A stretch of DNA of 64,000 nucleotides from Candidatus Krumholzibacteriia bacterium (GTDB taxonomy: Bacteria; Krumholzibacteriota; Krumholzibacteriia; LZORAL124-64-63): positions 7,331-71,330 of the forward strand of contig CAWGRT010000007.1 of the NCBI GenBank assembly GCA_963825035.1. Reading direction: 5' to 3'. Both the position numbers and the translations under genes were made by a program. The number at the start of each line of letters is the position of its first letter. The first letter of the stretch is position 1. This document shows positions 1 through 64,000 of the stretch, in pieces. The notes under the pieces are model-generated. The model was not told the origin of the DNA and did no database searches. It saw only the letters and a list, made by a program, of their open reading frames with translations.

Positions 1-411
1 CCAGGTCCGGCGCCGTGGACAGCGCCAGGCGGAACTGTTCCTCCGCTTCGGCCAGGCGGCCGGCCGCCATCAGCTCGACGCCCCGGTTGTAGGGTTCCAG
101 GGCCGCGGCGCGCCGGCGGGCCTCGGTCCATTCGTCGGCGGTGAAGCGCAGGCGCAGGACCGAACCGACGGACAGGCTGTCGGGGTCGGGCAGGCCGTTG
201 TCGGCGGCCACCTGGGCCGCCCGCGCGGGGTCGCCGTAGTAGTTGTCGGCGATCAGCGCCAGGGTCTCCCCGGGCGCCACCGTGTGCTCGATGAGCCGGG
301 CCGATGCCGGGACCGCCCCCGGAGCCGTTTCCGTCCGCACCACGCGGCGGCTGCAGCCGCCGGCGGCCGCCAGGATCACGAGCGCCGTCGGCCAGCGATG
401 CTCCTGCGCAT
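1..411 (-). CDS. LysM-domain lipoprotein, N-terminal part (gene continues past window start; one frame break near codon 7)
   Basis: Own minus-strand translation from ATG at 409-411: MRRSIA / WPTALVILAAAGGCS (lipobox). This is followed by HTVAPGETLALIADNYYGDPARAAQVAADNGLPDPDSLSVGSVLRL (LysM-like) and AAALEPYNRGVELMAAGRLAEAEEQF (TPR-like). It is missing from the ORF track because of the early frame break and the open end. It starts 3 nt after the dus stop. Confidence 0.5.
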
Positions 412-414
412 GGT

Positions 415-1448
415 CTATCCGTCCCTTCCCGGCTCTCCGGCCCAGGCCGGTTCCCCCCGGCACGCGGCCGCGGCGATCACCGCGATCATGGCCTCGCTCG
501 TCTCCTCGGCGAAGACCTGCTTGCGCAGCTGCGCCGCGCCCGGCCTGCCCTTGAAGCAGCGGGCGATGTGTTTGCGCACCGTCTGCGCCCCCGTGCGCTC
601 GCCCTTGACCGCCACCTCGCCCCGGATGTGTTCGATGAGCACCGCGCAGGTCCCGGCGAAATCCGGCGGCGTGTAGGCCGTGCCCTCGTCCACCGCCTTC
701 ATCTCGGCGAAGAGCCAGGGGTTGCCGATGGCGCCGCGCGCCACCATCACCCCGTGGCAGCGGGTGTGGCCGCACCAAGGCGGCGTAGCTGGCGCCGTCG
801 GCGACGTCGCCGTTGCCGATGACCGGGATGTCCAGGGTCTCGACCAGGTCGGCGATGCGGTCCCAGTCGGCCTCGCCCTTGTAGAGCTGCGCCCGGGTCC
901 GGCCGTGCATGGTCACCCAGGGCAGGCCCAGCTCCTGCAGCAGCAGCCCCACCTCGCGGTAGTTGACCGAGTCCTCGTCCCAGCCCGTGCGGATCTTGGC
1001 GGTCACCGGCACGGGGCTGGCGTCGATCACCGCGCGCACGATGCGCTCCAGCAGCGGGCACGTCCGCCAGCAGGGCGCTGCCGCCGCACTTCTTGACCAC
1101 CTTCTTCACCGGGCAGCCGAAGTTGATGTCCAGCACGTCCATGCGGTGGGGGGCCAGCAGGTGCGCGGCCTGGGCCATGTGCGCCGGCTCCGAGCCGAAG
1201 ATCTGCACGCCCACCAGGCCCGTCTCGCCGTCGGTGTCCACCAGCTTCCAGCTGCCCTCGCCGCCGTAGGTCAGGCCGGTGGCCGAGACGAACTCGCAGA
1301 AGCCGATGTCCGCGCCGAAACGCCGGCACACCGCGCGGAAGGCGCGGTCGGTGACCCCGGCCATGGGCGACAGGAAGCGGCGCGTGTCGGCCAGCCAGGG
1401 CAGACGCGGGTCCAGGCGCACGGGTTTGCGTTCGAGGCGATCGGGCAC
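415..1448 (-). CDS. dus: tRNA-dihydrouridine synthase (Dus family), reading frame broken twice
   Basis: N-terminal frame (ORF 747..1448): SPMAGVTDRAFRAVCRRFGADIGFCEFVSA, VGVQIFGSEP, LDINFGCPVKKVVKKCGGSALL. Middle frame (own translation): LLERIVRAVIDASPVPVTAKIRTGWDEDSVNY...VTMHGRTRAQLYKGEADWD...IPVIGNGDV. C-terminal frame (ORF 415..750): VMVARGAIGNPWLF. Frame breaks at ~1057 (G/C run) and ~768. Confidence 0.85.
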
Positions 1449-1535
1449 GGGGTCCTCCGTCGACGGGAAAAGCGAACGGTCCGGCGGGAAACGTTAACCC
1501 ACGGCCGGACCGTTCGCAACGCGGGCGCGATCCCG

Positions 1536-2192
1536 TCACGGACACTGGGCGCCGAGCGCCTGGGCCATCAGGCCGGCGTCCGACACGTTGATCACGCCGT
1601 CCCAGACGAAGTCGCTGCGGTAGGCGTAGTGCAGGTACAGGTCCTGGGTGAACATGCCGCCGTCGCCCAGGTTGACGAACCCGTCGCCGTTGATGTCGGC
1701 ACTGTTGGCGCGCAGGTCCAGGCTGCCGCCGACGACGGCGTCGCCGTTGACGTAGATCTGGAGCGGCACACCTTCACCCGGATTCGCGAGGCCTCCCGCC
1801 CGCAACGGCAGCGCCCACCGGGTGCGGCCGTCGGCGTCCGTGTCCTGGTCGGGGATCGTTCCTTCCACACAGGGCACGAGCGATCCCGCGGCCGTCCCCA
1901 GCCAGATGTCCTGCGCCGGGAAGTTCGCGACCGGCTCGCCGTATCCCGTCTCGTCCGACCACAGGACGATCTCCACGGTGCCGTCGACGGCGGCGCCGCC
2001 GAACGCGAAGCTCTCGGTGAAGGCACAACCCCCGCCCGCGGGCGTGCAGAAGAGCGATACCGGCTGACCGGCGCTGCGGGTCACCTCGACCCAGGGCAGC
2101 GGCGGGATTCCGGTCCCCTGGGCCGCGGCGCCGGCCGCTGCCAGGCACACGCCCGCGCAGAGCGCGGCCGCCAGGATGGCGTAGCGTTTCAT
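1536..2192 (-). CDS. Secreted protein with C-terminal dockerin-type Ca-binding repeat pair
   Basis: Internal ATG (2190-2192) of ORF 1536..2576, preceded by GGAGG. Signal peptide MKRYAILAAALCAGVCLAAAGAAAQG. C-terminus SADINGDGFVNLGDGGMF...DFVWDGVINVSDAGLMAQAL gives two dockerin-like DxNxDG loops. Confidence 0.7.
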   Translation of the reverse strand: MKRYAILAAALCAGVCLAAAGAAAQGTGIPPLPWVEVTRSAGQPVSLFCTPAGGGCAFTESFAFGGAAVDGTVEIVLWSDETGYGEPVANFPAQDIWLGTAAGSLVPCVEGTIPDQDTDADGRTRWALPLRAGGLANPGEGVPLQIYVNGDAVVGGSLDLRANSADINGDGFVNLGDGGMFTQDLYLHYAYRSDFVWDGVINVSDAGLMAQALGAQCP

Positions 2193-2221
2193 GTTCCTCC
2201 CCTTCCGTTCATGCCGCCCGC

Positions 2222-2533
2222 CTAAGGGCAGGCGTCCCCCAGTGCCGTGCACAGGTACCCGGCGTCGGATACGTTGACGGCACCGTCCCAGTTGAAGTCG
2301 CAGCGGTCGGCGTACGGACCGTGGAGGTCCATGGTGAACAGACCTGCGTCGGTGAGGTTGACCAGGCCGTCGCCGTCGATGTCGGCACTGTTGAACCGCA
2401 TGTCCATCGTCCTCGAGGCGAGCGCCACGTCGCCGTTGATGACGAGGAGGGGTGGTACAGCGGATCCGATACGAAGTGGCCGCCAACGGCCGGCGGTCGG
2501 GACCAGGTGGTGCGGCCACGAGGCGTGCAGCAA
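2222..2533 (-). pseudogene. Truncated paralogue of the adjacent dockerin protein (C-terminal part only, no signal peptide)
   Basis: ORF 2222..2533: GRWRPLRIGSAVPPLLVINGDVALASRTMDMRFNSADIDGDGLVNLTDAGLFTMDL...DFNWDGAVNVSDAGYLCTALGDACP. This aligns residue for residue with the C-terminus of 1536..2192 (GRTRWALPLRAGG...VPLQIYVNGDAVVGGSLDLRANSADINGDGFVNLGDGGMF...DFVWDGVINVSDAGLMAQALGAQCP). An in-frame TGA lies just upstream of the TTG start. Confidence 0.45.
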
Positions 2534-2625
2534 GAACGATCACCTTTACCAACGGGTGTCCTTTCGACTGGCGCATACGGATCCGACAGGCCTAGAATGC
2601 CGCGACCCGAGCCCGGAGCACCGTC

Positions 2626-3739
2626 ATGGCAACGCTGCGAGCATACCACCTCTGTCTCGTCGACTCCATGCGCACGTGGGGCGGCGCCGAGGTGTGGATG
2701 CTGGAGACGGCCGTCGCGCTGCGCGCAGGCGGGCTGCGGGTCGGCGTGGTGGCCCAGCCCGGCAGCGAACTGCTGCGCCGCGCGCACGCGGCCGGCGTGC
2801 CGGCGGCGGCCATTCCCATCCGCTGCGACGGCGCGCCCTGGACCATCGCCAAGCTGGCGCGGCACTTCCGGCGCATCGGCGCAACCGCCGTGGTCGCCAA
2901 CCTGAGCAAGGACCTGAAGGCCGCCGCGGTGGCAGGCCGCCTGGCCGGCGTGCCGGTGATCCTCGGCAGCTGGGAGAGCGACTTCCCCCTGAAGGACAAG
3001 GTCTACTACCGGTGGTACTTCAACCGGCTGGCGACCGGGCTGCTGGTGAACTCGGCCGCCACGCGGCACACGGTGCTGGCGTCGGCCCCCTGGCTGGACA
3101 CGCGGCGCGTGCACCTGCTGCCCAAGGGCATCGACACCGACCGCTTCCGGCCGGGACCGCCCCGGGACGGTCCGCCCACGGTGGGATTCCTGGGCCAGTT
3201 CATCGAGCGCAAGGGGCTGCGGGACGATCATGGCCGCCTGGAGCGCGCTCGACGCGGCCGACCATCCGCGCGCGCCGCAGCTGCGCTGATCGCGGGCGCG
3301 GGCCCGCTGGCCGCCGAGCTGGCCGCCTGGCGCGACGGCTTGCGCCGGCCGGACGCGGGTGCGGATCATGGGATTCGTCGAGCAGGCCCGAGGCGTTCCT
3401 GGCCGGGACCTGGACGTCCTGCCCATGCCCAGCTTCGCCGAGGGCTTCGGCCTGGCCGCGGCCGAGGCCCAGGCCTGCGGCCTGCCGGTGATCGCGGCCG
3501 ACGCCAGCAGCCTGCCGGAGATCGTCCTGGACCAGGAGACCGGCCTGCTGGTGCCGCCGGGCGACGCCGACGCCCTGGTCGCGGCCCTGCGCCGTCTGCT
3601 GGACGATCCGGCGCTGGCCCGCCGGCTGGGGTCGGCCGGGCGCGACCACATCGTCACCACGTTTCCGCAGGCAGGCACCCTGGCCCGCCTGCGGGAGCTG
3701 ACCGGCGCCCCCGCGGGTGCCGCGAAAGGCTCGTCATGA
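2626..3739 (+). CDS. Glycosyltransferase family 4 (GT-B), at least 3 frame breaks
   Basis: N-terminal frame: YHLCLVDSMRTWGGAEVWMLETAVALRAGG...GFLGQFIERKGL. C-terminal frame (ORF 3359..3739): VLPMPSFAEGFGLAAAEAQACGLPVIAADASSLPEIV..ETGLLVPPGD. Frame breaks at ~3225, ~3285 and ~3355. The stop overlaps the next start (ATGA at 3736-3739). Confidence 0.8.
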
Positions 3740-4535
3740 AGCGACTGAAGATCGCCGCCGTCCAGACCTCCCCCGTCTTCGGCGAGGTGCGCGCCAACGT
3801 GGACGCGGCCCTGGCCCTGGTGCCGGCCGGCTGCGACCTGGTGGTGCTGCCCGAGCTGTTCGCCACCGGCTACCAGTTCCGCGACCACGGCCGAGGCCCG
3901 GGCCCTGGCCGAGACGCCGGGCGATCCCGACGCCTACAGCCTGGCGCGCCTGGCCCGGTTCGCCGCCGACACGGGCGCCACGGTGGCGGCGGGCCTCTGC
4001 GAGAAGGCGGGCGACGCGGTCTACAACAGCGCGGTGCTGGTGCAGCCCGACGGCACCCTGGGCCTCTACCGCAAGGTGCATCTGTTCTGGGACGAGAAGT
4101 CCATCTTCCGCCCGGGCGACCTGGGCTTCCCGGTGTTCGCGGCCTGCGGCACCACCGTCGGCCTGATGATCTGCTTCGACTGGGCCTTCCCCGAGGCCGC
4201 CCGCAGCCTGGCCCTGGGCGGGGCGCAGGTGATCCTCCATCCGTCGAACCTGCTGCTGCCCTGGTGCGCCGAGACCATGCGCACGCGCTGCCTGGAGAAC
4301 CGGGTGGCCGCCGCCACCGCCAACCGCGTCGGCACCGAAAACCGCACCGGCCACGAGCTGGTCTTCAACGGGCTGAGCCAGGTGGTGTCGCCCCTGGGCG
4401 AGGTGCGGGAGCGGCTGGACGGCGCGTCTCCGGGGGCGGCGCGTGGGCACCATCGACCTGGCGGAGACCGACAAGCTCTTCACCCCGCGCAACGACATCT
4501 TCGCCGACCGGCGGCCCGACCAGTACCGGTTCTAG
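3736..4535 (+). CDS. Carbon-nitrogen hydrolase (nitrilase superfamily), 2 frame breaks
   Basis: MKRLKIAAVQTSPVFGEVRANVDAAL..VVLPELFATGY (Glu), LYRKVHLFWDEK (Lys), GLMICFDWAFPE (Cys), VILHPSNLLLPW. Tail GTIDLAETDKLFTPRNDIFADRRPDQYRF ends with TAG at 4533-4535. Frame breaks at ~3888 and ~4440. Confidence 0.8.
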
Positions 4536-5077
4536 GCGGGCGCCGTCCCGGCGAGCGCCTGCAGCTTCAGGGCGGTGGCCCGGTTGCGCGAGGTGATGCC
4601 GTCGCCCGCCGCCTTGGCCACGGCCTTCATCAGGGGCGAGTCGACGACGCCGGCGGGGCACCACAGGTAGGCCGCGCGCGCGCCCACCGCCAGCGCCTCG
4701 TCACCCCAGTCCCGCTCCGCGAGGGGCGCCAACGGCGGCAGCACCGCCGGGCCGGCCGGAAAGACCACCAGGTGGCGGGAGGGGTTGTCGGTGCGCCCGA
4801 CGAGGGGATCGTCGGCCAGGATCGCGTCCAGGTCGGCGGCGGTCACCACGACCACCGGCACCGCGAAGCCGAACCGCTCCTCGATCGCCGCGGCCAGCGT
4901 CCGGGCCAGTCGCCCCGCGTCGGCGCGCGGCGTCCGGAACACCACGTTGCCGCTGTTGAGCAGGGTGCGCACGTCCGCCCAGCCGAGCGCCGTGCCCAGG
5001 GCGCGCAGTTCGGCCATGGGCACGCGCCTGGCCTTGCCCACGTTGATGCCCCGCAGCAGGGCGGCGCAGGTGGTCAT
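4532..5077 (-). CDS. DUF1697 family protein
   Basis: Intact 181-aa ORF. ALLRGINVGKARRVPMAELRALGTALGWADVRTLLNSGNVVF is the typical DUF1697 N-terminus. Confidence 0.8.
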   Translation of the reverse strand: MTTCAALLRGINVGKARRVPMAELRALGTALGWADVRTLLNSGNVVFRTPRADAGRLARTLAAAIEERFGFAVPVVVVTAADLDAILADDPLVGRTDNPSRHLVVFPAGPAVLPPLAPLAERDWGDEALAVGARAAYLWCPAGVVDSPLMKAVAKAAGDGITSRNRATALKLQALAGTAPA

Positions 5078-5099
5078 GCGTGAACCGGATCGCGGCCGT

Positions 5100-5486
5100 T
5101 CAGACCGGCTGGACGAGGTTGATGAGGTTGCCGCAGGTGTCCTCGAACACGACGGCGGTCACCGGACCCAGGTCCTGGGGTTCGCCGCGGAAGCGCACGC
5201 CGCGCTCCGTGAGGCGCCGCCACTCCCGCTGGATGTCGTCGGTGAAGAACGCCATGTGGGGGATGCCCGCCGCGAACAAGGCCTGCTGGTGGGTGCGCGC
5301 CGTGTCCAGGTGCGCGGGCTCGAGGACGAGCTCCACTTCCTCCGGACCGTCCGGCGAGACCACCGTCAGCCAGCGGAACTCCTCCTTGGCGATGTCGGTC
5401 TTCTTCCGGAAACCCAGGACGTTGGTGTAGAAGTCGAGCGCCTTCTCCTGGTCGTCGACCATCACGGTGCTCAGGTTGATCCGCAC
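5100..5486 (-). CDS. VOC/glyoxalase-family protein
   Basis: Intact 128-aa ORF with GTG start preceded by AGAGGAGG. Sequence VDDQEKALDFYTNVLGF ... VVFEDTCGNLINLVQ. It lies 22 nt upstream of the DUF1697 gene. Confidence 0.75.
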   Translation of the reverse strand: MRINLSTVMVDDQEKALDFYTNVLGFRKKTDIAKEEFRWLTVVSPDGPEEVELVLEPAHLDTARTHQQALFAAGIPHMAFFTDDIQREWRRLTERGVRFRGEPQDLGPVTAVVFEDTCGNLINLVQPV

Positions 5487-5674
5487 GAGCGACCTCCTCT
5501 GGCGGGATCCTGGCGGCGTGGCGGGAGGGATGCACCCCGGCGTGCCGCCGCTGGTGGCGGTCCGCCCCCCGACCGGACCGTCGTTGTGCTTCCACTTCTA
5601 TCTAATAAAAAATGGATTGAATCGCTCGCGATTGGGCCTGAGGTGGGCAGCCGGGTGCAACCGCCGCGGTCCCG

Positions 5675-6940
5675 TCAGGCCCCGGACAGATCCATGTTCT
5701 TGGGCACCACCACGATGCCGTTCTTGGACACCCGGAACAGGCAGCCGTCCTTCTCCCGGTCGAAGCCGATGCGCATGCCCTCGGGCACGACCACGTTCTT
5801 GTCCACGATGCAGCGGTTGAGCTCGGCGCGGCGACCGATCTTCACGTTGTCCATGACGATGCTGTCGGCGACGCGGCAGTGGGAATTCACCCGCACGCCG
5901 CGCCCCAGCACCGACCGCTCCACCGACCCGCCGGAGATGACGCTGCCCGCGCCCACGATGGAGTCGATCACCGTGCCCGGCAGGGTGCCGTCCTCGGTGT
6001 AGCCGTGCACCGACTTGCAGGGCGGCGCCGGCGGCTGCCAGGCGCGGAACACCCACTCGGGATCGTAGAGGTCCAGCTTGGGTTTGCGGCTCACCAGGTC
6101 CATGGTGGCCTCGTAGTAGCTGTCGATGGTGCCGATGTCGCGCCAGTAGGCCGGCTGGCCCTCCGGGTTCCGGAACTGGTAGGCGAACACCTGCCCGTCG
6201 CGCACCAGCGAGGGGATGATGTCCTTGCCGAAATCGTGGTGGCTGCCGTCGCGACGCACGTCGCCGCACAGCTCCTTGACCATGTCGGCGGTGTCGAACA
6301 GGTACACGCCCATGTTCACCAGGCAGTGGTCCGGGTCGCCCGGGATCGTCGGCGGATCCTTGGGCTTTTCCACGAAGTCGGTGACCCGGCCCTTGGCGTC
6401 GATGGCCAGCACGCCGAACTCGCTCGCGCCCTGCTTGGGGATCACGCACGCGGCCAGCGACAGGCAGCCCGCGTGGCCGGAGTGGAAGTCCAGCAGCCGG
6501 CCGTAGTCCATGCGGTAGACGTGGTCGCCCGAGAGGACGAGCACCCATTCGGGCTTGCGGAGCTCCAGCAGGTAGATGTTCTGGTAGACGGCGTCGGCGG
6601 TGCCTTCGTACCACTTCTGGCCGACGCGGTGCTGGGGCGGGATGCGGTAGAGGAACTCGCCCGCCTCGTAGCTGAAGATGTTCCAACCGCGCTGCAGATG
6701 CTGGTCCAGGGAGAAGCTCTTGTACTGGGTCAGCACGTAGATCTGCCGCAGTCCGCTGTTGATGCAGTTGCTCAGGGTGAAGTCGATGATGCGGTAGGAA
6801 CTGCCGAAGGGTACGGCCGGCTTCGAACGGTCCTTGGTCAGGGGGTGCAGGCGCTCACCCTGCCCCCCGGCGAGGATCAGCGCCAGGGTGCCCCGGGCCA
6901 TTTCTCGATTCGTCACGGACAAGCTCCGCCCCCGGGGCAC
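5675..6940 (-). CDS. glgC: Glucose-1-phosphate adenylyltransferase
   Basis: Intact ORF. ALILAGGQGERLHPLTKDRSKPAVPFGSSYRIIDFTLSNCINSG, and a C-terminal left-handed beta-helix region (VIDSIVGAGSVISGGSVERSVLGRGVRVNS). An alternative start is the ATG at 6901 (MARGTLALILAGG). Confidence 0.9.
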   Translation of the reverse strand: MPRGRSLSVTNREMARGTLALILAGGQGERLHPLTKDRSKPAVPFGSSYRIIDFTLSNCINSGLRQIYVLTQYKSFSLDQHLQRGWNIFSYEAGEFLYRIPPQHRVGQKWYEGTADAVYQNIYLLELRKPEWVLVLSGDHVYRMDYGRLLDFHSGHAGCLSLAACVIPKQGASEFGVLAIDAKGRVTDFVEKPKDPPTIPGDPDHCLVNMGVYLFDTADMVKELCGDVRRDGSHHDFGKDIIPSLVRDGQVFAYQFRNPEGQPAYWRDIGTIDSYYEATMDLVSRKPKLDLYDPEWVFRAWQPPAPPCKSVHGYTEDGTLPGTVIDSIVGAGSVISGGSVERSVLGRGVRVNSHCRVADSIVMDNVKIGRRAELNRCIVDKNVVVPEGMRIGFDREKDGCLFRVSKNGIVVVPKNMDLSGA

Positions 6941-6969
6941 ACCTGCCCCGTGCTCGCTCGGTGATCAGC

Positions 6970-7341
6970 TCAGCTGCGCGACGCCATCCGCGATTCCAGC
7001 ACCTCGCGGACGGTCTCCAGCAGTTCGGTGACGTCCGCCGACTTGGTGACGTACGCATCCGCAGCCCAGGTCAGGTAGTTGTCCCGGTAGCTCGAGAATG
7101 CGGTGTTCAGGATCACGAGGATGCGGTTGTCCCGGTCGAGGATGTGCTGCAGGGCCTCGATCCCGTCCATGCCGGGCATCCTGATGTCCAGGATGATCAG
7201 GTCCGGGCTCATGGTCTGCACGTACTCCAGACCTTGCGCGGCAGTGCCCGCGGTCAGGGTCTCGTACCCCGCCCGTCGGAGCTCGGTCTCGTACAGCAGC
7301 CTGAGGTGGGGCTCGTCGTCGACGATCAATACCTTGCTCAC
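6970..7341 (-). CDS. Single-domain response regulator (REC only)
   Basis: GTG at 7341 preceded by AAGGAGG (6-nt spacer). VSKVLIVDDEPHLRLLYETELRRAGY...DLIILDIRMPGMDG...AADAYVTKS. No output domain. Confidence 0.8.
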   Translation of the reverse strand: MSKVLIVDDEPHLRLLYETELRRAGYETLTAGTAAQGLEYVQTMSPDLIILDIRMPGMDGIEALQHILDRDNRILVILNTAFSSYRDNYLTWAADAYVTKSADVTELLETVREVLESRMASRS

Positions 7342-7399
7342 GTCCGGCCTCCTTGGCTTCGCGCCCGCCCGCGCCGGACGTGCGCGTTCCTGCGGGTCA

Positions 7400-9190
7400 C
7401 TATAGACCATTTCCCGTCGTCACGCCAGCACCGGGGCCGGCCTCCTCGTCATCCCTCGGCAGGGGCAGGATGAAGGCGAATTCGGCGCCTCCGCCCGGCC
7501 GGTTCGCCGCTTCGGTCACGCCGCCGTGGGCCTTCACGATCTGGGCACAGATGGTCAGTCCCAGACCGGATCCCGTCGGTTTCGTGGAGAAAAAGGGCGA
7601 GAACAGCTTGTCGGCCAGGTCTTCTGCAAATCCCGGGCCATTGTCCGCCACCGCCACGCGCACCCCCCCAGCCAGGGCCTGCGTCGACACGGTGACGAAG
7701 CCCCCGTCGCCGGCCGCCTGCATGGCATTGACCAGGTAGTTCTCCAGCACCTGCCGGATCTCCCCCGGGTGGCAGCGCACCGCCGCCCCCTCCGCCTCCA
7801 GGTCCCAGTCCAGGGTGATGGCCTTCTCCTCCAGCCGCTTCAGGAAGTGCCCCACCGTATCGCGCACCAGGTCGTCCACCACCACGGTCTCGCGGGTCTG
7901 CTTCTGGGGCCGGATGAAGTCCAGCAGATCGTGGATGATGCGCTCCATGCGCGCCACTTCATCGGTGATGATCGCGGCGTACTGGCGATTGGGGTCGTCC
8001 GCGCCCATGGCGCGCACCAGCGCCCGGGCGAAGCCGCCGATCGCCACCAGCGGATTGCGCAGCTCGTGGGCCACCACCGCCGACGTCTCGCCCATGACGC
8101 TCAGGCGCTCCATGCGCATCAGCGTCTCCTGGTCCTCCCGCTGCTTCTGATGGGCCTTGCGCAGGTCGATCAGGCGCCGCTCCAGCTCGCGGTACAGGCG
8201 GCTGTTCTCGATGGCCGCCGCGCTCTGGTTCGCGAACATCTGCAGGAATTCGAGGTCCAGGTCCGTGACCGCGGTGTGGCTGAATGCGTTGTCGGCGATG
8301 ATGACCCCCAGGGGGCCCCGCCGGGTCGTCAGGGGCGCCACGGCGAACTCGCGGCAGCCCAGCCACTCCAGCACCGTGTCCACGCCCGTCTCCGGACTGC
8401 CCGCGGCGGCCCGCAGCGCCTGGCGCGCGTTCATGGCGCGCACCAGCAGGTGGTCGGTCTCGGCCAGGGGCACCGACATGCGCGCCACCACCGCGTTGAC
8501 CGCCGTGTCGGTCTGCTTCACCGAGCGGTCGTAGGTGGTCATCATGTCGAAGAGGTCGGCCCGTTCCCCGGCCAGGTCGGACCAGATGCGCCAGGCCTCG
8601 TCCCGGTCCCCCGGGCCGATGGCCAGCTCGCCCTTGAGCACCTCCGCACCCTCGTCCACCAGCAGCAGGAACGCGCGGTTGAAGCGCAGGCCTTCGCCGG
8701 CGGTGACGCAGATCAGCACCGCCTGCAGGATCTGCTCCAGGGAGAGGTTGGCGCCGTAGAGGGCCTCGCTCACCTGGTTCAGCAGGGAGAGCTTGGCCAG
8801 GCGCACCGCCCGCAACTCGTCCTCGTGCTCCCGCTGGCGCAGGTCCGCCAGGAAGATCAGGCAGTGGCGCCCGCCGCCGGCCTCGAAGCGGGAGCAGCGC
8901 ATCTCCACCGGCACCAGGTCGCCGCCGCGGGTGCGCAGCTGGGCCTGCAGCAGGCCCGAGGCGCCGCAGGGAGCGTCGCCCCGGCAAGCGCCCAGCACGT
9001 CCGGGGGCACCACGATGTCCTGCAGGCGGGTCCCGGCCAGCTCGGCGGCGGGGCAGCCCAGCAGCCAGCCGGTGCCTTCGCTGGCGGCGGCGATGCGGCC
9101 GTCCCCGCCCAGCACCAGCAAGGGCCGCAGGCTCTGCGTGAAGCTGGCGGCGATCAGGTCCCGCCGGTCAGATATCCCGTCAACGGCCAA
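7400..9190 (-). CDS. Cytoplasmic sensor histidine kinase (PAS-GAF-HisKA-HATPase_c)
   Basis: Intact frame. H-box SAVVAHELRNPLVAIGGFARAL. N/G boxes QVLENYLVNAMQA, VADNGPGF, GSGLGLTICAQIVKAHGG. GAF region LRFNRAFLLLVDE...GVIIADN. The probable TTG start at 9190 is preceded by GGAGGG and overlaps the glgA stop. No TM segment seen. Confidence 0.8.
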   Translation of the reverse strand: MAVDGISDRRDLIAASFTQSLRPLLVLGGDGRIAAASEGTGWLLGCPAAELAGTRLQDIVVPPDVLGACRGDAPCGASGLLQAQLRTRGGDLVPVEMRCSRFEAGGGRHCLIFLADLRQREHEDELRAVRLAKLSLLNQVSEALYGANLSLEQILQAVLICVTAGEGLRFNRAFLLLVDEGAEVLKGELAIGPGDRDEAWRIWSDLAGERADLFDMMTTYDRSVKQTDTAVNAVVARMSVPLAETDHLLVRAMNARQALRAAAGSPETGVDTVLEWLGCREFAVAPLTTRRGPLGVIIADNAFSHTAVTDLDLEFLQMFANQSAAAIENSRLYRELERRLIDLRKAHQKQREDQETLMRMERLSVMGETSAVVAHELRNPLVAIGGFARALVRAMGADDPNRQYAAIITDEVARMERIIHDLLDFIRPQKQTRETVVVDDLVRDTVGHFLKRLEEKAITLDWDLEAEGAAVRCHPGEIRQVLENYLVNAMQAAGDGGFVTVSTQALAGGVRVAVADNGPGFAEDLADKLFSPFFSTKPTGSGLGLTICAQIVKAHGGVTEAANRPGGGAEFAFILPLPRDDEEAGPGAGVTTGNGL

Positions 9191-10665
9191 GCGCCACCCT
9201 CCTTTCCGCCTCGGCCACCGCCTCGGCATACATGGTCTCGTAGGCGGCCGCCGACCGGTCCCAGCCGAACTCGCAGGCCATGCCCCGCGTCTGCAGGGCG
9301 GCCCACGTCTCCGGATCGGCAAAGGCGGCCTCGGCCCGGCGCAGGGCCCCCAGCAGGGCCTCCGGCCGTTCCTCGGCGAACACGAAGCCCGTGCCCGCGT
9401 CGTCGTCCAGGTCCTCCACCGTATCCGCCAGCCCGCCCGTGCGCCGGACCACCGGCGGCGTCCCGTAGCGCAGGGCGTACATCTGGGACAGGCCGCAGGG
9501 CTCGAAGCGGCTGGGCATGAGGAACAGGTCGCTGCCGGCGTAGATGCGATGGGCCAGCCCCTCGTCGAAGGTGCCCGCGAAGGCCACCTGCCGCGGGTTG
9601 CGGGCCGCCGCCGCGGTCATGGCCGTCTCCAGGGCCGGGTCGCCCGTGCCCAGGACGGCGAAGCCGAAGCCGTCGCCGGCCAGCCGGTCCAGGATGGGCA
9701 GCAGCAGGTCCACGCCCTTCTGGCCCACCAGCCTTCCCACGAACCCGCACAGGGGCCGATCGGCCGCCACGTCCAGCTTCAGCTCCCGGAGCAGGCCGGA
9801 CCGGCAGCGGGCCTTGCCCGGCGCGGTCGTCCGGTCCGTAGGGCGCCGCCAGGTGGGCATCCCGCCGGGGATCCCAGGTGGCGTACTCGCCGCCGTTGAG
9901 GATGCCCCGGTAGCGGTCGCCCCGATCGGCCAGCACATACTGCAGTCCGCAGCCGAACTCGGCGGTCGTGGTGGTCTCGCGCGCGTAGGTGGGGCTGACG
10001 GTGTTCAAGCGGTCGGCGGCCAGGATGCCGCCCTTCATGAGGTTCAGGTGGCCATGGAACTCCAGCAGGCCCGGGTAGGCAGCCAGGCCCGCAGGCAACC
10101 CGAGGTCCGCGATGCGCGCCGGATCGTGGCTCTCCTGGTGGGCCAGATTGTGGATGGTCAGCACCCCGGCCGCGGGTCCCGGCAGCTCCCGGGCCGGCCA
10201 CAGCTCGCGCCGCAGGACCAGGGCAGCGGCGGCGTGGGCGTCGTGGGCGTGGACCACGTCGGCGGGCCAGTCCAGCAGACGCGGCAGCAGCAGGGCCGCC
10301 TGGGCGTGCAGGGCCGCCCGGGCCAGGCTGTCGGCGAATCCCTGCCCGGCGGCGTCGGTGTACACGCCCGCCCGGGCGAAAAGATCCGACTCCACCAGGT
10401 AGGTGCGCACCGCGCCGCGCGCCGAGCCGGCCACGTGCCAGCGGATGTCGTGCATGCGCGCGCCGGCCCGCACGGCCAGGGGCGGCAGGCTGCGCACGGG
10501 GCGGATGTCCAGGCGCTTCCGGTCCAGGTGGCCGTACAGCGGCAGCACCGACCGCACCTCGTGGCCGCGCCGTCCCAGTTCCCGGGCCAGGGCGCCGGCC
10601 ACGTCGGCCAGGCCGCCCACCTTGACCAGGGGCGCCAGTTCCGCGGTGACCATCAGGATGCGCAT
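9180..10665 (-). CDS. glgA: Glycogen (starch) synthase, one frame break
   Basis: MRILMVTAELAPLVKVGGLADVAGAL (KxGGL motif), VVHAHDAHAA, NLMKGGILAADRLNTVSPTYA. The second frame (ORF 9180..9938) reads FVGRLVGQKGVDLL...FLMPSRFEPCGLSQMYALRYGTPPVVRRTGGLADTV. Frame break at ~9820. Confidence 0.9.
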
Positions 10666-10666
10666 C

Positions 10667-11695
10667 TCAAGTCTCCTCCCCCCGCAGGCGACGGGCGGCC
10701 GTCTCCGGGGGCACGGCCGTGATGAAGAAGCCGGTGCCCGCCTCGAAGCCCGCCAGCCGGGTCAGGCGGGGCACCACTTCAAGATGCCAATGGAAGGCGG
10801 CGGCCGCCGCCTCGTCCCCCGGCTCGCGCACCAGGGGCGCCCCGTGGAGCACCAGGTTCAGGGGGGGATCCGGGTGGATCCGTTCGAGGCCCCGGAGGGC
10901 CTCGTGCAGCAGCGCGGCCAACCCCTCCAGCTCCGCGTCCCCGCAGTCCGTCAGGTCGGCGGCGTGGCGGCGGGGCACCAGCAGCATCTCGTAGGGGAGG
11001 CGGCTGGCCCACGGGGTCAGCACCACGCCGTGGTCGCCGGCGCACACCAGGCGCTCGCCCCGCCGCTCCTCATCCGCGGCGAGGCTGCACAGGAGGCAGC
11101 GACCGTCGGCCGCGGCCCGGTGGGCCAGGAACCGCGTCCGCTTGGCCGCCACCGTCTCCGGCACGACGGGCGTGGCGATGATCTGGCCGTGGGGATGGGC
11201 CAGGGTGGCCCCCGCCTCGGGACCGTGGTTGACGAAGGCCAGCACGTAGCGGTGGCCCGGGTCCGCGGCCAGGGCGACCGTGCGCTCCCGCAGCAGGCGC
11301 AGCAGGTCCGCCAGCCCGGCCGCCCCCACGGTGGCGGGGCCGGCGGCGTGGTCGGGGCTGTAGACCACCACCTCGTGGCGGCCCAGGCCGGGACGGGCCA
11401 CCAGGCCGTCGGCCGGCGCCGTCGGGGCCGTCGGGGCCGGTTCCGGCCCCAGGGCGGGATACATGTTGGGAAAGCAGCGCAGGCGCCAGCCGGGACCGTC
11501 GGCGAGCCCGCCGGCGGGTCGGCCCACGGCGGCGATCTCGGGTGTGGTGCGGTCCTCGCGCCCCGGGCAGAAGGGGCACCCGGCCGGATCGGCGCTCTCG
11601 CGCCGGGCCAGGCGGAACTCGTTGGGGCGGCGCCCGCGACCGGCCGCCACGATCACCCAGCGGCCGCTCAGCGGATCCTGACGCCATTGGGACAT
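10667..11695 (-). CDS. GalT-family nucleotidyltransferase (galactose-1-phosphate uridylyltransferase-like)
   Basis: Intact 342-aa ORF. N-terminal CPFCPG zinc motif and the active-site motif HPHGQIIATP (HxHxQ). Its stop is 1 nt from the glgA ATG, and the glgA RBS (GGAGGAG) lies inside its 3' end. Confidence 0.75.
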   Translation of the reverse strand: MSQWRQDPLSGRWVIVAAGRGRRPNEFRLARRESADPAGCPFCPGREDRTTPEIAAVGRPAGGLADGPGWRLRCFPNMYPALGPEPAPTAPTAPADGLVARPGLGRHEVVVYSPDHAAGPATVGAAGLADLLRLLRERTVALAADPGHRYVLAFVNHGPEAGATLAHPHGQIIATPVVPETVAAKRTRFLAHRAAADGRCLLCSLAADEERRGERLVCAGDHGVVLTPWASRLPYEMLLVPRRHAADLTDCGDAELEGLAALLHEALRGLERIHPDPPLNLVLHGAPLVREPGDEAAAAAFHWHLEVVPRLTRLAGFEAGTGFFITAVPPETAARRLRGEET

Positions 11696-11857
11696 CCATG
11701 TCCCCTTCCCGGCTCACGTCCAGGTCCGAAAAAAAATTTATCCGGCGCGGAACATTCCCCGCCGTCCCGCGTAGGATACCACGGTGGCTGGAGATGACAA
11801 AGCTTTCCCCTCCAGGACACCTCCGGGTCAGGCGAACCCCGGGTCGAGTGAGCGAAG

Positions 11858-11894
11858 GACGAAGGCGGGCCAAGGCGAGAGGTCCGCCTTCGTC
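11858..11894 (-). terminator. Stem-loop downstream of the deacetylase gene (possible terminator)
   Basis: GACGAAGGCGG / CCGCCTTCGTC, an 11-bp perfect stem with a 15-nt loop, 32 nt after the stop at 11926. The T-tract is on the plus-strand side only, so the assignment is weak. Confidence 0.3.
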
Positions 11895-11925
11895 TTTGTG
11901 CCCCGTTCGCGGGGTGGCGGGCGCC

Positions 11926-12823
11926 TCAGACGGCGGTGGGGGCGGCAATCCGCTGCACAGGCAGTCCCCCGGCCGCGCGCAGGCGCGCCGCATAGGCCCC
12001 CATGGTCTCGAACTCCCCGTGTCCCAGCAGCTTCTCCAGCTTGCGGGGCATGGAATCCTGCCCTCCCTGGCTGCGCACGCTGGTCACTGCCGACAGCCCC
12101 ACTTGCGGCCGGAAGTCGTCCAGTTCCCACGGATGCACGTACAGGATGCAGGGCTGCCCCTGAGCCCGGGCGCGGGCGCGCAGCAGGCGATAGGCGGGCC
12201 AGGGCAGCAGCCGCATGTAACCGCCGCCCGAGAAGGGCACGTTCACCCCGGCCACGCGCCAGGTGGGCATGGGGATCTCCAGCAGGGCGTCCTCGCCCGC
12301 CCCCAGCAGGAAAGGCCGGCGCGGCGAGCCCGGCTGGCCGTAGCGGGGATGGCGGATGGGGAACAGGGAGCTGTCGTAGCGGAAGCCCAGCTCCTGCAGG
12401 ACGTTCAGGTAGCCGTGCACCGGCGGGGTGATGGAGAAGCTGGGGGCCCGGTAGCCGGCGGGCCGGTCGCAGCCGGCCTTGGCCAGGGCCGCCAGCGCCC
12501 GCTCGGTGTCGGCACGGAACTCGGCCGGCGTCAGCTTGAAGATCTCGGGATGTCCGTAGCTGTGGCAGCCGACCTCGTGGCCCCGGTCCCGGATGGCCCG
12601 CGATCACGTCGGGGTGGCGCTCGGCGGTCCAGCCCAGGACGAAGAAGGTGGCGGTCACCCGGTGGCGGTCCAGCAGGTCGAGGACCAGGCGCGTGCCCGT
12701 CTCCACGCGCTGCTCGAGATCGTCCCAGGTGGACGGCGGCGCGTGCTCCAGGTAGTTGTGCCCGTGGAACCATTCCTCCACGTCCACGGTGACGATGTCA
12801 CGGGGCACGACGGTGCTCATCAC
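11926..12823 (-). CDS. Polysaccharide deacetylase (NodB-type with DUF3473-like C-terminal part), one frame break
   Basis: N-terminus DIVTVDVEEWFHGHNY..TATFFVLGWTAERHPDVI. After the break (~12600, an extra base): RAIRDRGHEVGCHSYGHPEIFKLTPAEF...GYRAPSFSITPPVHGYLNVLQELGFRYDSSLFPIRHPRYG...LYVHPWELD. Confidence 0.8.
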
Positions 12824-13512
12824 GGCTCCGGGTGCGGGTTCCCGTCGCCGGGGCGCGCCACGCAGGCGAACTGCAGGCAGCCCATGTCGGCGAAGCGGCC
12901 CAGGGTCAGCAGGTCGAACAGCTTGAACTTGCGGGAGCCCGTCCGGTTGATGCCCTCGACCCGCTCCAGCACGAGGCCGCCGCCGGCGAACAGGCCCGGC
13001 AGGCTGGCGCGGGTGAAGAAGCGCACGTGGGTGCGGTCCAGGATCCCCTCGTCAGTGTATTCCCACTTGCCCCGGAACACCAGATCGGCCACGGCGCTGT
13101 GGTGGCGGATGTTGGGTACCGAGGCCACCACGCGGCCGCCGGTCCCCAGCAGGGGCCGCAGCCGGCCCAGCAGCTGCTCCGGTTCCCACACGTGCTCCAG
13201 GACGTCGTTCAGGACGATGCAGTCGAAGCGCTCGGCTCCCAGCCCGGGCAGGACGGCGGCGGCGTCGCCCACCAGGACCCGGTCCAGCACCCGCTCGGCG
13301 CGGGCCGCGGCGGCGGGATCCATCTCCACACCCCAGACCTCGAGGCCGGGACGCTCCTGCTTCAGGCCGGCGGCGAAGGCGCCGGCGCCGCAGCCCACGT
13401 CCAGCAGACGGCGCGCCGTCGCCGGCACGAACCGGCGCATCTCCCGGCGGGGCCGGCCGTAGTACGCGGCGTCCTTGGCCGCGGCGTCCGCCGACCGGTC
13501 CGCCGCGCTCAC
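12820..13512 (-). CDS. Class I SAM-dependent methyltransferase
   Basis: Only the last 230 codons of ORF 12820..14760 are real. GTG at 13512 overlaps the ClC stop (GTGA). RLLDVGCGAGAFAAGL (SAM motif I), FDCIVLNDVLEHV. The stop overlaps the deacetylase start (GTGATGA at 12818-12823). Confidence 0.8.
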   Translation of the reverse strand: MSAADRSADAAAKDAAYYGRPRREMRRFVPATARRLLDVGCGAGAFAAGLKQERPGLEVWGVEMDPAAAARAERVLDRVLVGDAAAVLPGLGAERFDCIVLNDVLEHVWEPEQLLGRLRPLLGTGGRVVASVPNIRHHSAVADLVFRGKWEYTDEGILDRTHVRFFTRASLPGLFAGGGLVLERVEGINRTGSRKFKLFDLLTLGRFADMGCLQFACVARPGDGNPHPEP

Positions 13513-15605
13513 GACGGGTCGGGGGCGGGGAAGGCCCGCGGGTGGAGATCCTTCAGCAGGCGTTCCAGTTCCTGGACCTCGCCCACGACGATCAGCCGGT
13601 CCCCCGGCTCCAGGGGCCGGTCCGGCTCGGGGATGGTGTTGGCGTGGCTGCCCAGCAGGGAACGCTGCTTCACCGCCAGCACCGAGATGCCGTAGTCCTG
13701 GCGCAATTCCAGTTCCCGCAGGGTGCGGCCGTACCAGGCATTGGGGGGCGTCAGCAGCTCCACCTTGTACTGCTCGGGCAGTTCGACGCAGTCCTGCATG
13801 CGCTGTTGGCCCGTGACCAGCTGGATGCCCATGTCCCGGTGGTGCAGCACCTCGCGGTTGTAGACTTCGAGGATGGCCTGCCGGGTGACGACGCCCACCA
13901 GCACCGGGTGCTCGTCGCTGTACAGCACCGGCAGGTCCGTCGAGTCCCGGTGGCCCAGGGCGATCAGGCAGTGCTCCAGGTTGTCCAGACGCTTGACGGT
14001 CTCGGTCTGGGGACTGCACACGTCGTCGGCGATGAGCAGGCGGCTGAGATTCTGCTCGTGGAGGATCTCCTTCACGTCGTGGATGGAGATGCGGCCCCGC
14101 AGCCGGTCCTGGTCGTCCACCACGTAGTAGTGCCCCACGTTGTCGGACAGGAAGAGCTTGAGGATATCCTCGAGGCTGGCGTCCAGGGGGATGGTGACCG
14201 GGTTCACCTCCATGATGTCCTGGACCTGGTAGTCCTTGAGGATGGCGCTCTCCCGGCCGAACTCCAGTTCCTGCCCGCGCAACGCGAACTTCAGCGTGAA
14301 GATGGTGTCCTTCATCAGCGAGCGGTACACCAGGGCCGCGCCGATGGACGCCAGCATCAGCGGCAGGATCACCTGGTACTCGCCGGTCATCTCGAACAGG
14401 ATGAGGATGGCCGTCAGCGGCCCGCCCGTGGCCGCGCCCACCATGGCCGCCATGCCCACCATGGCGAAGGCGCCCACCGGGTCGTGGGTGCCCGGCAGCA
14501 CCTTGCCCAGCACGGCGCCGAAGCCGCCGCCCAGCATGCCCCCCAGGAACAGGGCCGGGGCGAAGATGCCGCCCGAGAAGCCCGAGCCCAGGGTGATGTC
14601 CACCGCCAGCAGCTTGACCGCCACCAGCAGCAGCATCAGGTACCAGACCATGTGGCCGCTGAGGGCCTCGACCATGGTGCTGTAGCCCACGCCGTAGACC
14701 TGGGGGAACCAGATCAGCAGCAGGCCCAGCACCAGGCCACCCGCCGTCGGCTGCAGCCACTCGGGGATGCGCGAGCGCTCGAAGGCCTCCTCGGTGGCGT
14801 ACAGGGTCTTGACGTAGAGCACCGCCACCAGGCCCACGACCAGCCCCATGAGCAGGAAGAAGGGGAACTCCTGGGGACCGCCCAGCACGAACTCAGGGGT
14901 GTGGAACGACGGCTTCTCCCCCAGGAACTCGCGGCTGACCGCCGTGGCGGTGACCGCGGCCACGATGATGGGGCTGAAGGTGGAGACGGCGAAATCCCTC
15001 ATCAGGATTTCGAGGGCGAAGAAGGCGCCGGCGATGGGCGCGTTGAAGGTGGCGGCGATGCCGGCCGCCGCGCCGCAGCCGATGAGGGTCCGCAGCCGCT
15101 GGGGTGAGAATCGCAGCCACTGGCCGATGGTGCTGCCCATGGCGGCACCGATCTGCACGATGGGTCCCTCGCGACCCACCGAGCCGCCGAAGGCGATGGT
15201 GATGGCGCTGGCGGTGATCTTCACGGCGGCCACGATGGGCCGGATCACGCCCTTGGCGAAGAGCATCGCCTGCAGCACCTCGGGCACGCCGTGGCCCTTG
15301 GCCTCGCGGGCGCCGAAGTGGATCATGGGGCCGACGATGAGGCCGCCCACCACCGGCAGCAGCAGCCTCTGCCACCAGGGCACGGCCATCAGCAGGACGA
15401 CGGTGTCCTCCCCGTGGCCAATGACGAAGCCCTGGAAGAACTGGACCATCCAGCGGAACAGGATGGCGCCGAAGCCGCCGATGAGGCCGACGATGACGGC
15501 CATCACCACCATGATGGCGGTCTCGTCGGGCTGGAAGCGCTCGATGAGCTTGAAAACAGTCAGGCGCACGCGGCTGGGACCGCGCCCGCTGGAAGCCGAG
15601 GCCAT
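13509..15605 (-). CDS. ClC-family chloride channel/antiporter with CBS pair and C-terminal RCK_C (TrkA-C) domain
   Basis: Intact frame. GSVGREGPIVQIGAAMG (GxEGP), GIFAPALFLGGMLG, a CBS region (DIMEVNPVTIPLD..., HYYVVDDQDRLRGRISIHD), and TrkA-C-like RTLRELELRQDYGISVLAVKQ...GDRLIVVG. Start taken at ATG 15605 (MASASS...). The ORF extends to 15704. Confidence 0.85.
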   Translation of the reverse strand: MASASSGRGPSRVRLTVFKLIERFQPDETAIMVVMAVIVGLIGGFGAILFRWMVQFFQGFVIGHGEDTVVLLMAVPWWQRLLLPVVGGLIVGPMIHFGAREAKGHGVPEVLQAMLFAKGVIRPIVAAVKITASAITIAFGGSVGREGPIVQIGAAMGSTIGQWLRFSPQRLRTLIGCGAAAGIAATFNAPIAGAFFALEILMRDFAVSTFSPIIVAAVTATAVSREFLGEKPSFHTPEFVLGGPQEFPFFLLMGLVVGLVAVLYVKTLYATEEAFERSRIPEWLQPTAGGLVLGLLLIWFPQVYGVGYSTMVEALSGHMVWYLMLLLVAVKLLAVDITLGSGFSGGIFAPALFLGGMLGGGFGAVLGKVLPGTHDPVGAFAMVGMAAMVGAATGGPLTAILILFEMTGEYQVILPLMLASIGAALVYRSLMKDTIFTLKFALRGQELEFGRESAILKDYQVQDIMEVNPVTIPLDASLEDILKLFLSDNVGHYYVVDDQDRLRGRISIHDVKEILHEQNLSRLLIADDVCSPQTETVKRLDNLEHCLIALGHRDSTDLPVLYSDEHPVLVGVVTRQAILEVYNREVLHHRDMGIQLVTGQQRMQDCVELPEQYKVELLTPPNAWYGRTLRELELRQDYGISVLAVKQRSLLGSHANTIPEPDRPLEPGDRLIVVGEVQELERLLKDLHPRAFPAPDPS

Positions 15606-15735
15606 GGCATCTCCCGGGTGACATCGCGTGTCGGGCAGAACCGAACCGCCCCGAAAAGGGTAGTTCGCGGGCCCAACAGTCGCAAACGACCGTGCCTCCG
15701 TCAACCTCGGGGCCCGGGGCGGCGCCAGCGGGGCG

Positions 15736-15763
15736 TGGACAAACGGTGGTTCACCCCTATAGT
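15736..15763 (+). promoter_or_regulatory. Candidate sigma70-type promoter for the M16 peptidase gene
   Basis: TGGACA (15736-15741), 16-nt spacer, TATAGT (15758-15763), about 43 nt upstream of ATG 15806. GAGG lies 5 nt before the ATG. Confidence 0.35.
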
Positions 15764-15805
15764 GGCCCGGTAGGCACAGGACCCTGCAACCTGAAACGAG
15801 GCACC

Positions 15806-18497
15806 ATGACCCCCTCCGGCACCGGCATCCTCGCTCCCAGCCCCCTGGCCGACGGCCTGTGGACCGGCACCTTCCCCAGCGGCCTGCGCCTGATCGTCCA
15901 GGAGGACCGCCGCGCCCCCGTGGCCGTGGCCAACGTGTGGGTGCGCGTGGGCTCCAACCGCGAACCCGAGAAGCTGCGGGGCTGGTCCCACGGCATCGAG
16001 CACATGCTCTTCAAGGGCACCGGCCGCCGGGACGAGGGCGACTTCGCCCGCGAGGTGGCCGAAGCGGGCGGCAGCACCAACGCCGGCACGGGCTACGAGA
16101 CCACCAACTACCACATCACCGTGCCCGCCGGCCGGATCGACACGGCCCTGGACATCCTGGGCGACGCCCTGCTCAACTCCACCTTCGAGCCGGCCTCCCT
16201 GGACGCCGAGCGCAAGGTCCTCGTCCACGAGAACCACATGTACGACGACATCCCCTCGGGTTTCGGGCTGACCTGGCGTTGGGCGCTGGAACTCGGCTTC
16301 GACATCAGCCCCTACCGGCACCCCATCGGCGGGCGGGACGAGAACCTGCTGGAGCGCAGCCGCGACGACATCCTGGCTTTCTGGCGCTCGGCCTACCGGC
16401 CCGAAAACATGACGGTGGTGGTGGTGGGCGACGTGGACCCGGCGGCCGCCGCCGACCGCGTGGCGGCCCACTTCCCGGCGGCCGCGGGCGCCGGCCCCGC
16501 GCCGGTCACCGACCCCGAGGTGGCGCTGGTGGCCGCGCCCCCCGTCGAGCCCGCCCACGCCACGGCCCGCTGCCGCCTGGCGACCGGGGACATCCAGAAG
16601 GCCTACGCCAAGCTGGTCTTCCCCACCCCGGGCGAACTGGCCTCCGAACGCCACGCCCTGGCGGTGATCCGCCGCGTCCTGGGCGACGGACGCAGCTGCC
16701 GCCTGTACCGGCAGCTGGTGGAGGAGCGCAAGCTGGTGGACGACCTGAGCGTGGTCACCGAGGCGGGTCCCCGCGAGGGGGTCATGGTCATCGACCTGGA
16801 GGCCGACGCCGCCCGCCTGCGGGACGCGGTGCTGGCGGTGGCGGGCGTCTGCGCGGACCTGGCCCGGGAATCCTGCACGACCACGGAGCTGGAGCGGGCC
16901 GCGACCCGCGTGCTGCGGGCCCACCAGTTCGGCTCGGAAACCGTCCAGGGTCAGGCGGCCAACCTGGGCTACAGCGACAGCCTGGGCAACCTGGGCCGGG
17001 CCTTCAGCGTGCCCGCGGAGATCGCCGCCGTGGACCGCGACGACGTGGCCGCCCTGGCCGCGCGTGTCTTCCGCACCGGCGGCCTGACCGCCGTGTTCTA
17101 CCTGCCCGAGGGCACCGACGCCGCCGCCTGCGGCCTGCCCGCCGACGGCGAAGCCCTGACCGCCCTGGTGCGCCCCGTGCTGGGCGACGGGACGGGCGCG
17201 GGTGCCCCCGCGACGCCGCGGCCGGTCCCGGCCGTGCCCCGGCGCGCCGGCCGGGTCGCGGCCCCCGCCCCCTTCCGCCGGGTGACCCTGGCCTCGGGCG
17301 CCGAGGTGTGGCTGCGCCACGACCCGGCGGTGCCGGTGGTCTCGGCCACCTTCGCCGTGCCGGGGGGCGCCACGGGCGAGAGCGCCGACCGGGCGGGGCT
17401 GGCGGCCCTGACCCTGGCGGTCCAGATCAAGGGGGCCGGGGGCCGCGACGCCGCCTCCCTCCACGAGGAGCTGGAAGGGGCCGGGGCGGTCATCTCGCCC
17501 CTCACCCAGCGGGACTACGGCGGCCTGGGGCTGAGCGCGCTTTCCGACCGCCTGGATCCGGCCCTGGACCTGCTGGAGCTGATGGTCCGGCAGCCCGACT
17601 TCCCGGCCGACGAGATCGAGCAGGAACGCCGCCTGGCCCTGGAGCAGCTGGCCTCGCTGCAGGATCAGCCCTTCCAGGCGGCCGCCGTGCGCCTGCGGGA
17701 GCTCATGTACGGCGACCATCCCTACGGCCGCCCCCTGCAGGGCACCGCCACCAGCCTGCCGGGCCTGGACTCGGGACGCCCTGCTGGCGCGCCACGCGGC
17801 GACGTGGACCGCCGGCGGCGTGCAGGTGGTGGCGTCGGGCGCCATGGACGAGGACCGCTTCCTGGCCCGGGTGGAGGCCCTGCTGGGCGCCCTGCCCGCG
17901 GCGTCCCCGCCGGCCGACCCCCGCCCGGGACCCGCGCAGGTGCCCGCCGGCGTCGAGCACCAGCGCCTGACCCGGCGGCAGAACCAGACGGTGGTGCTGG
18001 TGGGCTGGCCGGGCCCGCGCGACGCCGATGAGCGGCGCGTGCCCCTGATGCTCCTGCGGGAGGTGCTCAACGGCCAGAGCGGGCGGCTGTTCGAGGCCCT
18101 GCGCAACCGGCGTTCCCTGTGCTACAACACGGGCGTCCTGAGCACCGCCGGCTTCGGCCAGGGCATGCTCCTGGGCTACGTGCTGACGGCGCCGGACACC
18201 GCGGACGAGGCCCGCGTCCAGCTGGTGCAGGAGATCGGCGCCCTGCGGGACGCGGTGGTGCCCGGGGACGAGTTCGAACGGGCCCGCAGCCAGCTCCTGG
18301 GCACCATGCTCATCGGCACCCAGGGCAACGCCGCGCGGACCGCCCGGGCCGGCCGGGCCCGCATCTACGGCCGCCCGGCCGACGACCTGGAGCGCGTGGT
18401 GGCCGGGATCGGGGCCTGCACACCCGACCAGGTGCGGGACGCGGCCGCGGCCCTGGTCCTGCCCGACGCCCGCTTCGAGGTGGTGCTGGGACCCTGA
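15806..18497 (+). CDS. M16 (pitrilysin) family zinc peptidase, duplicated M16 unit (~897 aa), one frame break
   Basis: HxxEH motif in GWSHGIEHMLFKGTG, and NAGTGYETTNYH. Second half: PVVSATFAVPGGATGES...LLGTMLIGTQGNAARTA. Frame break at ~17772 (LPGLDS / DALLARHAATWTAGGVQVVASGAMDE). Confidence 0.85.
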
Positions 18498-18526
18498 GCC
18501 CCCGGCCGTTCCGCCCCGGAAACAGC

Positions 18527-18556
18527 GGCGCCCGGTCCCCGCAGGGACCGGGCGCC
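18527..18556. terminator. Bidirectional rho-independent-type terminator between convergent genes
   Basis: Perfect 13-bp GC stem GGCGCCCGGTCCC / GGGACCGGGCGCC with a 4-nt loop (CGCA), followed by TTGT on the plus strand and GCTGTTT on the minus strand. Confidence 0.65.
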
Positions 18557-18581
18557 TTGTCCAGGACGACGGTCAAACCGC

Positions 18582-18940
18582 TCAGCCGGCGGCCTTGTAG
18601 CGGTTCGGCGCGTCGGAAAGATCGATCACGAACGTGGGTTGGGAGAAGCTGGCGCGGTGCGCACGCCCTCGGGCACCACGTACACGTCGCCGGCCTGGTA
18701 CAGGTTCGTCTTGCCGTCGATCTCCATGAGCATCTCGCCCGAGACCACCATGCCCCGCTGCTCGCAGTGGGAGTGGTCGGGAAAGCTGACGCCTTCGTCG
18801 AAGAGGAAGAAGACCAGCTGCTTCTCGTCGTTGGCGAGGCTGTAGCCGGTGACGCCCGCCACGGGAATCTCGACCTTGGGCAACGCCATGATTTCCGGGG
18901 GCAGGAGGCTGCTGGCTGGGTGGGTCTTGAGTTGGTCCAT
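18582..18940 (-). CDS. Cupin-domain protein, one frame break
   Basis: GVSFPDHSHCEQRGMVVSGEMLMEIDGKTNLYQAGDVYVVPEGV, then after the break (~18665) HRASFSQPTFVIDLSDAPNRYKAAG. Confidence 0.7.
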
Positions 18941-19063
18941 GCATCGGCCCCTCTCGCTTTGGCGGTAGGCCCCGCCCCGCGGGGCGCACCCGCGCGGGGC
19001 AGGATTTACAGTCAGTTTACCAGAAGCCGGCCGATCCGCAAGCCGTCTGCGGCGGCCCGCGCC

Positions 19064-19580
19064 TCAGCCCGCGTCGGGGGCGTAGTCGGCACCCCGCAAG
19101 GGGAGCGCAGGCCCCCCCGCAACCGTCTCGGCGGCGGTCACCCGGCCCACCAGGCAGTCGTGGTCGCCGGTGGTGAATCGTCCCTCCAGCGGCACAGAGC
19201 AGGCGGGCGGCACAGCGCTCCAGGGCGGGCACCCCCTCCCCCAGCAGCACGTGGGGCGTCTCGGCCCACTTGTCCCGGTCGCGGCGGGAATGGAGGCCGA
19301 AGAGCCGCGCCTCGGGCACCTGGCCCTCGGCCAGGAGCGAAACGGTGAACTCCCGCGCACCCTCCAGCAGGTCGTAGGTGCGGCGCTGCTGGCCGACGGA
19401 CACCAGCACCAGGGGCGGATCCATGGAGACGCGGGTCACCCAGGCGGCGGTCAGGCCCCCCAGCTCGCCGTCGCGGGCGACGCCCACCACGGCCACGGGC
19501 TGGGGAAAGAGGCGCAGGGCCTCGTCGGCGGCGGCGCGCAGGGCGGCGGAGCGGTCGGCGGCGGCGGGCATGGACGTCAC
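19064..19580 (-). CDS. Flavin reductase-like (FMN-binding split-barrel) protein, one frame break
   Basis: FPQPVAVVGVARDGELGGLTAAWVTRVSMDPPLVLVSVGQQRRTYDLL. C-terminal frame: SVPLEGRFTTGDHDCLVGRVTAAE. Frame break at ~19200. Confidence 0.7.
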
Positions 19581-19667
19581 TCCGGGCAGCGGTTTCCGGC
19601 AACGCGAACCGGGCCCTGCGGGCCCGGCACGGTGAGCTCACGGATTCAAGGATGGCGCCCGGGGCGC

Positions 19668-20517
19668 TCAGACCGCAAGGTCGAATTCGGCCAGCACCGG
19701 GTAGTGGTCCGACGGCACCGCCGCCTCCCGGTGGTCCAGGCCGCGGAAGTCCACCCGGTCGACGCTGGCGCACGTTCAGGCGGCCGCGGTAGAAGACGTA
19801 GTCGATGCGGCGCGGCCCCAGCAGCCGGTGCCCCACGCGGTCGCGCAGGCCCATGCCGCGGAAGGTGCTCCCGGCCGCCTCGTCGCCGCCGGCGGCCAGC
19901 CAGGCGTCGTGCATGGGCTCGAGGTCGCCGTCGCGGTACGGCCATGGCGCGGATCTCCGGCGAGGTGGCCACGGCGTTGAAGTCGCCGGTCAGGAACACC
20001 GGAACGTCCTCGCCCAGTTCCGCGACCTTGCGGCTGACCTGCTCCCGCAGCTGGCGCGCGCTGCGGCGCCGGTGCCAGCTGTTGATGGCCTCCAGGTGGG
20101 TGGTGCCGAACACGAAGGTCCGGCCCGTGGCCACGGTCTCGAAGGTGGTCCAGGTCACCAGGCGCGGGCGGGTGCCCAGGGAATACTGGGAGGCCGGCAC
20201 CTCGGGCGTGGGCGACAGCCAGTAGGATTCGTTGGGCAGCGTCCGGATCGACGGGTCGCACCCGGTCGCGCCGGTAGAAGACGGCGCAGTACCAGCTGCG
20301 GTCGCTGTCGGCCTGCGGCCCGGCCCAGGTTGCCCTCGCCGATGAACTCGTACTCGGGCAGCAGGGCGGCCAGGTCCAGCAGCTGCTGGCGGTTGGCCTC
20401 CTGGGTGCCGATCACGTCGGGGCGCAGGCGCCGGATCAGCCGGGCCACGTTGCGCCGGCGCAGACGCCAGGGGTGGGTGCGCCGCTTCTTGGTGGACGTC
20501 AGCAGATTGAACGTCAT
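19668..20517 (-). CDS. Endonuclease/exonuclease/phosphatase (EEP) family protein, at least 4 frame breaks
   Basis: Pieces recovered in three frames: RVMTFNLL...DVIGTQEANRQQL; LVTWTTFETVATGRTFVFGTTHLEAIN...VPVFLTGDFNA; RIDYVFYRG; SDHYPVLAEFDLAV, then TGA at 19668-19670. The start is uncertain: ATG 20517, or ATG 20646 adding a 43-aa Arg/Pro-rich extension. Confidence 0.65.
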
Positions 20518-20699
20518 CACTCGCAGGTTGCAATCGGTCACGCGAGGTTCACTGTTCTCCTGGTCTGTGGGCCGGCGCCTAGGGGCGAGGCTAGCAGTCG
20601 AGTGTCTTCGTTGATCTCGTGGGGACCGCGGCGGCGGAATGGACATCTTCTACGCTCTGGCCGCGGAATTAGTTCCGGACTTCCCTTATCGGAAATTTA

Positions 20700-20727
20700 A
20701 GTGTATTCCTTTAGAACCGCAAGTCAA
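20700..20727 (-). promoter_or_regulatory. Candidate promoter for the EEP gene in an AT-rich intergenic island
   Basis: Minus strand TTGACT (20727-20722), 16-nt spacer, TACACT (20705-20700). The 20640-20723 region is conspicuously AT-rich against the ~70 % GC background. Confidence 0.25.
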
Positions 20728-21281
20728 TCGAACAAGTCCAGCTGCGGCGGCTGCTCGGGCAGGTCCAGCGCATGCAGGACCCGGGCCATCCATGCCGTCG
20801 CGGCTCTCGGGCCGGCAGCTCCAGCCCGGTCCAGGGCGAATTCCGCCAGGAGCTGGTCGATCAGGCCGTCGATGTCCAGCTGGAAATCCACCGAGGTGTC
20901 GCGGGTGCCGTCGAAGGCCGGCGGCGCGATCACGGGCACCTTGACCAGGCAGGTGTAGGTGCCCATCCAGTGGCGGATGAACGGCTCCAGTTCGGGGCGC
21001 CGCCCGGCCGCGTGCACCATGTAGGCGTAGTTGTCCAGCACCGCCCGGTCGCACACGATCACGTCGTAGGCCGCCGAGAGCTCGATCTCCCGGGCCACCT
21101 GCGTGTGCAGGATCCAGTTCTGGGCCGCGTCCGTGGTCTCGCGGTTGATGGGCAGGGGGCAGCCGCGGGCCACTTCCTTGACCAGGTCCACGCTCAGGTC
21201 CAGCCGCTTCAGCGCCGCGGCCAACTCGAAGCAGAGGGTGGTCTTGCCCACGCCGTGGGTGCCGATGAACGCGATCTTCAT
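20724..21281 (-). CDS. P-loop NTPase (AAA_28/NadR-C-like ATP-binding protein)
   Basis: Intact 185-aa ORF. Walker A in MKIAFIGTHGVGKTTL. Walker B-like DVIVCDRAVLD. Confidence 0.65.
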   Translation of the reverse strand: MKIAFIGTHGVGKTTLCFELAAALKRLDLSVDLVKEVARGCPLPINRETTDAAQNWILHTQVAREIELSAAYDVIVCDRAVLDNYAYMVHAAGRRPELEPFIRHWMGTYTCLVKVPVIAPPAFDGTRDTSVDFQLDIDGLIDQLLAEFALDRAGAAGPRAATAWMARVLHALDLPEQPPQLDLFD

Positions 21282-21330
21282 GGGCGCAAGGTAACCACGC
21301 CCCCGGCCCCTGTCCAGGGGGGCCGGCGGC

Positions 21331-21942
21331 TCACCCGGCTCCGAAGCGGTCGCGGAACACCACCGCGTCCAGGGGCAGTTGCCCGCCGCGGGGACGCGCC
21401 GGCTCCAGCGCCCGCCCCACCGCCACGGCCATGACGATGTCGTGGTCCGCCGGCAGGGCGATGATCCGCCCCGCCTCCGCGAAGTCGAAGCCCACCATGG
21501 GGCAGGTGTCGTAGCCCAGGGCCCTGGCCGCCAGCATCAAGGTCTGGGCCGCCAGCGATCCCGAGCGCAGGTTCTCGTCCCGCCGCTTCTGCGGGTCATC
21601 CTGGAACGCCTTCACCAGCTTGGGCACGATCACCGCCCGCTTCTCCGGCGCCGCGTTGGCCCAGTAGCGCTCGGGCTCCCGGGTCCAGGCCAGACGGTCG
21701 CCGCAGATCATCACCACCAGGGAGGCGTCGGTGAACTGGGCCTGGTCGCGGCCGGCGGCGCGCAGCCGGGCCTTGACGTCCGGATCGGTCACCACCACGA
21801 ACCGCCAGTTCTGCACGTTGTAGGAGGTGGGGCTGAGGATCGTCAGCTCCATCAGCTGGCGGAGGTCGTCCTCGGCCATGGCGTGGTCGGGATCGAACCG
21901 CTTGACCGAACGGCGGGTGCGGATGGCCTGGAACGTGTCCAT
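21331..21942 (-). CDS. Nitroreductase family protein
   Basis: Intact 203-aa ORF. AIRTRRSVKRFDP, SPTSYNVQNWRFVVV, AQTLMLAARALGYDTCPMVGFD. Confidence 0.8.
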   Translation of the reverse strand: MDTFQAIRTRRSVKRFDPDHAMAEDDLRQLMELTILSPTSYNVQNWRFVVVTDPDVKARLRAAGRDQAQFTDASLVVMICGDRLAWTREPERYWANAAPEKRAVIVPKLVKAFQDDPQKRRDENLRSGSLAAQTLMLAARALGYDTCPMVGFDFAEAGRIIALPADHDIVMAVAVGRALEPARPRGGQLPLDAVVFRDRFGAG

Positions 21943-21992
21943 CGGATCCTACCTCTCCTGGACGGTGTGGACGGGTGGTCGCGCTGCCAGGA

Positions 21993-22525
21993 TCAGCCCG
22001 CCGGCGGCGGAGCGCAAGCCCCCGACGTCCGGGGGGGCCGTGCCCGACGCGCCGGCCGGTTGACCACCAGGTGGAAGAGCGCGCAGCCCGCGGCGTAGGC
22101 CAGCACGTCCCGGGGATCGCCGGTGGCCCGGGCGTCCCAACGGGGCAGCAGGCCCTCGAAGAAAAGGGCGTACGCGGCGGTGATCGCCAGCCCGTGGGCC
22201 GGGGGCAGCCGCCAGGCGGGCGCCCGCCCGCCCAGGCGCTGGGCCGCCGTCACCAGGGACAGCACCAGGGGCATGCACACCAGGTCGTCCAGGCTGCCGG
22301 CGGTCCAGGCGGGGGCGATGCCCAGCGCCTCGGCCAGGCGCTCGGCCAGAAAGAGGGCGGCGCAGAGCCCCAGCACCAGGCGGCCGGGGACCGTGCGCGG
22401 AGCCAGCGCGGCGGGCGGCAGCATCAGATGGAGAGGGCCGTGATCAGCGCGGCCAGGCCCAGCGCCACGCCCAGGCTGAGGGCGAGGGAACCGGGGTGCA
22501 GCAGGTTTCTCAGGATCGGGCGCAT
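21993..22525 (-). CDS. Small polytopic membrane protein of unknown function, one frame break
   Basis: A 33-codon ORF from ATG 22525 (MRPILRNLLHPGSLALSLGVALGLAALITALSI) abuts ORF 21993..22424 (..LAERLAEALGIAPAWTAGSLDDLVCMPLVLSLV..) at a TGATG junction. Read together they form one hydrophobic protein. The C-terminal end is uncertain. Confidence 0.4.
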
Positions 22526-22565
22526 GGAGCGTGTCCTTTCGTCGAGGTGGGTGGTGATCGTCCGT

Positions 22566-25401
22566 CTAGGGTTCGCGCGGCGGCGCGGTTCCGGCCGCGG
22601 CGGCCACGCGCCGCACCAGCGAGCCCGGCCCCTGGGCCTGGCTGCAGCGAGGCGCCCAGCGGTCCGCCAGGCGGCGGGCCTCGTCGCAGCGGCCCGCCGC
22701 GGCCAGCCACAGCACCGTCTCGTCCCACAGCTGCCGGCGCACCGCCGGGGCCGGGCCGCCGTCCGTCCCCAGTTCCTGCCAGCGGTCGGCCGCCCGCAGG
22801 AAGCCCGAGGCCGCCTCGTCGAACCGGCCGGCCATGGCCGCCAGCTGGGCGGCCACCGCCCGGTGGGTCGGTTCGGCGCGCAGGGAGGCCAGCAGGGCCC
22901 GCCACCCGGCGTCGGCCGAGGGCCCGTCGCCGCGACCCGCGCCGGGGCTGCCGTCCAGGAGACGCCCCAGGGCCTGGCCCACCGCCAGGCCGGTGGCCGG
23001 ATCCACGTCCGCGAGCATGGTCTGCACCGCGTTGGCCAGCCGCGCGTCGGCCGCCCGCTGGTCCGCGTCGGGCACGACGCCCAGGCACGCGTCCAGCCGG
23101 GCCGTGGCCAGACGCCGCTGCAGCATCAGCAGGTCGGGCCAGCCCGGCCGCCGCCGCGCCGCCGCCGCCAGGATCGCCGCCTGGCGGTCCTGCAGTTCGG
23201 TGGCCGCCGTTTCGAAGGCCGCCAGCCGCGCCCGGTCCCCGGGCAGATCCGTGAGCCGGCCGTCCGCCACGGTGAGGTTGGCCGCCTGCCACCAACCGGA
23301 GAAGCGGGTGTCCCAGGCCGCCGGATCCGCCTGCCGGCCGGGACCGAGCACCGCGAAAACCCGATAATACTCGTTATCCCACAAAGGCGCGAATCCGGGC
23401 ACGTGCAGCGGGTCCAGGTGCAGCCGCACCACCGTCTGCGCCAGGGACGGGGGGCCGACCGCCCCCGCGGTCCAGGCGGTGGAGCCCGGCTCGTCGGCCA
23501 GGGCCAGGGTGCGGTCGATGACCAGGTAGCGGGCATCCAGTTGGCGGCAGAAGGCGTGCAGGGAATCGGCATCCTCGCCGTACAGATCCGCCAGGTACCG
23601 CTGCGTCCGGCGCCGGATCTTGAGGTTCTCGAACTGGGAGTTCAGCACCACGGGCCGTTCGGTGTAGAGCAGCACCTGGGGCGACAGCCCGATGTCGGTG
23701 AGCACCGCCCCCGCGACGCCGGGCTGCGCCGAGCCGGGGCCGGGCGTGTGGCTGGTCAGCCAGCGGAACAGTTCGGTCCGCAGCCGTGTCCGGCCGTCGT
23801 CGCTGGTGCCCAGGTGGGCGGGACGGTCCGGCGTGGACGTCGCGGGCCGCCGCCAGGGGACCGCCCAGGTTCACCGGCACGTTGGCCGCGGCCAGGACCC
23901 CCAGCACCGCGCCGGCGAGCCAACCCGCGCGGCCGGCGGTCCGGGCCGGCCGCCGCAGAAGCTCCTGCACCATCAGGGCCGCGGCCACCGCGGCGAACGG
24001 CAGCAGCACCACCCCCAGGCGCGCCGCCAGCACGTAGCCGGCGGCGTAGACCGGGACGATCAGCAGAAAGCCCCGTCGCCAGGGCGACGCGGCGCGCCCC
24101 AGGGCCGCGGCCAGCGACCAGAGGACGGCCGCCGCCAGCAGGATCGCGTGCAGGCCCAGTCCGCTGCGCACCTCGGCCAGGCCGGGGGTGTTGAAGGGCG
24201 GCGCCCAGAATTCCCGCACCGCGAAGGTGAGGGCCGCCGGGTCATCGGGGCGCACCAGGCCGTGGCGCAGCTTGGCCAGCAGCAGGCCCGAGACGTGGCC
24301 GTAGTCCCCGCCGTAGGCAGGGTTCAGGTAGGCCGCGGCCACGGCGACGCCGGTCAGCAGCAGCAGCACGGCCACCCGCCCCGCCGCGCGCCGGCCCAGC
24401 GGACCCAGCCGCGGCGCGAGCAGGACGGCGGCCAGCCAGGCCGCCGGTACGGCGGTGGCCGGCCCCGCCACGAACCAACGGGCCCACAGGGACGGAGTCA
24501 GCCCCGCCAGCAGGAAGGCGGCCAGGTAGGCCCCGGGCATGAACCACACGGGCTGGCGATGCTCCTCGTCCGGCGTTCCCGGTTCCGGAGCCGGGCCCGC
24601 CGCCAGGTGGGCCACCGCCGCGGCGCCCAGCAGGGCGGCGGTCAGGAACTGGGCCAGGTGCCAGCTGGCCAGCAGCGGCACGAGCACCAGGGCGGCCAGG
24701 ATGGTCAGCACCCGGCCCTGGCGCCGCCAGGCCCACAGGTGCAGGGCCACGAAGGTCGACAGCAGCAGGAGGGCGAAGTCCTCCTTCAGCAGCAGCGAGC
24801 CCGCCAGCCGTGCGAAGCCGAGACGGCAGGTGGCCGCCACCAGGGCCGCCCCCACCGCCGTCGGGCGCTCGGCACCCAGCGCCCGCGCCGCGGCGTACAC
24901 GGGGAACAGCAGCAGCACGTGGATCAGCGGGATCAGCCCCAGCAGGAACTCCACGAAGGGCCTGGCCTGGTCCCCGGCCAGGCGGTAGAGGAAGCCGTAG
25001 ACCGGTTCCATCAGAAGGGTGTACTCGCGCCAGGCGTCCACCCCGTCCGGATGCTGCTGGGCGGTGTCGTCGCGCAGCACCGCCGGGCGCGGGCCGCCGT
25101 CGGCGGCGAACATCAAGGCCACCCGGTACTGGAAGGCGCGCTCGCTCCAGAAATAGCCGTAGTGCCCCAGCTGGCTGACCCGGGCGTCGGGCGTGGGCGC
25201 GGCGGACCCGGCCGGATCGGGTCCGGGCACGCGGATGTCCTGCAGGGGGGGATCGCCCTGGGCTGCGAAGCTGCGGTAGACGGCGGTGGCGGTGCCCGCC
25301 ACCAGCTGCCAGGAAAGGACGGCCACCACGACGACGACGGCCAGGGCCGCGAGTTCGGCCCAGGGCGGTCGGCGGCGGCGGGGAACGGTGCGTGGGGCCA
25401 T
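22566..25401 (-). CDS. Large polytopic membrane protein, GT-C-like glycosyltransferase candidate with soluble C-terminal helical domain (~945 aa), one frame break
   Basis: ATG 25401 (MAPRTVPRRRRPPWAELAALAVVVVVAVL). At least 10 hydrophobic segments, e.g. FLLGLIPLIHVLLLFPVYAAA, LLLLSTFVALHLWAW, VLTILAALVLVPLLASW. Break at ~23815 joins to ..ELFRWLTSHTPG..LTDIGLSPQVLLYTERPVVLNSQFENLKIRRRTQRYL. Then a ~250-aa Ala/Arg/Leu-rich helical-repeat tail. The functional call is tentative. Confidence 0.45.
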
Positions 25402-25594
25402 GCGGCGGCGTCCTTCCGGGGTGCGGCGGACGGCGGGTCCACCGGTCGGGCAGTGTAGCACCGGGGACCGGAGGTGCCCACCCCCGAACCGGCGGGCCGC
25501 GGTCCGGCGCCTGAAACCTTGACTCCCGACCACACGTCCCTGACGCTGATCACTGCCGATCACCGGCCGGCCCTGTCCCGACGATCCCGGGGAG

Positions 25595-26467
25595 ATGACG
25601 ATGCCGCGCTTCCGCCTCCGCCCGCACGCCACCCTGCCGGCGGCCCTCCTGCTGCTCCTGGCTTCCACCTCTGTCCCGGCCCGCGCCGGCGGCCTGGGCC
25701 TGCCCACGGACCGCGCCGGCCTGGGCTTCGGCAACCTGCCCGCGTTCGCCGGCCTGCGCCTGGGCATCCGCGACCGGGAGGTGGAGCGGATGCAGGGCCT
25801 CAACGTCCAGCTCTGGGCGCCCAGCCACAACGAGCACGCCGAGTACCAGGGCCTGGACCTGAGCCTGGTGGGATGCGAGGGCGGACGGCATCAGGGCCTG
25901 GCCGCGGGCCTCGTGGGCGTGGGCGGCGGCCGGGTGCAGGGCGTGGCCCTCGGCGGGATCGGCGTGGGCTGCGACGACGCCCAGGGACTGCTGGTGGGCG
26001 GGCTGGGCGTGGGCGCGAACGACGTCACCGGCGTGGCCGTGGGCGGCCTCGGGGTCGGCGGCAACGACCTGACCGGCCTGATGGTCGGCGGTCTCGGGAT
26101 CGGCGGCGACGACCTGACCGGCCTGATGCTGGGCGGCCTGGGCGTGGGCGGCGAAGACCTGACGGGCCTGATGCTGGGCGGCCTGGGCGTGGGCGGCAGC
26201 CGCCTGGCCGGGGTGATGGTCGGCGGCCTGGGTGTCGGCGGCGACAGCCTGCAGGGCGTCGGCCTGGCGCTGGGCCACCTGAGGTTCGACGACCTGACCG
26301 GCCTGGGCACCGGCGCCTACACCCGCACCCGCGTCACGACCGGCGTGACCATCGGCGTCTTCAACTCCGCGGACGTGCTGCACGGGGTGCAGATCGGCCT
26401 GCTGAACCGGGCGGGCAACAACCCCGCCGGGCTGCAGTGGCTGCCGGGCATCAACGCGCACTTCTGA
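25595..26467 (+). CDS. Secreted Gly-rich tandem-repeat protein ending in C-terminal Phe (outer-membrane/surface candidate)
   Basis: Intact 290-aa ORF. Signal peptide MTMPRFRLRPHATLPAALLLLLASTSVPARA. About nine 15-aa units such as GLMVGGLGIGGDDLT and GLMLGGLGVGGEDLT. C-terminus GVQIGLLNRAGNNPAGLQWLPGINAHF. Confidence 0.7.
   Translation: MTMPRFRLRPHATLPAALLLLLASTSVPARAGGLGLPTDRAGLGFGNLPAFAGLRLGIRDREVERMQGLNVQLWAPSHNEHAEYQGLDLSLVGCEGGRHQGLAAGLVGVGGGRVQGVALGGIGVGCDDAQGLLVGGLGVGANDVTGVAVGGLGVGGNDLTGLMVGGLGIGGDDLTGLMLGGLGVGGEDLTGLMLGGLGVGGSRLAGVMVGGLGVGGDSLQGVGLALGHLRFDDLTGLGTGAYTRTRVTTGVTIGVFNSADVLHGVQIGLLNRAGNNPAGLQWLPGINAHF
25895..26299 (+). repeat. Coding tandem repeat, 45-bp unit x ~9 (15-aa G-[LV]-x-[LV]-G-G-[LI]-G-[VI]-G-G-x-D-[LV]-T)
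   Basis: Protein residues 101-235 of the 25595..26467 gene: GLAAGLVGVGGGRVQ GVALGGIGVGCDDAQ GLLVGGLGVGANDVT GVAVGGLGVGGNDLT GLMVGGLGIGGDDLT GLMLGGLGVGGEDLT GLMLGGLGVGGSRLA GVMVGGLGVGGDSLQ GVGLALGHLRFDDLT. Confidence 0.8.
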
Positions 26468-26572
26468 GCCGCAGGTCGCTGGCGCAGTTCCTCTTGACCC
26501 CGGCGGGCGCATCGATCACGTTGTTTCAACATCGTGCGACGATCCCATCGGGAGAGACCGGGAGGAACCGGC

Positions 26573-28453
26573 ATGACCGCGCGCCGCATCCGTCGCTTCG
26601 TGTTGCCCTCGATCCTGCTGGCCGCCGTCGCGGCCGTGGTCCTGGGCTGGTCCCGCCTCATCAACGCCATGCTGCCGGCCGACAGCCGGCCCGCAGCCAT
26701 GACCTTCCCCGTCGGGGCCGTGGACGACGCGGGCTTCGACCTTGTGGCGGCCGACCTGGCGCGCGACCTGCCGGGCACCGCCCTCGACCACGTGGCCCGC
26801 TTCCGGGAGGCGGGCGTCCGCAGCTACGAGGGACCGCGCACCTGCCGGGGATGCCACGAGACCGTGTCGTGGACCGGCGCCGACGGCCGCCCCCGCCGGG
26901 CCGACCTGCTGGACGACGTCACCGGCTCGGCCCATTACCGCTTCTTCACCACCGCCCACACCAACGTGTGGGGCTTCAACGGCAAGTCGGCCGACGGCTT
27001 CGCCATGGGCAAGCTCAACCGGCCCTGCCCCAAGCCGGGCAGCTTCGCCATGACCGCCTGGGCCGAACTGGTGGTCACCCAGCGGGGCGACACCCTGAGC
27101 GAGGGCTGCGGCCAGTGCCACATCGGCGGCCAGGGCCAGGCGCCCCTGGGCGGCCTGATGCCCTTCTACACGCCGGTGGCCGCGGAGAAGGACGCCATCG
27201 ACTGCCTGATCTGCCACGCGGCGGCCTACGACATGGACCGGCGGCAGGTGGAGCGGGATCCCAACGGCCGCCTGCGCTGGGGCCAGGACCGCAGCCTGCG
27301 CGCGGCCCTGTCGGTGGGTCGGCCCGGCAGCACGGCCTGCCTGCGCTGCCACCAGCACGACCTGGGCGGCGACATCTACGTGGAGAAGGGCGCCGAGGCA
27401 TTCATGCCGAGCCTGACCGCCAACAACGGCGCGCGGCCGCGGGTGATCCATCCCGGTTCCAAGCGCGGCACCCCCTTCTCCCCCGCCTGGGACGTGCACG
27501 CGGCCGCGGGCGTCCAGTGCCTGGACTGCCACGAGGCCCGGGGCCACCGCATCGCCAAGGGCACCCACACCACCACCATGATGGCCAACGACCTGCCCGA
27601 CGTGGAGGTGGCCTGCACCAACTGCCACGCGGCCCCGGTGCACCGCGACGTGGCCCGGGGTGCGGCCATCGACGACCACCTGGCGACGGTGGCCTGCGTC
27701 ACCTGCCACATCCCCTCGCTGCACCCGGACAACGCCACGCGGCGCGACTTCTTCGTCACCGACTACGAGGAGGACCAGGGCATCTTCGTCTACCGCGACG
27801 AGGCCAAGCTGACCGCGCCGGGCGAGGGCCTGGCCTACGTGTGGTGGAACGGGGACGCCACCTTCCTGGGCAACCCCATCGGCGACAATCCCAACGGCGC
27901 GGGGCTGTACCGGTTCTACGACGCGGCCCACCGCTGGCCCGAGTTCGCGGACTTCGACTACGCCGGCTGGTACGAGCGGGTGATGCGCCCCATCGCGCAG
28001 CGGCGCCCCAGCAAGCTGTACGCCATGAAGCGCTTCAACGGGCGGCAGCACATCGACCTGGGCAACATCGGACCCTTCGGCGGCATGTTCGTGCCCTACA
28101 ACCTGCCCCTCTACTACCGCGACGGCGATCCCGACGCGGCGGCGCGGGCCGAGCTGCAGAAGCCGATGATGAGGATGATGTACGGGAAGCTCTTCAAGTT
28201 CTACATGCTGGACCGCTTCATGGCCTTCATGGCCATCGACGGCTGGAACACCGGCGCCTGGCGGGACGCGTCGGCGGGGCGGCACACCGAGCCCCGCTGG
28301 CTGCCGACGGACGCCATGCTCGAGGTGAGCCACGCCATCCGTCGCCAGGGGGCGCTGACCTGCGACCGCTGCCACGGGCCCGACGGGGTGCTGGACTGGG
28401 CGGCGCTGGGGTACCGGCCCGACGAGATCGCCGGCCTGGCGGCACCGCGCTAG
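26573..28453 (+). CDS. Membrane-anchored octaheme c-type cytochrome
   Basis: Intact frame. ATG 26573 preceded by GGAGGA. N-terminal anchor RRIRRFVLPSILLAAVAAVVLGW. Eight CxxCH motifs: CRGCH, CGQCH, CLICH, CLRCH, CLDCH, CTNCH, CVTCH, CDRCH. Confidence 0.85.
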   Translation: MTARRIRRFVLPSILLAAVAAVVLGWSRLINAMLPADSRPAAMTFPVGAVDDAGFDLVAADLARDLPGTALDHVARFREAGVRSYEGPRTCRGCHETVSWTGADGRPRRADLLDDVTGSAHYRFFTTAHTNVWGFNGKSADGFAMGKLNRPCPKPGSFAMTAWAELVVTQRGDTLSEGCGQCHIGGQGQAPLGGLMPFYTPVAAEKDAIDCLICHAAAYDMDRRQVERDPNGRLRWGQDRSLRAALSVGRPGSTACLRCHQHDLGGDIYVEKGAEAFMPSLTANNGARPRVIHPGSKRGTPFSPAWDVHAAAGVQCLDCHEARGHRIAKGTHTTTMMANDLPDVEVACTNCHAAPVHRDVARGAAIDDHLATVACVTCHIPSLHPDNATRRDFFVTDYEEDQGIFVYRDEAKLTAPGEGLAYVWWNGDATFLGNPIGDNPNGAGLYRFYDAAHRWPEFADFDYAGWYERVMRPIAQRRPSKLYAMKRFNGRQHIDLGNIGPFGGMFVPYNLPLYYRDGDPDAAARAELQKPMMRMMYGKLFKFYMLDRFMAFMAIDGWNTGAWRDASAGRHTEPRWLPTDAMLEVSHAIRRQGALTCDRCHGPDGVLDWAALGYRPDEIAGLAAPR

Positions 28454-28460
28454 GCGGTGC

Positions 28461-29024
28461 TCAGGGCCGGCGGGCGGCCAGGGCGGCGGCCACCCCGCGG
28501 CTGGCCGGCAGGCGGAACGACTCGGGCGGCGCGAAGGTCCAGAACTCCTCCAGCTCCCGCGAACCGGTGGTGCGCTCGTAGACCAGGGCCTGGGCCAGCA
28601 GGTCCAGGCGGTCGGCGTCGCGGACCAGCTGCGCCTCGGCGGTGCGCTGCTCCTCGAACTCCTCCCACGCCCCGCGCCAGCCGGCGAAGAAGGGCAGGCC
28701 GGCGCCCACCTCGTCCAGGGCCGCGGCCTCGGCGGCCGCCTTGGCTCCGGGCGGCAGCAGCCGCGACGCGCCCAGCGACAGGTCCCCGGTCACGCTCTCG
28801 GCCAGATCGTGGAGCACCGCCATGGTCAGCACCCGGGCCCGGTCCACCGGACCGTCGTGCAGCTCGCAGAGCAGCAGCGCGGCCACGGCCACCCCGTGGC
28901 TGTGGTCGGCCACGCTCTCGGCGCGGGGCACGCCGCGCTGCAGCCAGCCGGTCCGCGGGGTGGTCTTCAGGCGGCCGGCCTGCAGCAGCAGGTCGGCCAG
29001 GCGGTCGGCGGAGGGCTGGCTCAC
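28461..29024 (-). CDS. HD-domain phosphohydrolase (YfbR/5'-deoxynucleotidase-like)
   Basis: Intact 187-aa ORF. LKTTPRTGWLQRGVPRAESVADHSHGVAVAALLL, AVLHDLAESVTGD, VRDADRLDLLAQA. Confidence 0.8.
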   Translation of the reverse strand: MSQPSADRLADLLLQAGRLKTTPRTGWLQRGVPRAESVADHSHGVAVAALLLCELHDGPVDRARVLTMAVLHDLAESVTGDLSLGASRLLPPGAKAAAEAAALDEVGAGLPFFAGWRGAWEEFEEQRTAEAQLVRDADRLDLLAQALVYERTTGSRELEEFWTFAPPESFRLPASRGVAAALAARRP

Positions 29025-29035
29025 GGCGGTCCCTT

Positions 29036-29362
29036 TCAGTCGCGGCGGAAGAGTTCCTTGTCCTGGAGCTTGAGCACGTCGCCCACGTTGCCCGCGACCT
29101 TGAGCTTGCCGGTCATGAAGGCGGTCATGGGGTTGATGCTGCCGTCCACGACGCCCAGCCAGGTCTCGTCGGAGGCCTGCACGCGGCTGGTGGCGCCCTG
29201 GTCGTCGCCCTCGGTGACGGTGCAGGCACCGTCGGCGATGGCCACGGTGAAGTCGCCGCCCCGGGGCCCGGCGATGTTGAACTGGATGCGGGCGGTCCAG
29301 CCGCCGGCGGCGACGGGCCGGAAGCGGTCGGCCATGGCGAAGAAGAGGGTGCGGCAGTCCAT
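29036..29362 (-). CDS. SCP2 sterol-binding-domain protein
   Basis: ATG 29362 preceded by GAGAGG. ARIQFNIAGPRGGDFTVAI...INPMTAFMTGKLKVAGNVGDVLKLQ. It lies 11 nt upstream of the HD gene. Confidence 0.7.
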   Translation of the reverse strand: MDCRTLFFAMADRFRPVAAGGWTARIQFNIAGPRGGDFTVAIADGACTVTEGDDQGATSRVQASDETWLGVVDGSINPMTAFMTGKLKVAGNVGDVLKLQDKELFRRD

Positions 29363-29449
29363 GGGAACCTCTCGGGCGGCGGGAAAGGGCGACGGGATCG
29401 GGGCCAATCTAGCACCCGGCCCGGGGCGGGGCCAAGGCGGAATGGCGAA

Positions 29450-29473
29450 GGGGCGGACCCGCGGGCCCGCCCC
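29450..29473 (-). terminator. GC-rich stem-loop after the por operon
   Basis: GGGGCGGACCCGCGGGCCCGCCCC forms a ~10-bp stem with one mismatch, 43 nt downstream of the porB stop (29516). There is no clear U-tract. Confidence 0.35.
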
Positions 29474-29515
29474 TTCCCGATCGTCCCGATCGTCCTGAAC
29501 GCGGCGGGATCGGCG

Positions 29516-30461
29516 CTACTCGGCGCCCATCGCCTCCAGCTTCAGCAGCTTCTCCCACTCGCTGTCGACGTACTGCTGCGAGGTCTCGAGCAGGTGCTCG
29601 TTGCCCGGCTTGAACAGGTGCTTGAACCGCCCCTGCTTCTTCATCCAGTCGGCGATCGGGGAACGCTCCTTGGGCTTGTGGTTGATGATGTACTTGCCGT
29701 TCTCCACCTCGAACAGCGGCCAGAAGTTGGACTCGACCGCCTCCTTGGCGATCTCCATGCCGATGGCCGTGTCGAAGTGCCAGCCCACGGTGCAGGGCAT
29801 CAGGATGTTGATGAACGCGGGACCGTCCGCCGGCCAGCGCCTTCTCCACCTTGGTGGCCAGGTCCTTCCAGTGGAAGGGCGTGGTCTGGGCCACGTAGGG
29901 GATGTTGTGGGCGACCATGATCTTGGTCAGGTCCTTGCGGTTCTGCTCCTTGCCCTGCTTCACGCTGCCGGCCGGGCGCGGTCGAGGTGTGGGCGCCCAT
30001 GGGCGTCGCGCTCGAACGCTGGATGCCGGTGTTCATGTACGCCTCGTTGTCGTAGCAGACGTACAGCATGTTGTGGCCGCGCTCCATGGCCCCGGACAGG
30101 GACTGCAGGCCGATGTCGTAGGTGCCGCCGTCGCCGCCGAAGGCGATGAAGTTCATCTTCTCGCGCTCGCACCGGCAGCTCGCCGTGCTTCTTCAGCGAG
30201 CGGTACGCCGTCTCGACGCCGCTGACGGTGGCGGCGCAGTTCTCGAAGGCGCTGTGGATGAACGAGGTCTTCCACGCGGTGTAGGGGAAGATGGTGGTGA
30301 CCACCTCCATGCAGCCGGTGGCGCCGCCGACGACCGTGTCCGGGCCGGCGGTCAGCATGATCTGGCGCAGGATGTTGGCCCCCGTGCAGCCCGCGCAGGC
30401 GCGATGGCCCCCGGCCAGGAGGTCTTCGCTCTGGGTCAACTGTCTTGAGATTGACAGCCAT
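29516..30461 (-). CDS. porB: 2-oxoacid (pyruvate-type):ferredoxin oxidoreductase, beta (TPP-binding) subunit, 4 frame breaks
   Basis: Pieces: MAVNLK / [57 protein letters not shown] / [52 protein letters not shown] / [28 protein letters not shown] / [25 protein letters not shown]. Frame breaks at ~30440, ~30170, ~29965 and ~29820. Confidence 0.9.
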
Positions 30462-30476
30462 GTCGTGCCTCCTTTC

Positions 30477-31652
30477 CTAGAGCCTGACGCCCAGCAGGTT
30501 GACGTCCTTGACCTTGCCGCCGGACGCGACCTTCTGCAGGTTGTCCAGCACCGCGGCCACCTGGCCGAGGTCGAAGTCGCGGCCGCCCAGGCCGTAGATG
30601 TAGCCGTGGACCGGCACCTTCTGGCCGTACATGGCGCTGCGCACCTCGGTGAACAACGGGCCGCCGAAGCCGCCGAAGCTGGCCGAACGGTCCAGCACGG
30701 CGACGGCCTTGCGGCCGGCCAGCACCTTGGCCACGTAGGCCGCCGGGAAGGGCCGGAACATGCGGATCTTCAGCAGGCCCGCCTTGACGCCCTTGGCGCG
30801 GTACTCGTCGATGATGTCCTTGGCCGTGCCGGCGCTGGAGCCCAGCATGACCATGACCAGCTCGGCGTCGTCCAGCAGGTACTCCTCGGCGAAGCCGTAG
30901 TTGCGGCCGGTGAGCTTGCCGAACTCCTCGCTGACCGCCTGCACGATGCCGGGCACCTTGTCGTAGGCCGCCAGCTGGCTGCTCTTGTGCTCGAAGTAGT
31001 AGTCGGTCAGGTCCAGCGGGCCGACGGTGATGGGGTTCTCCACGTCCAGCAGCGCGTACTTGTGCTTGTACGGGCCGATGAACTTCCAGGCCGCCTCGTC
31101 CGGCAGCATGTGCAGGGCGTCGGCGGTGTGGCTGATGATGAAGCCGTCGTAGTTGACCATCACCGGCAGGCGGACGTCCATGTGCTCGGCGATGCGCCAG
31201 GACATCAGGGCGTTGTCGTACGCCTCCTGGGCGTTCTCGCAGAACAGGTGGATCCAGCCGGCGTCGCGGCCGCCCATGCTGTCGCTGTGGTCGCAGTGGA
31301 TGTTGATGTTGCCGCTGAGCGCGCGGTTCACCAGGGCCATGCAGATGGGCAGGCGCAGCGAGGCCGCGATGTAGACGACCTCCCACATCAGCGCGAAGCC
31401 CGCGCTGCTGGTGGCGGTGAAGGTGCGCGCGCCGGCGGCGGCCGAGCCGACCGCCGCGCTCATGGCCGAGTGCTCGCTCTCGACCAGGATCATCTCCGTG
31501 GTCGACTCGCCGTTGGCCACGAACTCGGCGTACTTGTGCATCATCTCCGTCTGGGGCGTGATGGGGAAGGCACTGGCGACGTGGGGCCGGGCCTGCTTGA
31601 ACGCATAGGCCACGGCTTCGTTGCCGGACAGCGCCACGAGTTTCTGTTCCAT
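30477..31652 (-). CDS. porA: 2-oxoacid:ferredoxin oxidoreductase, alpha subunit
   Basis: Intact 391-aa ORF. LSGNEAVAYAFKQARPHVASAFPITPQTEMM, ESEHSAMSAAVGSAAAGARTFTATSSAGFALM. Confidence 0.9.
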   Translation of the reverse strand: MEQKLVALSGNEAVAYAFKQARPHVASAFPITPQTEMMHKYAEFVANGESTTEMILVESEHSAMSAAVGSAAAGARTFTATSSAGFALMWEVVYIAASLRLPICMALVNRALSGNINIHCDHSDSMGGRDAGWIHLFCENAQEAYDNALMSWRIAEHMDVRLPVMVNYDGFIISHTADALHMLPDEAAWKFIGPYKHKYALLDVENPITVGPLDLTDYYFEHKSSQLAAYDKVPGIVQAVSEEFGKLTGRNYGFAEEYLLDDAELVMVMLGSSAGTAKDIIDEYRAKGVKAGLLKIRMFRPFPAAYVAKVLAGRKAVAVLDRSASFGGFGGPLFTEVRSAMYGQKVPVHGYIYGLGGRDFDLGQVAAVLDNLQKVASGGKVKDVNLLGVRL

Positions 31653-31677
31653 GGTTCGCTCCTTTCCGGCTGTCGCC

Positions 31678-31980
31678 TTACTTCTCTTCCCGGATCATGA
31701 CCAGGGCGGCCTTGCCCTTCTTGACCGGGGGGCACTCGTGGGCGCAGATGCCGCAGCCCTTGCAGTGGTCCATGATGATGCCCTTCATCAGCGGCTTGGG
31801 GCCCGACGTGTCCACGTCGATGGCCGAGTCGGGGCAGTAGATCCAGCAGAACATGCAGTGGATGCAGTTCTCCTCGACGAACTGGGGAACGTAGGTGCGC
31901 CAGTCGCCCGTCTTGTAGGTCGACGAGTTGCCGGCCTCGCGGATGATGCCGCCCTCGTGCAGGTCGGAGGTCTTGATCAT
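31678..31980 (-). CDS. porD: 2-oxoacid:ferredoxin oxidoreductase, delta subunit (2x[4Fe-4S] ferredoxin)
   Basis: ATG 31980 overlaps the true porG stop (ATGA). MIKTSDLHEGG...CIHCMFCWIYCPD and CKGCGICAHECP form two CxxCxxCxxxCP clusters. Confidence 0.85.
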   Translation of the reverse strand: MIKTSDLHEGGIIREAGNSSTYKTGDWRTYVPQFVEENCIHCMFCWIYCPDSAIDVDTSGPKPLMKGIIMDHCKGCGICAHECPPVKKGKAALVMIREEK

Positions 31981-32559
31981 GCGGACACCAGCTCCTTGTT
32001 GGCGCGCTCGACGGCGGCCAGGTTCCCGTCGATGACGGCCCGCGAGAACTTGCTGCGACAGCTGCGTCACCAGGGCGTCCTTCAGTTCCTCGACGGTCAT
32101 CACGTCGCGGACGGCCAGCAGGGCGCCGATCATCGGCATGTTGGGGATGGGCCGGCCGATGGTGTCCAGCGCGATGCCCGTGGCGTCGACCGTGTGCACC
32201 ACGGCTCCCTTGACCCCCAGCCGCTTGCGGACCGTCGCCAGGTCGTCCGTGGTGTTGATCAGGAAGACCGTATCCTTGTCCGTGCCCGCGGTCACGCCCG
32301 CGGCGGGGCTGTCCAGCAGGGTCGGGTCGAGCACGATGACGATGCCGGGGTTCTCGATCATGCAGTGCCGGCGGATCGGCGCGTCGGCGATCCGGGTGTA
32401 GCCGCGCATGGGCGCGCCGCGCCGCTCGGGGCCGTACTCGGGGAAACCCTGTCCGTACTTGCCCTTCTCCAGGACAGCCTCGGCCAGGAACATGGCGGCC
32501 GTCTTGGCGCCCTGCCCACCCCGCGCATGCCAGCGGACTTCAACCATCTGACCTGCCAT
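31977..32559 (-). CDS. porG: 2-oxoacid:ferredoxin oxidoreductase, gamma subunit, one frame break
   Basis: VEVRWHARGGQGAKTAAMFLAEA...GIVIVLDPTLL...IGRPIPNMPMIGALLAV. After the break (~32060) the corrected frame reads SKFSRAVIDGNLAAVERANKELVSA, then TGA. As written, the frame runs on into porD, giving the apparent 293-aa fusion ORF 31678..32559. Confidence 0.85.
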
Positions 32560-32647
32560 GGGATCAACTCCTTTGGTGGAATTCCAGCCTGCCGGGGGTT
32601 AGGATGCAGATCCTCCCGGCGGGTCCAAAGTAGTGCGGCTGCCCAGC

Positions 32648-32720
32648 GGGAAACAAGGGAAACAAGGGCTTACGATGATTGTGAAACCCATTATCACGAC
32701 AACGGGTTACACGATTGTGA
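32648..32720. promoter_or_regulatory. Repeat-rich AT-rich divergent control region between porG and aroB
   Basis: Tandem GGGAAACAA x2 (32648-32665). GATTGTGA direct repeat (32677-32684 and 32713-32720). Imperfect inverted repeat GTGAAACCC (32681-32689) / GGGTTACAC (32704-32712). T7 run at 32725-32731. Flanked by the porG RBS AAAGGAG and the aroB RBS GGAGAGG. Confidence 0.4.
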
Positions 32721-32783
32721 TTGTCTTTTTTTCGGGCCGCGAAACTGCTTGCAAAACAAGGCAGGAGAGGACCCGACCGGACC

Positions 32784-33912
32784 ATGAGCGACCGTCCCAC
32801 CGAGATCGAGATGAACCTGGACGGCCGGCCCAGCCGCTTCGTCCTGGGCCCCCTCGCGGGGCTGGAGCTGCCCCGCTACGTGCCGGCGCCGCCGCCGGTG
32901 TACCTGGTGGACCGCCGGGTGGCCGAACTGCACGCGGAGTGGCTGGGCGGGATCCAGGCCGGCTGCCCCCGCGATCCCGAGCGCACCCTGGTGATCGAGG
33001 GCGGCGAGGGCGCCAAGACCCCGGCCCGGCTGCACGAGGTCTGGCAGTGGCTGGCGGCTGCCGGCTGGCCCGCGACGGCACCGTCGTGGGCGTGGGCGGC
33101 GGCGCGGTGCTGGACCTGGCGGGCTTCGCCGCGGCCACCTGGAAGCGGGGCGTGGGCTTCGTGGCCATCCCCACCACCCTGCTGGCCATGGTGGACGCGG
33201 CCATCGGCGGCAAGACCGCCGTCAACGCCGGCGGCCTGAAGAACCCCGTGGGCTGCTTCCACCCGGCGACGGCCATCCTGGCCGACCGCTGCTTCCTGGC
33301 CACCCTGACCCGGCGTTGGTGGCGCGACGGCATGGCCGAGCTGATCAAGACCGCCGTCATCGGCGAACCCCGCCTCTGGGCCGACCTCTGGGGCCGCCGC
33401 GAGGACGCTGGCGCGCCCTGCTGGCCAAGGGCGACCCGGACGCGGCGATTCCCGGCGTGCTGGGCGCCCTGCCCTGGCGCGACTGGGTGGGCCGCGCCGC
33501 GCGGGTCAAGGCCGACGTCGTCGTCCGGGACTTCCGCGAGAGCGGCCCGCGCCGCGCCCTGAATCTGGGCCACACCCTGGGCCACGCCCTGGAGGCCTGG
33601 TCGGCCCGCGACGAGCGGCCCCTGGGCCACGGCGAGGCCGTGAGCATCGGCATGGCCGTGGTATTCCGGGTGGCGGCCGAGCGGGGACGCTGCCCCCTGA
33701 CCCTGGCCCTGCAGGTGATCGAACTGCTGGGCCGCTGCGGGCTGCCGACGCGCCGGCCGGCGCCCCCGCGCGCCGAGCTGGAGCGGCTGCTGGCCGGGGA
33801 CAAGAAGCACTCGGGCCGGTCGGGTCTGCGCTGGGTCCTGCCCCAGGGGATCGGCACGCTGGACCTGGACGCGCGCATCGGGACGGACGAGCTGCTGCGC
33901 TGGCTGGATTGA
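32784..33912 (+). CDS. aroB: 3-dehydroquinate synthase, 2 frame breaks
   Basis: VIEGGEGAKTPARLHEVWQWLAAAG / RDGTVVGVGGGAVLDLAGFAAATWKRGVGFVAIPTTLLAMVDAAIGGKTAVN..KNPVGCFHPA / VKADVVVRDFRESGPRRALNLGHTLGHALE..LGHGEAVSIGM. Frame breaks at ~33063 and ~33417. Confidence 0.9.
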
Positions 33913-34007
33913 AAAAGTCCCGACGATCGGGTATGCTCTTGGTCGATCGCAAGCCAGGAGCGATACCGTCGTCCGTCATCGTTTTCCGCAGCTCCGGAGG
34001 GGAATCC

Positions 34008-34629
34008 ATGCATCGTTGCGTCACGCCTGTCTTGTCCGCCCTGCTCTGCCTGCTCGTGCTCGCGCCCGCGGCGTCGGCCCAGCTCGCCCCGTACTGGCTG
34101 CCCGACCCCTCGTGCTCCCAGACGATCCAGCCGCCCGGGGGCACCGTTCACGACCAACGGATCCGGACCACCCGGCTGCCGTTGATCATGCGCTCCACCG
34201 GCGAGAACCCCGACTGGTGGGACGAGAGTTACGTCCTGGACCCGGACGGAGACCTGTGCTTGCGCCAGGTCGCCACATACGACCCGGCCGCGTCCCTGGA
34301 CGTCGAGTGGTCGGACTACGACCCGCCCCTGAAGACCCTCGACTACCCTCTGACCACGGGCAAGTCGTGGGCCGCATCTGCGACGGTGTCCACGACGGGG
34401 GCGGCCTGCCGCGGCCCACGATCTGACCGGGACCGTGGTCGGCCCCCGCACCGTGGACACGGTGCTGGGTCCCCTGCCGGTGATCGAGGTCGTGCTCGAC
34501 ACCACCTACCGCGGGACAACTACGTCGGTCACCTACCTTCTGCACGAGCAGCTGGGCGACGTGACGGGCCTGGTCGCGGTGTCCGGGTGCGGGGTGGTGC
34601 CGACGACGACGCTTCCTGGAGCAGCCTGA
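34008..34629 (+). CDS. Hypothetical secreted protein, one frame break
   Basis: ATG 34008 preceded by GGAGGGG. Signal peptide MHRCVTPVLSALLCLLVLAPAASAQ. No recognisable domain. Break at ~34405 joins to DLTGTVVGPRTVDTVLGPLPVIEVVLDTTYRG... Confidence 0.4.
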
Positions 34630-34666
34630 AAGCCGACTACCGCTGATCGGGAACCGCAGGATCACG

Positions 34667-34694
34667 AGGGGCGCCCCCGCCGGAGCGCCCCTCC
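34667..34694. terminator. Stem-loop between convergent genes
   Basis: GAGGGGCGC / GCGCCCCTC, a 9-bp stem with a 10-nt loop, between the stop at 34629 (+) and the stop at 34726 (-). No U-tract. Confidence 0.3.
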
Positions 34695-34725
34695 GTCGTC
34701 AGGCGGTCGCCGTCGTCGTTCGGCG

Positions 34726-37700
34726 CTACTTGGCCAGCACCATCTTCGCCGCCGTCACGTCGCTCCCCGCGCGCACCCGCACGAAGTAGACGCCCGCCGC
34801 CGCCGCCTGGCCGGCGCCGTCTCGCGGCCGTCCCAGGCGGTGCGGTGGTCGCCGGCGGTGAGCGCCTCGTCCACCAGCGCCGCGCACCCGGCGGCCGCGC
34901 AGGTCGAAGACCGCCACCTGGACGCGGACCGCTGCCGGGCACGGCGAAGTTGACCGTCGTGCGCGGGTTGAAGGGGTTGGGCACGATGCCCGTCACCGCC
35001 AGCACCCGGGCAGGTCCGGGTCGCTCGACCGCCGACAGCCCGCCGCCGGTGAGCACCGGCGCGGAGTAGCCGCCCTGGCGCAGGTCGGCGCACACGGCGG
35101 CCACCAGGTAGTAGCTGCCCGGCCAGGGCGGCGTGTCGTCGAGGGACGTGCCCTCGGCCACGAGGTCCACCAGGTTGGCCGGCGAGGGCGGAACACCGCC
35201 GCGGTGTCGCGGTACGACGGCGTAGGCGGCCACCTGGGGATCGGCCGAGGCCGCCCAGGCGATGCGCCAGACGCCGCCGCCCAGATCGGTGGCCGCCACG
35301 CCCGTCACCGGCGGGGGCGCCGTGAACTCGGCCCCGGGGCCGCCGCAGAGACCGATGTCGCCGCGCGAACCGTCGGGATCGCTGCAACCCGCAGCCGGGT
35401 CGCCGGCGTCGATGCACACCGAGCCCTGCAGCAGGGACGGATCGGCGTCGCTCAGCAGGCGCGGGTCGCCGCTGACGTCGTGGGCGCCGGGGCTGACCGA
35501 CAGGTAATCGCCGCCGGTGTTGCCGTGGATGTCGTTGTAGTCCGCGGCCACGCCGGCGCCGCCGCCCAGCAGGCCGCCGCCGCCGACGTTGAAGGCCACC
35601 ACGGTGCCGCGCAGGGTCAGCGGATCGGTGGCGAAGGCCAGCAGGCCGCCGCCGTGGCCGCGCTGTTGCCGTCGACGAGGCAGTTCTCCACCAGGCCCGA
35701 GACGGCGAAGCCGCTCATGCCGCCGCCCATGTTGACGGCGCGGTTGTCCTGCAGGCGCAGGTTGCGCAGGGCCAGGACCGTGCCGTTGGCCTCGATGCCG
35801 CCGCCGTTGCCGCCGCCGACGGTGTTGGCCGCCAGTTCGCCGCCCCCGGCGGTGAACGAGCCGCCGCTCAGATACAGGCCCCCGCCGCCGCTCAGGGCGC
35901 GGTTGCCCCGCACCGTGGCCCCGGCCAGGGTCAGGTCCGCGGCCACGGCCGCCACCGCCCCGCCGTGCCCGGCGCTGCCGTTGCCGCCACCAGACCGCCG
36001 TCCAGCAGCAGGGCCGCGTTCTCCACGCACAGGGCGGCGCCCAGGTAGGATTCGGCGCTGTCGGTGCAGGCGTTGCCGGTGAAGGTGCAGTTGCGCACCG
36101 TCGCCGCCGCGCCGTCGTACACGGCCACCGCGCCGCCGCGGCTGGCCAGGTTGCCGGTGAAGGTGCAGTCCTCCAGCACGGGGCTGCCGCCCACCAGGCA
36201 GACGGCGCCGCCGTAGCCCGGGGACGGACCCGCCGCGGCCCGGTTGTCCTCGAACACGCAATCCTGCAGCAGCGGCGAGGCCCCACGCTGTAGACGGCAC
36301 CGCCGTGCTGGCCGCCCACGGGCTGGCTGAAGGTGGCGCCCACGCAGTCGTGGAAGACGAACCCCTCGGCGCCGCAGAAATCGCCGGCCGAGCTGGTGAA
36401 CCGCAGGGCGGTCCCGCCCGACTGGACCCGGGTCGGATACTGGAGGGGGTCGCGAACCGTGAAGGCGTCGTTCCAGCCGCCGATCAGGTGCACCGGCCCC
36501 GAGACGGTGGCCGAACCCAGGTAGTCGTCGCCCCGCACCATCACCGTGTCGATGCCCGTGCAGGCGGCCATGGCCGCCCCGATGGTGTGGGCCGCGGTCG
36601 CCGGCGTCTCGTAGGGCGCGGTCCCGCTGCCCAGGGTCGAGACGTAGCGCACCTTGTGGCCGATGATGTCCAGGGTCGGCGGCGTCATGCCCCAGCCCAG
36701 ATCGGTGCCGCCGCCGGCGCAGATCATCACGCTGGCGTACTTGGTGCCCAGGTTGGGCACGGTCCACTCGTAGCTGCCGGTGTTGGGCACGCCCGTGGCC
36801 ACGGGCACGTCGTGGCAGTCGCCGTCGATGCCCAGCCAGATGTCCACCGTCGGCACCGCGTCGCCGGAGGTGGTCCAGGTCAGGTCGATGGTCTGGTCGC
36901 CGTACAGGGGCTCGCTGCCCAGGGCCGGCGAGAGGGTGATGCTGCTGGGCGGGGGCGTGTAACGCAGCTGGGTGACCGAGGTGCCCGTCAGGCCCGCCCC
37001 GTACTTGACCCAGATGTAGCCGTTCTCGCCGAAGCTGGGGCCCCAGCTGTTCTTGATGAGCCAGGCGCCGGCGCCGCCGCAGGCGCGGTCGTCGTAGCCG
37101 ACGATCAGCACCAGGTGGTTGACCTGCTGCCCGGGCACGTCGTAGCAGCCGCCGCCGTAGGCCTCGAACTCGGGACTGGCGTCGATGCCCGTGCACACCG
37201 GGCCGTTCTGCAGGGCCGCCTTGATCTGGTCCACGTTGTTGGCGATGTAGTCGTAGCCCGTGACCCAGGCGTACTTCTGGAAGTCGTCCTGGAGGCAGGG
37301 CGCGGCCGGCGGGTCGGCCAGCAGGTACGGATGGCAGTTCTCCATCACCGCGCCCGTGTGCTGGAAGACGTAGTAGGCCGCCGTGGCCCAGCCGCCGTCG
37401 CAACCGGCGCCGTAGGGGTTGCAGGAGATGGTCTGCTGCTCCGAGAGATTGGTCTCGATCCCGTAGTAGATCTTCACGAAGGCCTCGAGTTCGGCCGTGG
37501 CCGCGAAGGCCCAGCACGAGCCGCAGGAGCCCTGGTCCTTGACCGGGGTGATGCCGTCCACGTTCCGCCAGTCCAGGCTCGAGGGCAGGTCCGCCTTGTC
37601 CACCGGGTAGATCCGCAGGTGCCGCTGCAGCTCCTTCGCGTAGCCCGGCGGCGCCACGTAGCCGCGCAGCGTCGCGCGGTGCTCGGGCGTCAGGGTCGCG

Positions 37701-37887
37701 GTGAAATCGGTCCTTGACCTCGAAGCTCCAGCCGTGGGCGGCGATCTCCCGGCTGATGGCCTCCAGGTCGGGCGCGTCCTGGGCCGCAGCGGGCGCCGCC
37801 GCCGCGAGCACGGACACGACGACGAGGAACCACGAGGAAACGACGCGCAGCGCGAGCCGGGAACGGAGCGGCGCAGACAGACCTCAT
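34726..37887 (-). CDS. Secreted papain-family (C1) cysteine protease fused to right-handed beta-helix repeats, FN3-like module and FlgD/T9SS-like C-terminal domain; many (>=8) frame breaks
   Basis: ATG 37887, with signal-like ..VVVSVLAAAAPAAAQ. LPSSLDWRNVDGITPVKDQGSCGSCWAFAATAELE (catalytic Cys), VNHLVLIVGYDD (His), WLIKNSWGPSFGENGYIWV (Asn/Trp). Beta-helix repeats: GGAVCLVGGSPVLEDCTFTGNLASRGGAVAVYDGAAATVRNCTFTGN, GGGLYLSGGSFT... C-terminus: IVPNPFNPRTTVNFAV...VAVFDLRGRRV...AAAGVYFVRVRAGSDVTAAKMVLAK. Confidence 0.75.
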
Positions 37888-37954
37888 GTGGATACCTTTC
37901 CGGATGCAACGCGGCGACCGCCATTCGGCCACCCGGGGACGGGCGGACGCCAGG

Positions 37955-37983
37955 ATTGTACCAAAACAATATCCGCAAACCAA
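37955..37983 (-). promoter_or_regulatory. Candidate sigma70-type promoter for the protease gene
   Basis: Minus strand TTGGTT (37983-37978), 17-nt spacer, TACAAT (37960-37955), in an AT-rich patch about 68 nt upstream of ATG 37887. RBS GGAAAGG. Confidence 0.35.
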
Positions 37984-38028
37984 ATTGTTAAAGATCGTCC
38001 GCAGTGCGCATCGGGGCACGGTTCCGGA

Positions 38029-40069
<2,041 letters not shown>

Positions 40070-40213
40070 CGGCAGGGCGACTTCGCAGGAGCTGGGCGGG
40101 CACGGGACTTCCGGGGGGTTCGGGCCACGGACGCGGGGAACCGGCGGGTCGCCGGCTCCCGGACTGGCCCATGGTAGCGCGCGGCGCCGGAGGCGTCCAC
40201 CGGCGGCGCCGGC

Positions 40214-40588
40214 CTAGGCGTTCGGGGAGCCCAGCAGGTCCTGCACGGCGGCGACGAGCTTGCCGGGGCTGAAGGGCTTGGTGACGTAGGCGTCGGCGCC
40301 GGCGTCCTCGCCGGTCCGGCGATCGTCGCGGCCGGTGCGGGCCGTCAGCAGGATCACGGGGATGCGCGCCGTGCGCCGGTCGGCCTTGAGGCGGCGGCAG
40401 GTCTCGAAGCCGTTGGTGCCGGGCATCATCACGTCGAGGATGACCAGGTCCGGCTGCTCGCCCAGGGCCAGGGTGAAGGCATCGTCGCCGTTGCGGGCGG
40501 CCACCACGTCGAAGCCCTCGGCGTGCAGGGTGAAGTCCAGGATGTTGCGGATGTTGGTCTCGTCGTCGGCGATCAGAACCTTGCGCAC
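40214..40588 (-). CDS. Single-domain response regulator (REC only)
   Basis: GTG 40588 preceded by GGGAGG (7-nt spacer). VRKVLIADDETNIRNILDFTLHAEGF...DLVILDVMMPGTNGFE...ADAYVTKPFSP. These are the last 124 codons of ORF 40214..43381. Confidence 0.8.
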   Translation of the reverse strand: MRKVLIADDETNIRNILDFTLHAEGFDVVAARNGDDAFTLALGEQPDLVILDVMMPGTNGFETCRRLKADRRTARIPVILLTARTGRDDRRTGEDAGADAYVTKPFSPGKLVAAVQDLLGSPNA

Positions 40589-40677
40589 GTCGGGGCCTCC
40601 CGAGTTGGTGACGGGGTCGGTGACCCCGGGAATATCGGCACGCGCGGCGGCGGGCTTGACCCCGGCCGCCGCCCCGG

Positions 40678-43381
40678 TCAGACGAGGGTCGTCATCCCGC
40701 GCCGGTCCAGGACCGGGCGGGCCAGGTCGCGGCCGTCGGCGCCGCGGCGCTGCAGGGTCTCGATGCGCTCGCGGCGGCGCTCCGCCTCCTCGAGGAAGAC
40801 GTCGGTCAGGTGGGGGCAGAACGCCTGCCCCGAGCCGTCGGCGATCTCCGCCAGGGCCCCGTCCAGGGTGTAGGCCGCCCGCCAGGGCCGCGGGCTGAGC
40901 AGGGCCGCCAGCACGTCGGCCAGGCGCACCAGGCGCGCGCCCAGCGGGATGGCCTCGCCGGCCAGGCCGCCGGGGTAGCCGCTGCCGTCGTAGTTCTCGT
41001 GGTGGTGCAGGATGATCTGGCGCGCCCGCGTGTCCGGCCGCAGGGCGTCCAGGATCTCCAGGCCCGCCTCCACGTGCTGCTGCATCACCCGCTGCTCGGG
41101 CGGGGCCAGGGGCTCGGGCTTGTTCAGCAGCTGGGGCGGCACGCAGCCCATGCCCACGTCGTAGAACTGCAGGGCGAACGCCAGGTGCTGCTGCTCCTCG
41201 GCGGGCATGCCCACGCGCCGGGCCGCGGCCAGGCAGATCTCCTGGCACAGCTCCAGCAGGCTCTCGTGGCGCAGGTGGCCCACGGCCGTGGTGGCCCGGA
41301 GGCTGTCCCGCAGGCACGCCCAGTTCGCGGGTGGCCTCGAGCCAGGCCTCGTGGCGGTCCAGCAGCTCGGCCAGCCGGGGCGCCAGGGCCTCCAGGAAGA
41401 GGCGGTCGTCGTCGTCCACGGGCCGGCCGTCCACGCGGTTGTTCACCGCCACCACGCCCCGCACGCCGGCGGGCCCGGGCAGGGGCACGCAGAGCACCGA
41501 CGGGGTGGAGTAGCGGGGCTCGTTCTCCTCGCGGCCGAAGCGGGGGTCGCGGGTCAGGTCGTCGATGCGCACCGACTCGCCCGTGGCCCACACCCGGCCG
41601 GCGATGCCCGCGCCCTTGCGCACGCGCACCCCCTGGACCACGGTCTCGTTCAGGCCGATGGCCGCGCGGATGCCCAGGTGCAGGCCGTCGGCGTCCGGTT
41701 CCATGAGGGTGACCGTCTGCACGCCCAGGCTCTCGGCCAGCCAGTGCAGCAGGCGCTGCAGGAACTCGCCGGGCTCGAACGGCTGGCCCGCATGGTCGCG
41801 CGACCGCACCGGCTGCACCACCGCGGCGCGCCGGGGCAGCAGCACCGTGAAGCGGGCGCCGCCCGTCGCCACGTTCTCGGCCCAGATGCGCCCGTCGTGG
41901 TGGGTGACGATCTCGTGGCAGATGGCCAGGCCCACGCCCTGCCCGTTGTGGCGCGCGGGTGGCCGAGCCGTCCACCTGGTAGAACTTGTCGAAGACGGCG
42001 CCGAGCTTGTCGGTCGGGGATGCCGATGCCCGTGTCCTGCACCGTCAGGCGCAGGGCGGTGCCCGACTCGGCCAGGCCCACGGTCACGCGCCCGCCCTCG
42101 GGGGTGAACTTGAAGGCGTTGGCCAGCAGGTGGGTGAGCAGCTGCTGCAGCAGCACCGGGTCCACGGGCATGGCGATGGCCGCGGCCGGCGCCTCGACCC
42201 GCAGGTCCAGCCCCGCTTCGGCGGCGCGGCTGCGCCAGCCGTCCTCCAGGCGACGGACCAGGGACACCACGTCCGTCTCGGACCGGTTGAGCAGCGGCCG
42301 CCCGTTCTCCATCTGGCTCAGCTCGAGGATGTCGTTGATGACGGCCGTCAGCTTGTGGCTCTCGGTGTGGATGACCTTGAGGAACTCGTCCAGGGACTCG
42401 CGCGACATGGACGCCAGGTTCTGCTGGAGCAGCTCCGTGTAGGCGGAGATGGACGTCAGGGGCGTGCGCAGCTCGTGGCTGACGTTGGCCACGAAGTTGG
42501 CCTTCATGTCGGCGAGGCTGGCCAGCTTCTCCGAGGCCAGGGAGAGCTCGGCATTGTTGCGGGCCAGGCGGTCGTAGACCTCGGCCGACTCGATGGCGCG
42601 TGGCGGCCTGGCGCGCCAGGAACTCCAGCTGGCGGATCTCCGCCTGGCCGGGCCCGCGCCCGCCGGCCGGACGCTGCAGGTCCAGGTAGCCCAGGGGTTC
42701 GCCGCCGGCGGCCTGCAGGGGGGCGACCAGGCGCCAGCCCTCGCGCCAGGCGCCGTTGACCACCTCGCCGTCGGTGCCGTCGACGTCCCCGTCCGGACGC
42801 ACCAGGAAGCAGCCGAAACAGCGCAGGCGGGGGTCGGTCGACCTCGGCGTACTCCTGGCGGGATACCGGACGCCGGCCCAGCTCGCCCCGTTCGGTCTCG
42901 TCCACGCCGCGGGCGCCGCGCACCTGGAAGGCCCTGGTCGGCGTCCGACCAGAGGTACAGGATCACGCGGTCGAAGCCCAGGATGTCGGCGGCCGCCGCC
43001 ACCACCCGGTCCACCAGCTCGGCGAGCTGCCGGGTGCCGTTGATCCGCGCGGACACGGCCAGGATGCGCTCGAGGGCCCGCGTGCGGCCGCGCAGGCGTT
43101 CGGTCTTGTCCAGCTGGCGCGCCGCCTGGCGGGCCAGGTCGTCCCGCTCCGCGGCGGTCTTCTGCACGTGGGCCAGCAGCGTCCTCGCGTTCGCCGGCCA
43201 GCTGCTCGGCGCGGGCCCGCTCACGGTCGCCGCGCTCCCGCAGGCGCCGCCCCATCATGGTCCCCCACACCGCCAGACCCGTCGCGGCCACCAGCGCCAG
43301 CGCCAGGCCCCCGGGCACGGCCATGGCGTGCACGCCGACGGCCTGGGCCAGGAGGGCGACGATGACGAGGGCGGGGAACAC
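40678..43381 (-). CDS. Membrane-anchored hybrid sensor: TM - GAF - HisKA - HATPase_c - GAF - HD-GYP; many (>=6) frame breaks
   Basis: GTG 43381 preceded by GAGGAGA. MFPALVIVALLAQAV..LALALVAATGLAVWG (TM). GAF1: LAELVDRVVAAAADILGFDRVILYLW. H-box: FVANVSHELRTPLTSISAYTELL. LLANAFKFTPEGG, VQDTGIGIP, GQGVGLAICHEIVTHHDGRIWAEN. GAF2: GIAGRVWATGESVRIDDL...VLCVPL. HD-GYP (ORF 40678..41283): FALQFYDVGMG...ILHHHENYDGSGYPGGL. Confidence 0.75.
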
Positions 43382-43395
43382 GGCGCGCGTCTCCT

Positions 43396-43785
43396 CTACT
43401 TCATGCCGGTGCGGGCGGCCAGCAGGTCCTGGATGCGTCCCACCAGCTTGGCGATGACGAAGGGCTTGCGCATGAACACGTCGGCGCCGGCCTCCCTCAT
43501 GCGGCGGCGCGTGGCCTCGTCCGCCCGGGCGGAGAGGGCCACGATCACCGTGTCCTGGTAGCTGCGGTTGCGGCGGATCAGCCGCGTGGTGTCCACGCCG
43601 TCGAGCTTCGGCATCATGATGTCCATGATCACCACGTCGGGCCGGAAGCTGGCCATCTTGTTCATGCAGTCGATGCCGTCGGCCGCGGACAGGACCGTGT
43701 GGCCGTCCTGTTCGAAGGCCAGGGCCAGCAGCGACGCGATGGGCCGCTCGTCGTCCACGATCAGGATGCGGGAGGGCAGGGCCAT
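43396..43785 (-). CDS. Single-domain response regulator (REC only)
   Basis: Intact 129-aa ORF. RILIVDDERPIASLL...DVVIMDIMMPKLDG...ADVFMRKPF. Confidence 0.85.
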   Translation of the reverse strand: MALPSRILIVDDERPIASLLALAFEQDGHTVLSAADGIDCMNKMASFRPDVVIMDIMMPKLDGVDTTRLIRRNRSYQDTVIVALSARADEATRRRMREAGADVFMRKPFVIAKLVGRIQDLLAARTGMK

Positions 43786-43802
43786 CGTCTCTCCTTGGCG
43801 CC

Positions 43803-45632
43803 TCAGGGGCGCGGTGCGGCGCCGCTGCCGGCCCCGCTGGTCTGGGGTTCGGCGCCGCGGGCGGCCAGCACCGCGGCGAAGGCGGCCACCACCGCCGGGT
43901 CGAACTGGCTGCCGGCGCAGCGCTCGATCTCCGCCAGGGCGGCCGCGGGCTCGAGGCCCGGGCGGTAGGGCCGCTCCCGGGTCAGGGAATACCAGGCGTC
44001 CACCACCGCCAGGGCCCGCGAGCCCAGGGGGATGGCGCCGCCGGCCAGGCCGTCAGGGTGGCCGGCCCCGTCGAAGCGCTCGTGGTGGTGGCGGACGATG
44101 GCCGCGGTGGCCGCGTCCGGCAGCAGCGGCGCCAGCAGGTCGAGCCCCAGCTGCACGTGGCGGTCCACCTCGTCGCGGGCGTCCCAGTCCAGGGCGCCCT
44201 CGCCGTGGAGGATCTCGTCGTCCACCCGGGCCATGCCCGCGTCGTGGAGGGCGGCCGCGTCCTGCAGGCTGGCGGTGGCGGCCGGGCCCAGGGCCAGGCG
44301 CGCGGCCAGGGCCGAGGCCAGGTCCAGGGCCTCGGCCGTCGCCGTGGGCACGCCCCGGCGGCGGACCTGCAGGAGGATGCGCAGGGCCTCGATGGTGCGG
44401 CCGGGATCGTCCTCGCCGCTGCGCAGGGCCTGGGCGGCGATGCGCGCCAGCACCCGCACCTGCTCCCGGTCCGGGTCGCGCCAGGGGACGTCGGCCAGGC
44501 GGCGGCCCAGCAGGATCCAGCCGCGCCTGCCCTCCGTCAGGGGCGCCGCGAGCCAGGGGGAATCCTCCGGCCGCGCCAGCCCCAGGGCGGCGGTCAGGGC
44601 CGTCCCCGGATCGCCGGTCGCCGCGCCCGGCGCCGGCACCAGCGCCGGCAGCCGCACCGTTCCCGGCAGGCCGGTCCAGGCCGCGGGCAGCAGGCCGCCC
44701 CCGGCGGCCGGCAGCAGCAGCACCGCCGCCCGGGCGTCGGCGTGTTCGGTCAGCAGCCGCGTCAAGACCTGCAGCACGCCGGGGTGGCCCGCGGAAGGCG
44801 CCGTGTCCTCGCCCACGGTGTGCACCTCCTTGGGCACGCCGAAGGTGAAGACCGAGCCGCCCCGCTCCCGACGGCGCACCGCCACGTGGCCCCCGTGCAG
44901 GCTGACGATGTGGCGCACGATGCTCAGGCCCAGCCCGGTGCCGCTCTCGGCCGTGGCCGCGCCCTCGGCCCGGTAGAACTCGCGGAAGATGCGCCGCAGT
45001 TCGTCGGCGGGCACGCCGGGCCCGTCGTCGGCCACGTCCACGGTGATGAAGGCGGCGCCCTCGGCGACCGTCACCTCCACCCCGCCGCCGGCCGGGGTGT
45101 ACTTGACGGCGTTGCCCACCAGGTTGACCACCACCTGCCGCAGCAGGTCGGCGTCCACCTCGGCCCGGGGCACGTCCGGCTCCGCCCGCACCACCAGCCG
45201 CTGGCGCTTGGCCGCGGCCGACGCCTCGAGGCTCGCGGCGGTCTCCTGGACGAGTGCGGCCAGGTCCACCGGACGCCGGTCCAGCAGGCGCGAGCCGTAC
45301 TCCATGCGGGAGAAGTCGAGGATGCGGTTGACCATGCGCAGCAGGCGGGCGGCCTCCTCGCGGATCACCTCCAGGAACTGGGGGGCCCGGTCGAAGCCCG
45401 GATCGCCGGCGTGGGTCAGCAGGGCGTCGGTGTAGGCGGTGATGGAGGTCAGGGGCGTCTTGAACTCGTGGCTGGCCATGGCCACGAAGCGGCCCTGCAG
45501 GCGGTTCAGCCGGACCAGGGTGCGGTTCTCGGCCCGCAGCCGGCGCACCTCGGCCTGGAGGGCTTCCCGGTCGGTCGGCGGGGCCGGCGCGGCGCCCCCG
45601 GGGCGGCTGTCCGGTGCGGTGCGGTGGTCCAT
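43803..45632 (-). CDS. Soluble hybrid sensor: coiled coil - HisKA - HATPase_c - GAF-like linker - HD-GYP (intact, 609 aa)
   Basis: H-box FVAMASHEFKTPLTSITAYTDAL. VVNLVGNAVKYTPAGG, VADDGPGVP, GTGLGLSIVRHIVSLHGG. C-terminal AALHDAGMARV...IVRHHHERFDGAGHPDGLAGGAIPLGSRALAVVDAW (HD-GYP with GHP). Confidence 0.8.
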   Translation of the reverse strand: MDHRTAPDSRPGGAAPAPPTDREALQAEVRRLRAENRTLVRLNRLQGRFVAMASHEFKTPLTSITAYTDALLTHAGDPGFDRAPQFLEVIREEAARLLRMVNRILDFSRMEYGSRLLDRRPVDLAALVQETAASLEASAAAKRQRLVVRAEPDVPRAEVDADLLRQVVVNLVGNAVKYTPAGGGVEVTVAEGAAFITVDVADDGPGVPADELRRIFREFYRAEGAATAESGTGLGLSIVRHIVSLHGGHVAVRRRERGGSVFTFGVPKEVHTVGEDTAPSAGHPGVLQVLTRLLTEHADARAAVLLLPAAGGGLLPAAWTGLPGTVRLPALVPAPGAATGDPGTALTAALGLARPEDSPWLAAPLTEGRRGWILLGRRLADVPWRDPDREQVRVLARIAAQALRSGEDDPGRTIEALRILLQVRRRGVPTATAEALDLASALAARLALGPAATASLQDAAALHDAGMARVDDEILHGEGALDWDARDEVDRHVQLGLDLLAPLLPDAATAAIVRHHHERFDGAGHPDGLAGGAIPLGSRALAVVDAWYSLTRERPYRPGLEPAAALAEIERCAGSQFDPAVVAAFAAVLAARGAEPQTSGAGSGAAPRP

Positions 45633-45644
45633 GCTACCCCTTGC

Positions 45645-46633
45645 TCAGTCGACATCGATCCGCGCCTGGCCCGCCACGACCAGCTCCGGCTGCCCGGGTG
45701 CGGTGCGGCGCTCGCAGACGACGACGCTCTCGATCATCGTCTTGCCGTAACGCTTGAGCTCGGCCATGGTGTCGCTCAGTTCGGCGGGATGGGCGAAGCG
45801 GCCCTGGGCGTCGGCGACCAGGGCGACGGTCAGCGTGATGACGGGAAATCGCTTGACGCGGCCGTCGCGGCCCTTCGACTTCGAGGTAGCCCCGCGCCAC
45901 GTCCTCGGCGTCGTGCAGCCCCGACACGCCGGAGTCGAACTCCTCGACGATGTGGCGGCCCAGGTCGTCCGCGTGGTCGCTGGCGGTGACCACGACGAAG
46001 TCGTCGCCGCCCACGTGCCCCACGAAGTCCCGGGCCGAGCCGTACTTCTGGGTGCAGCCCACCAGCACGCCCGCCAGGAAGGAGATGGCCCGGTCCCCCC
46101 GCGAGTAGCCGTACTGGTCGTTGAAGCTCTTGAAGCGGTCGATGTCGATGTACATGCAGCCGAAATCCGCGGCCGCCGGCGATGCGCTCGGTCAGCTCGC
46201 GCTCGATGGCGCGGTTGCCCGGCAGGCCGGTCAGCGGGTTGGCCTCCCGCTCGCGGCGCGTGGCCTCCAGCAGGTTCTTGACCCGCAGCAGCAGCTCGTC
46301 CTGGTTGAAGGGCTTGATGACGTAGTCGTTGGCGCCGCCCTTCAGGCCCCGGACCCGGTCCTCCACCTCGCCCTTGGCCGTCAGCAGGATCACCGGCAGC
46401 CGGGACGTCTCGAAACCGGCACGGATGATCTCCAGCACGGAAAATCCATCCATGCGCGGCATCATCACGTCCAGCAGGACCAGATCCGGCTGGAAACTGG
46501 TCACGGCCTTCCAGGCCTCTTCGCCGTCGGCGACGAGATGCACCTGGAAACCCTCCTGTTCCAGCAGGAACTGCAGGATTCGCCGGATGTGCGGCTCGTC
46601 GTCGGCGACGAGAATGCGGGATGTGTCCGCCAT
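45645..46633 (-). CDS. Response regulator-diguanylate cyclase (REC-GGDEF) with GGDDF signature, about 3 frame breaks
   Basis: ATG 46633. MADTSRILVADDEPHIRRILQF..DLVLLDVMMPRMDG..ANDYVIKPF. NPLTGLPGNRAIERELTERI. YIDIDRFKSFNDQYGYSRGDRAI...DFVGHVGGDDFVVV (GGDDF encoded at 45997-46011). Tail ITLTVALVADAQGRFAHPAELSDTMAELKRYGK. Confidence 0.8.
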
Positions 46634-46755
46634 TGTCGTCCGTTTCGTCGCGCTGCAAATTGCTCCTACGGCCCCGGCGGGTCGGGACCGTCCGTCGGCC
46701 GCGTCCGCAAAGGGACGTGCCAGGCAAGGGTTATCGGCAGGCGGCGAGAGGAACT

Positions 46756-47770
<1,015 letters not shown>

Positions 47771-47772
47771 CA

Positions 47773-49447
47773 GCGCGTCCCCCGTCACCGGCCACAGGCG
47801 CTCGCGCAGGACGGCGTCGGCGCTGGCCTCCTGTTCCATGGCCTCGAACACCGGGCCGATGGCCGCGGCGATCTCCCGCACCAGCACCGAGCGGGTGCTG
47901 CGACCGCGGGCGGCCAGCGGTGCCGGCCAGGCCGTGCACGTAGGCGCCCAGCAGGGCCGCGTCCAGGGCGGACAGCACCCTGGGCCAGCAGGCCGCCGAT
48001 CAGTCCGGTGAGCACGTCGCCCGAACCGCCGCGGGCCAGGGCGTCGTCGCCCGATCCGTTGATGAACACGCGGCCGTCGGGCGCGGCGATCACCGTGGGC
48101 GAGCCCTTGAGCATCAGCACGCAGTTCCAGCGGGCGGCCAGCTCGGCCGCCAGCTCGCGGGCGCTTCGGCGTTCGACCTCGGCCGAGGTGCGGCCGATCA
48201 GCCGGGCCAGCTCGCCGGCGTGGGGCGTCAGCACCACCTGGTCGTGGGCGAAGCGCGGCTCGCCCTCCAGGCGGGCGAAGGCCCCCAGGCCGTCGGCGTC
48301 CACCACGCAGGGGCGGTCCAGGCTGCGAGAGCAGGTCCACCACCCAGCGGTCGGTGGCCGGGTCGTCGCACAGGCCCGGCCCCAGCGCCACCGCCCGGCG
48401 CGCCCCCAGCAGCGTGGCCGAAGGCCTCGGTGTCCAGGGGCGCGATGGTGCCCGCCTCGGTCTCGGGCACGGCCGCGACGATGGCCTCGGGCAGCCCCAC
48501 CCGCACCGGCACCTCGAGGCTCTCGGGGACCAGCATGGTCACCAGGCCCGCGCCCGAGCGCAGCGCGCCCAGACCCGCCAGGTGGGCCGCGCCGCCGAAG
48601 GCCCGGCTGCCGGCCACCACCAGCACGGTGCCGCACTGGTACTTGTGGGCCCAGGAGCGCCGCGGCGGCAGCAGTTCCAGGCAATCGCCGCGGGTCAGCC
48701 AGTGCTCGCGGCCGGCGTGGCGGGCGCACACCGCGTCGGCGAAGCCGATGTCCGCCACCTCGATCTCGCCGGCGAAGTCGCGGCCCGGCGGCAGCAGCAG
48801 GCCCCGCTTGACCAGGCCGATGGTCAGGGTGCGGTCCGCGGCCACGGCCACCGGATCGACGCGCCCGTCGTCCCCGTCCACCCCCGAGGGGATGTCCACG
48901 GCCAGGCACGGCACGCCCGGTGTCGTTCAGGGCCCGGAACAGGTCGGGATAGGCCCCCCGCAGGGGCGGCTTGACGCCCGGTGCCGAAGACGGCGTCGAT
49001 CACCAGGTCGGTCTCGTCGGCCAGGTCGGCCGCGGTCCCGGCCCAGGCCGCGGGCGCGGGCGCGGCCACCGTGACCGCGTCCGGCAGCAGCTCCAGGTTG
49101 GCGCGGGCGTCGGGACTGAGGGCGTCGGCCGCCGCCAGCAGCAGCACCGTGACGGCCACCTCCTCCTCGGCCAGCAGGCGGGCGGCCACCAGGCCGTCGC
49201 CGCCGTTGTTGCCCTTGCCGCAGACGATCAGCACCCGCGGGGCCTCGTCCTCCGCCCCGTGGTCGTGGCCGCAGGCGCCGTCGCAGGCGTGGTCGTGGCC
49301 GTGGTCGTGGTCCTGCTCGGCCAGCATGAACAGGGCCGTCTCGGCCACCGCGGCGCCGGCCCGCTCCATCAGCTCCAGGCCCGGCACGCCGCCGGCGATG
49401 GTCTCCTTGTCGATGGCCGCCATGGCCGCTGCCGTCACCACGCGCAT
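47773..49447 (-). CDS. nnr: Bifunctional NAD(P)H-hydrate repair enzyme (YjeF_N epimerase + YjeF_C dehydratase), >=4 frame breaks; 3' end unresolved
   Basis: MRVVTAAAMAAIDKETI..LMERAG..VLIVCGKGNNGGDGLVAARLL; IDAVFGTG; AVDIPSGVD; HKYQCGTVLVVAGSRAFGGAAHLAGLGALRSGAGLV; VVDADGL..VLTPHAGELARL; VLMLKGSPTVIA..NGSGDDALARGGSGDVLTGLIGGLLAQG. No in-frame stop before the tsaD ATG in the sequence as given. Confidence 0.8.
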
Positions 49448-49450
49448 GGG

Positions 49451-50191
49451 TCAGTCCTTCCGGGAAGCAGGGCCGCCGCCCAGCCGCGCGAGCACGTCCA
49501 GCAGCTGGAGCGGATCGTCCACCACGAAGTCGGGTTCGGTCTCGTCGTCGGTCAGCTTGTCGGCGTACTGGCTGTACTTGTCGCCGTAGCGGGCGTAGAC
49601 CGTGTGCAGGCCCGCGGCGCGGCCGCCGACGATGTCCCGCTCCTTCCAGTCGCCGATCACCACGGCGCGCCCGGGCTCCACCGCCAGCTGCTCCAGGGCC
49701 ATGCGGAAGGGTTCGGGCGCGGGCTTGCGGAAGCCCGTGTCGTCGAAGGTCAACACCAGGTCGAAGGTGTGCTGCAGGCCCAGGTAGACCAGGCGCACCC
49801 AGGCCTCGAAGCGCGGGGCGTCGCTGACCACCGCCAGCTTGTAACCGTCCTTGAGCAGCCGGTTCAGCACCCGCTGGGCGTGGGGGTACAGCACCAGCGA
49901 GCCGTCGCGGGCCCGCCGGTAGGCCACCACCGCCGCGGCCAGGATGCGGTCCTCCACCCGCCCCATGACCTCCTCCAGGAACAGGTTGAACACCCGCTGG
50001 TGCTCGATGCCCCGGTCCTTGTAGACGGCGAAGATGCGCTGGGTCGCCTCGTCCTCGGGCATGTCCAGGCCCGCATCCACCATGGCCTCGGCCGCGGCCC
50101 GGATGCTGCGCTCCTTGGCGCCCATGAAATCGGTCAGGGTGTTGTCCAGGTCGAAGATGACCGCGTCGATGCCGCTGCCTGCCACGTGCAC
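49451..50191 (-). CDS. HAD-superfamily hydrolase
   Basis: Intact 246-aa ORF. AVIFDLDNTLTDF (DxD motif I), LAVVSDAP (motif II), VVIGDWKERDIVGG (motifs III/IV). Confidence 0.8.
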   Translation of the reverse strand: MHVAGSGIDAVIFDLDNTLTDFMGAKERSIRAAAEAMVDAGLDMPEDEATQRIFAVYKDRGIEHQRVFNLFLEEVMGRVEDRILAAAVVAYRRARDGSLVLYPHAQRVLNRLLKDGYKLAVVSDAPRFEAWVRLVYLGLQHTFDLVLTFDDTGFRKPAPEPFRMALEQLAVEPGRAVVIGDWKERDIVGGRAAGLHTVYARYGDKYSQYADKLTDDETEPDFVVDDPLQLLDVLARLGGGPASRKD

Positions 50192-50220
50192 ACCTTTCGT
50201 CGGGGTCCCGCGCCTTCCCT

Positions 50221-51117
50221 ATGAAACGCCCGCCGGGGCAATTGCACAACCTGCGGTTGCCTCTCGGGCCGGACGGGACGATCATGGCGGGCATGAACGA
50301 CCGACCGCCGCACCTCCCGCCCGACTCCGCACCCGGTCTGTGGCAGACCTGGGGCCACCTGCCGGTCCTGGCCCTGACCATCTTCCTGTTCATGGCCTAC
50401 CTGGTCTGCCAACTGCTGTTCTACGGCCTGACGGGCGGCCTGATGCTGCCGGTGCTGGCCGGCGCGCTCGTGGGCGTGATGCTGCCTCTGGAGCTGCTGC
50501 GGCGGCGCGGGGTGCTGATCCCCGAGGACGACCTGGGCCTGGACCGTCCCGACCGGGTGACGCTGGCCCTGGTGGTGGTGATCGCCCTGGCCTCCCTGGC
50601 GCCGGTCTCCCTCCTGGCCGAGGCGGCCCTGCGGCTGCATCCGGTGGACGCCGCCTGGGCCGCCGACTACAACGGGCACCTGCCCCGGACGGCGGGCGAG
50701 ATGATCGTGGCCGGGCTGGCGGTCCTGTTGGTGGCGCCCCTGGCCGAGGAGATCATCTTCCGGGCGTTCCTGCAGCGTCTGGCCACCGAGACCTGGGGCG
50801 TGGTGCCCGGCATCGTGGTGTCGGCCCTGGCCTTCGGCCTGCTCCACGGCGAGCCCTGGTACCTGTTCGGCCTCATCGGCGTCGGCCTGGTCCTGGGCCT
50901 GGTCTGGGCGGCCACCCGCTCCCTGACCGCCTGCTGGCTGGCCCACGCGGTGCACAACGCCGTCTCCCTGATCGCCCTGCTCCGGGGCGAGGGGGTCAGC
51001 GTGGAACCGGCGGTCTACGGCGCCTGGGACTGGGTCCTGGTGGGGGTGTCGTTGGCGGCGTTGGCGACGGCGGGGTGGGCGCTCGTGCGGCGCGGCCGCC
51101 GGGGCCGCGCCGCCTGA
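50221..51117 (+). CDS. CPBP-family intramembrane glutamic endopeptidase (CAAX protease-like)
   Basis: Intact ORF. LVAPLAEEIIFRAFLQ (EExxxR), FGLLHGE, WLAHAVHNAVS. Several TM helices. An alternative start is ATG 50284 (MAGMNDR). Confidence 0.8.
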   Translation: MKRPPGQLHNLRLPLGPDGTIMAGMNDRPPHLPPDSAPGLWQTWGHLPVLALTIFLFMAYLVCQLLFYGLTGGLMLPVLAGALVGVMLPLELLRRRGVLIPEDDLGLDRPDRVTLALVVVIALASLAPVSLLAEAALRLHPVDAAWAADYNGHLPRTAGEMIVAGLAVLLVAPLAEEIIFRAFLQRLATETWGVVPGIVVSALAFGLLHGEPWYLFGLIGVGLVLGLVWAATRSLTACWLAHAVHNAVSLIALLRGEGVSVEPAVYGAWDWVLVGVSLAALATAGWALVRRGRRGRAA

Positions 51118-51130
51118 GCGCCCGTCGCGG

Positions 51131-51319
51131 TCACCGCGCGGATTCGCGCAGGAGCTTGCCCAGGCTGATCTCCCCGTTGTCGATGCGGATGCTGAATCCG
51201 CACGCGGGGTTGTGGCAGACCCAGGCCTTGTAGCGGATGGGCGCGCCGTCGCGCCCGTAATCGGAAAGCGGCAGGAGAAGCCCCTCGCCGCACTTCTTGC
51301 AATCGGGGAACTGATCCAT
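51131..51319 (-). CDS. Small zinc-ribbon protein (62 aa)
   Basis: Intact ORF. CKKCGEG...(24 aa)...CHNPACG gives a four-Cys ribbon spacing similar to YgiT-type zinc fingers. No other domain. Confidence 0.45.
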   Translation of the reverse strand: MDQFPDCKKCGEGLLLPLSDYGRDGAPIRYKAWVCHNPACGFSIRIDNGEISLGKLLRESAR

Positions 51320-51483
51320 CGTATCTCCTCGGGCCCCACGCCCACGTCCCGTCCGGATCGATGCGGGCGCCCGCCGGCCTTGGCCGGCCCCCGCTGAGGG
51401 AAGACGCTAATCCTAGCTCAATACTAGGCAATTTCAAGCCTGATTTGCCGCCGGCCCGGCCAACCCGCCGCGACGGGTCCGGC

Positions 51484-52757
51484 TCACGTCTTCTGGGGCT
51501 TCTTCCGGGCCGCCGGGAACAGCACGTTGTTGAGGATCAGGCGGTAGCCCGGCGAGGTGGGGTAGAGATCGAGGTCCGTGGGGGGATCGCCCACCCGGTG
51601 CTGGTAGTCCTCGGGGTCGTGCCCGCCCAGGAAGGTGAACGTGCCCATGCCCCGCTTGCCGTGGATGTACTTCACCTCGTCGGTGCCGTCGACCGCCGCC
51701 AGCACGATCACCGAGCGCTTCAGGAACTTCTTCCGGTAGCCGGTGGTCTGGCCCAGGAAGCCGTTGATCACGTTCACGTGGTCCTGGGTCAGCATGGCCG
51801 GCACCGGGTCGTACTTGGCCGCGAAGGAGAAGAGGGTGAAGTAGTCGGCTTCGGGCCCGCGCATGGCGGCGTAGTTGCTGGAGTCCAGGTCCGAGAACTC
51901 GTAGACCAGCGGGTTGGTGACGAGGTTGAAGTTCTCGAAGGCGAAGGTGGCGTCGTAGTCCACCTTGCCGCGGTAGGCGGGATCCACCGGCGTGCCGTCG
52001 AAGGGCGTGTCCACGATGTCCGTGTCCAGCCAGGCCAGGGCGATGTCGATGGTGTCGGTGGCCGAGCACATGGCGAACAGGAAGCCGCCCCCCTCCACGA
52101 ACTGCCGGATGGTCAGGGCCACGGCGTGCTTCAGCTGCCACACGGTCTTGAAGCCCAGGGTCCTGGCCAGCTCCTCGTGGAAGACCTTCTGGTCCAGGTA
52201 CCAGGGCTCCTGGCCGAAGCTCGCGTAGAACTTGCCGTACTGGCCGGTGAAATCCTCGTGGTGCAGGTGCAGCCAGTCGTAGTCGTTCAGGCGGCCCGCC
52301 AGCACGTCCTGGTCGTAGATGGTGTCGTAGGGGATCTCGGCGTAGGTCAGGGCCAGGGTCACCGCGTCGTCCCAGGGCTGCAGGTTGGGCGGGCTGTAGA
52401 CCGCGATGCGGGGCGGCTTCTCCAGCAGCACCTCCTCCATGTTCTCCTGGGCGATGGTCTTGTGGATGGCCGCCACGTCGGCGTCGCCGATCTCCTCGAA
52501 CACCACGCCCATCAGCCGCGCGTCCAGGCGGGCGCGTTCGGTGTCGTCCATGAGGAAGCTCCGCCGCGGTAGTTGAGCAGCCAGTTCACCTTGGCGCCGG
52601 CCTGCAGGGTGTGGAAGGCCAGGCCGTAGGCCTTCAGGTGGTTCTTCTGGGTCAGGTCCATGGGCACCAGCAGGTAGCCGGCGGCCCGGGCGGCGGGCGC
52701 GGCCACCCCCGCCAGCAGGGCCGCCAGCGCCAGGGCGATCAGGCGGGAACGTCTCAC
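51484..52757 (-). CDS. Secreted GATase1-like protein of the family commonly auto-annotated 'asparagine synthetase B' in Bacteroidota; one frame break
   Basis: GTG 52757 overlaps the TPR gene stop (GTGA). VRRSRLIALALAALLAGVAAPAARAAGYLLVPMDLTQKNHLKAYGLAFHTLQAGAKVNWLLNYRGG / (break ~52560) / MDDTERARLDARL...PRIAVYSPPNLQPWDDAVTLALTYAEIPYD...WLHLHHEDFTGQYGKF...GGFLFAMCSATD...GGHDPEDYQHRVGDPPTDLDLYPTSPGYRLILNNVLFPAARKKPQKT. Confidence 0.7.
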
Positions 52758-54724
52758 GGCAGTCTCCTCAGGGCGTCGCGCGCGTCGTCGGCGAACAGCC
52801 AGTCCGGATACTGGACCAGCAGCTGCTCCAGCGCCGCGCGCGCGGCGGCAACGTGGCCGCCGTCCGCCAGGAGGCGGGCGCGGGCGGCCAGGGCGGCCGC
52901 CGGATAGCGGCCGTCGGGGTGGGCGGTGACGATGGTGTTCAGCAGGTCGAGGGCGGCGGCGGTGTCGGCGGCGGCCTCCTCCAGGCCCGCCAGCTCCCAG
53001 CGCGCGCGCTCCAGCAGGTGGCGCGGCTCGTCGGGATTGGCCATGGCGTCGGCCCGGAGGATGAAGGTGCGCAGGGCGTCGCGGCGCTGCGCGGGCTGGT
53101 CCACCAGGTCCCAGTAGACGCTGCGGGCGTAGAGGGCCAGCAGGGTGGGGCCGCCGTTGGGATTGTCCAGCTCCTCGGCCACGGCCAGGCCCAGGTCCAG
53201 GGCGTCGTTGGCGTAGGGGGCGGCGGGGTTGTCCATGGCCACCACGGCGAAGCGGTCGCGGGCGGTGGCGAAGCTGTCCTCGGCCAGGTCCAGGCGGGCC
53301 AGGTGGTAGTGGGCATGACCGCCGGCGTCGCGGAACTCGGGGTCGCGCCCCAGGCTGGTCAGCACGGCGCGGGCCCGGGCGGTGTCGGCCGCGGCCAGGT
53401 AGCACTCGCCCAGGGTGAGCCGCACGATGGCCACCGCCTCCAGGGGCAGGTCCAGGTCCAGCAGCATCGACTCCAGGCGCGCCGCGGCGCCGGCCGGATC
53501 GTGCAGCCGGTCGCGGGTGAAGGTGGCCAGGGCGATCTGGCCGGCGTAGAGGTCCCGGCTGGCCGGATCCAGCTGGCGCAGCACGTCCAGGGCTTCGCCG
53601 AACCGCGCCGCCGCCCGGCGGGGATCCGGGTCCAGGCGTCCCTCCTGCAGGGCGTTCAGGCCCACGCCCGCCAGCACCTGGGCGGCGCGCCGGCGCAGGG
53701 CCTGGTCCGCATTCCGGGGACCGGCCAGTTCCCGCGCCACCACCAGCAGGTAGTCGGTCGCCGCGGCCACTTGGCCCTCGTCCGTCAGCAGCGGCAGTTC
53801 CCGCTGCAGCGCCACGGCGTTCTGCAGCAGGTCCCGCCGGCCCGGGGCCGAGCCCAGGAGGGGCTCCACCACGGCGCGGGCGGCGGCGGCGTCCCCGTCG
53901 GCCAGGTGCAGATTGGCCGCCAGCACCGTCTCGGCGGGCACGGCCCCCGGCTCGGCGGCCTTGCGCGCCAGGGCCGCGACGAACCCGGCGTCGCGCCGCG
54001 GTTCGTAGGGACCGTCCAGCAGCGCGGTGCGGATCAGCGCCAGGTTGTAGGCGTTGCGCCGCAGCTCGGCGCTCAGCTCGGCGGCGGCGTCCTCCTGGCG
54101 GCCCGCCGCCAGCAGGCCCAGGGCGCGCTGCCGCGCCAGCAGGGCGGAATCGCCCAACTGCCGCCGCATGGAGTCGATGAAGGCCACCGCCAGCCGCGGC
54201 CTCTCCGTGGGACCGAAGGCCTCGGTGATCACCACGGAAGCGCCGCGGCGGTCCGGGGCGTAGACCAGGAAGCTGTCGGCCGCGGCGCGGGCCGGTTCCG
54301 TCAGCCCCTGGGCCAGCTCGGCCACCAACAGCTCGCGCCAGAGGTTGGCGTTGCGGGGCTGGTCGCGCAGGGCCTCGCGGCAGAGGTCGGCGGCCTGGGC
54401 GTGGTCGCCCTTCAGGTCGGCCAGGCGGATGCGCCGCGGCAGCAGTTCCCGCGTCAGCAGCGACTGGCCGGCCAGCTCGTTGATGAGGGCCTCGGCCCGG
54501 CTGACGTTGCCCACCGCCAGCAGCCGGTCCACGTCCATCAGGCGGCGACGCTGGACCAGCAGGTTCACGGGCGGATGGCCCGGCGGGGTGCGGGGCAGCT
54601 GCGGCCGGGGCAGCCGCATCTCCTGGGGCGGCTGCCGCTCCTGGCCGGCGTCGCCGCCGGTCTGGGCCCGGGCGGCGCCGCCGGCCACGGCCAGCAGCAG
54701 GAGCATCGTCAGGACGCGGCTCAC
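52754..54724 (-). CDS. Secreted TPR/helical-repeat protein (656 aa, intact)
   Basis: Signal peptide MSRVLTMLLLLAVAGGAARAQ. Ala/Leu/Arg-rich helical repeats throughout, e.g. AHYHLARLDLAEDSFATARDRFAVVAMDNPAAPYANDAL. GTG 54724 overlaps the DUF4175 stop (GTGA). Confidence 0.65.
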   Translation of the reverse strand: MSRVLTMLLLLAVAGGAARAQTGGDAGQERQPPQEMRLPRPQLPRTPPGHPPVNLLVQRRRLMDVDRLLAVGNVSRAEALINELAGQSLLTRELLPRRIRLADLKGDHAQAADLCREALRDQPRNANLWRELLVAELAQGLTEPARAAADSFLVYAPDRRGASVVITEAFGPTERPRLAVAFIDSMRRQLGDSALLARQRALGLLAAGRQEDAAAELSAELRRNAYNLALIRTALLDGPYEPRRDAGFVAALARKAAEPGAVPAETVLAANLHLADGDAAAARAVVEPLLGSAPGRRDLLQNAVALQRELPLLTDEGQVAAATDYLLVVARELAGPRNADQALRRRAAQVLAGVGLNALQEGRLDPDPRRAAARFGEALDVLRQLDPASRDLYAGQIALATFTRDRLHDPAGAAARLESMLLDLDLPLEAVAIVRLTLGECYLAAADTARARAVLTSLGRDPEFRDAGGHAHYHLARLDLAEDSFATARDRFAVVAMDNPAAPYANDALDLGLAVAEELDNPNGGPTLLALYARSVYWDLVDQPAQRRDALRTFILRADAMANPDEPRHLLERARWELAGLEEAAADTAAALDLLNTIVTAHPDGRYPAAALAARARLLADGGHVAAARAALEQLLVQYPDWLFADDARDALRRLP

Positions 54725-57700
54725 GGCACGTCCCCCGTCCCCGGACCCGATACCGGCGGCGGATCCAGGCGCCGCAGGCTGTCCAGGCCGGCGAAGTAGC
54801 GGCGGACCAGGTCCCGGTACTCGAGGGGCGCCTTCTCCAGGGCTTGGTAGCGCAGGCGGGACCGCTGCTGCTCGGGGGCGCCGGCCACCGGTCCGTCCAG
54901 CCCGTTCTCGCCGAAGAGGCGGTCCGCGGTGCGGCTCTCGCGGCGGTTGCTGTAGTCCCGGCGCCGCGCCGCGTTGCGGGCGTCCAGCATCCGCGAGAGG
55001 ATGCGCTCCTGGCGCACCAGCGTCTGCTCGTCCACGAGGCCGCCGCCCAGGTCCTTGCCGATGCTCTCCAGGTCGTCGGCCATGGCGCCCAGGTCGCCCA
55101 GCAGCCGCTCACCGTCGGGACGGACCCGTTCCTGTTCCTCCAGTTCGCGCACCCGCGCGGCCTGCTCGCCCTGCTCCTGGCCCAGGCGCTGCATCTGCGA
55201 GCGGACCTTCTGGCTCAGCCCGCGGTCGGCCAGCATCTGCCGCAGCTCGTCGGTCACGCCGTTCAGGCGCGCCTGCTCCCGGGCCAGGTCCTGCAGCTGC
55301 TGGGCCGCGTCCGACGGCTGGGACGACGACTGGCCGCCCCCCGAGCCCTGGGCGTTCATGTTGGCCTCGGTCAGCAGCCCGATGATGGTGCGGTTGGTCT
55401 GGGCCAGGCTCTCGCGGGTGTGGCGCTGGGCCACGGCGGCCTGGCCCGCCTCCAGGGCCCGCACGCCCTCGCCCATCTCCTCGATCACCCCGTCCAGCTT
55501 CTCCAGCAGCTTGATGATGCGTTGGGGCGATTCGTCCATGAGCTTGGCCAGGTTGTCGCGCACGCTGATCACCGCGTTCTCCAGCCGGTGCTGGCGACGG
55601 GTCAGGTCGGTGCTGCGCACGTCCCGCAGGCGGGACGGCACCTGGTCGGCGATGGTCTCCTGCCGGTCCGAGACCGCCAGCAGGTCCGCCGCCAGGCCGC
55701 GCAGGGAACTGACCTGGTTCATCTGCATGGCCGCCTGCATGGCCTGCTGGGTCTGCAGCAGCACGTGATAGAGGCTGCCCAGGTCGCGCATGGCCTGTTC
55801 CTGCAACTTGGCGGCGGTCTGGGGATCCAGCTGGGCGAGCTGCTGCGCCGCCTGGTCCATGCTGTTCTGCTGCATGCGCTTCTCCAGGTCCTGGAGCGCC
55901 TGCTGGAGCTGTTCGGCGGCCTGCTGGTCGCCGGGCGATTGCTGCCCGTCCTGCTGCTTCTGCTTCATCTGCTCGACGGCCTCGGCCAGGCGGTCGCGCA
56001 GGTCCTCCAGTTCGCGCGCCAGGGCTTCCTGGCGCCGGGCCAGCTCCCCGGGATCCGGAGCCGCCGCGTCGCGCTCGCCCGGATCCGACTCGCCCGGCTT
56101 GGCCTGATCGCCCTGTTGCTGGTCGCCCTGTTGCTGGTCGCCCTGTTGCTTGTCGCCTTGCTTCTGCTCGCCTTGCTTCTGCTCGCCCTGCTGCTGGTCG
56201 CCCTGCTGTTGTTCGCCCTGCGTCTGCTCGCCGTCCTGCTGTTGGGCCAGGTCGCGGCTCTGGTCGGCCAGCTCCTGCTGGCGGCGCAGCATCTGCTCCA
56301 GCAGCGAGGTCATGCTCTCCATCTGCTGCTCGCGGGCCATGCGGTCCATCATGGACAGGGCCGCGTCCAGGCGCCGGGCCAGGTCCTTCTGGGCGCGGGC
56401 GGCGTCCTGGAAGGCCCGGGTCAGGTCCTGGGGATCCACCTGGTCGCCCTGCTCCGCCAGCTTGCGCAGCAGCTCCGCCGACTGCCGGTCCGCCCCCTGC
56501 TCCAGGAGGGCGGCCACCTCGTCGGCCCGCTCCAGCTGCTCGCGCGAGGTCAGCTGGCCCGAGGCCAGGTCCTCCAGCTGCTGCTGCAGCTGGTCGGCGA
56601 TGCGGGAGAGTTCGTTCTGGAGGGTGGCCTGGCGGCGGACGGCCTCCTCCATCTCCTGCTGGCGGCCCCAGTCCGGGACCGGATTCTTCAGCAGTTCCCG
56701 GGTCAGGCGGTCCAGGTCCGCGTCCAGTTCGCGGCCGCGGCGGCGGGCCTCGACCAGCTCGGAGCGGCGATCCTCCTGGGCCTCGTCCTTCTGGGCCAGC
56801 ACGTCGGAGGGAGAGGGGGCCTGCAGGCGCAGCACCCGCGACCGGCCCACGCCCGCCGGTCCGGGCCGGCGATTGTCCACCGCCTCGGCCACGAGTTCGA
56901 GGGCGTCGCCCGGCACCAGCCGCAGCCGGCCCACCTCCACCTCGATCCCCACCCGCGCCCGCAGGGGCAGGTCGTGACCGTCCAGGGGCGTGAGCCGGGC
57001 CCGCAGCACGCCGTCGCCCAGGGGGTGCTCGCTCCAGGTCCCGGGCTCAGCCAGGGCCAGGGCGCCGCCGGACCAGTCGCCGTCGCCGCCGGCGCGGCCC
57101 AGCAGGCGCAGCTCGTCCAGGCCGTAGTCGTCGGCGGCATCCAGCACCAGATTGAGCGTGCCCGCCAGGGGCAGCAGGCCGTCGTCGTCGGGGCGCTGCA
57201 GGGCCACCGCCGGCGCCTGGTCGGCGGCCGCGGCGATCTCGTAGCGCACCGGCGCCGCATTCTCCAGGCCCCAGACGTCCCGGACGTGCACCCGGAAGGC
57301 CAGGTCGCGGTCCACCGCCAGCCCGCCGGCCACGACCGCGCCGTCCACGCTGAGCGCCGTCGAATCGTCGTCCGTCACCAGGGTCGCCGTCCGCAGGTCG
57401 GCGTTGGCGCGTCCCCGCAGGGCCACGCGGCTGCCCGCCGGCACCTCGATCCAGGAGGGCAGGCGGTCCAGGGTGCGGGGCTCGACCCGCGTGTAGGCGG
57501 GCGGCGTCACCACCGCCGCCAGTTCCGTCAGCAGGGGATGGTCGCGCACCGTCAGCTGCCGCGACCGCGAGACGATGGTGCCCCGCCGGAAGCGCCAGCT
57601 CAGGTCCTCGCGCACGTCGTCCAGGCGGGCGCTCCAGACGCGGGCGGGCTCCTGCCCCCAGTTCCGTTCCAGCCGCGCACCCACCGGCTGCCACAGGCCC

Positions 57701-58341
57701 GCGCCCCGGCGCACCTCGCAGACGGCGGCGCCGTCGCCGCCGGCCAGGTCCAGGGCCTGGAGATCCACCGTCGATCCCGCCACCACCCAGGACTCGGCGG
57801 GCAGGGTCAGGATGCCCGCCGTCGGTGTGGGCGGCGCCGCCGTCCACGGCGCGGCCAGGCGGCCGCCGCCGCGGCGCAGGGTGTCCGGAGCCAGGACGAC
57901 CAGGACGGCCGTCGCGGCCACCGTCGCCAGCACCGCCGCCAGGTGGGCGCGGCGCCAGGGCACCGTCACCACGTCGGCCGGGCCGAGGTGTGCCAGGTGC
58001 CCGGCGGCCCTTTCCCGCACGCGGCGCCGCAGTTCGGCGCGGACGCCGGTGCCGTCGTCCCAGCGGTCCGGCCGCCGCAGCGATTCCTCCGCGGCCACCA
58101 GCAGGTTGGCGTGGGCGCCCCGCGCCTCCAGGCGCCGCACCAGGTCCCCGGTGCCCGCCAGGCCGCGCAGGGGGCGCAGCAGCCCTACCGTCGCGAGGGT
58201 CGCCAGCAGCGTCGCCAGCGTCACCGTCAGCCCCCAGCACGAGGACAGGGACGGTGCGCCGCTGCCGCCCACGGCCCAGACCGCCAGCAGCACCGCGCCG
58301 CCGCCCCACCCCAGCAGGGCCGCCAGGCCGTAGCCGGCCAC
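54721..58341 (-). CDS. DUF4175-family membrane protein with long Gln/Glu-rich coiled-coil region (>=1206 aa)
   Basis: Frame intact over 3.6 kb. N-terminal TM pair (GYGLAALLGWGGGAVLLAVWAV; LTVTLATLLATLATVGLL). Beta-rich middle. Coiled-coil/low-complexity Q-rich centre. C-terminus ILSRMLDARNAARRRDYSNRRESRTADRLF...PLEYRDLVRRYFAGL. The true start is probably ATG 58412 (MTRERHDRP..), joined by one frame break: ..STRQLDGLLRRTRSR precedes the GTG in frame. Confidence 0.7.
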   Translation of the reverse strand: MAGYGLAALLGWGGGAVLLAVWAVGGSGAPSLSSCWGLTVTLATLLATLATVGLLRPLRGLAGTGDLVRRLEARGAHANLLVAAEESLRRPDRWDDGTGVRAELRRRVRERAAGHLAHLGPADVVTVPWRRAHLAAVLATVAATAVLVVLAPDTLRRGGGRLAAPWTAAPPTPTAGILTLPAESWVVAGSTVDLQALDLAGGDGAAVCEVRRGAGLWQPVGARLERNWGQEPARVWSARLDDVREDLSWRFRRGTIVSRSRQLTVRDHPLLTELAAVVTPPAYTRVEPRTLDRLPSWIEVPAGSRVALRGRANADLRTATLVTDDDSTALSVDGAVVAGGLAVDRDLAFRVHVRDVWGLENAAPVRYEIAAAADQAPAVALQRPDDDGLLPLAGTLNLVLDAADDYGLDELRLLGRAGGDGDWSGGALALAEPGTWSEHPLGDGVLRARLTPLDGHDLPLRARVGIEVEVGRLRLVPGDALELVAEAVDNRRPGPAGVGRSRVLRLQAPSPSDVLAQKDEAQEDRRSELVEARRRGRELDADLDRLTRELLKNPVPDWGRQQEMEEAVRRQATLQNELSRIADQLQQQLEDLASGQLTSREQLERADEVAALLEQGADRQSAELLRKLAEQGDQVDPQDLTRAFQDAARAQKDLARRLDAALSMMDRMAREQQMESMTSLLEQMLRRQQELADQSRDLAQQQDGEQTQGEQQQGDQQQGEQKQGEQKQGDKQQGDQQQGDQQQGDQAKPGESDPGERDAAAPDPGELARRQEALARELEDLRDRLAEAVEQMKQKQQDGQQSPGDQQAAEQLQQALQDLEKRMQQNSMDQAAQQLAQLDPQTAAKLQEQAMRDLGSLYHVLLQTQQAMQAAMQMNQVSSLRGLAADLLAVSDRQETIADQVPSRLRDVRSTDLTRRQHRLENAVISVRDNLAKLMDESPQRIIKLLEKLDGVIEEMGEGVRALEAGQAAVAQRHTRESLAQTNRTIIGLLTEANMNAQGSGGGQSSSQPSDAAQQLQDLAREQARLNGVTDELRQMLADRGLSQKVRSQMQRLGQEQGEQAARVRELEEQERVRPDGERLLGDLGAMADDLESIGKDLGGGLVDEQTLVRQERILSRMLDARNAARRRDYSNRRESRTADRLFGENGLDGPVAGAPEQQRSRLRYQALEKAPLEYRDLVRRYFAGLDSLRRLDPPPVSGPGTGDVP
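56107..56241 (-). repeat. Coding tandem repeat, 15-bp unit x 9 (pentapeptide Q-Q-G-[DE]-Q array)
   Basis: Plus-strand units: atcgccctgttgctg gtcgccctgttgctg gtcgccctgttgctt gtcgccttgcttctg ctcgccttgcttctg ctcgccctgctgctg gtcgccctgctgttg ttcgccctgcgtctg ctcgccgtcctgctg. They encode DGEQTQGEQQQGDQQQGEQKQGEQKQGDKQQGDQQQGDQQQGDQ in the DUF4175 gene. Confidence 0.85.
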
Positions 58342-58432
58342 ACGGCTGCGGGTACGGCGCAGGAGGCCGTCCAGCTGTCGGGTCGAGGTCGGTCGTGTCG
58401 CTCGCGGGTCATGATCGGCTCTTCGCGTCGGG

Positions 58433-59138
58433 TCAGGGTTGCGTCAGCGCGTACATCAGGATGTTGACGGCCATCTTGGCGGCGGCCTCGCGCACTTCGC
58501 GCCGGGTCGCCGTGGACGTCGGGATCCTCCAGCCCGTCGCCGATGTCCGAGGACCAGGTGTACAGGATCACCAGCCGTCCGTTCCGGGTGACCCCGAAGG
58601 CCTGGGCCGGGTCGCCGTCGTGGCGATGGATCTTCGGCAGCCCCGGCAGTCGTAGTACGCCCGGAACACCGGATGGTTCGAGGGCAGGGGCGCCAGCTTC
58701 TCGTCGGGATAGAGACGCGCCACCATCTCCCGGAAGGACTTGTCCATGCCGTAGTTGTCGTCGGCGTAGAGGAAGCCGCCCGCGTCGAGGTAGCGGCGCA
58801 GCTCGGCCAGCTCGTCGCTCGTCGAGCAGCACGCGCCCGTGGCCCGAGAGGTAGAGGAACGGGTAGCGGTACAGGTCCTCGCTGTCGAGGGTGACCACCG
58901 CGTCGGTCGTCGGCGGTGCGGATGCCGGTGCGCTGCCGGAACAGCTCCAGCCAGTTGGGCAGGCTGCTGGGGTCGCAGTACCAGTCGCCGCCGCCGTCGT
59001 AGTGCAGGCGGGCGATCCGGACCTCCGGCTCGTCGGACGCCGGATCGGCCCCGGCCGCGGTCGCCAGGCCACCGCCGCCGCCAGGGCGCGCCGCCGCCAG
59101 GAGCGTCGGGACGCGGGATACGCCGGACGGGATCTCAC
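58433..59138 (-). CDS. DUF4159-family protein (GATase1-like fold family), >=3 frame breaks
   Basis: GTG 59138 overlaps the kinase stop (GTGA at 59135-59138). Pieces: EVRIARLHYDGGGDWYCDPSSLPNWLELFRQRTGI / AVVTLDSEDLYRYPFLYLSGHG / LPKIHRHDGDPAQAFGVTRNGRLVILYTWSSDIGDGLEDPDVHGDP / REAAAKMAVNILMYALTQP, then TGA at 58433-58435. Confidence 0.7.
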
Positions 59139-62100
59139 GGATGCGCTCTCCTTCCGCCGCGGGCCGGGAGCCCGGCGCAGGGTCAGTTCGGCCACGGCCC
59201 CGGGGCCGTCGTCGCGGTTGGCCAGGGTGATGCGGCCCCCCATGCGGTCGGCCAGGTTCCGGCAGATGGCCAGCCCCAGCCCCGTGCCCGCGCTCTTGGT
59301 GGAAAAATACGGGTCGAACAGACGATCGGCCACATCGTCGGGGATGCCCGCCGCCGTCGTCGGCCCAGACCAGGGTGACGCGGTGCCGGCGCCACCCGCC
59401 AGCCGACGCCACGACGGTGGGCCGGCCGGCCGGGCGCCCGGCGTCCAGGGAGTTCTGCATGAGATTGCCCAGGATCTTGCGCAGCGAGTCCGCGTCCGCC
59501 AGCACCGGCGGCACGGCGGCGGATCGATCGCCACCGAGGTCCCGCGCCGCCGCCGTCCGGTCGCCGGCGTAGGCGGCCGCCAGGTCGGCCACCGCTGCGC
59601 CAGGTCCACCGGCGCGGTGCTCCAGGTCGCCGGGCCGGCCCAGCAGGCTGAACTCGGCGGCGATGCTGCGCAGCAGTTCCACCTGGGCCAGCACCCGCTG
59701 CGACCGTCTCCTCACGATGCGGTCCAGATGCGGATGCTCGGTCCTGCCAGGCCTTGGCGCAGCAGCTGCACCGAGAGCTGGATCGGGCGTCAGCGGGATT
59801 CTTGATCTCGTGGGCCACCTGGCGCGCCAGCTCGGCGTTGATGGCCAGCTTCTGGGCCTCCAGGAACCCGGTGATGTCCTCGAACACCAGCATGGTGTCG
59901 CGGCGGCCGCCCGGCAGTTCCAGGGGCGCCACCGCCCCGCGCAGGGTGCGCCGGCCGTCGGCGCTGCGCAGCTGCCCGGCGGCATGGTCCCGGTCGCGGT
60001 CCGGGTCTCCGTCCTGGAGCTGCTCGCGCAGGCGCACGGCCGCCTGCTCCGCCGACACGTCGGGGTGGAACCCGGCCACGATCTGCCGCCCGGCCGGGTT
60101 GAGCACCGCCACGCGCCCGTCGGCGTCGATCACCGCCACGCCCACCGTGACCCGGTCCAGCACCGTGGCCAGGAAGCGCTCGCGGGCGGCCAGACGGTCC
60201 AGGGCGCTGCGCAGCTCGCCGCGCATGCGGCCGAAGGAGTCGGCCAGGCGGCCCACCTCGTCGCGGCCCGCCTCGGGCAGGGGCGCGTCGTAGTCGCCGG
60301 CGGCCAGCGAGCGGCTGGCGGCCATCAGCAGCCGCACCGGCCGGAAGATGTTCCAGGACATGAGCACCGCCAGCAGCAGCGCCGTCAGCAGGATCAGGTT
60401 CGCCAGGCCCGCCAGGAACAGGGCCGTGGTCCGCCGCTGGTCGGCGTACTCGCGCTCGCGGTCCGGGAAGGTCACCGTCAGCAGGGCCGGCACCGCCCGG
60501 GGCTGCAGCCCGCCGCCGGCGGGCTCGACGAACGCCGGCAGGGGCTGGCACCCGGTCAGGGCAAAGGGGCGGCCCGCCGCGGCCAGCACCCCCGGCGCCG
60601 ACGGATGGTCCAGCATGGGCACCAGCAGGTCCGGTTCCGCCAGGGGCGGGATGCGCCCCGCGAACACCGAGCCCGGATGGCTGGCCAGCATGGGCCGACC
60701 GTCGAAGCGGAGGGTGATCTGCCCCTGCACCAGGTCGGCCAGGGAGTACACCAGCCAGGAATCGAGCCGCTGCCGGTAGAAGAAGAAGCCGCCCGTGCCG
60801 CCGGCGTCCTGGTCGCGGGGGGCGGGCTGGGCGCCCGTGTCCAGGATCCCGCCCAGGTCCAGGGGGATGACGGTGCCCACGTACAGGTCCTCGCCGTCCT
60901 TCTGCACCACCAGGGGCGCGCGGCGCGCGGCCGCCAGCAGCCCGGCCGCTTCGGCGGGTTCGAGGTTGCCCAGGGTCTCGTCCAGCAGCAGCGTGCCGTC
61001 GCTCTTGAACACCATGCCCTGCTGGTTGTCCAGGGGCCCGGCCGGGCGGGCCCCGGTGAGCTGGCCCTCCAGCATCTCGGCGATGTACTCGCTGCCGGCC
61101 AGGGTGCGGGCCTGTTCGGTCAGCACGTTGCGGAGCTGGTCCACGGCCTGCAGCAGACCGGCCCGGGCGCGGGCGGCGGCCTCGCCGGCGATGCGCTCGT
61201 GGGTCACCCGATCCACCGAGGCCCCCACCAGCACCAGCAGGACCAGCCCCAGCACCAGGTAGCCGGCGAGGAAGCGCTCCTGGAAGCCCGCGCGCCAGGG
61301 GCCGGCCGAGATGTCGTCCCCGAGCCGCCGTTCCACCGCACGCGTCGCCTGCACGCCCGCGGCCGCCAGCAGCAGCAGAGCCAGATTCAGCAGCAGAAGC
61401 CGCGACAGGTCCAGCAGCTCGGCCCCGGCGCCGGGGACGCTCACCCCCAGGACGAAGCCCTCGCCCGCCGAACGCTGGGCCGCCGGCGGCAGGGCCTTCC
61501 ACAGGCAGAGCCAGCGCCGACCGCCCACCTCCAGCAGCGGCCCAGGACCGGTCACCCCGGCGCAGGGCCGCGGCGGCTTCTTCGCCGCCCGGATCCGGGA
61601 AGCCGTAGTCGCCGGCGTCCAGCCAGCCGCTGTCGTCGGCGTGCAGCAGCAGAATGGGCCGGTCGATCTCCGAACGGGGCCGGTAGCCGCCCGGCTCCAG
61701 GTCCGGATCCCCGGTCAGCTCGGACATGAGGGTGTTGATGCGCCAGCTCCGGAGGGGGATCTCCACGTGGAGCCAGCCGGCGCCCCCGCGGCGGGCGATC
61801 TCGCCCACGAGCACCTCCTCGGCGCCGCCGGCATAGAGGCGGCGTTCGCTGCGGAAGTAGAGGTCGGGGTCCTCCGCACCGAATTCGCCCGCCGCGCCCT
61901 GCCACGGGTTGCGGTCGGCCACCTCGTAGCTGAAGTCGCGCATGAAGCCGGTGGCGTGCAGGGCCAGGCTGTGGTTGTCCGCGTCGAGGATCTCCACCAG
62001 GCAGGGGATGCCCAGGTCGCGCAGGGGCGAGTTCCGCCACAGGGCCCAGGCCGGCTCCTGGCGCCACAGTTCCGTGGGCCCGCTCGGCGCGGTCCCGGTG

Positions 62101-63870
62101 TCGTCCTGGCTCCACATGTCCTCCAGGACCTCGCCCAGGAGGAAGCGCTGCCAATCCCCGTCGGCCTCGGCGATCACCTGGGCCTTGCCCTCGAGCCAGC
62201 TGCGCTCGCCGACGGCGTAGACCTGGCGCAGCACGCCGTGGTTCCACACGGTCACCAGGATCATGACCGCGGGCCAGACCAGGCGCCGCCGCAGCCCCGC
62301 GCGCTGGGCCAGACCCGGCGCCACCACCCACAGGCCGGCCGTCACCAGGGCCGCCGCCAGCCACGGCCCGTGGGCCGCCCCCGCGGCAATCGCCGTCAGG
62401 GCGCCCGCCGCCGCGGCCGCCAGCAGGCCTCCGCCCAGCCAGGCGGCGCGCCGCTCCCGGGAAGGCCAGCCGCCGCCGGCCACCGCCCGCACCGCCACCA
62501 CCGCCAGGGAGAGGGAGATGAGCATGAGCGCCACGTGCAGGACCCAGAAGGACACGTGCCCCAGGGACACGCCCTCCCCCGCCAGCCGCGGGTTGGCATT
62601 GACGGCCAGCAGCGTCGCCACGCCCCGCAGGCCCAGCAGCACGCCCCCGGCCCCCAGGCCGAAGAGGAGGCCGGCCACCCGGCCCCGCGCCCGCGGGACG
62701 GCGGCGCCGGCCGGGCCGGCCTTCTGGAGGATCTGCCAGACGGTGACCGCCAGCAGCAGGGCCGTCAGCAGCGCATCCGCCGACGAGGCGAACCAACCGC
62801 CCAGGAAGGGCGTGGCGAAATAGGCGGGGTCCACGAGGCTGGCCAGGGTCCCGGGCCGCGCCGGGTGCTCGGCGGCGGGCCAGGCCGCCGCCAGCCACTG
62901 GTGGAACTCGACGGCCGCCAGGAGGCTGCGCCCCAGCCACAGGGGCGCCAGCCACAGGAGGCCGGGCGCGCACACGCGGGTGAATCCCGCCGCCACCAGG
63001 ATCCAGGCGACCAGCAGGGCCACCATCCGCCGAGCCCGTGTGGTGCCGCCCGTGCCGCGGTCCGGGGGCGACGCCGTCAGCAGGGCCACCCGCAGCCCGG
63101 TCTCCTCCGGACCCAGGGATGCCTGGCGGGCGCTGGCCGGCGCGCCGTCCGTCAGCGCGGGCGCCACCTCGGGCCAGAGGCGCCGCCAGCCCTCGCCGCC
63201 CAGGACCACCTGACATTCCAACCGCTGGTCGCCCAGGGGGAAGAACCGGCGGTAGACCAGTTCGCCCCGCGCCGGGACGATCTGCGCCGTGTCCCCCGGC
63301 GCCGGGACGGCCAGGGGCTGTGCGCCCCCGCTCCAGGCCACCCGCTGGCCGCCGTCCCAGACCACCAGGGCCAGGGGCAGGGCATCGTCGACGTGGCCGT
63401 GGGCCGACCAGCGGGCCGGCCAGGCCGCCAGGGCCCGCACACGCTGCCCTCCGTCGGCGGGGAGCAGTTCGGTCGTCACGGACGCGGCGGCGGTGGTGAG
63501 GCGTGCCTCCAGGTGACCCAGGGCCTCGACCGCGGCCGCGGCCTGCCGGGCCTCGGCCCGGGCGCCCACCGCCAGCTGATCACCGCCGCCACCCACCAGC
63601 CCCAACACGGCCACGGCCAGAAGGCACGGACACGCCCACCAAGGTCAGGGCGCGCCACAGGCGCCGGCTGAGGCTGCGTCGGCTGTCGAGGGGACAGAAG
63701 GCCAGGGTCACCGCCAGCAGCAGGGTCAAGGCCAGGAACAGGCCGCGGGCCGGCAGGATCCCCGCCTCGGGGCCGGGGGTCGAGGCCGCCGCCAGGGCGA
63801 GCAGGATGCCCTGCCCCACGAGGCAGCCCGCACCCACCAGCGGCAGGGCCCGCGCCCGCGTGAAGGTCAT
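59135..63870 (-). CDS. Giant (~1570 aa) polytopic NtrY-like sensor histidine kinase (multi-TM N-terminal region - periplasmic-like segments - HAMP - PAS - HisKA - HATPase_c), >=5 frame breaks
   Basis: ATG 63870 preceded by GGGGGA. Many TM helices, e.g. LLVAWILVAAGF, LLTALLLAVTVWQIL, FWVLHVALMLISLSLAVVAV. HAMP: FRPVRLLMAASRSLAAGDYDAPLPEAGRDEVGRLADSFGRM. PAS: RFLATVLDRVTVGVAVIDADGRVAVLNPAG. H-box: ELARQVAHEIKNP (continues in another frame). LRKILGNLMQNSLDAG; DRLFDPYFSTKSAGTGLGLAICRNLADRMGGRITLANR. Frame breaks near 63620, 61560, 59800, 59600 and 59400. Confidence 0.75.
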
Positions 63871-63880
63871 CCGTGTCCCC

Positions 63881-64000
63881 CTAGCCGATGGTGGTGAGCT
63901 CCGTCAGGCGCCAGGTCTCGCCCTGCCGGCTCAGCACGAACACGAGCCTGGTCTCGCGCTGCGCCCCCGAGTCCGGCGCCTGGTGCGTCCACTGGGCCAT
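63881..64000 (-). CDS. Hypothetical protein, C-terminal 39 codons (probably continues beyond window end)
   Basis: Own translation of the minus strand: (M)AQWTHQAPDSGAQRETRLVFVLSRQGETWRLTELTTIG, then TAG at 63881-63883, 10 nt upstream of the kinase start. It is not clear whether the ATG at 63998-64000 is the real start. Confidence 0.3.
   Translation of the reverse strand: MAQWTHQAPDSGAQRETRLVFVLSRQGETWRLTELTTIG

What the first reader, a model, noticed from the sequence alone, without database searches (positions are those of the whole stretch)
40214..46633. Duplicated [histidine kinase-GAF-HD-GYP hybrid + lone REC] modules behind a REC-GGDEF gene, all with non-canonical c-di-GMP signature residues
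The genes form one co-directional run with gaps of 12, 17, 14 and 89 nt:
- REC-GGDEF (46633->45645)
- soluble HisKA-HATPase-GAF-like-HD-GYP (45632->43803, intact 609 aa)
- REC (43785->43396)
- TM-GAF-HisKA-HATPase-GAF-HD-GYP (43381->40678)
- REC (40588->40214)

HD-GYP phosphodiesterases are classically REC-fused (RpfG type). Here the HD-GYP domain sits at the C-terminus of complete histidine kinases, the receiver is a separate downstream gene, and the pair is duplicated.

Read directly from the DNA, every c-di-GMP domain deviates from consensus:
- The cyclase has GGDDF instead of GG(D/E)EF (45997-46011) and no RxxD I-site.
- Kinase 1 has LHDAGM but HHERFDGAGHP, i.e. GHP in place of GYP.
- Kinase 2 has the canonical HHENYDGSGYP but FYDVGM, i.e. 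Tyr in place of the His of the HD dyad.

This complementary degeneracy suggests that sensor/receptor or heteromeric roles are possible, rather than simple enzymes.
Basis: partly seen in the sequence, partly recalled or inferred. Interest (0 to 1): 0.7.

Follow-up and report, generated by a model that had tools for sequence, protein, structure and literature searches.

The report
Histidine kinases fused to pseudo-HD-GYP domains
This is a five-gene signalling operon, conserved across the uncultured phylum Krumholzibacteriota, in which two sensor kinases each carry a c-di-GMP phosphodiesterase-like domain that has lost key catalytic residues and probably senses the messenger rather than degrading it; nobody has characterised it.

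Summary
Genes A and D are broken by nine single-base insertions. These are assembly noise: neighbouring genes are broken too, and a 2.85-Mb relative has all five genes intact with the same deviant residues.

The cassette is an old, conserved operon, not a recent duplication. It has the same gene order in seven related loci, usually between tsaD and priA, behind a conserved sigma-54-type promoter.

The deviations are lineage hallmarks:
- GGDDF marks a widespread REC-linked GGDEF subfamily.
- Tyr-Asp replaces His-Asp in about 115 of 118 D-type proteins.
- GHP is one of three variants in the B family (GYP 78, GHP 37, GFP 4).

The degeneracy is shared, not complementary. Both HD-GYP domains lack the equivalents of PmGH D183, H189, K225 and D308, and D also lacks H221. 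Alanine substitutions of D183, H189, H221 and K225 abolish hydrolysis in PmGH. G-site metal ligands and nucleotide contacts are kept.

Best reading: these are c-di-GMP-sensing kinases coupled to an I-site-less cyclase and two single-domain receivers. That mechanism is inferred, not shown. It is a new variant of a known kind.

The parts
46706..46722 (-). Sigma-54-type -24/-12 promoter element (TGGCACG-N5-TTGCG) upstream of gene A
   Evidence: It is the only such site in the 64-kb window. TGGCA[CT]G-N4-TTGC lies 69-89 nt upstream of the A start codon in all five intact related loci. The window copy has one extra C in the spacer, probably another insertion error.
45645..46633 (-). Gene A: REC-GGDEF response regulator of the WspR/DgcR type, with GGDDF (46011-45997) and no RxxD I-site. 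Needs +1 frame corrections near 46169 and 45876.
   Evidence: Pfam. Frames. Orthologue alignment with GHVGGDDFV invariant. AF2 model of orthologue P0241, pLDDT 87.8, with best fold matches WspR 3BRE, DgcR 6ZXB and PleD.
43803..45632 (-). Gene B: soluble HisKA-HATPase_c kinase + GAF-like domain + degenerate HD-GYP. H-box 45476-45450; LHDAGM 44249-44232; HHHERFDGAGHP 44090-44055.
   Evidence: Intact ORF. Pfam. 100% identical to database protein P0001. AF2 model, pLDDT 75.9, with an alpha/beta GAF-like segment at residues 284-376. Residue mapping against canonical HD-GYPs.
43396..43785 (-). Gene C: single-domain receiver, 129 aa, with canonical DD / D / S / K residues
   Evidence: A 129-aa receiver gene sits here in all seven related loci.
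40678..43381 (-). Gene D: 2 TM + GAF + HisKA-HATPase_c + GAF + degenerate HD-GYP. H-box 42483-42457; FYDVGM 41166-41149; HHHENYDGSGYP 41007-40972. Needs seven +1 frame corrections near 43182, 42940, 42845, 42599, 42020, 41956 and 41318.
   Evidence: The intact 903-aa orthologue in L001 has the same motifs. Family statistics.
40589..40677 (-). 89-nt spacer between D and E, containing TGCCGATA (40640-40633)
   Evidence: Spacer length is similar in the relatives (76-90 nt). GCCGAWA lies 36-52 nt upstream of E in L001, L082 and L085. Function unknown.
40214..40588 (-). Gene E: single-domain receiver, 124 aa, with canonical DD / D / T / K. Its alpha-1 helix resembles that of A's receiver.
   Evidence: 92% identical to the L001 orthologue.

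Best explanation
Shown:
- The region is a five-gene, probably sigma-54-dependent operon that is a conserved fixture of Krumholzibacteriota genomes.
- It encodes a WspR-like REC-GGDEF protein of a distinct 'GH[IV]GGDDF' subfamily.
- It encodes two PhoR/WalK-type histidine kinases with complete catalytic boxes. Each is extended at the C-terminus by a GAF domain and an HD-GYP domain, and each is followed by a canonical single-domain receiver.
- Both HD-GYP domains lack residues that are indispensable for hydrolysis in the reference enzyme PmGH. They keep the G-site metal ligands and the arginine and aromatic nucleotide contacts.

Inferred:
- The HD-GYP domains are pseudo-enzymes that bind c-di-GMP, or a close relative of it, and report its level to the kinase core they are fused to.
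- The kinases phosphorylate the three receivers.
- Phosphorylated A dimerises and makes c-di-GMP. Its GTP-binding and metal residues are intact, and Asp replaces the second Glu.
- Because A has no I-site, product feedback would act through the kinase-borne HD-GYP sensors instead.
- The lone receivers C and E would act as phosphate sinks or allosteric partners, in the manner of DivK beside PleD. E most likely competes with A for the same kinase.
For: Cassette and synteny:
- The same five genes in the same order, all intact, occur in L001, L003 and L082-L085. L002 matches as far as its 5-kb contig reaches.
- Identical longest-contig lengths recur among A, B and D hits, which points to many further assemblies carrying the cassette.
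- The sigma-54 box is conserved.

Kinases and receivers:
- Kinase and receiver catalytic residues are present.

Residue mapping against canonical HD-GYPs:
- D183 -> R in B, H in D.
- H189 -> A/S in B, L in D.
- H221 is kept in B and is Y in D.
- K225 -> M or L in both.
- D308 is lost in both.
- D222, H250, H276, H277, D305, R314 and K317(R) are kept.
- These states are near-invariant in 120 + 120 family members.

Literature:
- In PmGH, D183A, H189A, H221A and K225A abolish activity, while mutations in the GYP motif do not (PMC4159591).
- DvhD is a degenerate HD-GYP that acts as a non-catalytic c-di-GMP switch (PMC13090378).
- GGDDF is active in GSU1937 (PMC8835794).

Other:
- The window's B has no N-terminal sensor domain, so the C-terminal module is its only candidate input (compare the 750-800-aa orthologues).
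- A and E receivers share their alpha-1 helix and are 42% identical, against 33-35% for the pairs that include C.
Against: - No binding, hydrolysis or phosphotransfer data exist for any member.
- The Lys of HDxGK, which contacts a c-di-GMP phosphate in DvhD (K582), is Met or Leu here. c-di-GMP binding is therefore not assured.
- The four G-site metal ligands are invariant in B and D, whereas DvhD has lost three of them. This could mean a retained metal-dependent chemistry or a metal or redox sensing role.
- Sensor domains normally lie N-terminal to the kinase core, and a C-terminal input is unusual.
- GGDDF in a GGDEF-EAL protein (PA3258) gave no cyclase phenotype (cited in PMC8835794). REC-GGDDF-EAL architectures exist, where such domains often act as GTP sensors.
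- Which kinase pairs with which receiver is inferred only from gene adjacency and helix similarity.
Confidence: 0.45

Rival explanations
1. The HD-GYP domains are still phosphodiesterases that use a reduced (mono- or binuclear) metal centre. B and D would then be bifunctional kinase-phosphodiesterases that degrade what A makes, with the lone receivers regulating them in trans, as a split RpfG.
For: - D222, H250, H276, H277 and D305 are invariant, and B also keeps H221.
- HD-GYP domains with fewer ligands (binuclear subfamily) are predicted or known to be active (PMC4159591).
- PA4781, with GFP, is deposited as a cyclic di-GMP phosphodiesterase.
- HD-GYP activity is classically REC-controlled.
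Against: Three (B) or four (D) residues whose single alanine substitutions each abolish PmGH activity are replaced at once, and stably so across the families (PMC4159591). The general acid/stabiliser pair D183/K225 is missing in both.
Confidence: 0.2
2. The HD-GYP domains are nucleotide-independent interaction scaffolds. They would dock the GGDDF cyclase (as the GYP motif of RpfG docks GGDEF proteins) or the phosphorylated lone receivers, assembling a local signalling complex on the kinase.
For: - The GYP motif is needed for the RpfG-GGDEF interaction but not for catalysis (PMC4159591 discussion).
- Catalytically inactive RpfG-family proteins act through protein-protein contacts, e.g. HnoD (bioRxiv 10.1101/2021.11.05.467447).
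- GYP is kept in 117/118 D-type proteins.
- The cyclase gene is always adjacent.
Against: - The nucleotide contacts R314 and K317(R) and the aromatic clamp are conserved.
- The G-site metal ligands are invariant, which a pure scaffold would not need.
- B tolerates Y/H/F at the GYP tyrosine.
Confidence: 0.17
3. The retained single metal site makes the domain an iron, redox or gas sensor that controls the kinase, unrelated to c-di-GMP binding.
For: - The G-site ligands are invariant while the M and H sites are dismantled.
- The window's B has no other sensor domain.
- From my own knowledge, not checked here: the activity of several HD-GYPs depends on the redox state of their iron.
Against: - The nucleotide-contact residues are conserved.
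- The cassette has an obligatory cyclase partner.
- I found no precedent for an HD-GYP acting as a pure metal sensor.
Confidence: 0.1
4. A and D are decaying pseudogenes, or the deviant motifs are sequencing artefacts, so there is no functional system.
For: There are nine frame disruptions in A and D.
Against: - All nine are +1 insertions.
- Neighbouring housekeeping genes (yjeF-tsaD, peptidase C1, a conserved hypothetical) are broken in the same way.
- The corrected frames contain no stop codons. Most segments are 74-97% identical to intact L001 proteins, lower in D's variable N-terminal third.
- All motifs recur in intact orthologues.
Confidence: 0.03

Closest known systems
RpfC/RpfG and the RpfG family (REC-HD-GYP response regulators)
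   Same: A two-component system coupled to an HD-GYP domain. The family includes catalytically inactive members that signal through protein contacts.
   Different: In RpfG the HD-GYP is fused to the receiver. Here it is fused, through a GAF domain, to the C-terminus of the kinase, and the receiver is a separate gene. Key catalytic residues are missing.
DvhD of Desulfovibrio vulgaris (PDB 9RBZ/9RC0), a degenerate HD-GYP c-di-GMP receptor
   Same: An HD-GYP fold that has lost catalytic residues but keeps GYP, the Arg and the aromatic clamp. c-di-GMP binding moves the preceding helical stalk to signal to other domains.
   Different: DvhD is a LapD-like transmembrane receptor (PAS-HD-GYP), not a kinase. 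It has lost the HD and HH ligands and binds no metal. B and D keep the G-site ligands but lack the Lys (K582) that contacts the phosphate in DvhD.
c-di-GMP-controlled histidine kinases: ShkA (pseudo-receiver), CckA, SgmT (C-terminal degenerate GGDEF)
   Same: Kinase output is set by c-di-GMP binding to a domain of the kinase itself (ShkA: PMC6969517, PMC7010744; review PMC10519070). SgmT also uses a C-terminal degenerate c-di-GMP-metabolism domain as the receptor (my own knowledge plus the review).
   Different: None of them uses an HD-GYP domain. Here c-di-GMP binding is inferred, not shown.
DivJ/PleC - DivK - PleD of Caulobacter
   Same: Two kinases, a single-domain receiver and a REC-GGDEF cyclase share phosphoryl flow, and the receiver and cyclase genes are adjacent (my own knowledge).
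   Different: The Caulobacter kinases carry no c-di-GMP domain. PleD has GGEEF and an I-site. There are two lone receivers here.
GSU1937 of Geobacter (Hypr GGDEF with GGDDF)
   Same: A GGDDF active-site motif with demonstrated cyclase activity in vivo (PMC8835794).
   Different: GSU1937 has the Hypr Ser that gives cGAMP. Gene A keeps the Asp (..GD) expected for GTP. The domain context is different.
HnoK-HnoB-HnoD network of Shewanella
   Same: A kinase feeds several receivers, including one with a degenerate HD-GYP that regulates rather than hydrolyses.
   Different: In HnoD the degenerate HD-GYP sits on the response regulator, and the system's enzymatic output is an EAL phosphodiesterase.

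Membership tests
HD-GYP domain (fold / Pfam HD_5) | Significant match to HD_5/HD and to solved HD-GYP structures | tested here: met
   B scores HD_5 at 3.7e-29 and D at 3.7e-32. PDB hits are 5Z7C, 4R8Z, 4MCW and 9RBZ, with E-values from 1e-23 to 1e-12.
Catalytically competent HD-GYP c-di-GMP phosphodiesterase | The eight metal ligands of PmGH (E185, H189, H221, D222, H250, H276, H277, D305) | tested here: not met
   B lacks the E185 and H189 equivalents. D lacks E185, H189 and H221 (Tyr in its place). The other ligands are kept.
Catalytically competent HD-GYP c-di-GMP phosphodiesterase | D183/K225 pair (alanine substitutions abolish activity) and the structural D308 | tested here: not met
   D183 -> R (B) or H (D). 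K225 -> M or L. D308 -> C/F/Y (B) or A/S (D) (PMC4159591).
Catalytically competent HD-GYP c-di-GMP phosphodiesterase | GYP motif | tested here: inconclusive
   D has GYP (117/118 in its family). The window's B has GHP (family: GYP 78, GHP 37, GFP 4). The motif is not needed for catalysis in PmGH.
Catalytically competent HD-GYP c-di-GMP phosphodiesterase | Measured hydrolysis of c-di-GMP or pGpG | not testable with these tools
   Needs biochemistry.
Degenerate HD-GYP c-di-GMP receptor (DvhD-like) | c-di-GMP contact residues: Y621 (GYP), K582, R650, Y652 | tested here: inconclusive
   The Arg is kept. The aromatic is kept (Y/F in B, W in D). The Tyr is kept in D and in two thirds of B. The Lys is replaced by Met or Leu.
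RpfG-type response regulator | Receiver domain fused N-terminal to the HD-GYP in one polypeptide | tested here: not met
   The HD-GYP follows HisKA-HATPase_c-GAF, and the receivers are separate genes.
GGDEF diguanylate cyclase | GGDEF fold | tested here: met
   Pfam GGDEF 4.1e-15, partial match. The AF2 model has the full fold, and its best matches are WspR, DgcR and PleD.
GGDEF diguanylate cyclase | Active-site motif [G/A/S]G[D/E]E[F/Y] | tested here: not met
   The motif is GGDDF, and both Asp are invariant in 30 relatives down to 36% identity. One GGDDF enzyme is active (PMC8835794).
GGDEF diguanylate cyclase | Metal Asp (DxD-FK), guanine-binding Asn and Asp (ND..G..GD), phosphate Lys | tested here: met
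   D163, D165, K168, N171, D180 and K297 are invariant or nearly so in alignment A4. The mapping to PleD residues D327, K332, N335, D344 and K442 is from my own knowledge.
GGDEF diguanylate cyclase | RxxD inhibitory site five residues before the motif | tested here: not met
   The Asp at -6 is kept, but there is no Arg at -9 in the orthologues.
HisKA-type sensor histidine kinase | H-box His and the N, G1, F and G2 boxes | tested here: met
   HisKA and HATPase_c score 1e-18 to 1e-29. H-boxes are SHEFKTPL and SHELRTPL. The fold matches HK853 and WalK. The best NCBIfam matches, PnpS, WalK and PhoR, are all below their cut-offs.
Two-component receiver domain | Acidic pair, phospho-acceptor Asp, Thr/Ser, Lys | tested here: met
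   A, C and E all have DD...D...T/S...K. Response_reg scores 1e-26 to 1e-32.
Sigma-54-dependent promoter | TGGCAC-N5-TTGC-type -24/-12 element at a fixed distance upstream of the operon | tested here: met
   An exact TGGCA[CT]G-N4-TTGC is present in five of five related loci, 69-89 nt before A. The window copy has one extra base. Activator and transcription were not tested.

The most novel reading that the evidence does not exclude
The cassette is a self-contained c-di-GMP homeostat of a new design. An I-site-less GGDDF cyclase is switched on by phosphorylation, and its product is read by pseudo-HD-GYP domains built into the very kinases that phosphorylate it. Product feedback therefore acts on the kinase rather than on the cyclase. 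This would make B and D the first histidine kinases known to use an HD-GYP fold as a second-messenger input domain, and the system would be a core regulator of a whole uncultured phylum.
Probability: 0.3. Interest if true: 0.7.

Novelty: new variant of a known kind. Interest (0 to 1): 0.52.

Why it matters
- HD-GYP domains are the least understood of the three c-di-GMP domains. Non-catalytic HD-GYP receptors were only recently given a structural basis (DvhD, 2026).
- A kinase-fused pseudo-HD-GYP would add a new way of wiring c-di-GMP into two-component signalling.
- It would supply hundreds of natural sequences showing which HD-GYP residues can be lost while the domain stays under selection.
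- It would give a first handle on regulation in Krumholzibacteriota, which have no cultured model.
- The work also shows that GGDDF marks a large, REC-linked GGDEF subfamily whose activity has hardly been tested.

Tried and rejected
- **Pseudogenes or sequencing artefact.** Rejected. All nine frame breaks are +1 insertions, the neighbouring genes are broken in the same way, and the orthologues are intact with the same motifs.
- **Recent tandem duplication.** Rejected. B and D are about 33-36% identical, and both occur in every related locus that is not cut short.
- **HK-HD-GYP fusions in other phyla.** The apparent full-length matches in Planctomycetota, Solirubrobacterales, Dormibacterota, Desulfovibrio, Selenomonadales and others turned out to be adjacent but separate kinase and canonical HD-GYP genes (LHDIGK, GYP).
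- **Riboswitch or known RNA in the spacers.** Nothing credible in Rfam. No intrinsic terminators on the coding strand inside the cassette and no sigma-70-type promoters.
- **Fold search with full-length B.** Kinase-core hits dominated the list, so it said nothing about the C-terminal half.
- **NCBIfam.** No specific family for any of the five proteins.
- **Literature.** Searches for HK-HD-GYP fusions and for c-di-GMP in Krumholzibacteriota found nothing specific.

Full report
**1. What is in the sequence**

The window is about 73% G+C. On the minus strand between 46633 and 40214 lie five co-directional genes separated by 12, 17, 14 and 89 nt:
- A: REC-GGDEF, 46633->45645.
- B: 45632->43803, an intact ORF of 609 aa.
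- C: 43785->43396, 129 aa.
- D: 43381->40678.
- E: 40588->40214, 124 aa.

Pfam assigns:
- Response_reg + GGDEF to A.
- HisKA + HATPase_c + HD_5 to B.
- HisKA + HATPase_c + GAF + HD_5 to D, with a weaker N-terminal GAF.
- Response_reg to C and E.

**2. The frame breaks are noise**

A can be read only after two frame corrections and D only after seven.
- A nucleotide alignment with an orthologous locus shows that all nine are single-base insertions in the window.
- The same kind of break affects the neighbouring yjeF-tsaD, papain-like peptidase and conserved hypothetical genes. By the ORF pattern it also affects priA.
- The corrected frames have no stop codons. Most segments are 74-97% identical to the intact proteins of the relative; D's variable N-terminal third is lower.

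These are assembly-level indel errors, not gene decay.

**3. A conserved cassette, not a local duplication**

B is 100% identical to a database protein on a 146.9-kb contig. It has hundreds of full-length relatives, and where a source names them the name is Candidatus Krumholzibacteriota/-ia (one says Gemmatimonadales).

I recovered gene neighbourhoods for five relatives at 45-75% identity and two more from the genome scan (L002, L003).
- Six of the seven (L001, L003, L082-L085) show the same five genes in the same order: REC-GGDEF (328-349 aa), HK-HD_5 (606-822 aa), REC (129 aa), GAF-HK-GAF-HD_5 (839-912 aa), REC (124-126 aa).
- The seventh, L002, runs off the end of its 5-kb contig partway into the fourth gene.
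- Where the flanks were read (L001, L082-L085), HAD, yjeF and tsaD lie upstream. L082 has an unannotated 574-aa gene and a gap in place of yjeF and tsaD. priA lies downstream in four of the five.
- All the genes are intact in these loci.
- Identical longest-contig lengths recur among the A, B and D hit lists (for example 447182, 3842393, 1239350, 158986, 55011, 65643). This indicates that the cassette is present in many more assemblies.
- B and D are only about 33-36% identical to each other, so the two kinase-receiver modules separated before this lineage radiated.

Apparent full-length matches in other phyla resolved into separate, adjacent kinase genes and canonical HD-GYP genes.

**4. A sigma-54-type promoter**

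Upstream of A, every related locus has exactly one TGGCA[CT]G-N4-TTGC element, 69-89 nt before the start codon. The window has the only such element in its 64 kb at 46706-46722, with one extra C in the spacer. That extra base is plausibly another insertion error.

No terminator-like site lies on the coding strand within the cassette, no sigma-70-like promoter was found, and no Rfam family matches credibly. The five genes are best read as one sigma-54-dependent operon. The conserved spacer of about 90 nt before E could hold an internal signal, but that is unexplained.

**5. The GGDDF protein**

GHVGGDDFV is invariant in six orthologues, and GGDDF is present in at least 104 of the 120 best family hits.

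A search of 1.84 billion cluster representatives showed that this is the hallmark of a large GGDEF subfamily:
- The signature is D[LI]DxFKx[FY]NDxYG[FY]xxGD ... GH[IV](G/A)GDDF.
- 121 of the best 150 representatives have GGDDF, and further ones have AGDDF.
- Both Asp are invariant down to 36% identity.
- In the representatives examined the domain lies next to a receiver, in architectures that include multi-REC proteins, hybrid kinases, REC-GGDDF-EAL and REC-GGDDF-REC-HD-GYP.

The metal-binding Asp, the guanine-binding Asn and Asp and the phosphate Lys are conserved. The mapping of these to PleD residues is from my own knowledge.

An AF2 model of a close orthologue (pLDDT 87.8) has a complete GGDEF fold with an extra beta-hairpin. 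Its best matches are full-length WspR, DgcR and PleD. By sequence alone, solved cyclases align only to about ten residues past the motif.

A GGDDF enzyme, GSU1937, has been shown to be active, whereas the GGDDF-EAL protein PA3258 showed no cyclase phenotype (PMC8835794). The RxxD I-site is absent.

I conclude that A is probably an active, phosphorylation-controlled cyclase without product inhibition. This is inference.

**6. The HD-GYP domains**

I aligned the B and D orthologues with thirteen canonical HD-GYP domains and with fragments of PA4781, PmGH, V-cGAP3 and DvhD. I read the result against the PmGH structure-function study (PMC4159591). That study reports:
- The metal ligands are E185, H189, H221, D222, H250, H276, H277 and D305.
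- H189A, H221A, D222A, H250A, H276A, H277A, D183A and K225A abolish activity.
- G284A, Y285A and P286A do not substantially reduce activity.

| PmGH residue | B | D |
|---|---|---|
| D183 | Arg | His |
| H189 | Ala/Ser | Leu |
| H221 | kept (His) | Tyr |
| K225 | Met | Met/Leu |
| D308 | Cys/Phe/Tyr | Ala/Ser |

The H189 position in B lies within a conserved G[VI]PT[AS]T segment. Both proteins keep D222, H250, H276, H277 and D305, and both keep the nucleotide-contacting R314 and K317 (as Arg) with the adjacent aromatic residue.

These states are family-wide:
- LHDAGM occurs in 101 of 120 B-type proteins as counted, and the seven closest relatives, miscounted by the pattern, also have it.
- x-Y-D-x-G-[LM] occurs in about 115 of 118 D-type proteins.

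The tyrosine of GYP varies in B (GYP 78, GHP 37, GFP 4) and is fixed in D (117/118). PA4781, deposited as a cyclic di-GMP phosphodiesterase, itself has GFP.

So the degeneracy is shared, not complementary, and GHP is the least consequential of the changes. The middle and HD-side metal sites and the proposed general acid pair are dismantled, while the GYP-side site and the nucleotide pocket remain under strong selection.

**7. Kinases and receivers**

- Both kinases have complete H, N, G1, F and G2 boxes and are PhoR/PnpS/WalK-like. All NCBIfam matches are below their cut-offs.
- The AF2 model of B (pLDDT 75.9) matches HK853-type cores. It has an alpha/beta, GAF-like domain at residues 284-376, which Pfam calls GAF_2 in many orthologues.
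- The window's B and its nearest relatives lack the N-terminal region of about 190 residues found in the 750-800-aa orthologues. Its only candidate input domains are therefore C-terminal.
- D has two predicted membrane helices with almost no periplasmic loop, followed by a GAF domain.
- All three receivers have the canonical acidic pair, phospho-acceptor Asp, Thr/Ser and Lys.
- A's receiver and E share their alpha-1 helix (xIRxILxFxLxxEGF) and are 42% identical, against 33-35% for the pairs that include C.

**8. How it most likely works**

Shown: the cassette, the intact kinase and receiver machinery, the missing phosphodiesterase residues, the retained pocket, and the conserved promoter.

Inferred:
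- The HD-GYP domains are pseudo-enzymes that bind c-di-GMP and modulate the kinase they are attached to.
- The kinases drive A, which makes c-di-GMP.
- The lone receivers compete for, or relay, phosphoryl groups.
- Feedback lost with the I-site is exerted at the level of the kinase.

The strongest precedent is DvhD. Its degenerate HD-GYP binds c-di-GMP without metal or turnover and moves its N-terminal helical stalk (PMC13090378). c-di-GMP-controlled kinases are also known (ShkA, PMC6969517).

Points against:
- The HDxGK Lys that contacts a phosphate in DvhD is Met or Leu here.
- The invariant G-site ligands hint at a retained metal function.
- A C-terminal input domain is unusual.
- There are no experimental data for any member.

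I give the sensor model about 0.45. The rivals are a residual phosphodiesterase (0.2), a nucleotide-independent scaffold (0.17), a metal or redox sensor (0.1) and an artefact or pseudogenes (0.03).

**9. Comparison and novelty**

The system works like a hybrid of three known systems: the DivJ/PleC-DivK-PleD circuit, c-di-GMP-sensing kinases, and DvhD/HnoD-type pseudo-HD-GYPs. It is not a member of the RpfG family, because the receiver is not fused to the HD-GYP. It also fails the residue test for catalytic HD-GYP phosphodiesterases.

The HD-GYP census by Galperin and Chou does not mention kinase fusions in the passages I retrieved. My other literature searches found no characterised example.

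I rate it a new variant of a known kind. It is of moderate interest to specialists, raised by its phylum-wide conservation and lowered by the lack of a cultured host and by the purely inferential mechanism.

Noticed in passing
window 46706-46722 (-); L001 8919, L082 5885, L083 5906, L084 5926, L085 5902: A conserved sigma-54-type -24/-12 element (TGGCA[CT]G-N4-TTGC) lies 69-89 nt upstream of the REC-GGDEF gene in every related locus. The window copy has a 5-nt spacer (one extra C).
   Followed up: yes
window 46732-46739 (-) and 40633-40640 (-): TGCCGATA occurs exactly twice in the 64-kb window, both times in the cassette's non-coding spacers: just upstream of the sigma-54 box and in the D-E spacer. 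GCCGAWA sits 36-52 nt before gene E in L001, L082 and L085. Chance is not excluded, since 12% of shuffles gave two or more matches. Function unknown.
   Followed up: partly
window 34900-52800 (e.g. yjeF-tsaD 46759-49447, peptidase 34928-37756, hypothetical 51487-52757, priA about 38000-40100): Many genes across the window are split between reading frames. Within the cassette all nine breaks are +1 insertions relative to L001, which suggests a systematic insertion-type assembly error rather than biology.
   Followed up: partly
proteins P0361-P0510; window gene A 45645-46633: 'GH[IV](G/A)GDDF' defines a large, apparently unstudied GGDEF subfamily. In the representatives examined it lies next to a receiver, in multi-REC proteins, hybrid kinases, REC-GGDDF-EAL and REC-GGDDF-REC-HD-GYP proteins. 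One member has a weak, sub-threshold match to the Cas10/Cmr2 palm domain, which also uses a GGDD motif.
   Followed up: partly
B orthologues P0010-P0120 versus window 43803-45632: Most B-type proteins are 750-830 aa, with an extra N-terminal region of about 190 residues that has no Pfam match. The window's B and its closest relatives (596-618 aa) lack it entirely.
   Followed up: no
L001 6200-8887: In the 2.85-Mb relative, yjeF (YjeF_N + Carb_kinase) and tsaD are called as a single 895-aa fusion gene. They are separate genes in L083, L084 and L085.
   Followed up: no
window 34637-37978 (-): A large papain-like (Peptidase_C1) protein with a beta-helix region and a FlgD-Ig / Por-secretion-type C-terminal tail lies downstream of priA. 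It is conserved at the same place in L001, L082 and L084.
   Followed up: no

Follow-up and report, generated by a model that had tools for sequence, protein, structure and literature searches.

Does a run of genes that places a giant sensor kinase next to DUF4159, DUF4175, tetratricopeptide repeat (TPR) and 'asparagine synthetase B'-named proteins form one envelope-associated system, and how does it relate to the Bat/MoxR loci? The proteins of Bat/MoxR loci are thought to form an envelope complex whose function is unsettled (PMC3557215, PMC5700661). This function has been elusive for 25 years, and almost nothing has been published on DUF4159, DUF4175 or the 'AsnB'-named family, all three of which are large and strongly conserved. 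A literature search on DUF4159 and DUF4175 gave no paper on the locus, in line with the original prediction that the unit is undescribed.

Gene order and junctions

The window, that is, the whole 64,000-nt stretch analysed, carries the following features of the locus.

63881 to 64000, minus strand: 3' end of the gene for a small exported protein; the gene runs off the window, and its TAG stop (63881-63883) leaves 10 nt to the kinase ATG
59135 to 63870, minus strand: giant polytopic sensor histidine kinase, about 1,575 aa once repaired (frame plot, translations and tblastn with intact orthologs); 3' end and stop uncertain
58433 to 59138, minus strand: DUF4159 protein, about 233 aa, signal peptide; GTG at 59138 after AAGGAG; at least four frameshifts in the window
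54721 to 58412, minus strand: DUF4175 protein (PF13779), about 1,230 aa; true start ATG at 58412
56104 to 56241, minus strand: tandem repeat of 15 nt in 9.2 copies (Tandem Repeats Finder), encoding QQGDQ-type pentapeptides within the DUF4175 helical region
52754 to 54724, minus strand: TPR protein, 656 aa, signal peptide, intact ORF (Pfam TPR_19/TPR_14); 4-nt overlap of its start with the stop of DUF4175
51484 to 52757, minus strand: p422, exported, about 424 aa; start GTG at 52757, overlapping the stop of the TPR gene; two frames by tblastn, with one base missing near 52557
51410 to 51437, minus strand: sigma-70-like promoter match TTGAAA-16-TAGGAT, the sole match in 50900-64000, in the 164 nt that separate p422 from the 62-aa gene
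51131 to 51319, minus strand: 62-aa CxxC...CxxxxC (zinc-ribbon-like) protein, found by tblastn with 88.7% identity to its counterpart in locus L002

The predicted series of five co-directional minus-strand genes, from the kinase to p422, was borne out in its order and, approximately, in its coordinates by ORFs, Pfam matches and orthologs. In intact orthologous loci the order reads small exported NTF2-like protein, kinase (about 1,560 aa, polytopic), DUF4159, DUF4175, TPR, p422 and 62-aa zinc-ribbon gene. The tightly coupled upstream small-protein gene and the conserved 62-aa gene were both absent from the original prediction.

The GTGA overlaps proposed at 54721-54724 and 52754-52757 are genuine and join the correct frames, and the junction of about 20 nt is formed by the DUF4159 stop (TGA, 58433-58435) followed, after 20 nt, by the ATG at 58412. 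The third proposed overlap, between the kinase and DUF4159 at 59135-59138, has a GTG with a good AAGGAG Shine-Dalgarno sequence, but it stays at the level of the plausible because the last verified frame of the kinase misses the TGA and the GTG frame is broken and needs further repair to run into DUF4159. The 4-nt overlap of DUF4175 and TPR, of the [AGT]TGA type, recurs across phyla in 49 of 69 loci. A scan of 50900-64000 revealed no promoter-like or terminator-like site within the block, and Rfam and tRNA scans of the 64-kb window were empty. The overlaps would be consistent with stoichiometric co-production of the five genes, as had been suggested. The 62-aa gene lies downstream of p422 in about 20 loci and its product has no Pfam or NCBIfam match; judging from the sigma-70-like site in the gap before it, it probably has its own promoter.

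State of the reading frames

The genes had been described with no mention of broken frames, but the window does not contain them as intact ORFs: four of the five, all but the TPR gene, are broken by single-base indels, and about 12 frameshifts had been read across. As given, the window contains the ORFs 51484-52551, 54721-58341, 59183-61555 and 59790-63614, and a GC3 frame plot together with tblastn with intact orthologs points to 12 or more breaks of frame, spread over the kinase, DUF4159, p422 and the N-terminal part of DUF4175. In particular, the kinase is split into at least five pieces (about 63870-63625, 63623-61535, 61534-59797, 59796-59350 and 59348-59151) and DUF4159 into at least three, while the last gene changes frame near 52557. 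Between 58412 and about 58385, two extra C displace the frame of the DUF4175 N-terminus, and the DUF4175 ORF as given therefore begins at 58341; this N-terminus was rebuilt from the window DNA against orthologs.

So many breaks in four genes could mean that the cluster is decaying into pseudogenes in this organism and that the frameshifts are genuine, a reading that we consider very improbable. Against it, TsaD, YjeF and RR-GGDEF in the same window are frameshifted in the same way, GC3 codon signal and amino-acid identity are undiminished past each shift, and the breaks fall in short C/G runs (such as CCG to CCCG, or one base lost beside a G-to-A change in a G run). Moreover, the orthologs are intact and syntenic, and an independent assembly (L091, a 3.9-kb contig), identical at 532 of 535 positions, carries the base that the window lacks and reads p422 in an unbroken frame, together with an exact copy of the TPR gene. 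Since the damage extends to housekeeping genes and the p422 frame is whole again in L091, the frameshifts of the window are assembly errors, neither pseudogenisation nor biology. The same observations led to the rejection of programmed frameshifting. Indels occur in the MAG record at a rate of about one per kb.

DUF4159, DUF4175 and TPR proteins

The HMM searches suggested as a check recovered the DUF4159, DUF4175, TPR and HAMP-PAS kinase assignments, whereas the last family, predicted to be GATase1-like, has no Pfam or NCBIfam match at E<=0.01, with either p422 or its intact ortholog as query. The frameshift-repaired DUF4159 protein matches PF13709 over the whole profile (positions 1-202 of 202) with 197.3 bits against a cutoff of 25.9. 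Its homologs are 66-91% identical, orthologs are already annotated as PF13709, and the profile matches PDB 4i66 with E=3.6e-23. The DUF4175 match to PF13779 reaches 45.8 bits against a cutoff of 27.3 and spans no more than positions 185-318 of the 825 in the profile; the window protein is 100% identical to P0001, and relatives are already annotated as PF13779. Composition and a homolog model describe three N-terminal transmembrane (TM) segments, tandem Ig/MG-like beta-sandwich domains and a Gln/Glu-rich all-helical region of about 650 aa. The AF2 model in question, of the 68%-identical homolog P0003, has a pLDDT of 79.5, and Foldseek matched it only to generic Ig/MG-domain arrays. Inspection of signal peptides and hydropathy agrees with the prediction that each of the four products downstream of the kinase has an export signal or TM anchor.

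The last gene, p422

The label 'asparagine synthetase B' does stand in some NCBI records of the p422 family. As a description of p422 it was rejected, since the protein has no Ntn (GATase_2-type) glutaminase or Asn_synthase domain; the label is a propagating misannotation, corrected here. The most conserved member of the set is p422, with 112 columns at 97% or more across phyla. Its motifs include an invariant Cys in FAMCSATD, GGHDPED and WLHLHHEDFTGQ. C229, H378, D379 and P380 are invariant even in relatives of 35-45% identity, E381 not fully so. A C-terminal T9SS sorting domain is present in some relatives.

In the AF2 model of p422, C229 lies between a strand (226-230) and a helix (233-242), and another strand then leads to the GGHDPE motif; the model has a pLDDT of 65.5, falling below 50 in the C-terminal region that contains the His. 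The top Foldseek matches are all GATase1-like (2gk3, the GH42 middle domain, 3soz, SpuA and 3fij; E 8e-5 to 1e-3), with low TM-scores of 0.24-0.42, and two of them, 2gk3 and 3soz (E 8e-5 to 7e-4), also match PF07090-type proteins in sequence. A profile sequence search of p422 against the PF07090 HMM and the PDB gave nothing significant. The same was true of hhalign against PF07090-type proteins (probability 0.2%) and against DUF4159 (18%), with which p422 shares a YxxxGGFLxA motif alone. As judged from the model, p422 is a probable GATase1-like fold protein.

The kinase and the small exported protein

The kinase has about 11-13 hydrophobic segments with three large non-membrane stretches between them, followed by HAMP, PAS, HisKA and HATPase_c (hydropathy and Pfam). 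HAMP was found in a kinase piece of the window, and the intact L002 ortholog adds PAS_4 (weak, E=5e-4), HisKA and HATPase_c. The H-box, AHEIKNPLTPIQLS, is interrupted in the window by two extra C at about 59795-59780. The N-terminal part of about 1,150 aa has no Pfam or NCBIfam match, and the best NCBIfam match of the L002 ortholog is AtoS, with 141.6 bits against a cutoff of 646. The small exported protein is about 160 aa long in relatives; the L002 and L006 orthologs match 64000-63884 by tblastn, and the former has a weak DUF4440/NTF2-like match (Pfam DUF4440, E=0.0015). In 24 loci a member of this family is encoded ahead of the kinase.

The kinase had been described as having no cognate response regulator nearby, which is too strong. 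The window has four REC-domain genes, including RR-GGDEF (about 45.6-46.6 kb, syntenic in all relatives), a stand-alone REC and a GAF...REC protein, but none is adjacent or NtrX-like. No NtrX/AtoC-type sigma-54 regulator was detected, as GAFTGA and ESGTGKE are absent from every frame of the window.

Distribution and linkage of the kinase to the core

A neighbourhood census was made of 80 GTDB species-representative loci, the closest 80 of at least 575 relatives. Across these 80 genomes the DUF4159-DUF4175-TPR-p422 core recurs in Krumholzibacteriota, Gemmatimonadota, Latescibacterota and others. DUF4175 lies downstream of DUF4159 in 64 of 71 loci and p422 in 50 of 56, and the kinase is adjacent in 29 of 62. 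By label, the kinase is adjacent in 14 of 15 Krumholzibacteriota and 6 of 6 'Fibrobacteraceae' loci, 0 of 15 in Gemmatimonadota and 0 of 5 in Poribacteria; Eisenibacteria and Fidelibacterota also have the core without it. The predicted direct coupling to the kinase holds for Krumholzibacteriota-type loci, then, but it is lineage-specific and the core is widespread without it. Two candidate paralogs in the neighbourhoods, 'C0+305' and 'C2+898', were rejected, being RsmI and a DinG-like helicase by Pfam.

This distribution leaves room for the idea that small protein plus kinase and DUF4159-DUF4175-TPR-p422 are two independent neighbouring units, kept together in one phylum by inherited synteny without any coupling. 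The kinase-less cores of Gemmatimonadota, Poribacteria, Eisenibacteria, Fidelibacterota and others fit with it, as does the variable spacing between kinase and DUF4159 in relatives, from a 4-nt overlap to a 43-nt gap, and in L032 and L033 two unrelated genes, including CstA and one of them on the opposite strand, separate the two. Nevertheless, in all 29 Krumholzibacteriota-type loci the kinase directly precedes DUF4159 on the same strand with short or overlapping junctions, and this adjacency persists where the transmitter is only 32-35% identical (L042-L047, L058, L074) and DUF4175 down to about 27%. Stop/start overlaps of kinase and DUF4159 occur in L001, L005 and L058, and no promoter-like or terminator-like site separates the two genes in the window. 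We regard mere neighbourhood as rather unlikely, and coupling of the kinase to the core as the preferred reading.

Relation to Bat/MoxR loci

The original prediction that MoxR, DUF58 and VWA genes are absent from the 64 kb was upheld, and extended to BatA, by a motif scan and by tblastn with seeds that included two MoxR proteins, DUF58, BatA and VWA+GATase1_like. A MoxR-type Walker A motif occurs in no frame of the window, and a DxSxSM MIDAS motif in no plausible gene. MoxR, DUF58 and VWA are also missing within 10 kb on either side of the orthologous loci L001-L005, and among the 80 loci of the census only two have MoxR and DUF58 within 10 kb. One cluster suspected to be MoxR by protein size, C36, had no Pfam match.

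A departure from the MoxR/DUF58/BatA partnership had been proposed on the basis of this absence. It is true of the window, but other loci tie the set to Bat/MoxR-type loci: L067 has MoxR (AAA_3, 218 bits) and DUF58 directly after p422, L050 reads MoxR-DUF58-BatA-GATase1_like-DUF4159 and L086 DUF58-BatA-DUF4159-GATase1_like...DUF4175-TPR. In Poribacteria, in addition, a VWA+GATase1_like protein is encoded directly upstream of DUF4159. DUF4159, DUF4175, TPR and p422 appear to correspond to the non-ATPase, non-VWA components of Bat/MoxR-type loci. The locus is a genuine, so far uncharacterised variant of a Bat-like set of envelope genes, coupled to a kinase and lacking MoxR locally.

All four of these arrangements would also be expected of a split Bat/MoxR system, in which the core depends on MoxR, DUF58 and BatA-type VWA proteins encoded elsewhere, the cluster is the detached distal half and the kinase is secondary. 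The absence of MoxR, DUF58 and BatA genes from the 64-kb window, and their presence within 10 kb in just the two loci, speak against it. We rate such a split as a serious possibility, though short of even odds, and it is compatible with the explanation that we favour.

A working model

Our favoured explanation, to which as a whole we give a probability of roughly 55%, is that a widespread envelope set is present here in its Krumholzibacteriota form, made as one transcription unit, with a scaffolded complex, a catalytic p422 and a sensing kinase. The six genes from the small protein to p422 would be transcribed together. DUF4175 would be an inner-membrane-anchored scaffold reaching into the periplasm, on which the TPR protein and a non-catalytic GATase1-like DUF4159 may assemble. 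The sole catalytic subunit would be p422, putatively an amide hydrolase or transferase of Cys-His type with a substrate in the envelope or on the surface. The state of the envelope or membrane may be sensed by the kinase, for which the small protein could serve as co-sensor; co-produced with the complex, the kinase would signal to a non-adjacent regulator.

A bolder proposal takes DUF4159-DUF4175-TPR-p422 as an autonomous, MoxR-independent envelope machine, hard-wired to the kinase in Krumholzibacteriota, with p422 founding a new family of exported Cys-His enzymes of GATase1 fold that is displayed by T9SS in some lineages; this we find doubtful. If true, the Krumholzibacteriota machine would be a signal-coupled envelope-remodelling system with a core conserved across many FCB-related phyla. 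With the system in at least 575 species-level genomes, the MoxR-poor core, the one enzyme-like member and the one kinase-coupling phylum provide testable handles.

Comparison with known systems

The locus kinase resembles AtoS/NtrY/ZraS-type kinases in its HAMP-PAS-HisKA-HATPase_c transmitter with a HEIKNPLTPI H-box. It differs from them in an N-terminal extension of about 1,150 residues that contains 11-13 hydrophobic segments, falls far below the AtoS equivalog cutoff and has no sigma-54 regulator in the window.

Bat/MoxR loci (MoxR-DUF58-BatA/BatB (VWA)-BatC (TPR)-BatD; B. fragilis, Leptospira, Borrelia, Francisella) share with the present one a set of membrane or exported proteins that includes a TPR member, and DUF4159, DUF4175 and GATase1-like proteins stand beside DUF58, BatA or MoxR in L050, L067 and L086. 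Here, in contrast, MoxR, DUF58, BatA_N and VWA are lacking, as they are within 10 kb in 78 of the 80 related loci; the giant kinase and the small exported protein lead instead, and the probable GATase1-like member, p422, forms a family of its own in which a Cys/His pair is conserved.

The cmdA-cmdD genes of Rhizobium leguminosarum (RL3499-RL3502) are reported to form a broadly conserved MoxR-type operon whose mutants have morphology and envelope-integrity defects (PMC5700661, PMC5118466). The operon starts with MoxR and DUF58 and, unlike the present locus, is not known to include a kinase, p422 or separate TPR gene. Its last two genes presumably encode membrane proteins of BatA_N/DUF4159 type and of DUF4175 (TIGR02302) type.

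Among PF07090 GATase1_like proteins (3rht, STM3548 2gk3, STM1381 3soz), 2gk3 and 3soz are closest in structure to the p422 model, and PF07090-type or VWA+GATase1_like proteins occupy an equivalent place to p422, as GATase1-like partner of DUF4159, in Poribacteria and L086. Compared with both, p422 has no sequence-level match and lacks a VWA or TM portion, being Sec-exported and bearing invariant motifs of its own.

Gene content and reading frames

Once its frames were repaired, the five-gene minus-strand module matched the original prediction of a giant kinase, DUF4159, DUF4175, a TPR protein and p422, the last product (51484-52757). In Pfam searches, the repaired DUF4159 protein scored 197 bits, DUF4175 scored 45.8 bits with the profile only partly covered, and the TPR protein matched TPR_19/TPR_14; p422 gave no match in Pfam or NCBIfam. 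HAMP was found in a window piece of the kinase, and PAS_4, HisKA and HATPase_c on an intact ortholog. Three large non-membrane stretches lie among the 11-13 hydrophobic segments of the kinase ortholog, whose AtoS-like transmitter scores under the equivalog cutoff. As proposed, all four downstream products have a predicted signal-peptide-like N-terminus or TM segments. The claimed 4-nt GTGA overlaps are genuine at 54721-54724 and at 52754-52757 (preceded by GAGGAG), whereas the kinase/DUF4159 overlap at 59135-59138 is plausible only, because the kinase frame as sequenced stops short of the TGA; the GTG there carries an AAGGAG Shine-Dalgarno sequence. The DUF4159 stop lies 20 nt from the DUF4175 ATG, in line with the expected spacing.

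In this window of 73% G+C, the minus-strand coding signal, followed by GC3 frame plot and by translation in three frames, is unbroken from ~63870 to 51484 yet switches frames. By tblastn with intact orthologs as queries, the kinase falls into at least five frame pieces, DUF4159 into at least three and the p422 gene into two, TPR is the only wholly intact gene, and DUF4175 is intact except for its first ~10 codons. The DUF4175 ORF is 100% identical to an NCBI/ENA protein, and its closest named relatives are Candidatus Krumholzibacteria MAGs. On inspection of the DNA, the module break sites are single-base changes within short C/G runs:

59780-59795, kinase, AATCC[C]GCTGACGCC[C]GATC interrupting the H-box AHEIKNPLTPIQLS
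58385-58412, DUF4175 start, two surplus C after the ATG at 58412
~52557, p422 gene, one base absent

Such indels occur about once per kb across 45585-64000, and further examples lie at 47570 and 48381-48944. A pseudogene reading of the module is rejected, since the downstream genes for YjeF (at least 4), essential TsaD (1) and RR-GGDEF (2) are broken likewise, and since L091, a Logan assembly made independently from this organism (532/535 identical), has GGCGGGGCGTTC against GGCGGAGC-TTC in the window and thereby restores the p422 frame. The frameshifts are thus assembly errors, and the window's module copy is damaged through sequencing errors; protein sets predicted from its MAG will come out fragmented.

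A larger unit and its surroundings

The unit exceeds five genes, as orthologous loci add genes at both ends.

Gene order in the intact orthologous loci L002-L005
1, exported protein, ~160 aa, weak DUF4440/NTF2-like match
2, kinase, 1,550-1,583 aa
3, DUF4159, 220-233 aa
4, DUF4175, ~1,210-1,230 aa
5, TPR, 650-674 aa
6, p422, 415-422 aa
7, CxxC...CxxxxC protein, 62 aa

Beyond gene 7 follow Rce1-like (opposite strand), HAD, YjeF, TsaD, RR-GGDEF and HK-HD genes. Both additions are present in the window:

64000-63884, minus strand, final 39 codons of the small exported protein gene, stop 10 nt ahead of the kinase ATG
51131-51319, minus strand, 62-aa protein gene, after a 164-nt gap behind the p422 gene

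The 62-aa protein is 89% identical to its relatives and trails the module in many Krumholzibacteriota-type loci. A scan of 50900-64000 found its sole sigma-70-like promoter match in the 164-nt gap (51410-51437), and no terminator-like sites inside the module block. The promoter-like stretch is AT-rich, which is unusual against its 73% GC surroundings.

The claim that the kinase lacks a nearby cognate response regulator stood insofar as none is adjacent, but four REC-domain genes lie in the window; no sigma-54 activator was found there. Downstream of the module, relatives conserve a signalling cluster that occupies 40214-46633 in the window, where several of its members are frameshifted.

Signalling cluster and other window genes
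~45585-46633, RR-GGDEF
43803-45632, HisKA-HATPase-HD_5 kinase
43396-43785, stand-alone REC
41650-43224, additional HisKA/HATPase kinase
40214-41716, GAF...REC / HD_5 pieces
30477-32598, 2-oxoacid:ferredoxin oxidoreductase subunits
26498-28453, multihaem cytochrome
15554-18031, M16 peptidase
13509-16010, ClC channel with CBS/TrkA_C
6970-9616, PAS-GAF kinase plus REC
5675-6964, GlgC-like nucleotidyltransferase

Searches of the 64 kb for tRNAs and Rfam families gave no match.

Conservation across genomes

A DUF4159 alignment, run against the species representatives of GTDB, picked up at least 575 relatives; tblastn and ORF clustering were then applied to the best 80 loci.

Census among the best 80 of at least 575 relatives
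DUF4175 directly behind DUF4159, 64/71 loci
p422 located 5-8 kb downstream, 50/56 loci
TPR gene (~590-700 aa) separating DUF4175 from p422, usual
Kinase immediately upstream, 29/62 loci
Kinase adjacency, Krumholzibacteriota-labelled, 14/15
Kinase adjacency, 'Fibrobacteraceae'-labelled MAGs, 6/6
Kinase adjacency, Gemmatimonadota, 0/15
Kinase adjacency, Poribacteria, 0/5

Kinase adjacency persists at only 32-35% transmitter identity. In L032/L033, two extra genes separate the kinase from the core. The DUF4175-stop/TPR-start overlap of 4 nt recurs in 49/69 loci from several phyla. In Gemmatimonadota (L041, L048, L049, L062, L065 and others), the four-gene core has thioredoxin and RsmI on its upstream side, a DinG-like helicase on its downstream side and ClpB in the vicinity, and neither kinase nor MoxR is present. 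The complete Krumholzibacteriota-type module, with DUF4159 at 66-88% identity, also occurs in MAGs whose labels read 'uncultured Fibrobacteraceae' or 'Fibrobacter sp.' (L015, L017, L022, L026, L029-L031, L034), which suggests that these taxonomic labels are doubtful.

The module proteins

Some NCBI records name p422 'asparagine synthetase B', a reading rejected here as the asparagine-synthetase domain is not detectable. p422 is the best-conserved module product (85% identity to L002 versus ~59% for DUF4175), with 112 alignment columns at least 97% conserved across phyla and motifs including FAMC229SATD, GGH378DPED and WLHLHHEDFTGQ. In an AF2 model (pLDDT 65.5), C229 sits between a strand and a helix, and the top PDB matches (2gk3, GH42 middle domain, 3soz, SpuA, 3fij) are all GATase1-like, with E-values of 8e-5 to 1e-3 and low TM-scores; 2gk3, 3soz and 3rht are solved sequence relatives of PF07090-type proteins. 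We infer that p422 is a putative exported Cys-His hydrolase or transferase. Its relatives number 909 among 1.84 billion cluster representatives. Among them, ~500-aa forms (P0299, P0301, P0304, P0307, P0326; 35-45% identity) keep the Cys and His, bear a C-terminal T9SS Por_Secre_tail and are encoded by stand-alone genes on low-GC contigs (L089 5745-7271; L090 1454-2947; 30-35% GC). In the non-CTD forms the C-terminus is instead a conserved basic tail, ...LFPAA(K/R)KKxxKT, and this tail might serve as another kind of sorting signal.

DUF4159 matches PDB 4i66, an unannotated structure, and shares with p422 a GGFLxA motif in which Asp occupies the position of the p422 Cys. In a DUF4175 model built on P0003, a 68%-identical homolog (pLDDT 79.5), TM helices are accompanied by tandem Ig/MG-like sandwiches spanning ~330 residues and by long helices spanning ~650. 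A tandem repeat in the helical region (56104-56241; 15 nt x 9.2 copies) encodes QQGDQ-type pentapeptides and is likely a length-variable spacer.

Relation to Bat/MoxR loci

The module gene set is real, conserved and uncharacterised, and its mechanism is something that we infer; the Pfam database paper is the one paper found to mention DUF4159, and the four found to mention DUF4175 say nothing about the locus. As originally noted, the whole 64 kb is without a MoxR, DUF58, BatA or VWA gene, and close relatives have none within 10 kb. MoxR and DUF58 lie within 10 kb in only 2/80 loci, namely L050 (MoxR-DUF58-BatA-GATase1_like-DUF4159) and L067 (DUF4159-DUF4175-TPR-p422-MoxR-DUF58). A distant DUF4175 homolog lies in L086 (DUF58-BatA-DUF4159-GATase1_like-...-DUF4175-TPR), and in Poribacteria a VWA+GATase1_like protein immediately precedes DUF4159. 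From these arrangements, the DUF4159-DUF4175-TPR-p422 core is therefore a member of the Bat/MoxR neighbourhood family whose ATPase is usually not nearby. The function of Bat loci 'remains elusive' (PMC3557215), and PMC5700661 links the Rhizobium cmd operon to envelope and morphology defects. In Krumholzibacteriota, the set is a variant of a Bat-like envelope cluster that is coupled to a kinase and locally lacks MoxR.
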